A stretch of DNA of 64,000 nucleotides from Oopsacas minuta (GCA_024704765.1 JAKMXF010000066.1:1-64000), one strand, 5' to 3'; shown: positions 1-64,000, counted from the stretch's first letter. Numbers and translations are program-made. The notes: a model not told the origin generated them from the sequence alone.

Positions 1-566
1 AATATAACTGATTCTAGGATTCAGAGACTTGGCTGAGAGAGATTCTGAAATATAATAACCCTTATTGACATTGATATTATCATCCTTTAGTCCGAAATAC
101 GATTCGTCATCCATTACAATTTGAGTTGTGCTTGAGGGGGAAAAAAGTCTCTCCGTAATTTTAGACACCTGGACTTAGCCTTCAATTCTTGTTCGGGTTT
201 GCTATCTGGGACTCGCTTACGTTTACGATATGTAACACCATTCTCTTTGATAATCTTACGAACATATGATTGAGAGATATCGAATTTTTGAGCCATTTTT
301 CTGGTGGAGACTCCTACTTTATTGCTAATTTTGCACAAGAGAGATCGCCGGAGCCTCTTGGGCATTTTGACAGACTTGCGACCGCTACCCAACTTCCTGT
401 TTAGGGTTCCTCTATTCTTGATAGTAGAAATGATGTTGTAGATAGTAGATCTTGCGATTCCAAACGCCAAAAAATGCATAACTGTATAAGAACTCCCATG
501 CTCATAATTTTTACGAAAAAATTGTCCAAAAATGTGTCGCCGTTGTGTCACTTTCAAATGATCCAT
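1..566 (-). mobile_element. IS630-Tc1-mariner transposase, N-terminal half, frameshifted, cut by window start
   Basis: ORF 566-114 has a Tc1/Tc3-type bipartite HTH region (IARSTIYNII...GSGRK...STRKMAQKFDISQSYVRKIIK). The adjacent frame continues PSSTTQIVMDDESYFGLKDD, containing the first catalytic Asp motif. One base is missing around the T6C5 run (+ strand 136-146). TIR not resolved. Confidence 0.8.
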
Positions 567-692
567 CTCCAGATGCTATGTTCTAAAATAATCGAAAATG
601 GTTTGAATTTGAAATCTATATACAAATAATGCATTGGTGAACAAAGATTTATGAATTTGTAAATATCTCGTTGTTATGGTGAACTATAAAAT

Positions 693-1040
693 ATGTCTAA
701 AATTTTAGTGCTCACCCGTTATAAGAGTGGTCATGCAAAACAAACAAATCAAGCAAGCCTTCGTGCCTCATACATGGTTGCTCTGAGAATCGCTCTAGAG
801 AAAGCTCCACATACAATCGCTGAGAAGCTCATACCACCATGTTGCAAGGACATCTGTCTCCAACGATACAGTTCAACGGCGAATATGTGATATTACAGAA
901 GATATTGAGCAGCAGGTAGTAACAGAAATAGGTTGTGCAGCTCTGAACAAATTTGTATTCCAGCTAGACGAGTCGACTGATGTATCTAGTTCCGCTCAGC
1001 TACTTGTTTTCGCAAGTTACTTTAAGGATGGCGATGTCAA
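693..1040 (+). mobile_element. Decayed hAT (Buster/Charlie-like) transposase fragment
   Basis: ASLRASYMVALRIALEKAPHTIAEKLIPPCCKDI, then in another frame DIEQQVV...FVFQLDESTDVSSSAQLLVFASY; QLDESTD...AQLLVF is the Buster/ZBED5-type first-Asp motif. Stops, frameshift and an apparent internal deletion. Confidence 0.75.
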
Positions 1041-1380
1041 CATCTCCCTTAGCAGATACAAGTAATTATATACGCTATACAGGTGTTACATATTTGTTGG
1101 TATAAGCAGAGGTGTTGTGTTCGGGTATCTCATTCACAAGTATGGTATATGAATCCCTATCCTCACGCTTGGGGGATAATTCCTAATCATATGCCCTCCT
1201 TCAGTTAATACTAGGGAAATTGTGTCCACTGTTATTATTATAGAAATGGGTATAACAGGTCTCCTTCCGTTCCTAAAGAACATCCAACACCTAATACACG
1301 GAGATTAATTTCAATAGTTTCTTATGAATTTATTATTTGTATTGATTGTGTCGTTAAGTGACACAATTTAGTAAATAACT

Positions 1381-1674
1381 TGAAAACTATAATTCTAATC
1401 GGTTAGCTTATAAAAGCGAAAATGTAGCCAACAAACTTGAACTATCCCAAATATAACATTTTATGTACATTAACACCAGTTTGGGCAGATAATCGTATCT
1501 TATGATTACTGTAATTCATATTTTCATACCTTCTGGTAGGTTCTAGCGAGGGGTAATGGAATGCTAGATTATACACAAGGGGTTAAATACATATGTATTT
1601 GTATTGAGAGTATTGAAATTCTTTTTTCAAGTATTTCGCTTTTATAAGCTAACCGATTAGAATTATAGTTCTCA
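1381..1674. mobile_element. MITE-like element with about 42-bp inverted arms
   Basis: TGAAAACTATAATTCTAATCGGTTAGCTTATAAAAGCGAAAAT (1381-1423) is the near-perfect reverse complement of 1633-1674. No TSD identified. Confidence 0.55.
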
Positions 1675-1943
1675 ATTACTTTTTTTCAAGTATTTGTATT
1701 GGTATTTGTATATTTTCAAAAGTATTTCAAATATTCCAATACTTGATAAATACAATCAAATATTTATTATACACCCATAATAAGTTCCAATTATTCATAT
1801 ATGAGGTAGATGAAAATATTTTGTAACCCAACAACAATAGCAAAGTCCCACTCAATGATCGCCATATTTTAAACTTGCATGAAGGCTTTGGAGGCAAATT
1901 TTTCTGCTAAATGCAAGCTATGCCCCATCGGAACAAATAACTA

Positions 1944-2114
1944 GTATATAGCTCACCTTACTATAGTACAGCTTTATTGTATTAGCTTTTCTATGTTCTA
2001 GGAAAGGTCGTTTTTTCGGATCAATGAAAGTCACCTTTTCGAATGAGGATATGGAGTTTTGTATTGCAAGAAAACTGTAGTATACTACAGCTTAGCTATG
2101 TATAAGGAATCTCT
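1944..2114. repeat. Interspersed MITE family A, copy 1
   Basis: Core GGAAAGGTC-T-run-GGAT-AATGAAAGTCACCTTTTCGAATGAGG is shared with 48982-49152 and partially with 52655-52720; ends are loosely inverted (TAGTACAG / CTGTA-TA). Confidence 0.65.
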
Positions 2115-2531
2115 CATCAGAAATATCTGGTCCTACTAAGGCAACATCAAACATACTTCTCTATCTCAAGGTATTATTTGTCTATTAATTAGAGACAGGT
2201 ACGGGGGGGTGAGAATTTTGTCACTATAATAACCATGGTCCGTACAGAAGTTATTAGAATTTGCATCGGTTTTGGCGAATTGTATTTGTATTAGTAATTA
2301 AATACATTTCAAAGTATTTGACCTCATGTATGCTAGGAATATGCACATGATCATGTTTATCATATGTTTAATCATGTTTCACACCTTGCAGAGCGTTTTA
2401 AATTCACAAGCAGTCATAAATTCGTTGATAACTATTGAAATATACCTCCTATGCAATAGCTATTGAATTACAGCACAGAACTGTAACTAACTGATAAGTG
2501 ATAACTAACAAACAAGTAAACAAGTGGGTAC

Positions 2532-4124
2532 ATGGCAGAGAGAGAACCTGTAACACCAGACTCCATAAGTACTCTCATCTACGTGGATATGAGGGGAGAG
2601 ACAGGAGGGTATCGAACAGACCTACTCAAGGAACAGATCTCTAAGAATATGAGGAAGTTCATAATCTGCTCAAAATGCGATGGAATTAGTAAAGAACCTA
2701 AATTTACAGAAAGCAAGACATTCTGTACAAATTGTACAGAGGGTAGAGGCGGGGAAGTTGATGGGAGAGTAGACGAGTTTGTAAGGGAACTGAAATGCAG
2801 ATGTCCACTATCAATACGAGGTTGTAATTGGTCAGGAATGCTGGATAATATTGAGGAACACATGAATTGTTGTGTTAAAGTGAAAATACAATGTCAGATA
2901 GGTTGCGGGGCGGTGTTACATAATGTGACATAATAGACCACCAGAAAGAGTGTCCCTTCCGAATTCAAGTGTGTGATTATTGTAAAGAGGATGTAAGAGC
3001 AAATAAAGCAAACGAACACATTAGATTATGTCAACATAATCCAGATGGTGTTATTACATGTCCTTATATGGAAGTGGGTTGTGACACATTTGAAATAGCA
3101 AGAAAGAATTTGGAGACACATATAACTCAGAATATGATTAGTCACCAGAAGTTATTGCTACGTGAATTGAATCAGCTGAGAACTGGCAACCAACAGCTGA
3201 GATCTGAGAACAAACAGCTGAGTGACAAAATTGATAAGAAGGAATTTGAAACAACAAACAAACAAACTAATTTGTCTAGAAATGATACAAATAATAACAG
3301 GTGTCTATGGATCTTGTTAACACTAGTTATCATGGGTATAGCTATTCTGATCCCTCTCCTACTTATGGAGAGAGATAGGATTCATCAGAACGAACTGTCT
3401 ATACAGTCACATGAACAGTCTATACAGTCACATGAACAGTCTATACAGTCAAACAAACAGTCTATACAGTCAACTAAACAGTCTATAGAGTCAAACAAAC
3501 AGTCTATACTGTCAAACGAACTGAAACAAATTGAATTATCTGAAGATAATAAACTACTAGCAGAGAAACTGGGCACAGCAAATACCAAAATCGAGAATTT
3601 AGAGATACAAATTACTAAGAAGGATTCAGAACTGGAATCAGTTAAATCAATTCTTTTTTCTTATACACCTCTACCTCTACCTACAGGACAATTAGAATGA
3701 GAAATTGAAGGTGTTAAACAGAAGATAGAAAACAAAGAGTTTACTTCCAGTGATCCATTCTATGTAGGTTTATACAAGTGTCAGGGCAAAATTCTATGGA
3801 ATATAATGGATACAGATAAAGTAGGTGTTTACATTTATATTATGAAAGGAGCTTATGATGATAATCTACACTGGCATATCAGATACAAATTTACGTTTAT
3901 TCTACTCAATCACATTAACAGTAATAATAATTATGAATTAACTAGTCATGTAACTAAGGAATACTTGGAGAAATATCCTAATAGCTTAAAGAGACCTACT
4001 GAGCTGAGAAATATGGGTTTTGGAACTAGTTTATTAATTTCAAACATTGAGATATTAGAAGCTAATATTGTAAAGAAGCAGCATAACTCTTCTAATTAAA
4101 ATGGAATTGTTACCAGCATTATAG
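2532..4124 (+). pseudogene. TRAF-like pseudogene: degenerate RING, TRAF zinc fingers, coiled coil, predicted TM helix, heptad repeat, MATH/TRAF-C domain
   Basis: CPLSIRGCNWSG, CDYC...H...C and CPYMEVGC zinc fingers; MATH region collinear with the intact paralogue at 60770-61331. Lesions: 1-nt frameshift near 2920 (next frame reads CDIIDHQKECPFR), TGA at 3698-3700 where the paralogue has TGG (Trp), and 1-nt deletions near 4065 and 4078. Confidence 0.85.
3392..3517 (+). repeat. 21-bp tandem repeat x6 encoding heptads (SIQSHEQ-like)
   Basis: Units gaactgtctatacagtcacat / gaacagtctatacagtcacat / gaacagtctatacagtcaaac / aaacagtctatacagtcaact / aaacagtctatagagtcaaac / aaacagtctatactgtcaaac. Confidence 0.95.
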
Positions 4125-7100
4125 CTATATATTTTCATAATATTTCTTATTTACTCTTTTAAGACAGACCTTGAGTGTATTTTGTACTTTATAGACTAAG
4201 AAAAGGTGTTAAATAATATATTAATTTAGCCCGGGGCGTGTTCAGAGGTCAAATCCATAAGTATGGTGTATGAATTCTTTAATCACACCTGGGCAAAATG
4301 TCTTTTTTGAATTAATTTTAGGCTGGCTGATATGACATTTCTGTACCATACGGTTTTTGATCCTCGGGCCGAATCAGACCCCAAAGGTCGAATTGGAAAC
4401 GGTAACTTACTTAGGGGTGCAACCAACACTCACCAAGGCTAAGAACCTGACCCGTGGGAGCATTCATCCAATCACAAATTCAATAAAGGGCAACTAATTC
4501 AGGGTTGCCATGGGTACAGAATTTCGATTTCAATTCCCATGGCTGAAAAAAAAGAATGAATTCATGATAAGTTCAGAACATATAATTAGGAAACTTCTTT
4601 ATAATTTTAGTCAGGTTTATACAGGTGGTAATTGGCGCAACAATCTATTAGTGTAATCACACAATATTTCTTTTGAATAAGCGTCTCCAGATTCAGAATT
4701 TCTTGTAGTAAGCTAAGTTCACAACACAGCCTGAAGCTTGCTAGCAAAATTGTCTTGGTTATAGCTGGTTGAAATGGTAATTACGCAGCTACTGAGGGAG
4801 TAGTGTTGTTCTAGAAGTGAATGCAATTCAAAAGGATTGTAACAGATAGAGAACGGTAACAAATATGATCGTTAATGTGACATCCAAACCCACTTCTTTT
4901 GGAATTATATTGTGTAAAATAGAGGAGTGAACTAAGCCAACTAGCATTCAAAGAAATTTGATATAAGGCCATGTAAAATATATTACTTGTTTCTTATCCA
5001 TTTTTTCTGCGAAATATGGGCGGGGGCGGCATTTTATTTTTATTTTTTGCTTAGCGTAATTTTACTAATTTATTTAAACTATCTCATTAATAAGAATTTC
5101 TGATAAGACAAACAATATTCGTACATAATCAGGTCCCTACAACCGTACTTCAATGGATATTACTGCGGTTTATGAACTCCGGAAAGGCGAATAAATTTTA
5201 ACCGTACGGTCCGTTGGTGTTCGTATTAAGCTTACACTGTATATGGAATAACTAATATTCACTTCCTCTCTATAATCTGAATTATTGTACAATTCAAATA
5301 ATAATGATAAATATAATAATAATAAAAATTTAGTGCACACCCCAGGGCTGATTTTTGCCATACAGGGAGGGGTATTTGGGCCTGACTCGGACAGGTTTGA
5401 GTCTTGGACAGAAAATTCACACCTGACGAAATTATGATGCCATTGCCACTTTTTTGGATTTTCGAAAAATCACATGATTAGCCACACTGCTCAGCGACCT
5501 AGCAAGCGAAGGGCGCTAGTGTTTAATAATTAGCTTGTTTCGAAGATGCTCATCTGCGAATATAAGTATTAAATAAAGATATGTATTATAATACAAAAAA
5601 TTTCCGAGCAGGGAGATAAAATGGGGCGGGAGGGGATGATAAACAAGTTTATTATTTTTATGGCCTAACATGAAGCAAGGTACAAAGAATACAGGATCTT
5701 CACTAAAATAGGGGATCATCGGGAGAAAAAATTCGATAATCTTTCTCCTTAACCACTACGGTTATACACCTATGTAGATTTGAGGAGGTTATAGGCTTAT
5801 AGCCATAGTATTCAGGGGGCATGCAAATCCTAGTCAATCAGGTGCATCCTCCTGACAAAAGAGAGTTTCTCCACTTATGAATGGAAGTAATGTATTTTGG
5901 GACATAATGCTAATTTCAATTTTCATTGTGTCGGACACAATTGCCAACTGGATTGGACATATTTGAATGTTTTCTCACCAGCCAATCTCCCATTTTTAAC
6001 CAATACTTGAAAATCCTGTTTCAAGGAATTGAATATTTTGGTTAGTTCATTTATTGAATTGATTAGTTTGTAATGAATCTATAATATTATTATATCTTAC
6101 TTAGTGATATTTTATGCAATGTAATATACGTATTGATTAGCCATACAAAACAGATGTATTAAAGAGATATAAATATTAGATAAGCCAGGACAATTAAGGA
6201 TTGAATTACTACTGAATATAATTATAATATGGGACTATTATTCCCCAAATCTTATTAGTATATATGTATAATGCAGTAATATATTTATGTATTGTATATA
6301 CATGAATTTTCTCTTCAGACATTGTTTATTATAAAATTATTAAAATATAGAGAATAACTCTGATGTGAGCTCAGCTATAGCTTGATTATTAATATTTAGA
6401 GACTGAATATTTGTTCTATTCTTCTGCAGATATTTTGATACCGATTGCTCTTACATGCTCCTTACATTGGTGGACATATCTTGGAACTGTATATGATACT
6501 AGGTTAGTTAATTTTATTTTTAACATACAACTACTTTCTTCATTGTTAGAAATTTCATTTTCTATGATTATTTGGTTGTTTGGTAAGTCTCTTCTCCATT
6601 TAAGTTTGCTGCTAGAAATTAGTTGAGAGTGAAAACGATAATTCGTTACATTTTGTTAAGAATGCTTGTTTATATTATCGTTTTAGTAACTGAAATGATT
6701 CCATATACAAGCCTATTTGGAAACTTATCCCATCCAATAATTGATCAAATAAGTTTCTTTAATATTTTCTACATCGCTAAGAGGAAACTTTCCTGCCATG
6801 AGGTGTCGCGTAATAGATACATATCATCTCTCCAATCTTGATGTATATATACAACAGTATAGATTGTTCAAACAGTATAAAGTACTTGGTTCTCTTTTCT
6901 TATTGCATTTGAGTTTTGTATTCTACAATATGTACCTGATATTAGAATATATTAGCTACAATCAGGCTTTGTGAAGGTAGAAAAGTGTGTTATCGCTATC
7001 AACTGGGTTCTGACCCTATATTATCTGATTACCATTAATTTTGTAATCACACTGTTATAACATTAATGCATTATGAATTACACCTGAAGTCATAAAACGC

Positions 7101-7550
7101 AAGCTTGAATACCAAAGAACTGTTTGGGGATGTGCTTGGCTTAATATTACTCATGCTGAGTCATACACATGTGCCATCCATGAGTCTCTTAATTTCATGT
7201 GTACTGACTATACTCTTAGATCCACTATTTATTACTATATTATCTGTACCTAAGAGTTCTCATTATCTCAGTAACCAGTACAGAGGCGGATCCAGACCCT
7301 AATTAGAAGGGTTGCCTCCTCAAGTTCATAACTAAATTTTGAATATACTAGAGTCTAAATATTATCAGAAAATCCTTAATAATCTAAATACGAATAATTA
7401 TTAAACACAATATTTACTATACAATTAATTTAGTCAATGGAAAGGCAAAAATACATTGGTAGATTGGTGTAACGCCTACATCAAGAAAGATCCTACCAAA
7501 GGGTAGTGGGGGATCTAGGGGCAGGTTATTATTCAGGGGGCGTGTGCAAC

Positions 7551-7621
7551 CAGAGGCGTAGCCATGGTGCGGAATTGCTGCACCTATCTCGCACCATCGT
7601 GTGGTCCTGGCTACGCCTCTG
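7551..7621. mobile_element. 71-bp hAT-like mini-MITE
   Basis: 14-bp TIR CAGAGGCGTAGCCA / TGGCTACGCCTCTG; flanks tgtgcaac and tatacaac match at 6 of 8 positions (decayed TSD). Confidence 0.55.
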
Positions 7622-10600
7622 TATACAACCCACGGTTGCCGTAGGAGCGGAATTTCAATTCCATTCCCATCCCATTCCTACAGGATCTCTATGGGAATTC
7701 CCATTCCCAGGGCCAGCCTGATGCAATCCCCTTCCCTCCTTGGATCCTCCAGTTTCAGTAGTGAGGAAGTAATTGAGTATTATTACTAACAATTTATTCA
7801 ATATGCTCCCACTAAAATTTCAATTGATGTATGTAGGTACTATACAGACTTGTAGCGAAATTTCGATTGAATTATGTAGTATATTTAAATAGATACAGTT
7901 GAGATCGCTGTAATATTATATACAGATATACCTATTTCCCCTGACTGTTGTCCAGACTTCTTAGCTACCCCATGGTTGTTGGCTATTTGGCGGATGTATT
8001 TTCAAGGTAAAATATACTAAATTTTGGGACAAATAGAGTATTCGAGTTTTCTGTAAATTCCAGTATTTGAGTTTTGGGCAAATTCCAGCCAGTCAATCCG
8101 ATATCGAAAGTTATGACCAAATTGAATATCGAATCTTAGGATAAAATCCAAATTCGAAAGTTTAATGGTTTATCCACTAATCCGTGTGCCCCTAAACATT
8201 TTGAAAGTTAGGAGAAAATCCTATAAATTGTTAGGACACATACAGGTTTTCGTGAACAGTATAAACAAACTCGTTTGCATATACATAGTACATATATTGC
8301 CATTCAGTACTGAACACTTACATTAATTACATAGCACTTACATAAGTACTTGTGAACGTATTGGATTCCCAGGTTATTCCGGATAATGTCATATTTGCAC
8401 GAGAAGTATGTAATTAAGCGGGGAACTTACTGCCAGGATAATGTTATAAAACACTCATGCAGGAGAAGGTCTGAGAGGTATGATATCAATCGGGATCCAC
8501 TGTAGTGGTCAATGGTTCGAACGATGGGTCAAGGTTCACGAATATGATGGATCATGAGTCTCCAATGGTGATCTATGGTCAGAGCTATAAAGAAGTGCGC
8601 TCCTAAGAGAGCCGCTTCGGATGCCCGCTCCTATTTTGAGGAGCGGGATCTGAATCACGCTTCATTTCTGATCCAGAAGCTGAAGGTGGAGCGGCACTCC
8701 ATTTTTGGAGGAGCGCACACATTGGAGCGCGCTCCTATGTAATTGAATACAACTTGCAAATTTGATCGATATTTTCCATAAATTCAGTATTCTTGCAATA
8801 AAATGTGGATACTGGGACACTTTCTCATAATTTACTTTTATATAATAATTTCATGAGATGGTTACGTTGGACATTTAGTAATTTCCCGAATGCACAATGG
8901 TTAAATTCAATCCTGAAAACTTATAATACAAATCTAATGTAAACCTGAAAGAATGAAATGACCGCGATTGGAGCGCGCTCATTTTCTGTGTTAGGAATCG
9001 GAGTTTGGAGCTTCTCCCCTTTAAAAAAGTAGTCACTGTAATTATCCGCATTGGAAAATTGAGTAAAAATATATATTCAAATATTATTTGCATTGCGCGA
9101 ATTGTCTGATCAGAAATAACACAGCCTGCAATCACTGCTAGACTAATTGAATACCTTTCATACGTAAATATACTAATTTATTAATTATGATCAATTAACA
9201 ATAATTAAAGAACCTACGAAATAGGTATTAATACTAATATTGTCCCTCAAGCCATAGTTCTAATAATTATAGAACCACATATATACACATTACATAATTA
9301 TTTAGTCCTAATAATGAATTTAATATATGTATATATTTCGAATATAGTATGTTTTCAATTTGCCCTTCTTTTCTTTAGATAATCTGTTGTCGGCTATTTT
9401 AACATCAGATTATCCTTCAGTCTAGTGTTTTGAGGCATCATAAGACCCCATTCTGGACAGAACTCCCTAGAAGCTTAGAGCAGTTTGTTTCGTAGTTGTA
9501 TCTAGTAATTTGCTTGCTTTACTATAAAATAGGTTGAGAAATTATCTGGAACCCGCGTACCCTCTAATAAGACTATTGTTACTTGGAATATTTTACAAGC
9601 AATAGTGAAGTTACTGCATAATTATTTTACCATCTTATTAGTATTTTATAGTCAAAATCAGCCTTTGCTGCTGCTTAAATGCATGAGAAAAAGAGGAAGA
9701 CCAATAGGCTAATATTATAAAACCGACTCAATTACGAAACAAATCTTTCGAAGATGGGTCTTGGTCTTCACATTCATCGAATTAGTCTATGCATCCTAGA
9801 GACAACGAAATTAATGAGAGAGTAAAGTACAATCGAAACCGGTTTTCTTACTATTTATTTACAGGAAAATTTAGTAAGAAAAAACCGATATTAGAATAAT
9901 TCGATTGTTTACATTCTGAGCATGAAAATAGTAAGAAAGTCCGAAATCAAAATCTCAAATCAGTGTTACAAGCCAGGGGCGTCGATTCGAAATATTTTGG
10001 GTTACGTAGCCAAAATTTTGACCCCCTCTCGCTCCCCTCCTATGTCACGCTTTTGGACCGTTTTGTATTGTAAAAAGAATGGGGCTGTCAGACTTCGCAT
10101 ACTTCTCCCTCCAGTTGGTAGCGTTACACGACGTTTGAACGGCCTTAATAAAATTGGCCTTGTTTTGAAATAATTTCCAACATTTATACTTTATTCATTT
10201 TCCGTGTCATCTCCATAGCAAATAACGAGAACTGGTGTTGAATGAATAATTATATGTGCAATGTGTTGGATATTCGTTGGGTGTTCATCTCCTCTTTGCA
10301 ATTCGATTTGTGAGAAGAACACTTAGTGACTAAAAGTACTGTTCAATTTGTAGATAGAGTATATGAAATTTCAAAAAATGTGCACTGTATTATAGTACGC
10401 GTACGCGGGGATAGACTAATCCAGTGTTTCCTTTTAGCCCTTCTCTACCAGGAAAATTTATATCTCTATAAACATAATTGATACTCTAGGAATTTATAGC
10501 GTATATACAATATCGATTAAGAATTTAGTATGTTTATAGAGATATTAAACGAAACACAAATAGGATACAAGTGTAAGAAATTGGCACCTCTATAGCGGCA

Positions 10601-11502
10601 CGGCACTATTCTCATTATTCTACTATAGTCATTAGCAATCAGTGATCACTTTCCCACCCTTCAGATAAATCCCTCTTTTATAGAACTTTCTTCAATACTT
10701 AGTAATGGCCAAATTACAGCTTTCTTGTGTGCTTTATCGTCTGTAGTACTTTCTTCGAATAGTTCTGAATCAGTATCTTCACCTTAATGTCACAATTTTC
10801 TGCTTCATCGTATAATTCTTCATTAGCCTATGAAAACCCACTTTTGGTGTTAATTACTTTCCTCATTTTCTATTGTAATTGTAAGAGCATGGTAAGTACT
10901 TGTATTTAAATAAAGTCACACGTCCAAGATCCGGGCAACATTTTTCCAACAATTTCGAAATTTATTTGAATATTTTGAGCTAATTTCTCTTAAAATTGAG
11001 TTTTCTTCAATTGTATTTCATTATACAAACAAGCAACCTTATGGTATCATCGTTTGATATGCCAAAAGGTGTGAAATGATTAACGAAGCATCTAGATAGC
11101 TACTGATAATATAATATTAGGTTTCGATTGACCGAATACTGAATGCTGATATTGATTATTCGGTTAGTAACCAAATCTCAACTCTTCGACAAAATATTAT
11201 CCGTTTAAACCGTTAAACTGGATATTGAACTATTCGGTTGTAACTTATTACTCATATCCATCTGGACTAGGAAGGAATTTCCGCCTACTTAATGATTTGC
11301 ATTGATAATGTAGATGTTGTATTCCCAAGTTCCAAGGAATCTTATAGCATGTTAGATATAGGTTTCAACAGCTGTCAGGATAATTTTACTAATTTCGGGG
11401 AGGATCTGATTCTGACATTATCAGAGCATGATATTTACAAACTCTTGGATTTTTCATATGTTTAATTCTATTTCACTATTTCTAATTAGTTTCGTTAATA
11501 TT

Positions 11503-14500
11503 ATGGACTCTTTCGAGACATATCGTGTTTGTAAGGATTGTTTCGCCGATACTATCACTAGAATCCTACCCACCCTAGAGAAATATCATTACAGAGATGG
11601 GAAGTGTAAAACATGTCTACGCGAATGGATTGGTATTAATGTCGGTTATTATAATCCACACCGGAAATGGTGTATAATCAGGCCACGCCCCTTCAACAGT
11701 GAGCTTGCCATGTGTCAATACAAAATGAGAGGCAACTGCTATAGAGAATGGAAGTGTAGGAGGGCTCACAATCAGCTGGAGCTTGAGATATGGATTGAAG
11801 ATGAAAAGCTGTTGATGAATAGGAAGCGGCCAAGTAAGCCTAAATTTGGTTGTGTTATTTGCCGCAAAGAATTCAGAGACTCTGACAATTTGAATACTCA
11901 TTTATTTGGAAGAGAACATGAAACAAGGGCTAAGAACATGTGGATACTACCAGAAGTTGGGTCTAGTATACATTACACAGGACCAATTCGCACCCGACCA
12001 CGTCCGCCCTTTGGAAAAGACTCATACGAATTGTGTCGGAGGTTCGCGAGGAGTGAGAGGTGTCAATTCGGTACAGGTTGTAGACATGCACATTCTATGG
12101 AGGAGCTTAAAGTTTGGATGGATGCTCTCACAGCAGATAGATACCAGCGTCAGGATCAACGGTATAACTTTTCGGGTCGCTCAAGAGGAGAGCAGTCATC
12201 TTCAAGCAGTCATATGGGATCTATGCCCTCAGAAGGAGGCGCTAGTCGGTACCCATCAGATAGCAAACCGCCCCCTCAAAGCAGGGCGAGACAGAAATAC
12301 TCAACTTCCGCTCCTCCTAATAAGACCGAAGGAGAACCTGAACATGTCAAAGAAGTGTATAGGAGAATCGGCGATTACGGGATTGACCCCTGTCTCAGAT
12401 ACTTCCCGAAACACATTAAAATTAATTGTGATAGATCATTAACAGTGACAGTAGAAGAAAATGCTGAACTAAAATGGTTGTTTTATCTTAAAGCGACACA
12501 ACATGATGAACTGCACTCTATTGTATTGTGTGATCACAAGAAGATATTCACACTTGGCGAAGTATTCAGATGTTCTACCAGGGGAAGTGCCAGGATGGAG
12601 GTGAAGCAACAATTCGTACCTAACAGAACTAACTACTTAATTTCTCAGACGTTTGATTCGGATTCCTACTTCGAAATTGCTCTCAAATGCAAGCCTGTAG
12701 TAGGGATTTATAAAGCTCAAATAATATTTCTCTTAAAAGATGAGATATTAGTTGCAAAGGAGGTTAAAGTTAAGATGCATGGAGAAGGATTCATTAATGT
12801 GTGTGAGAATTTCCATATAGCCACAAAACAACCACAAGTTAGGGTAACAATGGTTCAAGACTTGTTAAAGGTAAATTGGGAACACAATTTCGAGTTAATC
12901 AACACAAATAAAAGCAATCTTGAATATCAGTTACCTAACTACATAGAAGATAATATCAAATCTGGATTCTATGATAATTTACCTAATGAGATTAGCAAAG
13001 AATTCTATGCGAAGAGATTTCACGCTTTGTTGTACATAGAAGAATTCGAGCATAAGAGATCACTAATGCGGTATGACCTCCCCGACCAGTTAATCACATT
13101 CAATTCGGTAGAGAAACAGATAACTATTGAGAACGATTACGGAAGAAATTATCTAGAAGTAGCTCCCGGAGATACTCGATTCCTAAGTTTGAAGTTGAAC
13201 CATCGTCTCTTTGAAGGATATAGGACCTTCAGACCCCCTAAGCAAGCATACATTATTCCAAATGGTACTAGGAAGGCGTATGAATACAGGGTGTGCCATA
13301 CAGGAGTTGATTATGTTGTTTTATCTATAAATGCTGATTTGATAAGAGCTTGTCAGACCAGTGGAGGACAAGCTTTGGTTAGATTCGCACCAGAGCGAAA
13401 GGAATATGTAGATATGCACGAAGTACTTGATGAAGTTAACTTGCCCGTCCTCTTCCCGATACATAGGAAAGTAGAGGTACCATATGCATGGGATGTAGAC
13501 CATCTGTTGGGGCTGTTGGATTACGAGGAATTGTCCCTACAGCAAAAAGTAGCTGTATACAGCATAATAGACTCTAAATATCAAAGTTTTCCTACTATTA
13601 TATCTGGGCCTTTCGGCTGTGGAAAAACCAAAACTCTCTGCATAACTACTAAGTTGATTTCTCGCTCATTTCACGGGGCTAGAATCCTGATAGTTACCAA
13701 AACAAACAGCTCGGCTAATCTTTATATAGAGTTATTGCAGACACACTTCGATACAATCACAATGTACCGTGAGAAGCTAGGAAATAAGAAAATTATGTTT
13801 AGACATTTTTCAAAAAGCAGAAGCCTGCAAATGGATAAAGAAATGAGAGATTTCGCAAACATAGAGGATGGTACTTATAAAGGGATTAGGTTTTATGAAT
13901 TAGAAGCTTGTACTATTGTAATAACAACCTTACCTGCTCTACCTTCCCTCCTACCCCCCAAATCTCGTTACAAGTCTAAATCTCTATTCTCTCACATCTT
14001 CTTAGATGAAGCTGCCCAGGTGATTGAGCCAGAGGCCTGTCTAGCATTGTCTTTTGCTGGCAATAAAACTAAAATAGCTTTAGCTGGAGATGTGTATCAA
14101 ACTAAACCACTGATTCTATCCAAATACGGTAAGCAGTATAATCTTGATGAATCTCTGCTGCATCGATTTGAGCTACTCCCTGAATATCAAACTGAATCTC
14201 TACAGAAATGCAAAGTTGAATTAACAGAGAACTTCAGATCACAAGAGACAATTGTACAATTCCTTTCTGATCTCTTCTATGATGAATCATTAAAGGCTAA
14301 CCCTCCCTCACTGCTAGGACCGACTAGCTACCCTGCTCTCTCATTTCTTCATGTGAGTGGAGATGAACAGAGCCTCCATGGATTTCCTTCTTTCTATAAT
14401 AAAGAAGAAGCCCAATTAACGATACTAGCCCTAAAGAAGTTCATAGCTGCTGGTGTAAAGGTAGAAAAAATAGCAGTACTAACCACTTACAAAGCTCAAG

Positions 14501-15585
14501 TAAGATTTATCATAGAAGCTCTGAAGGAAGAGAGAGCTAGCTGTAGCAGAATGAGACATTCTAAGGAGCAGTGTATACACATGAAGTGTATAAGTACTCA
14601 TAATATCAATGTAAGGAATCTAGAAGGAGTACAGGGTAGAGAGTATGATCTTATTATCGTCAATACCGTCAGGACGATTTCAGAAATCAATGAAGATATG
14701 CCCATTGAGGACAGAGTTGATTTAGGTCTGTTAGATGACGTCACACAGTTTAACACTATCCTAACTAGAGCTAGAGGCTGGGTGTTAGTTATAGGAGATA
14801 TGGATTGTCTGCTTAAAGTAGGAGAATGTTCTTATGTCTGGAATAAGTACGTTGAGGCCTGTGATAACGTAAATGGGTTATTTAGATGTGCTGAAGAGTT
14901 CGATGGTTTCAATATGGAGACTAATATACCTGCAAAGAAATTACAGCCATCAATACGAAAAGAAGCTTCTACACCTGTAACATCAAAACCAAATATAAAA
15001 CCCCCTCCTCTATCACCATATGATATAAAATATAACTCACTCGACACTTTCATGACAACATGTCACCGTGAATTGGATAACTCACAAAACTCAGATGTCT
15101 TAGAAGCTATACAAAAACAATTGAATCTTGCTAAGATAGCACTAGAAACTATGGAATTTCAACGATATACAGAGCAACACTCTATCCTCACTAACTACAA
15201 GATGGAATCCAATTCTCCTGCTAAAGTACAACATGAATCTGATAAATGCATTATAGACAGCAGCCCACCAGTTGTACAACCGAAGATACATGAAATACAA
15301 CATCAACAAACCGATTCTCAAAGTGAGTATCTTTCTACAGCTAGTAAACCCCATGGCGCTGACGCCTACATAGCAGACAATAACCTACCAGCTGAACTAC
15401 CAAAGATACAACAACAACAACAAACGTTCTCTATTCTCCCGAATACCCCTACAGGAGTTCATTCAACACCTCATGTACCTCATGGGGCGACTTATAATCC
15501 AGGATATGTACCAATTACTCAGCCACTGCCGTTGCTGTTTCCACCGGATCTAATCCAACATCAACAGAAACAAGAGCCGAGCTAA
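11503..15585 (+). CDS. HELZ: HELZ-like helicase with zinc fingers (UPF1-like SF1 RNA helicase), single exon
   Basis: Two CCCH fingers ending in AH(N/S)xxELxxW, a C2H2 finger (CVICRKEF...HLFGREH), Walker A ISGPFGCGKT, TKTNSSANLYIE, Walker B DEAAQ, LAGDVYQ, ENFRS, QGREYD, TRAR; Q/P-rich tail. Start placed at ATG 11503; the ORF is open from 11428. Confidence 0.85.
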   Translation: MDSFETYRVCKDCFADTITRILPTLEKYHYRDGKCKTCLREWIGINVGYYNPHRKWCIIRPRPFNSELAMCQYKMRGNCYREWKCRRAHNQLELEIWIEDEKLLMNRKRPSKPKFGCVICRKEFRDSDNLNTHLFGREHETRAKNMWILPEVGSSIHYTGPIRTRPRPPFGKDSYELCRRFARSERCQFGTGCRHAHSMEELKVWMDALTADRYQRQDQRYNFSGRSRGEQSSSSSHMGSMPSEGGASRYPSDSKPPPQSRARQKYSTSAPPNKTEGEPEHVKEVYRRIGDYGIDPCLRYFPKHIKINCDRSLTVTVEENAELKWLFYLKATQHDELHSIVLCDHKKIFTLGEVFRCSTRGSARMEVKQQFVPNRTNYLISQTFDSDSYFEIALKCKPVVGIYKAQIIFLLKDEILVAKEVKVKMHGEGFINVCENFHIATKQPQVRVTMVQDLLKVNWEHNFELINTNKSNLEYQLPNYIEDNIKSGFYDNLPNEISKEFYAKRFHALLYIEEFEHKRSLMRYDLPDQLITFNSVEKQITIENDYGRNYLEVAPGDTRFLSLKLNHRLFEGYRTFRPPKQAYIIPNGTRKAYEYRVCHTGVDYVVLSINADLIRACQTSGGQALVRFAPERKEYVDMHEVLDEVNLPVLFPIHRKVEVPYAWDVDHLLGLLDYEELSLQQKVAVYSIIDSKYQSFPTIISGPFGCGKTKTLCITTKLISRSFHGARILIVTKTNSSANLYIELLQTHFDTITMYREKLGNKKIMFRHFSKSRSLQMDKEMRDFANIEDGTYKGIRFYELEACTIVITTLPALPSLLPPKSRYKSKSLFSHIFLDEAAQVIEPEACLALSFAGNKTKIALAGDVYQTKPLILSKYGKQYNLDESLLHRFELLPEYQTESLQKCKVELTENFRSQETIVQFLSDLFYDESLKANPPSLLGPTSYPALSFLHVSGDEQSLHGFPSFYNKEEAQLTILALKKFIAAGVKVEKIAVLTTYKAQVRFIIEALKEERASCSRMRHSKEQCIHMKCISTHNINVRNLEGVQGREYDLIIVNTVRTISEINEDMPIEDRVDLGLLDDVTQFNTILTRARGWVLVIGDMDCLLKVGECSYVWNKYVEACDNVNGLFRCAEEFDGFNMETNIPAKKLQPSIRKEASTPVTSKPNIKPPPLSPYDIKYNSLDTFMTTCHRELDNSQNSDVLEAIQKQLNLAKIALETMEFQRYTEQHSILTNYKMESNSPAKVQHESDKCIIDSSPPVVQPKIHEIQHQQTDSQSEYLSTASKPHGADAYIADNNLPAELPKIQQQQQTFSILPNTPTGVHSTPHVPHGATYNPGYVPITQPLPLLFPPDLIQHQQKQEPS

Positions 15586-16380
15586 ATATAATATTCCCAT
15601 GAATGAGAAATGAATAACTTGAATTTATTACTAAGTAAGTGTGAACTAATAGCTCCCGTATAGATTAGGCATTTGAGTATATTCAACTCTTACATCTTGT
15701 ATACCCCCAATATGTAATATGCATTTTATTGCTACTTTTTCTATCTTTTCTGATAATTGTTCGAATTTGTTTTGTAGTTTTGTATGCAGTGACGCTAGCA
15801 TCCTCAGTATATCCCATAGGCCAGCTCATCGTCCACGTAATTTGGAATTAACAGAATTTTTAAAATCACTCCTTCGTGAGTTATTAAATTAACTCCCAAC
15901 GTCCCATGCATAGTCGATAAATTATTTATACAATTATTCACGTTACAATCTAAAATGATTGATTGTGGAGTCGAAATTGGGTTTTCTTACTAAATTTCTA
16001 CTGAGGGTATCTGAGGGTATCTGGAAAAACTGAATTCAAATATTTCTCATATGGAAAAGTATTACGGAGAAGTATTTATTAAGACCTTGCTTATGGAGTT
16101 TCAGGGGCTTATTTACGAAAATTATTTGCCTAACTTAGAATTGACATAATGTTTTGGTTAAATTGTCCTAGAACGATCCTCAAAATCTTGGTAGAAAATC
16201 CAAATCTTATCATTGGTGAAGAATCATTTGTTCCAAACAATTTCAGAATTTTATTTATTTCAAACTTCACCAAGAGTATACTTAAAAACCATTCAAAATT
16301 GCTGTATCTATTATCCAATTTGCTAATGTTTACAGATATCTGTGCTAGATTCTCTATTGTACTCAATCAGAGAGACAGAA

Positions 16381-19300
16381 ATGGATGAACTTTCTCGATC
16401 TTTAAATCTACCCTCATCTCCTACCCGATTGACCCTTCTCGATGCTATTTCTCTTGATTGCGATATGAATAATGCACTTTCTTCCAAATCTGATCTTCCG
16501 CGTTATATGTTGAGAAGAATTATGCTTCTCGATACATCAAGCAGAAAGCTGCCAAATATTGGTGGACAAGTCAATACTCCCAGAATTGTTAACTCAAATC
16601 CATTATCATCTTTCTTGGATGAAGATGAAGATGACGATCTAATTCATCCAATGGATATATTCCTATATTTGTTCCAGATATCAACTCCTAGCTTTAGGCA
16701 AACTATTGTCAATCAGGTAGCTAAATGTCAGCTGTCACTCCCACTCATAACTCATGATAGTGACAAGAATGAGGTTGTTTTGAATCATTTTGCCTTCCAA
16801 ACTCTTGTTTTGAATCGTTATGTAGATGGAAATGATGCCAAGTGTTTTTCCGTTCTGGAAGAACCTATCCCAATTGTATCATTCATCAGAGTTGGAGATT
16901 GCGATAACAGTCAAAAATCAGAATTATTAAATAGAATACTAAATGTAAGACACGAGTATTTTTCTCACAGCAATTGTCCTGATAGTACGAAAAAGCGATT
17001 TCTTCTGAATGGGACAGTTGAAATTGCTTGGTATTTACCAAAGTATAGGGAAAATATTAACATCAATCATCATTTTGTTTTGCTTAATCTTAGAGGAGAT
17101 GCCAGTCTATATACAAAACAGAGTAATTTTATCGGTGAAATATCTAATTTAGTTTATGTATTTGTTCCGCTATCAAAGCTGACACACGAAATGTCCTGTC
17201 AGTTAGAAAAATTTAAAGAACACTTTAAATCTAAAGTAATATTTCTCGTTTATAAAACAAAATCTCAGAAAAATCCTGCCATTAAAGTAATTCCGAACAT
17301 TTTGAATGATGAAAATAGTACAATAGCTCTTCACAAGAAAAACCTCAGCGAAGACTCAGGTCGCATTGCTAAATCTATCTCACTTTTTTTGGATAGCACC
17401 AACCATCCTCCTATCCCATTGTCACAATGTATCCAGAGAGCGCTTGATACTGGAATAATGAGTGATCTTATAAAGAATGATATAAAGTTGAGACAGGAAT
17501 TTGTTTATTCGATTTGCGATGATTTTCCTTGTTATGCCCCAGATGAATTAAATCCGAGCCCGATGGCAAATATGAAAGACAAATTATTGCCTCTCCAGGG
17601 TTATTTCAGGAACTGGGCAGAATCTAGCAGAGAATTGCAGCTCCTAGCTGGTAGTAAAAGAAATGTGGAAGAACACATTAACACCGCTCAAAAGAAACAA
17701 CAGGAAGCTAGGTTGTCACAAATACAGAAACTATCCAAACCTTCAAGTTTGATATGTGGGATAATGAATCAATGTCATAAATACTCTACTGATAAAAATG
17801 AAATTCTAATATTTTTTGAATTGCTTGAAGACAAATTAAATACCATTTCTAGCAAATATCTTCCTATATTATACAATCAGTACAAGAAATGGCTAATGGA
17901 ATCTTATTCAAAACAGCCAGACTCAATACCTTTAGCAGAAAGAGATGCCAAACAACAACAAGCAAAACGAAAGTTAGCCGAAGCTGCAGAATGCATAACT
18001 CGTTCTTCACTAGGTATAGAGCATGTATTTCGTGAATTAGGTCAAATTTATGAAGCCTTTATTAGTAGCAACGATGCAAAATTGAAAACTTCTATAAAGA
18101 ATAGACTCAAATTCCGTCCAACTCTCCTACCAGATATTATAGCCAATTTAATTATTCAAGGACATTCATTTGAAATTCTTAATGGAGATGACAATCATAT
18201 TCCTCTCATGTGGGTTTCTGACGTACTATCAAAACTCTCTAAGATTTTAGGTACAGACAAGAAATTGTTCGTGATTTCTGTACTCGGAATTCAAAGTAGT
18301 GGAAAGTCAACATTGCTGAATACAATGTTTGGTATTAAATTCCCAGTTTCATCTGGCCGCTGTACTCGTGGAGTGTTCCTGCAAATGATTCCAATTACTG
18401 AGGAACTCAAAAATAAAATTGGATTTGATTTTCTTTTCCTACTCGACACAGAGGGACTTCGGGCTCCAGAATTGTCTGGAGGCCTCTCCTATAGGAGAGA
18501 CAATGAATTGGCTACCTTTACTGTCGGGTTAGCGGATTTAGCTCTGATTAACATAAAAGGCGAGAGTCACTCAGAAGTTCAGGACATCTTGCAAATAATC
18601 GTAATTGCATTCATGAGAATGAAACTAACCTCAAATAAACCGAAATGCATTTTTGTACATCAAAACGTTGGTGACCCTCAAGCCAAACTCAGCTTAATGA
18701 TAGCAAGGAATAATCTTATTGATACTTTGAATGAAATGACTGTATGTGCTGCTCAACAGGAAAACAAAGAATTGCAATTTTCCAAGTTTTGTGATGTCAT
18801 AGAATTTAATCCTGAGGAAGACGTGTTTTACTTTCCAAGCCTCTTTGAAGGAGAACCCCCTATGACTTCTATCGCTCCTGGATACATAGAGAGAGCACAG
18901 GAATTGCGTACGAAGATTATAACAAGTATTTCTTATCAAAATAGACAATATCAAATTATCAGAGAGTGGAAGCGAAAATTACTAGATATTTGGAATTCTG
19001 TTTTGAAAGAAAACTTTGTATTCAGTTACAAAAATATTCTCGAGGTTAATGCTCGTGTTGAATTAGATAATGCATTGTGTTATTGGCATTCATTCTTTAT
19101 TCAAGAAATGGCCGCTGTCAAATCCGGACTTTTGAATAGACTCTATAATGTTGAGTATGAATCGCTTCAAGATACTATGCAAAGGATTCAAGTTGAGCTG
19201 CATACAATGTTGGCTGATACAGATTCACACTGTGATAGAATTATTGACTACTTTTTCATACAACATGGAAAGAAAGCTATATTTGAGCAATGGCGATATC

Positions 19301-21258
19301 AAACTGAGCAATTTTTCATATGTTGTAAGGAAAAAGAAATACGAAAAATTTTAGAAGATTGTGAAACTATCTGCAAAGTTGGAAAACAGAAACAAGATAT
19401 AGATTCCAAATTTCGTGATTATCGTAAGGAGATAGTTTTTGAAGTACGTCGGATTTTTGATAGTTCCAGAGATCAGGAATCATTTGATATTCCTGGTTAT
19501 ATGGATAGTAAATTTGAAATACTTTGGAAAAACTGGAAGTCCCCTTTTAATGATACTTCATGTTTGGGAAATACTGATATTTCATATGATTTACAACAAA
19601 TTCTCTTTGAATCTTCTCAATTAAAACAACTCGACGTATTTAGTTCGAGGAAAGATTACATCTTCGATAAAAATAAATTTAAGTTGGTTGGTATGGGTGA
19701 ATTTAGTGAGATTTCTAAGAATCTATCTAAAAATGAAGGAGAATTTAGTTATTATCAAGTTTTGGATTACCAAAACAGCATTTGGAGTTTTGGAGAAATT
19801 ATGAATTTTTTCTCTCGTAAAGAGAATGAGCCAAACGCGATTCAGCGGAAGCTGCAGTCAATTCTAATTGATCAAACAAATACGATTGATGAAACAATCA
19901 GAAAACTTCCTAACAATTCGAATTACTCTGCTAATTACTTTTGTATTTTGATAGACAAATGTATTACCCTCATTTATGAACACAACAAATCTGAAAAGCT
20001 TACTAACGCTCGTCAGTCAATCATACTCAATAATTATTACATATTTGACTTCGTATTTTATCAATGTTGTAGAGCAATAAAACAATTTGAAAGTTTACAA
20101 GAAAATTTTTTAGAACAAAACAGTTTAGAATTAAAACTTGAAGAACTAGAATCTATTTTGAAAGAAAATTTTTTTCACCTCTGTACAGGCATTAAATCAG
20201 AAAATATTTGCGCTAATCAATTAGCTTCAATTACATTAAAAGGAATGAGAACTTATCTCGAAGATACTGTAATTCAAAATCTACAAAAACTATTTATTAA
20301 CACCTCCGAATATAAAACTATTTATTCCAGCAGAGCATCTCTCCAGCTTTCTATCCTGAAGCACTTAGCTAAAAAGAAGGATTTTGACTCCTATATTTCG
20401 TATATCAACTCTCCATTCATTTATATCAGTACTTATATAGAATCGAATATTCTAGAATATTCTCAGAGACTATCTACCATTAATAGCTTATTTGTTGATG
20501 TAACTCAATCTGCTCATCATTTCAAGACTCGCTGTATTAATGCAGCAATATCTGCAAATACTCAAGACATACAGTCATGGGATGGATGGAAACGACATTT
20601 CCATGATGCTATTGTTAAGGTTGTTAGGAAAGTTAAGCTGAGTGACTTGGATATTCTGGATTTATATAATGTAAATAATTACCAACATTTCTCAGAATTA
20701 TTTTCGCAATCATTAAATAGATCAATGGAACAGTTTGAATGGAAAGCTTGGGTGGAAGAGATTTTGAATTCTTATCAATATAAAGAGATCAAAGATAATA
20801 TTGCAAATACAATAATAGAATGTAGAGCTTTGTGTCCATTCTGTCGAGAACCTTGCCAGCTATCAGCTGGAGAACATGAACATTATTGTGGAACATTCCA
20901 TAGACCTCAAGGGATCAGTGGATGGCATTACAAAGAATCTAAGCAAATAGCTCTTGAAGAATGTACCAAAGATGTCCTATATAAAAATAAATTTCTATAT
21001 CACAAGAAAAGTTACAATTACTCAGATTATCGTACAGTTAATGAGTATTTCAATTCCTGGAGGATTCTAGGAGAAGATTCAATTGAAGCTAAATACTGGC
21101 AATGGGTCTTATACACTTTTCATAAGGAATTTGTTGATCACTATGGATTGGTGGGAAATGAAGAGATCGACATTGGATGGGTCCATCTTAATGAGGAAGA
21201 GGTTATTGATGATATTGAGAGGCATTATCAAAATTATGTTTTTAAGACAATCTTTTAG
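16381..21258 (+). CDS. GVIN1: Very large inducible GTPase (GVIN1/URGCP family, VLIG-type G domain), single exon
   Basis: G1 VLGIQSSGKSTLLNTMFG, G2 SGRCTRG, G3 LLDTEGLRAPEL, DNELATF; N-terminal IHPMD and LAKCQ-like motifs; C-terminal CPFCREPC...HEHYC..FHRPQG. First ATG at 16381. Confidence 0.9.
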   Translation: MDELSRSLNLPSSPTRLTLLDAISLDCDMNNALSSKSDLPRYMLRRIMLLDTSSRKLPNIGGQVNTPRIVNSNPLSSFLDEDEDDDLIHPMDIFLYLFQISTPSFRQTIVNQVAKCQLSLPLITHDSDKNEVVLNHFAFQTLVLNRYVDGNDAKCFSVLEEPIPIVSFIRVGDCDNSQKSELLNRILNVRHEYFSHSNCPDSTKKRFLLNGTVEIAWYLPKYRENININHHFVLLNLRGDASLYTKQSNFIGEISNLVYVFVPLSKLTHEMSCQLEKFKEHFKSKVIFLVYKTKSQKNPAIKVIPNILNDENSTIALHKKNLSEDSGRIAKSISLFLDSTNHPPIPLSQCIQRALDTGIMSDLIKNDIKLRQEFVYSICDDFPCYAPDELNPSPMANMKDKLLPLQGYFRNWAESSRELQLLAGSKRNVEEHINTAQKKQQEARLSQIQKLSKPSSLICGIMNQCHKYSTDKNEILIFFELLEDKLNTISSKYLPILYNQYKKWLMESYSKQPDSIPLAERDAKQQQAKRKLAEAAECITRSSLGIEHVFRELGQIYEAFISSNDAKLKTSIKNRLKFRPTLLPDIIANLIIQGHSFEILNGDDNHIPLMWVSDVLSKLSKILGTDKKLFVISVLGIQSSGKSTLLNTMFGIKFPVSSGRCTRGVFLQMIPITEELKNKIGFDFLFLLDTEGLRAPELSGGLSYRRDNELATFTVGLADLALINIKGESHSEVQDILQIIVIAFMRMKLTSNKPKCIFVHQNVGDPQAKLSLMIARNNLIDTLNEMTVCAAQQENKELQFSKFCDVIEFNPEEDVFYFPSLFEGEPPMTSIAPGYIERAQELRTKIITSISYQNRQYQIIREWKRKLLDIWNSVLKENFVFSYKNILEVNARVELDNALCYWHSFFIQEMAAVKSGLLNRLYNVEYESLQDTMQRIQVELHTMLADTDSHCDRIIDYFFIQHGKKAIFEQWRYQTEQFFICCKEKEIRKILEDCETICKVGKQKQDIDSKFRDYRKEIVFEVRRIFDSSRDQESFDIPGYMDSKFEILWKNWKSPFNDTSCLGNTDISYDLQQILFESSQLKQLDVFSSRKDYIFDKNKFKLVGMGEFSEISKNLSKNEGEFSYYQVLDYQNSIWSFGEIMNFFSRKENEPNAIQRKLQSILIDQTNTIDETIRKLPNNSNYSANYFCILIDKCITLIYEHNKSEKLTNARQSIILNNYYIFDFVFYQCCRAIKQFESLQENFLEQNSLELKLEELESILKENFFHLCTGIKSENICANQLASITLKGMRTYLEDTVIQNLQKLFINTSEYKTIYSSRASLQLSILKHLAKKKDFDSYISYINSPFIYISTYIESNILEYSQRLSTINSLFVDVTQSAHHFKTRCINAAISANTQDIQSWDGWKRHFHDAIVKVVRKVKLSDLDILDLYNVNNYQHFSELFSQSLNRSMEQFEWKAWVEEILNSYQYKEIKDNIANTIIECRALCPFCREPCQLSAGEHEHYCGTFHRPQGISGWHYKESKQIALEECTKDVLYKNKFLYHKKSYNYSDYRTVNEYFNSWRILGEDSIEAKYWQWVLYTFHKEFVDHYGLVGNEEIDIGWVHLNEEEVIDDIERHYQNYVFKTIF

Positions 21259-21442
21259 TAATCTATTCGTATTCCCTCTATTTAGTAATACGAACTATTT
21301 TGTATATTGATATATTCTTAGATAGTAAATTTTGACTTACAAACATTATCGATACTATTTGTATTCTTTTAGTGTATTGTATTTAGATTTTTCACCTTCT
21401 AAAGATTTTATTTATATATCCTATTTTTTACTGTCCCTACTA

Positions 21443-21779
21443 TCTGTATTATATAATCTCAATTGTTGTTTGTCTGTTTGTTTGTTTGTCCGTTGTCAAG
21501 GAAAGGATTTACGGTATGCATTTTTGAAATTGTCACATAACTATGTATTTATCGTGTTTATCAAAGAAGTAAATAGAATTCAATGAAACTTCACTAAATA
21601 TGTTGAACATGCTGAATCCGATTTTCACACTTTTGGATTAATCATATGTAAATTTATTGTATACGAGCCTATAACAATGTCAAAATCTCATATTTCGAGG
21701 TTAACCTTGACGTATAATACTTTATACGCGTATTATACAACTTAGATTGAAATATTATAATAATCGTAGAGACTTGCTC
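21443..21779 (+). mobile_element. Helitron-like non-autonomous element, 5' part
   Basis: Begins A|TCTGTATTATATAATCTCAATTG, then GTCTGTTTGTTTGTTTGTCCG and the GCTGAATCCGATTTTCACAC core shared with 30670-31201, 33186-33830 and 53671-54110. Confidence 0.6.
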
Positions 21780-22575
21780 CATGGCCTACCATATACACGG
21801 CTAGCTAAGCAAAGAAGAGCCAAAATAATATCCAGGCCATTGATCATATTCTCTTTGATTATGAAGGATTGCAGTTATCATTACAAATTCAACTGTAAAT
21901 AGGATCCCACATACGGCGGAGACATCTAGAATACTTTTGAACCTGCTTCCAAGTTATTTTAACCACACTGACGCAATCAAAAATTTTTCATTTTTATCAA
22001 TTTTTTCAGAAACTCTCAAAACTGAAACTAACCCTTTTTATTCAAATACCTTCTACTTGTTAATGTTAGTTTAAGTAACCAAAAGATGATCTTCATTTTC
22101 ATAAACACTCGTTAAATAATCATTTTAGTGATATTCGGCGTAAAAACAACATTAAATAGTCAATCCTAGAATATCGAAGAAATTCCATCAAAGATGTATG
22201 CAAACACAAAATAAGTCAAAACTGTTAACCACTTTTATAAGCGTATTTAATACAGTCTTTCTATTGTGTTTTTGTGCTAGTTAATACAAATCATGATTCA
22301 TTTCATGGGATTTGTGGGTTTTCGATAATATTGGTATTTATTAGTAAAATAATTACCATTATTAAAGGTGAACTTTGATTGCGTTATTGTGGTTAAAATA
22401 ACTTGGAAGCAGGTTCAAAAGTATTCTAGATGTCTCCACCGTATGTGGAATCCTATTTACAGTTGAATTTGTAATGATAACTGCAATTCTTCATGATCAA
22501 AGAGAATATATTCAATGGCCTGGAAATTATGTTGGTAATTCCTTGCTTAGCTAGCCGTGTATATAGTAGGCCATG
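21780..22575. mobile_element. Foldback-type element with about 200-bp inverted arms
   Basis: 21780-21981 is the imperfect reverse complement of 22374-22575; spacer about 390 bp; no TSD seen. Confidence 0.75.
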
Positions 22576-22831
22576 ATTCTATGTAATGTAAATTTTTCGG
22601 ATTCCTCGTAAAAGTTTTCAATATTAATTAAGAATTAGGGCCTAGTTTGGCTATAGCATGGGCCCTTGACTGTGATCCGCTGGGATTTCAAAAACCGATA
22701 TCGATATTTGCCCAGCCTGGCTTTGGATTACAAAGATTTAAACCCTAAACACAGTACTGACTATTATTTCAATTATATTTATATTAATTTTCGTACTTAG
22801 CTTATTCTCAGATATTTTGTTGAGCGGATGG

Positions 22832-24190
22832 ATGGATTCTAAACAGAGCTGGAACATCATTCTACTCTTGCTCCTGTATTTTCTACAAGGTGTTCCCCTT
22901 GGTTTATCAGCTGCTATCCCTATGATGCTAGCCTCCAGGAATATTTCATACCGCCAACAAGCTATGTTCTCTCTCGTATACTGGCCCTTCAGTATAAAGC
23001 TATTATGGGCTCCAATAGTAGACGTGTTGTATGTTAGCAGTATAGGTAGAAGGAAATCTTGGCTTATTCCAGTTCAGCTACTCCTGGGATTAGTTCTATT
23101 GCTACTCAGTGGTAGTGTAGATTTGAATACGGAGCTGAGTGTAACATATCTCACCAGTTGTTTCTTCCTGGTTAATTTCCTGGCAGCTACACAAGACATA
23201 GCTGTAGACGGCTGGGCTCTGTCTCTATTGAGTAGAGAATTAGTAGGTTATGCTTCTACCTGTAATTCTGTAGGACAGACAGCTGGGTACTTTGTAGGGT
23301 TTATGTTATTGCTGGCATTGGAATCACAGGACTTTACGAATGCTTATATCAGGACAACTCCAGCTGATGGAGGGTTAGTAACGCTAGGTGGGTTTATGGC
23401 ATTCTGGGGAGTAGTATTTATCGTAGTTACATTGACATTATCTGTATTGAAGAAAGAATCTACTGACAACACAACAATGACATTATCTAAAGCATATTCT
23501 GAGCTATGGAAGATTATCAAGAAAGAAATTGTATTAGAATACTGTTTGATTGTATTCACTTCTAAGATAGCGTTTGCTGCTTCTGATTCTATCAGTCATC
23601 TGAAGCTAATTAACGCAGGTGTCCCGAAACAGAATCTAGCTCTCCTTGCTGTCCCTATAGCTCCATTACAAATCATATTACCCTGGTTCTATAGCAGATA
23701 CACGGTAGGACCTTATCCCATGGATCTGTTCGTAAAGTCCTATCCCTATAGACTTATATTTATTATTATTAACGCTATGCTGGTGCATTTTACCATACAG
23801 ATGGGTTCAGAGTTCAGTTCATCTTACTACTTCATTATTCTGTTTATTTCTCTCTTGCATCAACTTACTGTTATTCCTATGTTCGTAGCATGCATGGCAT
23901 ATCATAATGTAGTCAGTGATCCGCTTATCGGCGGTACATACATGACCCTGTTAAACACACTTATGAATATCAGTGGTAATTGGCCAGCAACAGCATCTCT
24001 CTGGCTAGTAGATTACGTCACTATTAAGAACTGTATTAGGAACGAGTGTACGACTCAATTGGATGGATACTACATATTGACAGGGATTGGATTTGTTGTG
24101 GGATGTATTTGGATATTTGTTATGGGAAAGAGATTGAGACTTATTCAGAGAAGGAGCAGAGATTTATGGAAATGTTCCGTCCCTAACTAA
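22832..24190 (+). CDS. SLC33A1: Acetyl-CoA transporter 1 (MFS, AT-1/AmpG family), single exon
   Basis: LLYFLQGVPLGL, WPFSIKLLWAPIVD, GRRKSWLIPVQ, FLAATQDIAVDGWAL, ASTCNSVGQTAGYF, DPLIGGTYMTLLNT, DGYY; multiple TM helices. Confidence 0.95.
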   Translation: MDSKQSWNIILLLLLYFLQGVPLGLSAAIPMMLASRNISYRQQAMFSLVYWPFSIKLLWAPIVDVLYVSSIGRRKSWLIPVQLLLGLVLLLLSGSVDLNTELSVTYLTSCFFLVNFLAATQDIAVDGWALSLLSRELVGYASTCNSVGQTAGYFVGFMLLLALESQDFTNAYIRTTPADGGLVTLGGFMAFWGVVFIVVTLTLSVLKKESTDNTTMTLSKAYSELWKIIKKEIVLEYCLIVFTSKIAFAASDSISHLKLINAGVPKQNLALLAVPIAPLQIILPWFYSRYTVGPYPMDLFVKSYPYRLIFIIINAMLVHFTIQMGSEFSSSYYFIILFISLLHQLTVIPMFVACMAYHNVVSDPLIGGTYMTLLNTLMNISGNWPATASLWLVDYVTIKNCIRNECTTQLDGYYILTGIGFVVGCIWIFVMGKRLRLIQRRSRDLWKCSVPN

Positions 24191-24493
24191 ACGAGAATAT
24201 ACACACATATTTTGTGAATAATATTATGCTAATAGGTATATTTCAATTCCGAATGCAGTAGTCGGTTATATGAATTTATACACAACTGGATGGAAAATGG
24301 TTTGAATTTTACATACTATCACAGTAACATCTTTTGATAACGAAGTGCTTGTGACCCCATTTCGTTATAAGCAGAGTAAATCAATTACTTTCAAGCTACA
24401 GGAGTAAAGAATCACTTTGTTATAATGGGAGTTTACTGTAATTCTTATTTATTATATATAATAATTTCTTTTGAAAGATTAGATAGTTTCATC

Positions 24494-25807
24494 ATGGGCC
24501 GGCGTTCTATGAAAACAACGAAGGGAGGTAAGTTCATGAACCCTACAGACCAAGCTCGCAAGGAGGCACGACGTAAAGAGCTGAAGAAGAACAAGAAGCA
24601 GAGACTGGTGGTTAGAGAGGCTGTGATAAAGTCTAAAGAACCTAAAGAGATATTGAAAGAAATTGAAGAGCTGGATGAACAGGACATGGAGTCTACATCA
24701 CGAGGCCTTCCCAACGAGAAAGGCATAAAGGAACGTAAGAGAAAGTTGTTAGAGACTGTAGACAGGCTACAGATGTATTGGGAGAAAGAAAATCCTGTGC
24801 AATGCCGGGAGCTTAAACAGTTGGTAAAAGAGAGCTACGAGAGACGTCAGAGACTTAAACACACTTATGCTTTCAGTTCTAGAGCTGTAGATCCTGCTGA
24901 GCAGAGGGAGCTCCTCTCTCTTATCCCTCTTCCTTCTGAAGCTGTTCCTTCTCTCTCTACAGACACCCTCCCGCAGGATATTCCACTCCCAGACTCTGAG
25001 ACAAACCTAATCCCTCCTAACCCTATCCTCAAGTCCCTTCACACCCAATATCCGCTTTCTAGACCTCAGATCGTGGAAAGGAACAGACACCTCCCCAGGA
25101 AGCCCCCCAATCCTCCACCAGGTCTCCCTCCAGCCTTAGCATCCAGGAAGAAGTTATCCGGCCTTACTGAGCTAGAACTTATCAACAAAGTTGCAATGAA
25201 GAAAGTTTCATTCGCTCCTCTTATACAAGATACTTTCAATCAAGACGAATCAACAGAACCAACTACCGTATCTATTAACACAAAAACTCTCCCTCCTACC
25301 CATGGCATGTTAATCCCCTCTGCTCCTCCCGCCCCTCCTCCTATCAGGGCTCCCTTCCTCCTACCCTCTCAATCTATAACTCCCCAGGCTACACTAGCAC
25401 AGCTACAGAAAACTGCTATTACACAGATTCCTAACCGAATAGAGCCTCATATTCAAGCTAGTGCTGTCCTCAACAAAGCTCAGGTCTCTCTCACAGACCC
25501 TCCTCCTCCTCCTCAACAAGCTTCTCTGATGCCCAGCATTAATACTCTACCCCCCTCTGTTATATCTGCTAAGCCTCAGCTAAGAAATACTTACGCAGAA
25601 GTTACCAAATTCGTACCTACTACAATTAGAGTACGGAGGGAAGGAACTCTTAGCAAGAGTAACACTCCAACACAATCACGTCTCCCTAGTAGGATATCTT
25701 CTCAACAGTCTTATGGACTGACTTACAAAGAGAAACAGAGACCTCCTGTCAGGACACAGGACGAGGCTTATACTGACTTTATGAAAGAAATGGAATCATT
25801 GCTTTAA
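24494..25807 (+). CDS. WBP11: WW domain-binding protein 11 (NpwBP/SIPP1), single exon
   Basis: N-terminal MGRRSMKTTKGGKFMNPTDQARKEARRKELKKNKKQR, RVxF-type KVSF motif, proline-rich middle, SAKPQLRN...VTKFVPT.IRVRRE, and C-terminal DEAY.DFMKEMESLL. Confidence 0.95.
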   Translation: MGRRSMKTTKGGKFMNPTDQARKEARRKELKKNKKQRLVVREAVIKSKEPKEILKEIEELDEQDMESTSRGLPNEKGIKERKRKLLETVDRLQMYWEKENPVQCRELKQLVKESYERRQRLKHTYAFSSRAVDPAEQRELLSLIPLPSEAVPSLSTDTLPQDIPLPDSETNLIPPNPILKSLHTQYPLSRPQIVERNRHLPRKPPNPPPGLPPALASRKKLSGLTELELINKVAMKKVSFAPLIQDTFNQDESTEPTTVSINTKTLPPTHGMLIPSAPPAPPPIRAPFLLPSQSITPQATLAQLQKTAITQIPNRIEPHIQASAVLNKAQVSLTDPPPPPQQASLMPSINTLPPSVISAKPQLRNTYAEVTKFVPTTIRVRREGTLSKSNTPTQSRLPSRISSQQSYGLTYKEKQRPPVRTQDEAYTDFMKEMESLL

Positions 25808-26951
25808 TTCTATTGCATTACTAATATATTTCCTGAATTCAAGTCTTACATCACATACTGTGGATATAGTACATAATACAAGAAAATATGACCTGTCGTA
25901 TCACTCATACAATATCCTAAAATTTACTTCATTATAGGTACGAGGAGATTGATCAGTTGAGCTATACCACTTATTTTTTAGAATTGATAGTAAGATTATT
26001 TCTCTCCTATATTTACTTCAGAAATTGTTGACTATATGAAAATTTCAGACTTACTAGCCCGCTTCGCTTGCTCGCGCTACGCGGTTGCGAACACTTCATG
26101 TCAGCACTCGGGCCTAAGGCCCTTGAGTACATAAACTCATAATCCTATCTGTAACAACATGATACTGCCACAATCTTTAAATCTGTTATTTTATGTCCCC
26201 AAAAGTGAACAAATATTTAGGAAATGTTGTTTACAATATCATATTTGGATTCAGCATACTCGACTGGACTCATTTTTTTAGTGCAGCTCCTTTAGGGAGA
26301 TGCCTTAAGGCCACTGTTATTGAGAAAGTTGTTCCAGCTTCACATGAGACCCACCTGAGCATGGTTCATCATCATCATCTCATTATTTGGTGATTTATAA
26401 GAGGGAAAATTGGTTCATAAAAAATATTAAAATGAGTGAAGTCAAATTTGATATGAGAGTATGCTAGATCATTGGTTAGCGAACTTTTTGTAAAATGAAT
26501 TCACGTCCCTAATTCTTCACTCACAGCTATTAAACGTAGGTGAAAAGAATAAACTCAAAAGAGTATCTGTCGAAATGAGATAATCTAGTTTATTCTTACA
26601 CTTTTAACTCAAAAGTACTGAAGAATAAACTTGAATCAGAACTTGATATTAAATTTGAGTAAACATCCAGGTATACTTTCAAAGATGAATTTTATCTCGC
26701 GACGCCCTAGATATTGTTCCCCGACCGCCAATTTGAGAAACACTGCTAGATGAAGAAAATGTGATCTATAATAGCTAGTTGTACACTCTGTAGCTGAATT
26801 ACATTGAGTATGGTGAAATAATGATAATATTCGAGCGATAACCAAATCAGATGCGGGCGGTGGAGCTGAAACGTGTTTCTAACTAACAGTAGCCTAATAA
26901 TGTATTCTCTTTATTATTTATAAATCATGCAATTATTTAAATCATTTGGAT

Positions 26952-27515
26952 TTAGCAATTGTTCTTTGTCTCCATCCCACTGATGAGTGCATGTAGATGA
27001 GATGCTATTGCACTCTCATCAGACATACTTGTGCCAAATATCCCACATAGCATATCATAGGAATTATTCAAATCCAAAACACGCCTCATTTCTACCTCAT
27101 TCACTGCTCCATGCAAATCTTGCTTGTTTGCTAGAATTACAAGTGGGACTTGTTGTAATTTGATATTGTTGAGTATCTCTTGTAGTTGTCTCTTGTTTTC
27201 CTCGAAACTTGATTTATCTTCGCTATCTATGACGTAGATAATTCCATCTGCAACAGGATAGAAAAATTGCCATCCCAGTCTCTCTATCGTGCTCCCACCT
27301 AAATCCCATAAGTTTATACACGATCCTGATTTATCATCTTTAGGATAAGTGGACAGTTTAAATCCTTCCGTAGGAATATATTCAGTTTCCTTTCCAGCCT
27401 GGAACTTCGTTAGTAACGTACTCTTCCCGCTTCTGCTAAGTCCCAGTAGTAATATGTTTTGATTGGACGCTACCTTATCAGATTTCTTGTTGAATTTGCT
27501 CACTTCTTTTCCCAT
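26952..27515 (-). CDS. ARF-like small GTPase, closest in motif style to ARL3, atypical
   Basis: MG start (myristoylation-type), G1 GLSRSGKST, IPTEGF, G3 WDLGGS, IYVIDS.D...FEE, G4 LANKQD. The ORF is open from 27551. Confidence 0.85.
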   Translation of the reverse strand: MGKEVSKFNKKSDKVASNQNILLLGLSRSGKSTLLTKFQAGKETEYIPTEGFKLSTYPKDDKSGSCINLWDLGGSTIERLGWQFFYPVADGIIYVIDSEDKSSFEENKRQLQEILNNIKLQQVPLVILANKQDLHGAVNEVEMRRVLDLNNSYDMLCGIFGTSMSDESAIASHLHALISGMETKNNC

Positions 27516-28048
27516 TTTACTTTTGTTTATCAAATGTTCAGTATTCAACACATTTTATACATTTCTTCGTTGAAGATGACAGCATTGATTTAAGCCATAC
27601 ATCAAACTACCTATATTCTCTTATTTGGTTATTTTAGTGGATAATTACATATTTTTGGTTTAATTGCGGATAATTAATGTATAAAATATACATAAATTGA
27701 AGTACAGTATCTGGTTTACTCATAAAATTTGTGTATACGTAGGTGGAAATTTCTACAGCTATAGATTGCTTATCCAACTTCGGCCTTGTATTCATCATTT
27801 TATCTGACCATTCATTATTACTACAGCTAAGCAGAGTATCTGGTACGTAGGTAGTACACCATAAACCATTTACACAAGTAAGCTACACTTCCTTCCGCTA
27901 CGCGGTTGCGGACACGTGTTGAATGCACGATTCTAAGACCTTTTAGAAAATTGACTTTTACTTACTTATTCACTATTTAATTAATAGAATTGAATTCCTA
28001 ATTTGGACAAACTCTTGACGAACCTTGCAATTTTAGTCTTTTCTAAAC

Positions 28049-28521
28049 CAGAGTTGGAATCGGGTTCACTTTTCAAAACTCGACCCGAACCCAAAGTGTA
28101 AATAGGTGTAGATATTAACTGAAATTCTTCTAAAATATATATTTTGTTGACATTATAACTAATATTAGTCAAACAAGTTTTTCTTTTGATGTTTTTCAGC
28201 TGAATATAAAATCTTCAGCGCCTACGCTGTTTCTGGAGAAAGTAAAGTTCTCCGCTCAGTGAGTGTTAGTCCACAGGATGAGAAATCACGTTCTGATTGT
28301 GCACTAGAACATTGTACCGCAAACAACATTTTTGCCAATTGGATAAGAATTGGAAATCTCTTTTTGAGGCCACTTCATTAAAGTTCTATATGACGTTTCT
28401 AATATAAATATAATCTTTCAAAAATAGAACTAAATCATTGAATTAAAAAAATTACGCACAAAGTTCGAACTGATCAACTTCGAACACGAACCCGATAAAC
28501 CCGAACCCGATTCCAACTCTG
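28049..28521. mobile_element. hAT MITE, 473 bp
   Basis: Perfect 19-bp TIR CAGAGTTGGAATCGGGTTC; perfect 8-bp TSD TTCTAAAC (28041-48 and 28522-29); subterminal ACCCGA repeats. Confidence 0.92.
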
Positions 28522-29448
28522 TTCTAAACATGACTGCTTTTTTGAATTTTTTGATAATTCACTATTCTTTGTTGTAACTTTATACTTTCCAATATTATAT
28601 TGCTCTCATTGATTGTGCGCTAAAATTAGGATAGCTAAAGCAAATTTTTACTGTGCCGATTATACTTCAGTATAGTGGCCCAGTATTGAAGTGGTTGCCT
28701 ATTATTTTTTTTTCTCTGTAAAAGCCCTGCTGTCAAAACTGGATAGAATTAAGGTGATATATGGTGTGAGAAATAATGAAGATATTCATCGGGTGTGCTT
28801 CTCCCCTTTGCTAATCAATCGGACACCAAGTGCCACTATTTCACACTGGTCAAACTTTTGTCTGGCCTCTAGCAAAAATTATGAAAGGAAAGGTGCCAAA
28901 ATTTTCACACCTTTCTAAACAGCAAAAATTCTACACCTTCGTACTCTTCAAGAATATTATGTTGGTTATAGTTTTTTTGCTGAAAGTTAATGAAAAATAT
29001 TCATTTTATAGCATTACGTCATCTGTAATAATTCTATTGTTCTTAGATGTTAAATATTTATTAGTTAAACAATGGTTACTTCTAGTGTTGTATATAATAT
29101 GCATACATTGAATATCTAAATTTAACGGTAACTTTAATTATTTCGATAATATTTATGAATATAATAATTTTCAAATTCACCATGGATAATTTAAAAGGCA
29201 TGTATTTCCCCAAATATATAACCTTAGAATAATCGTAGAAGATTGTTCTAAACATCAAAGGGGGTAATTCAATACGCTGATTACGAATTTGTACCGATCA
29301 AATCTTCTCCACTATTCCCTTCAATTAACATTATTAGTCAACTGATAATTACTGCGAACAAATTGAACATTATATTGGCTGGATGATCTTTTTAATTTGT
29401 AAATAAATTGTTTGGTGGATTTGAAATCCGAGCGAAGCGAGAAAAAAA

Positions 29449-29637
29449 TACAAAATTGCAACCTGTGCCGACAGTTTAGTCTATTAAATTCAATTTGTTT
29501 AAAAAGTGGCACTATTAATTGGAGGCACTATGTGCATTGGATTAAACCTAACCTTTCATAGTGCCTCCAATTAATAGTGCCATTTTTAAACAATTAGATT
29601 TGATAGACTAAGCTGTCGGCACAGGTTGTAATTGTAT
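29449..29637. mobile_element. Palindromic TA-flanked MITE (family D, copy 1)
   Basis: Near-perfect foldback: ACCTGTGCCGACAG...AAAAAGTGGCACTATTAATTGGAGGCACTATG, a short loop, then the reverse complement; diverged copy at 47668-47820. Confidence 0.8.
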
Positions 29638-30669
29638 AATCTTTGGCCAGAAGTTCGCTCCCTGTGTATATTCAAGAAACCCCTCAAATTGCAGATATAT
29701 GGATCTTGTTATTGTTAGTTTCGATAATACTTGGCTTTCAAGTAATAGTGGTGAAATACCTAGTAGGCGAACATTCCTACAGCTGTAATATATTTTAGAA
29801 CTTATTTGCTTGGTAGAAGTCAAGAACTAGAATCTTTTGAATATATTCTGATATACTGACTATGTTGTCTAGTATTCCTTATCAAACCAATAATCTTTAC
29901 TTTTTATCATCTTTGTGGTATTCTAATTACACATCATCAAATTGATAAGCCCATTTTCATGAATTCAGTGATGACTGATTAAATATACAATCTGATCGAT
30001 TGTTCACGCTATGCACGGTCTCAAAACTTGGACTCCGACCTTCATTCCTAAAATTAGCTTGATACCTCTCCTCAAAAATATATATGTCTAAGATATTATT
30101 CATAATATCGTAATTGCGTATCTTTGTTCATTAAGAAGTATACTGTTTATTTAAATTGACTTTACTCACAGCAAAATCTCTATTCTAACATACTATGCAA
30201 CGGTAAGGTACGAATTACAATGTTGAAAATGCTAAATTCAGTATTTGCGTAATATCGTTACCCTTAGTTAATCATTGAGAAATTTTATTATTTATACTAG
30301 CGCGCTATGCTTGCTAGGTCACTGTGCTATAGCAGTGTACTCATAACTTCGTGTTTCGCATCCACAGAAACATTATTAGAAAGCAAGAGTGAGAGCGCAA
30401 AACTGACACTCTTTGGTCAACACTGGTATTGATCACGCAGCTTTTCGATATCTTTATCTGTCTGTCTGTTGGTTGTCAAGGAAATAATGTACGTATTAGT
30501 GTGTTTATAAGAAATGTAACTTATCAAAATAGATAGACTTTTGGCTCCAATACATTGTCCTTAATTATACCTAGTAGTTACTCATGTATCAATAAAATAT
30601 TTAGTAACTACTAGGTATAGTTAAGGACCTTGATGAATATCCTAATTTTCATTTATTATTTAATTATTA

Positions 30670-31201
30670 CGAGCCTTTGTCTCGTCGCTTCGCGATGATT
30701 CAACGGCAAACAAACAGACAAACAACAATTGAGATTTAATACTAATCATGTTGTTTACAATATTCAGATTCAGCATACTCGAATATACCAGGATAGTCGT
30801 TGAAAGTATGATTCTACCTCAATTTTGAAATTTGTTTGCTATATGTACCTAAAAGTAAACAAATTTTCACATTATGTTGTTTACAATACCATTTTCGGAC
30901 TCAGTCTACTCGATTACCCCAGGATAGTCGTTGAAAGTATGATTCTACAACTATATTGAAATTTGTTTACTTTATATTCATAAAAACAACAATAACTTTA
31001 CATATGATTAATCCAAATGTGTGAAAATCGGATTCAGCATGTTCGATATATTTAGTGAAGTTTTATTGAAATCTATTTACTGCCTTGATAAACACGAAAA
31101 TACATAGTTATGCTACAATTTCAAAATTACATACCATAAATCCTTTCCTTAACAACGGACAAACAAACAAACAGACAACAATTGAGATTTAATAATATAG
31201 A
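30670..31201 (-). mobile_element. Apparently complete non-autonomous Helitron-like element (532 bp)
   Basis: Minus strand reads A|TCTATATTATTAAATCTC...GTCTGTTTGTTTGTTTGTCCG...CATCGCGAAGCGACGAGACAAAGGCTCG|T: 5' TC, GC-rich subterminal hairpin, CTCG end, AT insertion site, no TSD. Internal diverged tandem duplication of about 125 bp (30747-30975). Confidence 0.7.
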
Positions 31202-31821
31202 TACAGTGCAGTGCAGTTCATGCAAAAATTATCCTCTGGACTGGTCGCCATCCATAGTAACTCGTTATTAGTAATTTATTATACCAAATCGTGAACTACG
31301 TAATATACATTTATCGTTTAAAGTTCATAACTAATAATAAAGAGCAAAAACCGAATGGCTCAGTTTTTTATTGCTGTTTCCAGTCTTTATATTATGTAGT
31401 TCACGATTTGGTTTAATTTTTATTCACGATTACTGTATACGTATTCAAACAAAAACTGAACTGTCTACCGTTAATGCATCAGGAGATAACTCAATGGTAT
31501 CAAGTAATGAAGGATCTGTTCAAGTAAGAATAGCAGACTACAAAGAAATACATACACGGTTATAACCATCTAGAATAATTTTTTGATGAGATTTACACCT
31601 CACTTGACTATACAACAATTTATGATAATTAGTTTCCAACATCATTTGTATTTTCAAAAGTTATACAAAGAAGTGCCTACGAAAATAATAAGCTCCGGGG
31701 GAAATACGGTTATTGGAGTTGCCTTATATACGTCATTAATTCTACACATATCAACACGAATAGTATTTACTACATTAAATATAGATATGTGATTAATAAT
31801 AATTCATTTACACATAATAAT

Positions 31822-32676
31822 TCAAAAGTATTCACATGCGTGAATTGAAGTGTTGAATGAAACTTGGTATAACATGAACATACCAATCGTACTAAATATA
31901 TGCAATAGATTGTGACTATTACCGATTAAGTCGAATTGTCCTGGGAATATAATTTCAGGAAACTTCGTTGCATACACTACACCTGCTAAAGTACAAAATC
32001 CCAACGCAACGCTCATCATCCAGCGCGTGGTCAGATCACATTGTACATGGAAATCTAAATTGTAGCTGAGATATGACGGAGAATACACTAGTAAAACAAG
32101 TAGTGCAAATGCTCTGACTTGGTAATGTTTATTTCTAGGATTCCTGAATGTTTTCGAAATGTATGTAAATCCCACCAAGGTAAGGATAGAAATGATACTG
32201 AAGAGTTTAGATAAATGAGAATGATTGTAGAATTTGAAATGATTCAGTGATATGCTATGCAAACAGTTCAAGATGGCAATTCCTAAAATGTCAATTTCAC
32301 GGAGCCAAGCAACCCAATTGATGTGGTTTGATAAGCAGTGATAGATAGCAGATATTCCAAAGCAAATGAAATTTCCTAGTAGCGGAAAATTCAAGATTAT
32401 TCTGTCCATCAAATTGAGATCGACCTTTAGCGAATGATTTTGGAATGAGATGGGATCTGAGAATATGTTTATGTACATAAATACTAAAGCAATTACTGAC
32501 GGGAAAAGATGTGTCCATATATTTGCTGTCTCATTATGTAACTGCAATGAAGAGCATAGACATGAGCATGGCGAGGTGGTGGGCCGTCTGTAGTACTTGA
32601 AAATACAAGGATTATCCTTCATTTCAGGTATTAGCTTAGGTACTTCTTTATAAGAAATTAGGCCAAACTTGTCCAT
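31822..32676 (-). CDS. PAQR family (progestin/adipoQ receptor, PAQR3/4-like) 7TM protein, single exon
   Basis: HNETANIWTH, SAIYH, D in EIDILGI, PE..FPGQFDLIGNSHNLLH; the CREST-family metal-binding residues are retained. Confidence 0.92.
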   Translation of the reverse strand: MDKFGLISYKEVPKLIPEMKDNPCIFKYYRRPTTSPCSCLCSSLQLHNETANIWTHLFPSVIALVFMYINIFSDPISFQNHSLKVDLNLMDRIILNFPLLGNFICFGISAIYHCLSNHINWVAWLREIDILGIAILNCLHSISLNHFKFYNHSHLSKLFSIISILTLVGFTYISKTFRNPRNKHYQVRAFALLVLLVYSPSYLSYNLDFHVQCDLTTRWMMSVALGFCTLAGVVYATKFPEIIFPGQFDLIGNSHNLLHIFSTIGMFMLYQVSFNTSIHACEYF

Positions 32677-32963
32677 CTCTTAGAATTGTAAATAGGTCGT
32701 ATTTGATTATTCGTTTGTATGATCAGATTTATTTATACCTAATCTCTGAAGTTATACAATCACACTTATTTGTTAAATTCCTTCCAGGATATGCACATAT
32801 AATTATTCTATAGTAAGTGGTAACAGATAGCTTTATTCACTATTTTATGCAAGCTGTAAATCAGCACAATACTACCTGAATTATACTTAGCTACTGCTTA
32901 TTACTTCAGTTAGACGAAATAATGTAAGCTGGCTCTATTGCCTACGAATACCTAATTGTTGTA

Positions 32964-32968
<5 letters not shown>

Positions 32969-33022
<54 letters not shown>
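32969..33022 (+). repeat. (GT)27 microsatellite inside a Helitron-like copy
   Basis: Pure GT run at the position of the GTCT/GTTT motif of the family (flanks AATTGTTGTATGTCT and TCGTTGTTAAAGAAAGGATTTATGG). Confidence 0.95.
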
Positions 33023-33023
<1 letters not shown>

Positions 33024-33282
33024 CGTTGTTAAAGAAAGGATTTATGGAATGCTATTTGAATGATTGTTGTTTTTATTACTTAGAGACTTGCTCTCAACCA
33101 CCATATAGAGGTAATCAAGTACGCTGAATCAGAATTTCACATTTTCAAGTTTATCATATGTAAATTTATTTTTGTTTTTTATGAATCTATATTATTAAAT
33201 GCCATTGTTGTCTGTCTGTTGTTCGTTGTCAAGGATAGGATTTATGAAGTGTTGTATCAATTTCGAATTTCTCAGTTCTGAC

Positions 33283-33579
33283 TAGGGATCGACCGGGGGC
33301 GCCGGCAAAAAGTTGAGAACTGGCCCTTGGCCAGCCGGGGTGTTTAATGAAATTTATGCTAAGAGTTATTTGTAAAGCAAAACATCATAGGTTTGGAACA
33401 AAGAAAATCTTCACTATCATCATCAATTTCCTCGACGTGTTGATTAGGAAGAACTACGTCAGGAGGTGGTTGAAGTAATTTGAATGAGCCAAATCCAACA
33501 GCTCTTAGGTTATACTTGAGGAACTAGGGATCGAGCTGGGCCCGGTTCCGGCCAAAATTGTGCCCCAGGTCGATCCATA
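33283..33579. mobile_element. hAT MITE, 297 bp, nested in a Helitron-like copy (33186-33830)
   Basis: TIR TAGGGATCGACCGGGGGC vs TATGGATCGACCTGGGGC; perfect 8-bp TSD GTTCTGAC (33275-82 and 33580-87). Confidence 0.88.
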
Positions 33580-34030
33580 GTTCTGACATGTCGCATAACT
33601 ATGTACTTATGATTATCGTGTTTCTCAAGAAAGTAAACATAATTCAATAAAACTTCGCAAAATATATCGAATATGCTGAATCCGATTTTCACACGTTTGA
33701 ATTAATCACATGCAAATTTATTTGGTGTTTTTATTAATATAAAGTGAACAAATAGTTGAAATCTTCAAATATACGTAGAGACTTGCTCTTAACGGCTACT
33801 ATAGGGTAACAAAGTACTCGTTTTATGAATATACAGTTAAATATAGGAATTACCATATTTCACAGAACTTTTCATGGCAATCACCGATGTTAATTGGTAG
33901 TTTCAAGTTACACGAGCATACATTAGCTAGAGTTTGTATATTATAATATTTAAAAAATATAACAAATCTCCTTTTGACAAATGGTAACAAATGAATCTGA
34001 CAATGAGAAGCTACTCGTAGCTCTACTGAT

Positions 34031-37000
34031 GTGAACGAATGGGAGGTGCATTATTCGCTCAAGAACCAGCCGGTGATAGCTGTTGGGAAGAAAGGGGGAG
34101 CTATCAACCAACTAGATTGTGCTAAAGGCCTTGCTTTATATGAACCCGCTCAGCTTATATACATAGCTGATAATGGTAACTCGAGTATTCAAGTTTTTAA
34201 ATTCGAGGGGAACTTTGTAACAAGTTTCGGACAAGAAATAGTCAAGAAGCCATGGGGTATAGCCGTAACAGAACACCTTGTCTTAGTTACCGACTTTTTT
34301 TCACTCTTTGTTCCAATTCAACGATTTCAAAATAGAGTGGACTGGTACCGGTATCATAGGATCAGGAGTAGGGTTTTTAATCCCGGGAATCCCTTGATAA
34401 ATGATGATAGTTATCTCTCTAGCAATTTTAAATTTGTTTAATTATATGATAGTCTGATAGAATGAAAGTATAATATAGGGGTACATAGGGGGTACAAGAT
34501 GAATATGAATGAGTAATAAGTTTATTTAGTCTATCATCAATTTTTTCTTGTTGGCCCTTATGAATGCTAGCGTATCCAAAGTGCTATCACTGAGTCTTGT
34601 TCTAAATTTGTTACATAAATATGCCGAACAAGAAAATGCTCGTTCGGCTTCGACTGAGGTTGCAGGTATTGTTAGTAGCATTTGATATACCTTTTCCAAA
34701 TGATATCCTCGTTTCCTGTCAGTTCTCCAATAGTAAGTTCATATTTCAATATATTGAATAATTAATGTTGAACTTGTATATCTTCTGGCTTTTTCATCGA
34801 TGCGTCTATCGCTAATTGTAATCTTTTTACGAGGGAGATATCATCTAGGTCAGATATGCTTTCAGCCGTATTAGGTGAGTAAGGTACCATTGATACTTCT
34901 TCACTCACATGTTCCTCATCTTCAATTCCTTTCCTTCGAGTTCTTGATAACAAATCAGCACAAAATGTGTTTACTACAGTCTTTTTTACAAGTCGTGCCG
35001 AAGGATTATGTAGGTATTGAAGTATCGCTGAAACTTCAGTGTACCTCTCTTGAACCATCCGCTGGCTTAGTGCCTCCAGGATTTGTGCATGATAATGTGT
35101 GTTAGATTTCTGAATATCTTCCAATAGAAATTTTATAGTTGCTTCTGCTGTAATTAAATTTGTATCTCTTCTACATAGAGCTTCTAAAGCAATCTTCAAC
35201 TATAGAAGAGATAGCCGCAATTTCTTGGTCGCTAAGGCATATATGTTCACCAAAATCTAACAGAGCTTTATGTATTGGTAATTTGATCTGAATTATCCTC
35301 TCGAGCATATTCACAAGTGAGCTCCATCGAGTCTTACAATCAAGAACCACATTCAGCCCATTTGGATAAATCTCTTTCACATACGTTTGCAATGTTTCAT
35401 TCTTCAAAGGTGATCGCTTGAATATTTTCACAATTCTACGTACTTTGGTTACTATTTTGGAGATGTCAAAATTTAATGCAAGAGCATTCTGAGGGTCCAT
35501 CGATTCCGAAACAATGAATCCATCATCATTAAAATCATCAAACATTTCCATATCTTCATCTTCATCTTCATCGGTTTCACTTGTACTAGAATAAATTTCT
35601 TCAGTTTCACTAAGTTGTTTTTGATAGATAACGTCTTGTATTACATCCTGGAGTCCATGTGCGTAGCATAACTGCTGACTTGTGGGTATTATTTTCCCCA
35701 ACTTCTTCATCATTGAACACCCGTCTGTTGTGATAGAAATGACATCTGTTTCGAATTCTATTCCAAATTCTTTTAGTTTAAGTGAGATTATCTTGGAACA
35801 AGCCTCTGAAGAAAATCTTCCCTTAATCCTTACCAATCCTAAGTTCCAAAAGAACCCAATGCCATGTATATTAATATTGAGATATCTTTTGTTTTGCAAG
35901 GATGTCCATTCATCAAGGGTAAGACTGAAATATTGACCTTTTGATTTAATAATGCTTAGATTTCTGGTAATATCTTGGCGTAATTGCTGACCATATTCTA
36001 GCACTTGATCTCTTATTCCGACAACAGATCTTGGTAATGAATGTCCTAGTGCAGCAAGAGGTTTTCTCAAGTCCATTGATGTAGTAAATATATTAAATGA
36101 AAGCCCATCGCAGCTGTCATCCTGGCTAACACAGCTGGTAGGCTAGCGTCGTTCATGTAATAATCTAATTTCCTAACCGCACACATATGTGAGATAGCAC
36201 TTTCTTCATTATTTGAGCGTTTCAATAAATCAATTTGGTGCTGTGATTTAAGATGATTGCGTAGCCCCTTTGTTGATCCCCCTTCCCATTTAAGTACCTT
36301 TTTACAGGAATTACACTCAGCTAATTTCCCACTTACCGAGCGCTTAAAATGGTTCCGAATTTTAGATCCTGCAAACTCTTGAAACATAACTTTTTCAGCC
36401 ATTCAAGGTACGATATAACGATAATGCAACAATTACGATTCAGAATGAAATTGAGGCTTTTCTGAGGATTCACCTTATATTTGAAGTTTGAATAGTTAGA
36501 ATGGTTGAGTTGTACCTTACAAGTTTGCTTGAATTCTCTGACTTGTTAAGCATTTATTAATTTTGGTGTCTTATTCATATTGAAAACATATTTCATTCAG
36601 TATTAACAATACGAAACCAATTAAATCCCTAAATCATTTCAACCCAATTACACAAATGTACATAATGATCATAGAGCATGTCAATATGCAATCAAGAAGA
36701 TATCCCGGGATTGAAGAAACAATCCCGGGAATTAGTCCCGAAACAATAACCTTCGGGATCCCGGGATTAAAAACCCTAATCAGGAGAGGGAGAGCTAAAC
36801 TTTCCTACAGGACTCTGTACAGACTATAATGGAAACGTGTATGTTGCTGATTGTGACAATAAGCAACATACACATCGGTACTCATCAGCTAAATTCTCCT
36901 AAGGATGTCAAATTATTTCAAGAAAGGATCGTAGTGCTAGACTCCAGTATTAATATGATACACTTCTACTCGAGAAGTGGGCAATTGATAACCTCGTTGA

Positions 37001-37251
37001 GTTTTCAGGTACACTATGCAGTTTGTTTTCCATGTTTCTTCTGTTTTGATCAAGCAGGGAATATTCTTATTAGCGATAATTTTCATCAGGATATCAAGAT
37101 ATTCTCTCTTTCAGGAGAAATGATCCATACCATGGGGAGGAAAGGAAAAAAAAGAGGGGAATTTGCTTTTCTATTTGGTGTTTGTATTTCTGAATTCGGA
37201 ACTATATTTGTTATAACTAATAATAGTAATTTCTGTTTACAAATATTTTAA
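34031..37251 (+). pseudogene. NHL-repeat beta-propeller gene (TRIM71/NHL-like), interrupted by a hAT element and frameshifted
   Basis: YIADNGNSSIQVF, KKPWGIAV, FDQAGNILISD, GKKRGEF..LFGVCI repeats. Removing 34369-36786 restores GSGEGELNFPTGLCTDYNGNVYVADCDNK. Extra T in the 34295-34301 run and another shift near 36860. Confidence 0.85.
34369..36778 (-). mobile_element. Full-length (2410 bp) hAT DNA transposon with defective transposase
   Basis: Perfect 20-bp TIR TAGGGTTTTTAATCCCGGGA; 8-bp TSD ATCAGGAG (34361-68 and 36779-86); subterminal TCCCGGGA repeats. Transposase 36402 to 34526: BED finger (CNSC...HLKSQH), LTLDEWTS, CYAHGLQ, KTRWSS, IPATSVEAERAFS; at least three frameshifts and one stop. 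Confidence 0.96.
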
Positions 37252-38331
37252 TTTGTGTGTTATTAAAGATTAAATTCCCTAATTTGTAATTCTAATAATT
37301 ATCACTTATATTTAATCATATTTTACGTAATTAAGCTTTTATTAAATATCAAATTTACTTAATTTGGATTTTTACTTATCTAGGAGAATCTTATTATAAA
37401 TAATACGATCGTCATCTGATTCACGAATGTTCGAATTTTCATTTATAATTGATATTACGATTATACGAATCTATATTATTAAATTGCTATTTTTGTCTGT
37501 CTGTTTGTCCGCTGTTAAAGAGAGGATTTATGGATTGTTGTATTGTACGAATTTCGCACTTCAAGGTACTCATGTGTAAATAACAGTTCTTATGAATATA
37601 TTCAAGGCACGAAGGGCTGTGTTACATGCCAACGCAGAGTGTTCGCAAGCCGAGAACGAAATTTTCCTTTTTGTGTCTCAATAAAGCATCGGATTATTGA
37701 GACACAAAAGGAGGCGTCGTAAAATTACCGGTTCCACCCTCTTAGCTGAGAGGTTTATGATGAGGAAGGATAAGTAGGTATATTCATCAGATGTTTAGGG
37801 TCTGATATCGCCAATAGTCATAACGGTTCAGATACTCTGTTCGAGAAATGTCAACAGCGTACTAGCGTAATTGTCCCATCCCTACAAGAAAGTTTAGGAA
37901 TGACAACTGGGGTTGCCTGTCGCTAGTGTGACAAATGGTATCACTGACCATGTATCTTCTGTGACCTATGTAAGGACTCTTAGTATTATTTGGTTATCTT
38001 TTAGAAATTGGATTTGTATTGTTTGATCATTTGTTTGTTTATTTGTTTGTTTGTGAGTTAATGAAGAGATATACAGCTCTTCAATTAGACCACATTTAGC
38101 CATTCGGATATGGCCCCATGCCTGACTCAGCACATCAACATTTCATCTGAGCATTATGTTCATAATCCTGTGTTGGGATTGAGTTTAGAAAATTCCCAGC
38201 TTTCTAAAAGTTCTATTACCGTAGAACTTAGTTATTGTGTGCTACTTGTTATTAATACACTCAACCCTAAAATTTAGTTCACATTCACTAATGCAATCCT
38301 TATTCAGATAAGACGTATGTACTCTCAGGTA

Positions 38332-38461
38332 CGGTAACCTCCGTTATAACCAAGTGATTATTTACCCCCTATAGCTATAGCTAGAAAGTGATTGATTTCT
38401 CTCCGCTTATAACAAAATGAAAATGAGGTCCCCAGCACTTCGTTATAACCAGAGTTTACTG
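38332..38461. mobile_element. TA-flanked pogo/Tigger-like MITE
   Basis: TA|CGGTAACCTCCGTTATAAC ... GTTATAACCAGAGTTTACTG|TA; related fragments at 24325-24425 and 49568-49835. Confidence 0.7.
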
Positions 38462-38563
38462 TACTTTTATTTCCCGAAGGGTGTACGTCTTATCCAAGCT
38501 CTACTGTAGTTTGCTATGATAAGACTAGTCGTGAGTGTTGAATTGAAATGCCTGCAATACTAT

Positions 38564-39041
38564 CAGTGGCGGCCATAGGATATTGGGGGCCCTTGTGCAA
38601 TGTTTTACTTGGGCCCCCCTTCTCAATTATAAAAATCACGATGCAAAATTATGCACATGGCACATGCATAACAAGGAGCAGATCCAGGATTTATCTAGGG
38701 GGTCCAAGCGCGAGCTATCCTAAGGGGGTGCCCCCAGAATTTATTTAAATTATTTAGACACTGAAATAGCGATCTAAAGACATTTCTACCACAAATAGAG
38801 AAATACATTTCAATTCTTGTAGTAGTCATATCCTATGTTTATTGACTAATGTAATTTCAAATTTCATGAATACACAAATCAGCTAAACTATTATCTATAC
38901 TCAACCTAGAATAAAGGTTGACCTGGGATTTTGTGGGCCCAATCATTCCCCAAAATCTCGGTTAATCTCCTCTCCTTCCAAATGATCTCTTTGGGGACCC
39001 TGTGCACCGCACACCCTGCGCACCCCATTTGGCCGCCACTG
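38564..39041. mobile_element. hAT MITE, 478 bp
   Basis: 12-bp TIR CAGTGGCGGCCA; perfect 8-bp TSD AATACTAT (38556-63 and 39042-49). Confidence 0.9.
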
Positions 39042-39217
39042 AATACTATTCTCATTTTAGTACAACTCCTATAGGGAGATCTGCAAATGGCATGTAGTGG
39101 CGTAACCATTGGCTTTGTCCTCATTATCCTTTGAACCTTTATTCATAACAGTGGTTTCCCCAGTAAATGATCACTAATATTCGCTACACTATTTGGTTTT
39201 GTAGATTTCTATTACAA

Positions 39218-41338
39218 ATGGACTATTCATCTTCTACTCCGAAGAAGAAGAAGAGAGATCAGAATTTAGTTCGTTCTATCGAGGCTGATTTAGATCGTCT
39301 GAGGGATGAGGTGTTACGAACTCGTGAAGAATTAGAATATGAGAAGACAATCCGTAGAACTGCTGAAGAGCAATTGAACCAAGCTAGTCAACATAAGTTT
39401 TCAGATTCTCAGAGTCTAGAGGCAAAACTACAGCAAATGCAATCACAATTGGAAGATTCTAACATGGCAGTAGCTAAGTTATCAGCTGAGAAAGCTGACC
39501 TAATGATTCAGTTGGAGTTGACCGGAAGTGATCTGGTAGCAGCTGAGGCTAAACTTAGAAAAATGCAGAAAGATCATTCAACTAACTTACAGGATAAATC
39601 TGAGTTATTGGAGGAAATCAATCAGTTGGTTGACGTCATGAACTCTGAGAAGAGCAAGTATGAGCAGGAATTAGCCGAGCTGAGTAAATTACGAAATGAT
39701 AATTCTAACAAATTACGGAATAAGAATGAAGCAGTAGAGGAATATCAGAGAGAGATCGGAGATAGAGATGTCATATTAAAGAGACTTCAATTTGAGTCTG
39801 AGGCTTTGAAGACAAAACTTGATGATTCTATCCTTGTATCTGATAACCAGAAATTGAAAATCAAAGAATTAGAGAAGATAGAAGTAGAACAAACTTCTCT
39901 GAGAGACAACCTATCTCAACTTAGAAAACTAAATAAGGAATTGGTGGAGACTAACAATAGACTTCTAGAAAATAAGAATCAGCTGTTTGATCATACTATT
40001 CAGGCGGAGCAACAAGAAGCACTCATTTTGAGTCTGAAGGAAGATAAGCTAACTGCTGAGAGGCAAACCCATCGTTTACAGGAACAACTACACTCAAAAG
40101 AGATGGGGATTGAAGATTTAGAGTCTAAGCGTTTGAATACTATGCAGAAGGAGGTGGAACAACTGGCTAGCAGCCTGGGGGAGCTAATGGCTGCTAATAA
40201 CAATCAACAGAATGTAATCTGCTCTCTCCATGATAGTGTTAGGAAGAAAGATACACAATTATCTAATTTGAAATCTTTTAAACAGGATTGTGAAGCTACA
40301 ATAGCTAAGCTACGTTCTGAGTCTTCTGCATTACAGTCTCAACTGTTAGAAGTAGAAACTAACGATGTTAGAGTACATTTACAATCAGAACTAGCTTCAC
40401 TGAATAAGTTGAGAAGCGAGGATGAAGAGAAAATGAAATGTATTATTAGTCAGAATAGAACTATTGAGAATCAGAAACAAGAAGTTATAAAAAGTTATTC
40501 TAAATTAGTGGAAGAGAATAATAAGAGATCTCTACAGCTTAGCAAACTTAAACAAAGAGCTAAACAGCAAGAGACAGAAAACACAACTCTCAAAGATAAG
40601 TTACTACAATCTGAAACTGTAATGCGGACACAATCTAACGATATAGACAACTTGAAGGAAGCTCTTAAAATACAAAGCAATCGAAAAACCTCTGTGACAA
40701 CCAGACCTGAGAAATCTACATATTCAGCTCCCTCTGTTACAGGCAAGAGATCATCTTCAAGTCACTCCATAGACTACTCCTCTGGTGACAGAGAACTGCT
40801 CCAGGAGCTCCAAAACCTAAGAGCTTCTTATCATGAAATGCAAAGTGTCTGCAAACAGCTGGAGCATCAGCTGGCTGATGAACGGAGTCAGAAAGATAAC
40901 ATGTTTGACTCCAATCAACTACAACAGATCGAGAGACCCGCGAATGAAGGAGTCCGTACTGAACAGAACATGACAGATACTCACGTTTGGTATCAGGATA
41001 GGATTTATAATTTGGAGAATGAGTTGGCAATTGCTAAATGTTCATCGGAAAATCTTGCTAAGGCCAACAAATTTTACGAAATAAATTTGGAAGATGAGAG
41101 TCAGAAGAGAATCAATCAAGGACAAGAAGCACGTAAACTAATGCAGGAGAGTAGAGAAACAATTCGCGAGCTTAGAGAACGCACCAGTCAAGCCGAAGAT
41201 GACCAAACTCATTCTCAGAGAGTAATTTCTCAGTTATCTCAGAGGCTAATCAAGTCTATACAAGACTACAAATATCTACAGGAAATATCTATGACAAGAT
41301 GTCAGGAGTTAGCTCTAGAGGCTAAACCAAAGATGTAA
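39218..41338 (+). CDS. Long coiled-coil protein, unknown family; possibly exon 1 of the gene continuing at 50955
   Basis: About 700-aa E/K/Q/L-rich ORF with heptad character and an N-terminal basic cluster PKKKKR. It ends in AT|GTAACA, which is either a stop or a splice donor. A possible acceptor lies at 39203-04. Confidence 0.8.
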   Translation: MDYSSSTPKKKKRDQNLVRSIEADLDRLRDEVLRTREELEYEKTIRRTAEEQLNQASQHKFSDSQSLEAKLQQMQSQLEDSNMAVAKLSAEKADLMIQLELTGSDLVAAEAKLRKMQKDHSTNLQDKSELLEEINQLVDVMNSEKSKYEQELAELSKLRNDNSNKLRNKNEAVEEYQREIGDRDVILKRLQFESEALKTKLDDSILVSDNQKLKIKELEKIEVEQTSLRDNLSQLRKLNKELVETNNRLLENKNQLFDHTIQAEQQEALILSLKEDKLTAERQTHRLQEQLHSKEMGIEDLESKRLNTMQKEVEQLASSLGELMAANNNQQNVICSLHDSVRKKDTQLSNLKSFKQDCEATIAKLRSESSALQSQLLEVETNDVRVHLQSELASLNKLRSEDEEKMKCIISQNRTIENQKQEVIKSYSKLVEENNKRSLQLSKLKQRAKQQETENTTLKDKLLQSETVMRTQSNDIDNLKEALKIQSNRKTSVTTRPEKSTYSAPSVTGKRSSSSHSIDYSSGDRELLQELQNLRASYHEMQSVCKQLEHQLADERSQKDNMFDSNQLQQIERPANEGVRTEQNMTDTHVWYQDRIYNLENELAIAKCSSENLAKANKFYEINLEDESQKRINQGQEARKLMQESRETIRELRERTSQAEDDQTHSQRVISQLSQRLIKSIQDYKYLQEISMTRCQELALEAKPKM

Positions 41339-43742
41339 CATATATTTTACAAACACTCCAGAGACACTTCTATTTTCAATTCCAATCATACTTCCTCCAC
41401 TCAGCCTCATTGGGTATTCTTGTTAACTTTATTACTCTATCAGTTTAATATTATTATATCACTTAATATGCCAGTATATATTATTATGAATATAGACCTC
41501 TATCTTTTCCGGTATCAGGTCCAGTCTTGAGGTTACTTTTATATTTTATTTTTCTAGACTATAAATCAGTAGATTGTATGGTTTACTTGTTGTGAACGTT
41601 CTAAAGAGCTACGTATATTTGTGTTAATACCGCTTTCCATCCCTGACTGTTCTTCTCTATCCACCCAATCTCAGACACAACTCATGTTGAATTACGGTTT
41701 TGACCATGAATATGCTATATTTGCTATTACACCACAGATTCTATGAGTATTTTGGATTCTACTTTAGAATACTTACACTATGGAACCTGGAAATAATCCT
41801 ACTCTGGATCTGAGTACGTACGTCTCTAACCGGATTATATATTGAAAAGGCATTGGAAGGTTGCTAACTGCTAAATGTGTACTCCTTTCCTCAGAGTTAC
41901 ATGTTACTCGTCTTGTGTTAATCGGCTGTGTAAGGGTGATACCTTTGGTCACCTTATACCTATATGCAATGGCAGAGGTAAGTTTATATGCGTTTTATGA
42001 GATTTTTGTTTATTACAAGCGCATTTTCATTGGTTTAGCGCAGCTCATAAAAGGGGATGCACTAATGGCATAGACGTTGTGCGACGTCCGCGCGGCCGTG
42101 CAAAATAAACCCTCTTGGTAAACACTAAAACTGTTGCTATACGTATATGCCAAAGTATGTTGCACAACTGTAACTAATATAAAGTAGTTATGTATAAGTA
42201 CGAATGCATTCCTACTGATTCCTAAGGTACAAGAAATCTCATACACCAACACTCATCTAGAACTTGTTGCCCACCAGATTGAATTTGTGCTCCCCACACG
42301 ACGCCACTGTTAAATTGGCCACATTGGTCAAAATGCCATTGAATATCAACCTGACCAAAACATGACGTAAAATACCTCTGTGGCTATAGTGTGGCCAATG
42401 GCTTACTTAATACACCGCAGTGTATGTCACCGAGTAGGTCAAAAAATATATGCCCAATTTACTTGTTTAATTTTAAGACAAACTAACGCTCTTTCCATTT
42501 GCCAGTTAAACTTTCTAGGGGTTTCCGTATGTGAATAATTCATTGAAGTAATAAGTTCTAATGACGGTAATCCTTCATTTGGTTAGTTAGGCTCTTTTAA
42601 AATTATACATTAATATTTATATGATTGTTCCTCAAATTTTGAAATTTTCGATTTTTGAGAATTTAACTTATAAAAATTCATTTTACAAATGAAAACCTAA
42701 ACACAATTTAATTAAACTACAGTTATCCCTCACACATACCAACACCAGGATTTCTTAACCTGTGGTCATATGACCAATACACGGCCGTGTATGTCACCAG
42801 AGGCCAAAAAATAGAAGGCGATTTAGTTTTTGAATTTATAAACAAACTAATGCTCTTATCATTTGTCAAATGAACTTTCTAGGGGTATCCGTATATTAAG
42901 AATTTATTGAGACTACTTTTGCAAGTTCTTACGGTCATTCATATGGTTTAGGCTCTATTTAATGATGACGTCACCATTCTAAATAATATGTAATTTGTAT
43001 ATACACTATGATAATAATGTGATTTTGAATTGAAACAATTTTTGCACAACAATGAATTTATCCCACAATTTGATGTAGAATTCAACCATTGAGTCCAATT
43101 TTCAGAAACTGAAAGTTACAAATTCATAGATGTATTTTGTTACTATGACTGCTTTTGACCATATTTGTACGATTACTATCCATGGCCAGCATAACTGGTC
43201 CCCATCCAGACAGTCTAGTCATGACTGGAGCAATACATTTGCCTGTACGAATCTGCCTTAGCTGCCTATTGATCTATTCTCCTACTACACCAATGATTCG
43301 GTAGAATTGTGACCCATAGGTACGAGTTACACTCACTCGGTTGGACTATTTCAAAGCTCTTTGAATTAGACACGCCATAGTTTAAAATTAAGTCATGTTA
43401 ATATATATGACGAGGCCTTATCAACCATGCTATTCTAATGCCCTTGTTATATATATGTATTGTAATAAATATCTTATTGATTACATCTGAGCATTGTACT
43501 TGAGATTGGGAAAGCATGAGCATTACTTATTATGTAATATCTAATACTTATCTTTATCTAAAATATCCAGATCGAATCGAAGTATATATTCTTACTTGAA
43601 TAATGATGGAATTATGCAAATACGATGGAATAATCCCTGAGAAATTAGTGGTTTATCTATCAGTGCAATCTGAAAGTAACTAATAGGTGTATTATATAAA
43701 TTGGAGAAATCGAGAGATGAGCTAAGTATACTTTTATCGAAA

Positions 43743-44852
43743 ATGTCAGATCAGTTGCTGCGTATATCCTTTTTCATAATGATAAGTATTACCTCATTGT
43801 TACTAACAATCGTGTTTTGTTTTTGGTTTGTGTATTTGTTTGATGCAGTACAACGTAAATGGAGAATTTATAGAAGAGCCTTGAAGAGTTTCCGACAAAA
43901 CAAATGTGAAATTCATCAACAAATTATTATATACGAATCTAAAACAGAATTTGTTAAGAATGTTTTCCTCTTTTATATGAATTTGGTGGAATGGCTAGCG
44001 ATACTTTTCGGTTGTCTAGCATATATGCTTAATTTCATACAGTACATCATCCAGGATGAAACTCTCAAGTATAGTAGTGATAATGTTACCTCCAGGTTCC
44101 CCTTGAATCTATTGTTTATCACTACTAACAGAATACCTTATAGCCTGCTCACTATAAATATCTTTCCTACTTATTCAGCCATTTTTATTGTCCTAAGATT
44201 AATTCTAATCGCAAGTCTCTGTAAGTATTTAGCAGCGAGATATGCTCACGTCAGCTGGATAATAGCAGATAAAATTCCATTTTTGCTGTGTTTCTTTTTG
44301 TTTATCTCGATAATCATTCAGTTCCTTGCATCTCATTGTTCTGTCCATATCTTTGCATCATGGTGCTCCTGTCTATTAGAAATGATATCACTGTTAATTG
44401 CTTTCAAACAGTATCGAAGGCTAAGCATGGTATTAAATTGGTCAATTGTTGATTTGAAGGTTAGGCAGAATAAAGAATTGCTTGAGAAACATATTGGAAC
44501 AAAGGCAAGGTACATCAGATTATTCACATGTTTTTGGATAGGAAGTTTTCTAGTTATAGTTTCTCGAATAAGTGAAAGTATAGCATTCATGATGATAGTA
44601 ATACTTCGCAACACTGATACATCCCATGGATACTTCTCCCTTTGTAGGAACTCAAACTTTCTTAACCACATGTCTTATGATATTATTGCTATCTCATCTT
44701 GGGTTTGTTTACTTCTAGGGGTATTTGGATATTTATTTCTTATTATCCCTTATCTTGGATTTGGACTATCAACAATGTTTGTCGTTCTATGGCGATTGCA
44801 CAAAGGGAAATCTAATTATCAGGTGCGATATCAGAATATTCTCCACGTATAA
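43743..44852 (+). CDS. Orphan multi-pass (about 7 TM) membrane protein, single exon
   Basis: Seven hydrophobic segments in 369 aa; no DRY, NPxxY or other GPCR family signature recognised. Confidence 0.75.
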   Translation: MSDQLLRISFFIMISITSLLLTIVFCFWFVYLFDAVQRKWRIYRRALKSFRQNKCEIHQQIIIYESKTEFVKNVFLFYMNLVEWLAILFGCLAYMLNFIQYIIQDETLKYSSDNVTSRFPLNLLFITTNRIPYSLLTINIFPTYSAIFIVLRLILIASLCKYLAARYAHVSWIIADKIPFLLCFFLFISIIIQFLASHCSVHIFASWCSCLLEMISLLIAFKQYRRLSMVLNWSIVDLKVRQNKELLEKHIGTKARYIRLFTCFWIGSFLVIVSRISESIAFMMIVILRNTDTSHGYFSLCRNSNFLNHMSYDIIAISSWVCLLLGVFGYLFLIIPYLGFGLSTMFVVLWRLHKGKSNYQVRYQNILHV

Positions 44853-44969
44853 TACATGTATATATGTCGTCCTTTTAAAATTAAGTTTGTAATATAATTA
44901 AATTTACTTGTATATTTAAGTAATACGAATTAATAAACCTTTATACTACTGTGACGTTTCCTAATATTA

Positions 44970-46067
44970 TTACATATCTATCAATTGGATATAATCGTTA
45001 TGCAGTATCTTATCCAAGATATATTTGGGAATAGAGGTCAGGTATTCAATTGCCTCTATTTCTAATTTTCTCTTAACTTCTCCCATCTTTGTGAGTTCAT
45101 CTTGTGCAGGTCTACTGAGTTTTGGTAAAAATGTTTTAATATTACTTTTATGTATGCTATGATCTGATTTGTTCCATTCCATCCAAACATGCTGGGGAAT
45201 AGCTTTAGAATCAGTCACATCAGAGAAATGCACTCCCATCCATTTGATATTTATCGTATAGTGTGCTGTTTCTAATCCTAACCCGAAAGAGCCAAATCTA
45301 TATGTGAATAGAATTCTAACTCCATGAGGATTATAATCAAACAGACCGAGAAATGGGACGGATAGATCCTCTTCAAGCTTTTTTAGTATCTTTCTAGCTC
45401 CGAGTGAAGGGTATCCGCATCCAGTAAATATTACGCATGGAATTTTTTCCCATATACTGTCCTCACAGAGCAGATTGAATATGGCGTCTTTCTCAACTAC
45501 TATGACGTATCTAGCTCCAAGAGATTTGAATTTTACTTCTTTTACAGAACCAGGCAATCTCTTACCGCCGAGAGAAGTATTAGAACAGTCGCAATACAGC
45601 CCTGGTTCAATCCACTGTACAAGACCAGCAATAGCTCCAGAACTGCTTCCTATTATCCCTAAACATTCTCTTTGACATTCAAATAAACCCATTATGTCTA
45701 CGAGCCTTTTGGAAAATTCACTTTGATTTGAGAAAAAGGTTTTAAGAAAGTAATAAGCTTCCCTCAGAGTGACTTCTTTGTCAGAAGTAACAACCATGTG
45801 AATGTAGTTAATTACAATCCAAAGTTTTACATATTTATTCGATAGTTGTTTCGATTTCTTGGAGAGGAGGGTCTTTTCCTTTTTCTTTTTACCACAATGA
45901 AGAATTCCAGAATCGTTTAGAATGTAATTATCTTTGCTATTTACAAGGAGAGATAAAGGAAGATCTTTCTCTTGAGACAGTTCTCTCGCAATGCTCAGTG
46001 CTAGTAGTTCTATTTTATTGAGTATTTCACCTTTTAATAGATAATTTGCTGTCACAATATTCTGCAT
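44970..46067 (-). CDS. SPO11: SPO11/TopoVIA-family meiotic nuclease with SPO11-2-type signatures, single exon
   Basis: Catalytic Tyr motif VTLREAYY, toprim ARYVIVVEKDAIF, IPCVIFTGCGYP, FDYNPHG, FGSFGLGLE..HY..NIKW, KLEIEA. Confidence 0.93.
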   Translation of the reverse strand: MQNIVTANYLLKGEILNKIELLALSIARELSQEKDLPLSLLVNSKDNYILNDSGILHCGKKKKEKTLLSKKSKQLSNKYVKLWIVINYIHMVVTSDKEVTLREAYYFLKTFFSNQSEFSKRLVDIMGLFECQRECLGIIGSSSGAIAGLVQWIEPGLYCDCSNTSLGGKRLPGSVKEVKFKSLGARYVIVVEKDAIFNLLCEDSIWEKIPCVIFTGCGYPSLGARKILKKLEEDLSVPFLGLFDYNPHGVRILFTYRFGSFGLGLETAHYTINIKWMGVHFSDVTDSKAIPQHVWMEWNKSDHSIHKSNIKTFLPKLSRPAQDELTKMGEVKRKLEIEAIEYLTSIPKYILDKILHNDYIQLIDM

Positions 46068-47667
46068 ATTTTCAGTACCTTTAGTATACTCAATATTATT
46101 TTAATTATTATACTATTCAAGACATACTTCTATGGCATGAACATCTGTATTTGATTGTGTGGCTTAAATCAACTCGAAATATCGACAATATGAAGGTATT
46201 AGCATCCAGACGTATGAATTTCCTAAAATATAGCTACATCTATGACCATTAGAACCTTACTAAAAACAGCTCAGAAAGAATGTTGAAATTCTTTTTAATG
46301 ATTAAAGTACTTCAATAATTGCATTCTGTAAGCCAATGATTATAGAATTATTATTATTATCGGTGATATATTCTTGTATTTCGATTTTACATCAGTGTGT
46401 GGGCCCCAAGGACGGATTCAATTCAGAGTTAATTCCCATACTCAGCCCTTTAATTCCAGAAATCAAGGGCTTAATTCCCATTCCCATTCCTTGGAATGAG
46501 AATTACTGGGGGTGACAACCTTTTGAGCCTTCGGGCTAAATTGAGTTATTCAGCCTAATACCTAAGCCAAACGATAGAGCATACGTGATAACAGAATCAA
46601 ATCTCTAATTTTCCTATTGACAGTTCATGCAGAGGGCAAATAATCTCCAAAGGTAGGTGCGTATATGCCTGCAAAGTACTTTATAAATGAGAGAAAATAC
46701 GTAAAGTACTCATGTTTCTCAAAATTTCTGAATATACTCAACTAAACTCAACAAAGTATAATATACACAAGTTACTGAGTAATCAAAATAGTGGATTGAA
46801 ATAAACAAAAACAACAATTAGCGTTTGTCATAGCATTCTTAGAATGTTCTGCACTTGTTTGATCTATTAATTCGATAAAAATTCTTCCATCACACCCAAT
46901 AAAGCTTCAAAATACAAATCGCAAGAAGTACGGACACTAAGCAGGCCAAAATTCCAATCAACAATCGTAATAGTGTGGTAAATGCAAAAATACAACAATT
47001 AACGATTATTATTACCTATTCGAATTCTATAAAAATACTTACACAAAATTGCCTTAGATTATAAAAATCAGTGTATTTGGAATTATTTTGTAAAATTTGA
47101 ATCGATTTGGATTTTTTCGATATTTGCAATTTTCTCATATAAATTATGTTAAAATGAGGCGAAACTAACATTTGATTGATTATTTTAATGGCAGATTATG
47201 ATTTGTAAAAATACAATGTGCATGCATAGTTATCACTATACATATATATATATATATATATTGAACTATCTATTCTACCATCCAATCGAGGAATATTTTG
47301 AAAAATTATATTTGTTATTATGATCATTATTTAAATAAAATCTATAATTAGGAACCTAGACTCGGGGCTGGGGATTGGTAGGGCCTGAGTCATGTACAGC
47401 ACTTTTCTATTAGTCTCTGTGGAGAGCAGAATTATTGGTATGTTCATAGCCTCACCAACCCTACCATTGCCTACGCCATGTATAATATTATGACTTTATC
47501 AATTTGTAAACCAAATATTGACATAAGATTGGGGGGGCGTCCTCCCCCCACGCCACTGCGAATAGTTCATATTCGGTATTCTGTTGAATAAGAAAGAATA
47601 TTATCAGTATTCGTATCATCTTCCAAATTGTTTTACGTATTTTTAATCCGAGCTGAGCGAGGAAAAA

Positions 47668-47820
47668 TATAAATTACAATCTTTCCGACAGCTATCAATT
47701 ATATGTTTAAAAAGTGGCACTATGTGTGCTCGGGTTAAACCTCTCCAATTATTAGTGCCACGTTTTTTAAACAATTTTAATTGACAGACTAAGCTGTCAG
47801 CACATATTGTAATTTTATAT
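47668..47820. repeat. Palindromic MITE family D, diverged copy 2
   Basis: Shares AAAAAGTGGCACTATG, CTCCAATTA-TAGTGCCA and GACTAAGCTGTC with 29449-29637. Confidence 0.7.
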
Positions 47821-48099
47821 TTTTTCCGCTTAACTTCTTGGTTATTTGTTAGGGAATAAACTTGTCGTAGATTATACCACTTACAAATTAATCACTGTTT
47901 CTCTACCTTTGTCGAACAGTGGCACACTCATTTCACTTAATATTTTCAATGCACAATTGTAAGAGTGAATACGACTATAGTAAAACTATGGTGTCAATAT
48001 CTCCAAGAGATAATTATAAGATAATGGTGTGTAAATATTGGTGTTATTAATTACTGTGTGCCTTCTGTTCCTGAAAGTGAAAACAAAAAATTGTTCTTT

Positions 48100-48560
48100 T
48101 ATAACGAAAATGATGGATCCCACCAGAGTTGGAGTTGGGTACTCACAAGTTCTTGAGTACCTTTTAATTGAGTACTTGTGTTTGAAAAGTATGAATAGGA
48201 CATCGTGACGTATTCAGTTAACATTTCCTTGATTACGCTTTGGTACTGCCACGAAAAAATTTGTCTTGACAATTGCGTGACAGTACTCAATCACAGTGCT
48301 ACCCTGTAGGTATAATAGTAACTCCAAACAGTATGATTGTACTCTAGAAGTGTTTAACTGATAGACTCGTGTGTTCCTCTGATGTAAGATAGTATAGTTT
48401 GCCCAATGAACTTCATATGAATCCAGCAAGGGATATTCTCGACAGCTAACCTTTGTAGCCACAATATCAAGATATTCTCTCCCACAGGCGAACAAATCCA
48501 TACCATAGGGAAGGGAGGATATGAAATCACAAGACTATACCTTTTCAACATTGTGGTAGT
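48100..48560 (+). pseudogene. Decayed NHL-repeat gene relic
   Basis: 48420-48520 reads DPARDILDS*...HNIKIFSPTGEQIHTIGKGG, nucleotide-similar to 37048-37145 (DQAGNILISD...QDIKIFSLSGEMIHTMGRKG); many stops. Confidence 0.65.
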
Positions 48561-48981
48561 TCTAGTTCTGATTTAGGAACAAACTAGGCTTGATTTAGCC
48601 AATATATATTTACAATCCTTACACCTAGATTTTAGAATGTATATATAGATATCATATGTTGCAGTGTATGCGGATACACACAGGTGTACAACCGCACAGT
48701 GCTTTCAATGTATATATTCAGGGTATGATAGAGACATTTTTGCTGGGGGGGAATTCAGGCCATGTACCCTATACCCATTTCAAATATTGTAAAATTTTAT
48801 TCATTATCAATTCATGTAATTAATTCTGGGTGGGGGGGATATCTCAGGGTCCCACCCTCTATATCAAACACTGATATTATATTTGTTTGTCCGGTTGGAA
48901 CATCCAAAGCAATGATAGTCTATTGCGATTTTTGGACCAAGGACAGCGTATATAGCTATTAATTATCAAATAACTTGTATG

Positions 48982-49152
48982 AATAGCTCAGCTATACTAT
49001 AGTACAGTTTTGTGTATTAGCTTTTCTATCTTCGAGGAAAGGTCATTTTTTTGGATTAATGAAAGTCACCTTTTCGAATGAGGGTATGGGTTTTTTGTAT
49101 TACAAAAACTGTACTATACTACATCTCAGCTATATATATATAAGGAATCTCT
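48982..49152. repeat. Interspersed MITE family A, copy 2
   Basis: Aligns by eye over its whole length with 1944-2114. Confidence 0.7.
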
Positions 49153-50954
49153 TAATTTATACAAGGAATCCAATTTTTCCCCTAAAATGATACACTTTTT
49201 GCTCAAATAAATGTATTAGTGATATATACATTTATCTACAATCCAAATTTACATCAATTTCAGGCCGAAATGACGTCACCAGATTGCTTACTTGACATTT
49301 TTATTTCCAAAAATGTCACATTTGGGAGCTCTGTAAAGGGTCGATTATTGCATATACGAACACATAAATGTACCATGGGGGATCTCGGGATATTTGCATT
49401 CAAAATATAAAAATGTTGTCATGATAACGTTTGCACGTTCCAGACCGATGTCAACATTCCACGTTAAAGCCAGATCACCTCACTACATATACTAATGGTA
49501 TATCTTTCATTTTGTAAGTTAGTATCCGTATTGGTGAATGCATCTCAAATATAACGTTAATACGTAGTACAGTAAACTTCTATTCTAACACATTTGATAC
49601 GAAACTTCGGTTATAACGAAGTGATTCTTTACCTCCTGTATCTTGAAAGTACAGTCAACTCCCGTTATATCACGTAACTCCATATATGGGAGTAATTATC
49701 GCGGCCCCTTGAGCTGCGATATACGTAACGTGATTAGATGGGAATTGATTTGACACCGCTTACAATGAAATGCCGCTTATAACGAATGAAACTGGGATCT
49801 TGAGCACTTCGTTCGTTATAACGAGAGTTTTCCTAGTTCATTAAATACTAGACACTTAGGTGCAAAATATTCCTATTAATAACTAGGTGTTGTTACAGTA
49901 TTATAGATTTTGACCCATTTAATGCTAGGTTTTGATACCATTCCCATGTACGAACCGAAGTACGTCTTCATTTCTATTTCGCAAAAGCATTATTCGAAAT
50001 TGTACGAGTACTTTTGCCTCAAAGAGAACTCCAGTATTCTCTATCAACGTTGCAACAAATCGAGATGCAATTTAAACTCAAATAAATATCCATGTGATAG
50101 CATCGGACTGGATTACTGCTGGATAAAATTCCTTCTACCGTCCCAGTTTCCGAGGATATCCCTGATGGGAAGCAAGTAATTTATTTCCGGGAATGTAAGT
50201 CCTACTCACGCGCGACATTTTTATCTGATAAATTTTGAAATTAAGTATGTCGTACGTCATATAATATTAATACCTGTCATCACTAAAGCGATTAGCTTCG
50301 TAAATGTTTGTCTTGCCTTTGGCTTTGGGCCGCCCTGAAATATTACTTCAGGGCTTGAACTTGGCAAATCAGACCATAACGACATTTTTGGCTGCTAAGA
50401 TCTGAAAACAGAATACATTTTCAATTGATTATAATGAACAAATAGAAAATTTGATACGAATAATAGAATAAAATAGCTATTTTTAGTATCATATGATAGG
50501 TCCAGGCATTCCCGCAACTAAATTCCCAACTCCCTAGTCAGGGTGTGCGAAGATGACTTCTTGTCCACCCGTCCAGCTCTTTTAGTATTATGGTGGAGCT
50601 GAATCTGAGTGGGCTCATAAATTTCAGGGGGGCACCCAAAATGGCTCTAGCTGCGCCTATGGGTCCGGGTAACATCCAGAGTTGCAGGTAAAACCTGGGT
50701 AAGCCTCTGGGCAGCCCGAACATTTCCGCTTGCCCGGTTGGTTACGATACCTATGCCTTTTACGTACTTACCAACCCTTTCTAACTATTTCCCTGTATTC
50801 TTATCTCAGATTTCTAATTTTATATGCAAACAATATGAATTTTCATTATTTTGTCAGAAAATTGCCAGAAATATCCAATATTTTTCCATATCATATCTAA
50901 TCCCAGTTAGGTTGGCAATCATGCTTTTATTAATGTCATATTGACTATAATTAG

Positions 50955-53900
50955 GATGGTTAGTTTAGAAGGAAAATACTCACATCTCTCAAGGGAGGAG
51001 AGGAATAATCTTTCTGAACAGGGTAGAGATACATTGTCTCGTTTGAGAGTAAAACAGAAAGTTGGGACCAACAAGGATAAAATTGTGGAGGAATTGAGAG
51101 AGGAGCATACGAGAGAGATTGAGAGAATCATTGCTTCAGGTTGTTAATTCACTCATCTATTCAATACTTACATCTATGCTATCAAAACGCGATTACTCTA
51201 TCTATGTGTATACTAGCGCGCTTTGCTTGATAGGTCGCTCCGTGAAAACTTATCGCCTCCGGTTAGCTTAAACAGCTAAATTTTTGATGCTTTTGGTTGC
51301 CACGCGACATGTTTACCACTGTAACTCTGGAACGCGCTAACTCTATCATAACCATATTTTGATATTATGTACTAAAACATCATGGGATGATCCCATGAAT
51401 ACAATATTCAGAGCTTCCAAATGGGGCATTTTTGGAAATAAAATTGTCTAAAATTCTATTTTTTGTCCTAAGCGTCTCAGTACAAATCGATTAAAACAAT
51501 TAATCCAAATATATTTTTAATTATGGACCCCTGAATTAATGAGAATAATATTAACACACTCCTGTTTTGGGTATATGTTATCTGTCTTATGAAAGTCCGT
51601 GTACCTCAGCTAGAGCAATTTATGGTGGAATATTATCAAACTGGAGATCATATCCCCGGGACAAATCCCAAACTTTGTGCAATTGTGCCTATTACTAAGT
51701 TATATACTCAGAATTATAATATTGTATGTATACGATATAAGGTGAAGAGGAGAAGTCTCGGGAGTTGTCACTGCTATCAGAGGAACTCACTAAGCACTAC
51801 AAGTACCACATAGAGCAGTTAGAACACAGACTACAGCTGGCTACTGAGAGTGATGACGTCACAACTGATGGAACTGATATATCTCATTACAAATCTCAGA
51901 TAGAGAAAAACGCTAGTAGACAAGTGGAAGAGTATTACCAGCAGTGTAGAGACGAAGTGGAGAAGCTACAATATGAGATTGCTGAACTGACTGATGAGAG
52001 AAATCAGGTATTTAGTGTGTACGACAACCGATTGCATAAATTGGGCTTAACTAACGTATTGTTTAATGCGTACTGCATACTCTTGATTCCTAGAAATACA
52101 CTCTCTATTAGCCTATGTGTCTTGTGAATTAGTTACATAAATTTCCCTGATTCATCCCTGATCTTAGTCAATACATCTCAAATTTTTGCATTGTTTTTGC
52201 ATATCGTTTCTTCAAACCTTTAGTTGTGTAAGTAAAAGTTTGAAGAATTGATTAATAAAAGTTCAAAGATAGCTTATTGGAAGAAAGATTACACAATTTA
52301 TATCTCGGACATGAAAAACATAATGAAAACCTATTTATGAATTATTCGAAAAAACATATGAAAATGGGTTAAGAAATTGATTTAAAACCAAATGTGCTGA
52401 ATATTTATGCAGTATGGATGAATAGAAGAGATTTTCCAAGGAAATACGAAATTTACAAAAATCTAAAAAATTCAAATTTTTGATTAGGAATTTTTAGAGG
52501 TTAGGTTTCAAAATGTTGTCAGGGTAATTGGGTACGTAGAGTCCGTTCTGAGAATTTGAGAGTCTGAAAGTTAAATCCACAGATTTATCATATTAATAAT
52601 CATATTCTCACACCTTTTTTGCATATTATTCAAAATTATACTGGAGATTTCGTTTTACCCCTTCGAGGAAAGGTCATTTTTCGGATTAACGAAAGTCACC
52701 TTTTTAAATGAGTGTATAGGGCAGACTACTAAGTGATGACGTCATAATTTCATCATCACAGTTTATACATAGTTATAATCTAGATCTTTTGAAAAATTGT
52801 TGGACTGATACAAGCTAATGACTGATTAAGTAAATTCATTGTATTCTTTGACAAGAAGGCTGTTGCATATAAAAAATCAAATTTTGATCAGAGTAGAATT
52901 TGAGATTTTTTGAGGCAGCTTGTATAATAACACACTCTAATATATGTAATAGGCAGTTGATGATGCAAATACTATGGAGAATGATCTTTCTGTGTCTCGC
53001 AGAGAGATAGAGTCCCTGTTACAGAAGCAAGTCAATATCAATAACAAGGAATCTGAGTGGAAGAGGGACAGAATCATGTTAGTACAGAAGCTACAGGAAG
53101 CTGATACTAAAGTTATTGGTCTAGAGAGGATACTACAAGAGAGAGATGAAAGGAGTATACTGCTCTCAACTGAGAGAGATGAGGCGAGAGAGATTCTAGC
53201 TAGCAGGGAAAAGGAGAAGATTGTAAGTGTGCTATTTATCTGATCTAAATCATAATGTATTTTAAATGGATTCTGGGCTTGTGAATGATGGTTGGAGGGA
53301 ATTTCTCTACAGAAAGCTTTGTTCGAAGGGAGTATTCGTCGAATGGTAAACTAGCCAGGAATTGTGTGTAAGGTTATTTATCTCGTTCGTAACCATTTAC
53401 TGAAGTTAGTGTGCCTAAAATTATAGATGAAAGATGTGTGGCGCTGTTTGAAGAGGTTCAGAAACACTACTTTAAAACATTTAATATCATGACATATTGT
53501 ATAATACTAGCCTTTGGCTCGCCGCTTCGCGATGAACTTTCGCATTGCGCCTCGAGGTATCCATTATTCTCCAAATTGACGGCCCCTTTGAGTATTATAT
53601 TATAGATATATTTAGAACAATGTAATTCACAAATATAAGCATATGGCATATATATATATATATATATATACGAGCCTTTGGCTCGTCGCTTCGCGATGAA
53701 CTCGACACATTACGCCTCGAGGTATTCAACGAACAAACAAACAGACAAACAACGTTTGAGATTTAATAATATTCATGTTGTTTACAATATTCAGACTCAG
53801 CATACTCATTGCCCCAGTATAGTCGTTGAAAGTATGATTCTACCTCAATTTTGAAATTTGTTTACTTTATATTCATAAAAACAACAATTAATTTACATAT

Positions 53901-55545
53901 GGTTAATCCAAAAGTGTGAAAATCGGATTCAGCATTTTGATATATAATTTAGTGAAGGTTTATGGATTCTATTTACTTCCTTGATAAACACGATAAATTC
54001 ATAGTTTTATCGTGTCAATTTCAAAATTGCATACCGTAAGTCCTTTCCTTGACAACGGACAAACAAACAAACAAACAAACAAGAATAGAGATTTAAGACA
54101 ACAATTTAGATTATACATACAGGCTTGCTCTCAACGGCTACAAAGGGAGTTGATCTTACATAATAATTCAATAACATATATGCCATATACGTATATTGTG
54201 AATTATATTGTTCTAAATATATCTAGATTATAATACTCAAAGGGGCAGTCAATTTGTAGAATAATGGATATCTCGAGGCGTAATGCGAGTTCATCGCGAA
54301 TCGACGAGCCAAAGGCTCGTATAGATTATTATGATATGAGAGATGTTGTCTAATTACGAAATATGGATGTACTTTTGCCTCAATAAGAAAATCCTGGGGA
54401 GAACCCTGCATACTAATGCAAAATCGAAGTCATATTTTGTAAATCGCCAATATCTCTCATAACAATTATATCTGTTCTAGGCTCTTTCCCAATACTTCAC
54501 ACAACAAGTGGAACAGCTGGAGAGAGAGCGCGTGCAGTTGTCTGAGAATGCTGAAAAGAGAAATAGCGAGTTGAGAGGATATGATGTAGAGATTGAAGAG
54601 CTGAGAGAACTACTGGAGAGGAAGGAAGATGAAAAAAAGAAATTGACACAGGAATTTCTTACAAACAGAGGAGCTACTGATGAATGTAAAGAGCTAAAGT
54701 CACAGCTAACCAATCATATTGCAGAGAAACAGGAGATGAATTCTCAGTTATCTACTATGACGTCAGAAATGAATAGACTAGAGAGAGAAGGGGAAGCTAA
54801 CTTGTCTGTCTTTCAGACTGAATTAGAAGGAGCTAGACAGGAATTAGCTACTCTTAAGAGTGAGAATAATCAATTGCAAGGTTATGTTTCTAACCTGACT
54901 GATGATAAGGTGTCGCTATCAGATAAGTTACACGCTACAAGCAATCTGAATGAAGAGCTAGAGGATAGGAATGCTCAGTTAGATCAACAGCTGAGTAGAC
55001 TAATGGATACTAATGCTCTCAAGAAAGAGAGAGAAGCTGAGTTGGAGAAGTTGCTAGTTTCAGCTGGGCAAGATAAAATAGATCTATCAGTGAGATTATC
55101 AAAAGCAGAACAGAGTATTACACGAGTTAAAGAATCTCTGAGAGGTGAGATAGAAACGTCTGCCAGAGAAGTGAGAGAGAAATCTACAGAGGTCTTTTCA
55201 CTGAGGACTGAGCTTAATCAGAAGGAAATAGAAATATCTGATTTACAAACTCAGAGAGACAATCTTAATATTAAAGTTGCTGAACTTTTAACTCAGCTTC
55301 AGGATCTTCAGGTAGATGATAGGATGAGTCATAACTCCATAATGACATCAAATACGTCAAATGTGATTAGTCTTAAGAGTGAATTAGCTACTGGTAAGGC
55401 TTGTATTCGGGCTTATAGAGAAGAGAGGAACTTTCTAAAATCAAGAGAAGGACTAGATCATGTATTCACTTGTCTCAGAGATATACAACAGAAAGACAAC
55501 GCATATATCATGACCCTTTCTAAGAAGATAACTTCTATGAGCTAA
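50955..55545 (+). CDS. Multi-exon coiled-coil protein; exons 50955-51139, 51742-52007, 52953-53222, 54481-55545
   Basis: Three GT-AG introns (51140-51741 phase 1, 52008-52952 phase 0, 53223-54480 phase 0) join E/K/L-rich ORF pieces in frame. The start is either ATG 50956 (594 aa) or an upstream exon. Confidence 0.85.
53507..54319. mobile_element. Cluster of Helitron-like fragments in opposite orientations inside an intron
   Basis: Minus-strand 3' ends at 53507 (CTAG) and 53671 (CTCG), plus-strand 3' end at 54319 (CTCG); 53507-53650 is an inverted copy of 54179-54319; (TA)n at 53648-53670. Confidence 0.7.
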
Positions 55546-58500
55546 TTATACTTGAAATGTGTGTATATATTCGAAAGATCTTCATTTATCAATTTCTCAC
55601 ATTTACAGACGAACTCACTATATATATATTGTTACTATCTCTACGAACTATTCTGCCGTGTCACTGTGTATAATTGCTATTGCTGTTAATTATAGTTATT
55701 TCTTGGTTACCTGTGTTTCTGTGGATAAGTTGTGCCATCACGATGCCAGGCCAGTAGCAGGCACAATTTAATTGGTCAGGTTATGACTGTCTATGACTTT
55801 TTGATACCCTCTAAAGTTGTTTATGTTTGTCATACGCATTCACTGACTAAGAATCTAATTTTGGTCCAATTGGGAAACCTAACGAAGCGTATCATCTCGT
55901 ACGGCCTTGGATAGCGAACATATGAAACAAATTTAAGTTGAACTTTGTTACACTTTTTGTCTATTCAATAGTAAATAAACATTATGGTAGATACTAATAG
56001 GCAAGAATATTTGGTAGCTAATATACACAAATTGACAATACACACGCTGGCTGCATATTATTGTTATTAATTTGGGCATTTACTAATCCAGCATTTTGAA
56101 ATCGTTAATACAGTCAACATCCTGTAAATCGAACATTCGCTATCTTGAGCAGATTATTAGGATTCGATATGGATGTTTTTTATTGCATTTGTGAAAAGAT
56201 CACAAAAAAACTGACTAAGAAGTATAATTTCAGGTCTTAATCATTTGAAAAAGTGTCGTAGGGAATTGGGACCTTAAATGGAGACCATCCTGTAACTCGT
56301 ACATATGCTATCTCGAACGGATTTTCATTCCCTCTCGGGTTCGAGTTCCCGTATGTTGACTGTATACGCAAGAGGACAAAATGAGTCGAACAGATTTTCA
56401 TTTGTTTACACCCTCAGATAGAAAAATACTTGATAGAAAGTAACCTCTTCCATGTTCTCTCCTCTCTATGCTCCAGTATGGATTTGTTGTCCTGAATGAG
56501 AGAAATATTATTAAGAAAGGAGACTGTTGCCGAAATTCGAAATGTAATTGACTCACCTACGTGGATCACCGTCGATAATTGAATTCACAGATCCCCTATA
56601 GCCAGGGGCCAGGACCGTCACGTGTAGCTTTCCATTCATCCTCCTAGGGCAGTAAGGGAACATATTGATGAGCGATTTTGGCGCCCCCATTCATGGTAAA
56701 TACACTTGACCTGGGCCCATTTGACACCCCCCTACGAGGCTGCGCCTAGGAAACGTGCCATAATCAGGCGCTGCCCACGCCCTTAATTAATCCCGGCCCT
56801 GCACTCTTCACTATTTATGTCCATTTTCCAGACTATTAACCAAATGTAATTAATCCTTCACTTTTAAGGACAATTGAAAAAATGGTAATAACACTGACGA
56901 AATTAAGAAGACGAAAATAGCTTAATAGAATGAAGAAAATCTGTGATGACTATCAATGCTTGTGTATGTTAAGAACTTAGGATGCACTTGATATGATTAT
57001 TAAAAGTTGATTGGTATATGTATATAAGTGGTACTCTACCTAAGGGTAAATTCTCCCAATCGATCGGGTAATTAAACTCTTATAAGTTAGGTAATACTAT
57101 AGCTAGACAAAACACATGGTTACCTATATTCCTATATAAGTTCCGGAGCTTATATATTTCGCAGAAGTGAAACTCCATTAATTGTCCTTATGTTTTCATT
57201 TCAATAACAGCTCTAAGTGCTTGCATGTTGCACATTTTCATAATTTGAATGATTAAGGTCATTTAGCACAATTTCCAGATGTCGATACTCTTAAATACTC
57301 AAAACATAAGTATGCTGTTATGGAATGATATCCGCGTTACTTATTAAACAGGAAATTTAATAATTTAATTAAGCAATTTTGATAGTTTAAATATAACGAT
57401 AAATTAATACGGAATAATATATATATGATATGGTTTGAGGTCCTACAATTACCGAATATCTAGCAAACATATTAGAAGAATATATATAAGGCAAAATTCG
57501 TGTTTCTTTAAATATGCTCGTATCTCCTTACTTGTGTGTATCACTTGTTGAATCTGTTTCGATTTCCTGGAAGTCGCTGGCTGGATAAGAGACTAAAAGA
57601 AATTTGCAAACCAAATATATATAATATAATAATTAAGATATAACAAACGATTCATTCGTCTATATCACTGCTATATGATTGAAATAGAAACTGTCATAGA
57701 GATCGAATCAGAACTCGTGATTGTGCAAGTCATATTTTCAAGCTCAAGGACAAAGATCTATTATTGATTGGGATTAGATGGAGTTACAGTTTTCTCTTTC
57801 TGATCTATTTATTCTCTCTAAAAACAGGCAGCAACAGCTCTGACTGAGGGGGTGAGACAAGAATTGAGAGAAAGATATCTCAAATAATGCTGAGTCATAT
57901 CACTCCTGGTCTTGTGTCCACAGATTTTGTGTTAGATACTGTAAAAATGAAAAGATAGCTGAAGAGTAGTATTTTTATCGATAGTTACTTGGAATCTCAG
58001 GCTGTAACTGAGGCTGTAATTTCCCTGTTGAGCACTCCAGAATACTTGTTGCATGTAAACGACATTATTACGCTCCCTACGACCTTCTCTATAATAATAA
58101 AATAGCAGTATCTATAGAAGAATGAATAGAATGCTATATTTTATTTATTGTGTAATGAATATTGCATATTTTAGATTACAAATTCCTTTTCAGCAAAATC
58201 AATTACTTCAGTTACGATTTGAGTGAGTATTACTTAGCTATATTTATTCAGGATAATTAAATGCAAGTCTATGTGTATTTTAATATGATACAATACCTCA
58301 TTACTCACTATCAAACCATAACTAAATAAGATCCTCTATGATATAATATAAATGTAGAGGCATCATTCTACTAAATGAAAATATTTATTGGGAATTCTAT
58401 ACACTAAGGCAGGAAGTGATCTTCAAGTATATTAATCAAAGGGCCATATTCAATCGACTAAACAATCATGAGGGCTAAGCAACCAATGCAGAGAATCTTT

Positions 58501-59683
58501 TTTCCACATCATCTTATGCAACCAATTATATAAAAGTAATAAATATCCACTATACAAATTTCACACAAATATAGGGTTTAATGCATGAGTAGGATATATT
58601 TAATCATGAACTATACACAGTATACTCTCGTTAATCGGAGAGACATTTGTGTACAGATTTCTGTATACTATGTAAAGATTAAGATCTGTCTATATATTTT
58701 ATAATTTACAGGTATTATAGTTTCTTTTAATTAATAAAATCAAATTTTTCCTTCAATATATGTACATAGCTTACACTAATACTATAATTGATGTATTATT
58801 CTTTGTAATAATTACAAGTCATTTACTTGCTTTCGGTTGTACGTGGATTATTGAGTATATATTAACGTTCTTCAATACTGAATTGAATGGAAAATGAATG
58901 AGAATAATAACGAAAGTAGCTTAGAAACAAATGGAAATTCGACAAAGTATCACTATTCGATACCCAAAGCGTATACTATTACTAATTCGTGGTGTTATTT
59001 CTAATAAACACCAATGTGTCCAAATTGGTGCACCTTCAAATTCTCGAAATCTAACGTGGCCCACTGCCATGTAGCCAAAGAATAACAATATCAGTTCAGT
59101 TAAGAATGTACAATAGTAATGTGTAGCATTACGAACATCAGATTGCTATTGTTACATATAATTTCTTCCGCTTCCTAATTAGGTAGACGTGATATAATAT
59201 AATGGAAACCAATTTTTGGAGTGTGATAAATTCGTTTGAGAATCCCTAATTGTGACGAAAGTATACAAATTCTGTAAATTCACAGATTTATTAGCAAATA
59301 TCCAAATACTTTATGAAATATATTTTTATATTTTAAGGAAACGTAAGGCTATAAGGAGATTATCTTAGAAGGCAGTATAGGATTTAGGAGTGTTCGGAGT
59401 GTGCGGCCGAACAAGGCCCCCACATTTAGGGGCCCGGATAATTTGATTAACAAATATGCAACTGTGCCAGTTTTGGCATACAATAGTCCCTCTTTTGTAC
59501 CCACATAATGTCCCAACGGTCTAATTTGTACCCCTATATCCATAATTGCATTTTATTATATTCCTGTATCAGGAACATAATTTGAGGTTAACGGTGAGGA
59601 GAGCTACTACGGATTACAGTAGTCAGTATTATCTGATGTATATTAGTAATTCTATATTCATTATAGCATTTGTATATTGAATA

Positions 59684-61331
59684 ATGGCAGAGAAGTTAAC
59701 AGACTCAGAAGGGAGAGAGGACTTGGTCTACATAAAGACAGAGGATGGTAGCTACAGAGGCTGGAGGGTTGATTTGTTGATAGACAACTTATCAAGCAAA
59801 ATGGAAGAGAAAATATTGTTATGTAGCAGTTGTAAGGGAATGTTAAGAGATGCTTGTTTCTATGAGGGAGATTTGAAGTGTGGTGTGTGCATTCCTGAGG
59901 GTGTAGCATGGCAACCAGTAAAGATGAACCGTGAAATTGTCTCTGATAAAATGGTAGTTTATTTGTTGTTATTTCCAAGTGTTTGTTTGTGTTTACAAAT
60001 GAGTTATTTATTTGTAGATTAGTTGTCCCGTGAAAAAGAGAGGGTGTGAATGGAGTGACACAGTGAGTACAGTAATGCACCACCTGGAGAAATGTGAGTT
60101 CTTTCCTGTACTGTGTCCTCTGGGGTGTGTCTGTCTAGATGGAGAGAGGAAGGGGAAAGTTATGAAACTGGAGAGGAAACTGATTCCAAAACACCAGAGA
60201 GACTCGTGTCCATTAAGAGAACTGGTGTGTGAATTCTGTATGAATACAGTGAAGGGCTGTGAGATGAATCCTCATTTGGAGATATGTGAGCACTTTCCAT
60301 TACTTTGTCCTAATAGATGTGTGATAGAAGGAGAGGAAGGGACCAGACAAGTAAAGAGGAGAGATGTTTCTGTCCATCTAGCTAACGAGTGTCCTCTACA
60401 GAAAGTAGAGTGTCCTTATTGGATCTATGGGTGTAGAGAGGAGATGGAGAGGAAAGAGATGAATCTTCATGAAAGAGAATTCTTGCATATTCACCACAGA
60501 TTATCTATTACTGATATGAAACAGAAACAAATTCAAATGTCTAAAGATAATAAACTACTCGAAGAGAAACTTGATACAGCAACCGAGAGAATAGTACTAG
60601 TCGAAAAAAATTTTGAAAGTAAGAGCAGGGAGTTATTGACATTCAAACAAAATCAAATAGAAACTTCTAAACAGACTATTGATAAACTGGAAATAGCAAC
60701 TAAGAAGATTGCTTTCCTACAAAATGAAAATGAAAGTAAAATCAAAGAGCTATCAAAAGTTAAACATATGGAAGATAAACTGGACACAGCAAATATCAAA
60801 ATCGAGAATTTAGAGAAACAAATTTCTAAGAAAGATTCAGAACTGAAATCAATTATTGAAGTACTCTATTCTCATATATCTCTAGCTACAGGACAATTGG
60901 AATGGAAGATTAAAGGTGTTAAACAGAAGATAGAAAACAAAGAGTCTAGTTACGGTGATCCATTCTATGTAGGTTTATACAAGTGTCAGGGGAATATTGA
61001 ATGGAATTATGATAATACGGGTAAAGTAGTTGTTGCCATTTGTATTGTGAAAGGAGCTTATGATGATAAACTACACTGGCCTATAATATACAAATATACG
61101 TTTATTCTACTCTGTCACATTAACAGTTATTATAATTATGAAATCACTAAACAAGTAACTAAGGAAGATTTGGAGAAATATCCTAATAGCTTAAAGAGAC
61201 CTACTGAGATGAGAAATGATGGTTTAGGAACTCGTTCATTAATTTCAAACACTGAAATATTAGAAGCTAAATATTGTAAAGAAGACAGCATAACTCTTCT
61301 AATTAAAATAGAATTGTTACCAGCATTATAA
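59684..61331 (+). CDS. TRAF-like protein, 527 aa; exons 59684-59953 and 60018-61331
   Basis: A 64-bp GT-AG phase-0 intron joins ...VSDKM to ISCPVKKRGCEW. Degenerate RING, TRAF zinc fingers, coiled coil, MATH domain (LEWKI...DPFY...KGAYDDKLHWP...KRP). Confidence 0.92.
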
Positions 61332-63166
61332 CTTATTTCTATTTTTGTTTACTATTTACTCAGAACGTATTTACCAGAACTTAGTATAGATTGTTAGTAA
61401 TGCTTTATACAATTGTTTCACCTATTTGAGTATTAACTTTTTCCATTTCTTTGCCCCATAGCTCCATTACCTGTCGTCTGGTACCAGTATGAACCTCCAT
61501 TAATACTGGTACACATTAAACGCCTGTGGCATCAAGTTCCTCTATATGATAGTACACAGTTACCTCCCGTTACATCTACGGACTGCTAAAATTCCTTTGA
61601 TATATGTGGAGTTGATTGTACAATATGAATATTTGTATATTTTGTTAATTAGCAGGGAAGAATTATTCATAACTTCTATGGGAAGATTACAAATGGTGAT
61701 AAGATGGAGTAAATTCTCCCTAACAATAATTCTATCAACTTTACTAATAATATTCCTTTTCTACAGTAATATCCTTCCTTCTCATAGAACAGATAACAAT
61801 TACATTATCCCTACACAAACACACTTATCTAGGAATAGTATCAGAACAGCTTTTCCCGCTAAGAACCATTATTCTATTACAGTGATTCTCAACGGGGTCC
61901 ACTTGGCTCCCCTAGGTTGGAATTTCATGTCCATCGGGAGGAATTTTGGCCAGGGGATGAATTGGGGAGGATTATGTTTAAGGATTATCCACCAGGTCTA
62001 ATGGGTCACTGAACACTCAAAATAGGTTCGCCTAGTCAATGAATTTCGACTTGACCGGTTCATAACTTGGACAAATATTTATATTATGATTAAAGCTCGA
62101 TTTTTTTATTTAATTTCTAAGAATCAGGCCAAAGGTTCTCAATGAAATTGTATAATCCGAATCGATAATAGATTCTAATCTTGGATATTCGTAAGATAAT
62201 CACTCTATTATTTAGAGCTAACAGGATTAGTGATTTTCTACTGCGGCCTGATCCGGATATCCGGTGACCCGGCCGGATATCCTGGTAGAATTGTATTACA
62301 TAATATTTCAGATCAAGGTGTATAAATTAGATTATCTGTTGGAGATCGGGCTTCTTCACTGCTAGGTTCTGTAATAGTATATACTCAAGTACACTACACA
62401 TTGATATGTATTCATTTGTGAATATTTAAGTGACATCATATTTGGGTTATCGTATTTATTGTATTATATTTCATTTTATGTATTCCATATTCCATATGAG
62501 CGAAATTTGGTCGTTGTTCTCAATTTGTAAACAATTTTGGAAGAAAGACGCAGCTCTCTTCTCCCAGAAAATGGGGAGCGATTAATATTCATTCAGAAGA
62601 ACTTGGGGATCGCTAAGGGAGGAATGTCAGAACGTTATCATGACAGATATGGAACAACACCATTACATTCGGACACTAAGAGGCAGGGGATTTGAAAAGA
62701 ATGATGTAACATGTGGATGTAATAAACCTCATAGTTCTTGTTCAAGTTCTGAAGTGTAAGTATAAATATTTTTGAGTTTATTATTTCACAAGAATATATT
62801 ATATTTTATTAATTAGTTCCATATTATAACAAAACCCATGAAATATGATCTGTGTTACCATTATTGTGACGAAAGTATACAAATTCTGTAAATTCACAGA
62901 ATTACTAGCAAATATCCAAATACTTTATGAAATATTTTTAAGGTAAGGTAGGTTATAAGGAGATTATCATAGCAGGGCAGATATGAAGGGTATAGACCCG
63001 TATTGTACAGGTTACCTATAAATTCCAGACCCTAAGCTATTTAGTTGTACTGTGGTATAATGAGGAATATAATATTAGTATTTGTAGTATTTGTAGGCAC
63101 AATTATAGAATATATCTGATGTATATTAGTAATTCTATATTCATTATAACATTTGTATATTGTATA

Positions 63167-64000
63167 ATGGCAGAGAAGTTAACAGACTCAGAAGGGAGAA
63201 ATGACTTGGTCTACATAAAGACAGAGGATGGTAGCTACAGAGGCTGGAGGGTTGATTTGTTGGTAGATAACTTATCCAACAAAATGGAAGAGAAAATATT
63301 GTTATGTAGCAGTTGTCAAGGAATGTTAAGAGATGCTTGTATCTATGAGGGAGATTTGAAGTGTGGTGTGTGCGTTCCTGAGGATGTAGCATGGCAACCA
63401 GTAAAGATGAACCGTGAAATTGTCTCTGATAAAATGGTAGTTTATTTGTTGTTATTTCCAAGTGTTTGTTTGTGTTTACAAATGAGTTATTTATTTGTAG
63501 ATTAGTTGTCCCCTGAGGAAGAGAGGGTGTGAATGGAGTGACAGAGTGAGTACAGTAATGTACCACCTGGAAGAATGTGAGTTCTTTCCTGTACTGTGTC
63601 CTCTGGGGTGTGTCTGTCTTGATGGAGAGAGGAAGGGGGAAGTTATGAAGCTGGAAAAGAGACGGATTGCAGAACACCAGAGAGATTCGTGTCGCTTAAG
63701 AGAACTGGTGTGTGAATTCTGTATGAATACAGTGAAGGGCTGTGAGATGAATCCTCATTTGGAAGTCTGTGAGCACTTTCCAGTTCCTTGTCCTAATGAA
63801 TGTGTGATAGAAGGAGAGGAAGGGGCCAGACATGTGAAGAGGAGAGATGTTCCTGTCCATCTATCTAATGAGTGTCCTCAGCAGAAAGTAGAGTGTCCTT
63901 ATTGGATCTATGGATGTAGAGAGGAGATGGAGAGGAAAGAGATGGATCTTCATGAAAGAGAATTCATGCACATTCATTACAGACTATCCATGACTGATAT
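63167..64000 (+). CDS. Tandem TRAF-like paralogue, cut by window end; exons 63167-63436 and 63501 to >64000
   Basis: Highly similar to 59684-60520 with the same 64-bp intron (63437-63500); the frame is open to the window end. Confidence 0.92.

What the first reader, a model, noticed from the sequence alone, without database searches (positions are those of the whole stretch)
44970..46067. SPO11-2-type paralogue in an animal gene neighbourhood
Diagnostic positions follow plant/protist SPO11-2 as I recall it (ARYIIIVEKHAIF, IPC, GYP, DWNPAG, FGSIGMGLE..RY..NVKW, EPG...DCS, KYI..KI....YI) rather than animal SPO11-1 (AKFVLIVEKDATF, GVPD, DADPHG, YGSMSM) or TopoVIA/SPO11-3 (GQPD, DSDPYG). Here: ARYVIVVEKDAIF, IPC, GYP, DYNPHG, FGSFGLGLE..HY..NIKW, EPGLYCDCS, KYILDKILHNDYI. 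SPO11-2 is classically described as lost in animals and fungi. Its presence among TRAF, HELZ and GVIN genes suggests retention of the ancestral SPO11-1/SPO11-2 heteromeric break machinery in an early-branching animal, or replacement or transfer. Recent surveys should be checked for prior reports.
Basis: partly seen in the sequence, partly recalled or inferred. Interest (0 to 1): 0.8.

Follow-up and report, generated by a model that had tools for sequence, protein, structure and literature searches.

The report
SPO11-2 gene in a sponge
This sponge genome carries an intact, selectively maintained gene for SPO11-2, the second meiotic DNA-breaking enzyme that plants and many protists have but that papers up to 2026 describe as absent from animals; matching genes exist in other sponges and in comb jellies.

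Summary
Window 44970-46067 (-) is one uninterrupted 365-aa ORF encoding a complete Spo11/TopoVIA A subunit (TP6A_N plus Toprim). It keeps catalytic Tyr106, Arg102, Glu192 and Asp244, and has Asn246 in place of the second Asp of DxD. In a site-heterogeneous ML tree the protein and 12 sponge and ctenophore relatives form one group (99/96) inside the SPO11-2 clade (100/100), together with named plant and oomycete SPO11-2. They are separate from named animal SPO11, which includes a sponge (Oscarella) SPO11-1. AU tests reject grouping with animal SPO11-1 (p 3e-74), with all SPO11-1 (5e-9) or with TopoVIA (4e-6). This survives removing the signature columns, and each protein half on its own also places the group within SPO11-2. 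The gene lies among animal genes, shares neighbours with a related species, and is under purifying selection (dN/dS about 0.09). Contamination, including from an archaeal symbiont, is excluded. Surveys from 2022 to 2026 state that SPO11-2 is absent from animals. Only an unremarked GenBank label (Geodia) hints otherwise. Not settled: whether SPO11-1 and TOPOVIBL coexist with it in this genome (heterodimer versus SPO11-2 alone), expression, and whether unicellular relatives of animals have it. This scan's notes held no earlier SPO11 finding.

The parts
44970..46067 (-). Complete single-exon coding sequence (365 aa plus stop) of an SPO11-2 orthologue
   Evidence: ORF; Pfam TP6A_N plus Toprim; placement in the SPO11-2 clade 100/100; AU tests; dN/dS 0.086 against the related species' gene in L001
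45654..45836 (-). Winged-helix / 5Y-CAP domain (aa 78-138) carrying the catalytic motif TLREAYY
   Evidence: Pfam PF04406, E 6e-11; most constrained part of the gene, dN/dS 0.04 for aa 76-170
45750..45752 (-). Codon TAC for Tyr106, the predicted DNA-cleaving tyrosine (Arg102 lies four residues before it)
   Evidence: R102 and Y106 are invariant columns in the alignment with named SPO11-1, SPO11-2 and a TopoVIA-like sequence; codon read directly from the sequence
45039..45509 (-). Toprim metal-binding domain (aa 187-343)
   Evidence: Pfam PF21180, E 3.9e-34; this half alone rejects SPO11-1 and TopoVIA placements, p-AU <= 1e-9
45492..45494 (-). Codon GAG for Glu192, the Toprim glutamate (VVEKDAIF)
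   Evidence: Invariant column E192; codon read from the sequence
45330..45338 (-). [quoted passage not shown]
   Evidence: Sequence. DYNPHG is present in all 53 sponge/ctenophore relatives. In the 69-row alignment this column is N in every S2 and N row and D in every SPO11-1 and TopoVIA row; Rhodelphis, which has D there, was not assigned to any of those groups. Allen & Maxwell 2024 (PMC11302465) report DxN only in SPO11-2

Best explanation
The ORF is a functional, vertically inherited orthologue of SPO11-2 in a sponge. An earlier scan note says the sponge is the glass sponge Oopsacas minuta; I did not verify this. SPO11-2 is one of the two meiotic paralogues of the topoisomerase-VI A subunit that arose early in eukaryote evolution. 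Shown here: it encodes the full two-domain A subunit with the cleaving tyrosine (Tyr106), Arg102, the Toprim Glu192 and Asp244, and the SPO11-2-specific Asn246. It is under purifying selection. It has orthologues in demosponges, a calcareous sponge and ctenophores, and their tree matches the species tree. It belongs to the SPO11-2 clade, not to animal SPO11 (SPO11-1) or TopoVIA. Inferred from what is established for Arabidopsis SPO11-2 and the TopoVI-like complex: two A subunits, held by a TopoVIB-like subunit, cut both DNA strands. Each tyrosine attacks one strand with Mg2+ bound in the partner's Toprim pocket, leaving the protein covalently attached to the 5' ends, and this starts meiotic recombination. 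The partner could be SPO11-1, giving a plant-like asymmetric heterodimer, or a second SPO11-2, as assumed for lineages that have only SPO11-2. Which applies is undecided. Evolutionary inference: the last common ancestor of animals still had SPO11-2, and it was lost on the line to cnidarians and bilaterians.
For: Domains and residues. Closest relatives are sponge and ctenophore proteins, all with DYNPHG. After these, the best hits among 1.84 billion representatives are DxN proteins of a diplonemid, a glaucophyte, a plant, a malawimonad, Mesostigma and Phytophthora 'SPO11-2'; DxD proteins start about 15 orders of magnitude lower in E-value. Anchors named by their sources: plant SPO11-2 and SPO11-1; animal SPO11 including Hydra, Nematostella, Acropora and the sponge Oscarella. 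Careful IQ-TREE (LG+C20+F+G4 PMSF, 69 x 390): SPO11-2 split 100/100, sponge+ctenophore group 99/96, SPO11-1 99/92, TopoVIA 99/91. AU tests: with animal SPO11-1 dlnL 119, p 3e-74; with all SPO11-1 p 5e-9; with TopoVIA p 4e-6. Still rejected after deleting 8 signature columns; both protein halves place it in SPO11-2. Diagnostic columns: group matches 69% of SPO11-2-specific, 13% of SPO11-1-specific and 11% of TopoVIA-specific positions. Genomic authenticity: animal genes on both sides; shared 723-aa and HlyIII neighbours in a related species; exact Logan contig across gene and flanks, and a second organism/study with the gene at about 97-98% identity and no indels. Selection: dN/dS 0.086. Fold: ESM Atlas model of this exact protein pTM 0.85, TM 0.90 to a streptophyte Spo11/TopoVIA cluster.
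Against: No expression data: no RNA run holding the gene was found. No partner identified: SPO11-1 and TOPOVIBL could not be searched for in this genome. Among sponges I recovered a canonical SPO11-1 only from Oscarella. The window's clade sits on a long stem (1.23 substitutions/site), so some change of function cannot be excluded. All sponge/ctenophore members have lost the Asp and Thr of the near-universal G(Y/Q)PDxxTR motif, with unknown consequence. Unchecked notes of this scan suggest MEI1 and possibly MEI4 and MCMDC2 are decaying in this genome (s1-315878, s1-315911). If true, that would fit poorly with a canonical DSB machinery. Deep branching inside the SPO11-2 clade is weakly supported (72-88), so vertical descent through opisthokonts is inferred from parsimony, not shown.
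Confidence: 0.8

Rival explanations
1. It is a true SPO11-2 orthologue but has a non-meiotic or altered role in sponges and ctenophores, for example a somatic genome-maintenance function, as proposed for Plasmodium SPO11-2, which is essential in asexual stages. Meiotic breaks would then be made by SPO11-1 alone.
For: Allen & Maxwell 2024 (PMC11302465) summarise Plasmodium data for a meiosis-independent SPO11-2. Long stem branch of the window's clade. Lineage-specific loss of the PDxxTR Asp/Thr. A sponge (Oscarella) has a canonical SPO11-1.
Against: All catalytic residues are kept and dN/dS is 0.086. Where SPO11-2 function has been tested (Arabidopsis, as cited in PMC11302465 and PMC12203943; Leishmania, PMC13143177) it is required, with its catalytic tyrosine, for meiotic recombination or genetic exchange. 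There are no expression data either way.
Confidence: 0.12
2. The gene entered animals by horizontal transfer from a protist carrying SPO11-2, either once into the animal stem or separately into sponges and ctenophores, rather than being retained from the opisthokont ancestor.
For: No fungal, choanoflagellate or other holozoan SPO11-2 was recognised among the labelled hits. The nearest outgroups in the tree are unlabelled metagenomic sequences and a diplonemid group, with weak support of 72-85.
Against: Sponge and ctenophore sequences form one group (99/96) whose internal order follows the species tree. Demosponge copies have spliceosomal introns. Composition and synteny are host-like. A single ancient transfer into the animal stem cannot be told apart from retention with these data, and most top hits could not be labelled, so absence from holozoans is not shown.
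Confidence: 0.07
3. It is not a sponge gene at all: a contaminant (protist, or the TopoVIA of the archaeal symbiont known from glass sponges) or an assembly chimera.
For: The Oopsacas minuta genome paper reports a dominant thaumarchaeal symbiont (PMC10280926), and archaea encode TopoVIA. The best solved-structure match is archaeal TopoVIA.
Against: The archaeal PDB match only reflects the lack of a solved SPO11-2. Grouping with TopoVIA is rejected (p 4e-6). The gene sits on a 1.37-Mb contig between TRAF, WBP11, acetyl-CoA transporter, PAQR and URGCP genes. GC is uniform at about 34%. A Logan contig of the same sample, assembled separately, spans gene plus flanks exactly. Five related assemblies carry orthologues at 67-79% identity; the two loci fetched lie among eukaryotic genes, and one shares neighbours with the window.
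Confidence: 0.01

Closest known systems
Plant SPO11-2 (Arabidopsis AtSPO11-2 family; tested here against source-named orthologues from Ipomoea, Ricinus, Vitis and Nelumbo)
   Same: Same paralogue clade (100/100). Same two-domain layout, catalytic Arg/Tyr and Toprim Glu. DxN in place of DxD. In most sponge/ctenophore members, TQR before the tyrosine instead of TKR. Tyr instead of Trp at the penultimate C-terminal position. About 33% identity over the full length.
   Different: Found in an animal. VEKDA and DYNPHG instead of the plant VEKHA and DWNPAG. The window protein itself has TLR, not TQR. Asp and Thr of GYPDxxTR are lost. Partner proteins and meiotic role are untested.
Protist SPO11-2 (Phytophthora, diatoms, Mesostigma, Cyanophora, malawimonad and diplonemid here; Leishmania and Plasmodium in the literature)
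   Same: Same clade and the same DxN signature. Some of these lineages carry SPO11-2 without SPO11-1, a possible model for sponges if SPO11-1 proves absent (PMC9665070, PMC11302465).
   Different: 28-40% identity. Relationships within the clade are unresolved, so no specific sister lineage can be named.
Animal SPO11 (= SPO11-1: mouse, Nematostella, Hydra, Clytia, and the sponge Oscarella lobularis)
   Same: Same fold and the same predicted chemistry: tyrosine transesterification with Toprim-bound metal within a TopoVI-like complex.
   Different: A different ancient paralogue. TKRD, DxD and a C-terminal Trp. 25-28% identity. AU test rejects a common clade (dlnL 119, p 3e-74).
Archaeal and plant topoisomerase VI subunit A (TopoVIA / SPO11-3; PDB 2zbk, 1d3y, 2q2e)
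   Same: Best solved-structure matches (E 2.6e-22 to 2zbk, aligned over nearly the full length); the ancestral enzyme of the family.
   Different: A true ATP-dependent topoisomerase that works with Top6B. Phylogeny rejects membership (p 4e-6). The group matches 11% of TopoVIA-specific columns (window 1 of 8). GQPD and DxD motifs are not present.

Membership tests
SPO11-2 | Spo11/TopoVIA A-subunit architecture: winged-helix 5Y-CAP domain plus Toprim domain | tested here: met
   Pfam PF04406 (E 6e-11) and PF21180 (E 3.9e-34), both above curated cut-offs; Atlas model pTM 0.85
SPO11-2 | Catalytic tyrosine with the preceding conserved arginine, and the Toprim glutamate and first aspartate | tested here: met
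   R102, Y106, E192 and D244 fall in invariant alignment columns
SPO11-2 | Second Asp of DxD replaced by Asn (DxN), reported as always present in plant SPO11-2, sometimes in protist SPO11-2 and never in other paralogues (PMC11302465) | tested here: met
   D244-Y245-N246. The column is N in 25/25 rows of the S2 and N groups and D in 18/18 SPO11-1 and 12/12 TopoVIA rows; Rhodelphis, placed in the SPO11-2 clade but left out of those groups, has D
SPO11-2 | Phylogenetic placement inside the SPO11-2 clade with named members, the criterion used by Malik 2007 and Allen & Maxwell 2024 | tested here: met
   100/100 split. All rival constraints rejected by AU. Robust to removing signature columns; both protein halves place it in SPO11-2
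SPO11-2 | Required, with its catalytic tyrosine, for meiotic double-strand breaks; expressed in meiotic cells | not testable with these tools
   No RNA run holding the gene was found. Uninterrupted ORFs in two Logan runs of a demosponge-type relative may be transcripts, but the library type is unknown
SPO11-2 | Works with SPO11-1 and a TopoVIB-like subunit (MTOPVIB/TOPOVIBL) | not tested
   The genome outside the window could not be searched. The N-terminal segment that aligns with the B-subunit-binding helix region is present but this was not analysed further
Animal SPO11 (SPO11-1) | Placement with named animal, plant and protist SPO11-1 | tested here: not met
   AU p 3e-74 (with animal SPO11-1) and 5e-9 (with all SPO11-1); window matches 0 of 3 SPO11-1-specific columns
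TopoVIA / SPO11-3 | Placement with archaeal and eukaryotic TopoVIA; NCBIfam equivalog score | tested here: not met
   AU p 4e-6. NCBIfam TopoVIA models score 56-140 bits against cut-offs of 424-675. Window matches 1 of 8 TopoVIA-specific columns

The most novel reading that the evidence does not exclude
The last common ancestor of animals made its meiotic breaks with a plant-like asymmetric SPO11-1/SPO11-2 pair. Sponges and comb jellies still do. Loss of SPO11-2, leaving the familiar single-SPO11 machinery, is a shared derived character of the placozoan-cnidarian-bilaterian line.
Probability: 0.35. Interest if true: 0.8.

Novelty: new member of a known kind. Interest (0 to 1): 0.64.

Why it matters
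Papers from 2022 to 2026 (PMC9665070, PMC11302465, PMC13143177) state that animals and fungi kept only SPO11-1, and that the two-paralogue arrangement survives only in plants and some protists. This gene and its relatives in three sponge lineages and in ctenophores show that statement is wrong for the two earliest-branching animal phyla. That moves the loss of SPO11-2 from the base of the opisthokonts to inside the animals, and implies several independent losses in fungi and in the unicellular relatives of animals. It gives a new presence/absence character that separates sponges and ctenophores from cnidarians and bilaterians. It also makes it testable, in animals, why some lineages need two different break-making subunits and what the DxN half-site does.

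Tried and rejected
- **Divergent animal SPO11-1, or TopoVIA from the sponge's archaeal symbiont:** rejected by ML and AU tests and by the flanking genes.
- **Retrogene, inferred from the lack of introns:** rejected as an inference. Glass-sponge genomes are rich in single-exon genes (PMC10280926, PMC10282587). All six members of the window's clade are single ORFs, two of them confirmed among eukaryotic genes in large contigs.
- **SPO11-1 in lineages that carry SPO11-2:** the last word search used a basal-looking single-ORF SPO11-1 (P0191). It proved to be hydrozoan and returned only one sponge SPO11-1, from Oscarella.
- **JGI metagenome scan with a SPO11-1 profile:** swamped by archaeal TopoVIA. 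Its eukaryotic hits were coral or hydrozoan-like, and no sample overlapped those holding sponge SPO11-2. Nothing can be concluded about absence.
- **Labelling the nearest outgroups of the animal clade (P0093, P0071, P0064):** failed; they are unnamed metagenome or ENA contigs.
- **Mixture-model AU test in treekit:** did not finish at 69 rows. Full IQ-TREE searches timed out. The AU tests reported use fast searches under LG+F+G4 on 37 taxa.
- **Halichondria locus look-up:** found no record.
- **This scan's notes:** contain nothing under 'spo11' or 'topoisomerase'.
- **Handling of restricted material:** Human SPO11 isoforms appeared among listed cluster members and were not used; the mammal anchor was a porcupine sequence.

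Full report
**What is there**

Window 44970-46067 (minus strand) is one uninterrupted ORF of 365 codons. Pfam finds both domains of the Spo11/topoisomerase-VI A subunit: TP6A_N (aa 78-138, E 6e-11) and the Toprim domain (aa 187-343, E 3.9e-34).

The key residues can be read directly from the DNA: Arg102 and Tyr106 in TLREAYY, Glu192 in VVEKDAIF, and Asp244-Tyr245-Asn246 in FDYNPHG. In an alignment with named SPO11-1 and SPO11-2 sequences and a TopoVIA-like representative, R102, Y106, E192 and D244 fall in invariant columns.

The best matches among solved structures are archaeal TopoVIA (2zbk, E 2.6e-22), and yeast Spo11 matches only weakly. This reflects what has been crystallised, not the subfamily. 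NCBIfam TopoVIA equivalog models score far below their cut-offs.

**It is a sponge gene**

- The window has uniform GC of about 31-41%, about 34% around the gene.
- It carries animal-type genes on both sides: a UPF1/HELZ-like helicase, a URGCP/GVIN GTPase, an acetyl-CoA transporter, WBP11, a PAQR/HlyIII protein and a TRAF.
- The protein's own contig is 1.37 Mb.
- In a related species (79% protein identity) the orthologue has the same 723-aa neighbour and the same HlyIII gene nearby.
- In the most distant member of the same clade (67%) it is again a single ORF among eukaryotic genes, on a 2.47-Mb long-read contig.
- Logan contigs of the source sample cover the gene and both flanks with no difference. 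A run from another organism and another study holds the gene at about 97-98% identity without indels, while the neighbouring ORF differs by 7-9%.
- dN/dS against the 79% relative is 0.086, and 0.04 in the winged-helix domain. dS is near saturation at 1.37, so the ratio is approximate.

I did not verify this. It does fit the intron-poor, AT-rich sequence and the position of the window's clade as a separate, fast-evolving sponge lineage. The genome paper for that species reports a dominant thaumarchaeal symbiont (PMC10280926), so archaeal TopoVIA contamination had to be excluded, and it is (see below). Glass-sponge genomes are rich in single-exon genes (PMC10280926, PMC10282587), so the lack of introns does not indicate a retrogene. 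A demosponge-type orthologue has at least four exons.

**Which paralogue**

The word-based search found 53 relatives that all carry LFDYNPHG. They include proteins of Halichondria, Ephydatia and Geodia (Demospongiae), Sycon (Calcarea) and Bolinopsis (Ctenophora). The Geodia entry is labelled 'SPO11-2, partial' by its source.

The exhaustive profile-free search of 1.84 billion representatives then listed, in order, proteins with DxN from a diplonemid, Cyanophora, a plant, a malawimonad, Mesostigma and Phytophthora ('SPO11-2'). Proteins with DxD appear only from about E 1e-35.

Anchors were named from their sources:
- Plant SPO11-2 and plant SPO11-1.
- Animal SPO11 from a mammal, spider, oyster, Artemia and bryozoan.
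- Animal SPO11 from Hydra, Nematostella, Acropora, sea urchin, gar and the homoscleromorph sponge Oscarella lobularis.

A careful IQ-TREE analysis (LG+C20+F+G4 by PMSF, 69 sequences x 390 columns) gave these supports:

| Split or group | Support |
|---|---|
| SPO11-2 (39 rows, including all 13 sponge/ctenophore rows) versus the rest | 100/100 |
| Sponge + ctenophore group | 99/96 |
| SPO11-1 (plants, animals including Oscarella, protists) | 99/92 |
| TopoVIA / SPO11-3 | 99/91 |

AU tests on 37 taxa rejected every rival placement of the sponge/ctenophore group:

| Constraint | dlnL | p-AU |
|---|---|---|
| With animal SPO11-1 | 119 | 3e-74 |
| With all SPO11-1 | 88 | 5e-9 |
| With TopoVIA | 92 | 4e-6 |

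Robustness:
- After deleting the eight SPO11-2 signature columns, including DxN, the group stays within SPO11-2 and all rivals are still rejected (p <= 2e-5).
- The Toprim half alone rejects all rivals (p <= 1e-9).
- The N-terminal half also places the group in SPO11-2. It rejects the animal-SPO11-1 constraint (p 0.003) but not the two broader ones (p 0.06-0.08).
- Both halves agree, so the protein is not a chimera.

A column-by-column count agrees:

| Diagnostic set | Columns | Mean match, sponge/ctenophore group | Window protein |
|---|---|---|---|
| SPO11-2-specific | 8 | 69% | 5 of 8 |
| SPO11-1-specific | 3 | 13% | 0 of 3 |
| TopoVIA-specific | 8 | 11% | 1 of 8 |

GYP and IPC are not specific to SPO11-2.

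**Distribution in animals**

In a tree of all 53 relatives, the roughly 205-aa Toprim fragments from other assemblies all nest among demosponges. The overall shape is ctenophores versus (Sycon, the window's clade, demosponges). That matches the species tree and argues for one origin before these phyla split.

No cnidarian, placozoan or bilaterian member appeared in any search. Cnidarian and bilaterian SPO11-1 were recovered in abundance. This absence is suggestive, not proven.

**What is known**

- Brinkmeier et al. 2022 assign only SPO11-1 to opisthokonts (PMC9665070).
- Allen & Maxwell 2024 state that SPO11-2 occurs only in plants and protists and that DxN is confined to SPO11-2 (PMC11302465). 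Their supplement, as held here, mentions no sponge, ctenophore, cnidarian or placozoan.
- A 2026 Leishmania paper calls the two-paralogue state 'absent in animals and fungi' (PMC13143177).
- Full-text searches for SPO11-2 together with sponge, Porifera or ctenophore returned nothing. The two glass-sponge genome papers do not mention Spo11 or meiosis.
- The only prior trace I found is the automatic GenBank name on the partial Geodia protein.

**How it most likely works**

Shown: an intact, constrained A subunit with all catalytic residues and the SPO11-2 half-site.

Inferred from Arabidopsis and from the TopoVI-like complex (as summarised in PMC11302465 and PMC12203943): it dimerises on a TopoVIB-like subunit and cuts DNA through a 5'-phosphotyrosyl intermediate to start meiotic recombination. 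The dimer would be either with SPO11-1, giving one DxD site and one DxN site, or with itself.

Which applies could not be tested. I could not search the rest of this genome. Among sponges I recovered a canonical SPO11-1 only from Oscarella. A metagenome scan gave no usable co-occurrence data. No RNA run holding the gene was found.

Unchecked notes of this scan report Rec8-like, PRDM9-like, MCMDC2, MEI1 and MEI4 genes in the same genome, some possibly decaying. I list them as leads only.

**Verdict**

This is a new member of a known family in a place where the literature says the family does not occur. It is not a new mechanism, and a database label already hints at it. Interest is therefore substantial but not extreme.

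Noticed in passing
window 43701-44852 (+): 383-aa multi-pass membrane-like ORF with no Pfam hit, convergent with the SPO11-2 gene. It is present in the second organism (run X5) at about 91-93% nucleotide identity, so it is less conserved than SPO11-2.
   Followed up: partly
window 39167-41338 (+); L001 11909-14080: 723-aa ORF without any Pfam family. It is conserved at the same length as the neighbour of the SPO11-2 gene in a related species.
   Followed up: partly
window about 46420-46505 and 47709-47875: Short interspersed repeats. Logan word depth is 4-10 times that of the flanks, with many loose ends and 'goes back' joints.
   Followed up: no
window 45401-45424 (aa 215-222, TGCGYPSL); same position in P0008, P0012, P0017: All sponge and ctenophore SPO11-2 proteins have lost the Asp and Thr of the otherwise near-universal G(Y/Q/F)PDxxTR motif of the family (GYPSLGAR, GYPPLSVR, GYPGLAVR). 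The consequence is unknown.
   Followed up: partly
L004 560-3820; L086 1171-3954: A 5'-nucleotidase gene (PF05761) lies head-to-head with SPO11-2 in two independent demosponge-type assemblies (a Logan run and a JGI sample). This is conserved microsynteny, and different from the window's arrangement.
   Followed up: no
P0068 (1560 aa, from the representatives search): A 1560-residue protein whose N-terminal 390 residues are an SPO11-2-type module (DWNPAG). It could be a fusion or a merged gene model; the organism is unknown.
   Followed up: no
L009 3001-4020: Intronless SPO11-1-like gene (about 39% identical to Oscarella and Owenia SPO11) on a 71-kb, 31% GC metagenome contig of unknown eukaryotic origin.
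   Followed up: no
window 11428-15585 (+) and 16342-21258 (+): Very long single-exon genes (a 1385-aa UPF1-like helicase and a 1638-aa URGCP/GVIN-type GTPase) side by side. This is typical of the intron-poor genome and may be immune-related.
   Followed up: no
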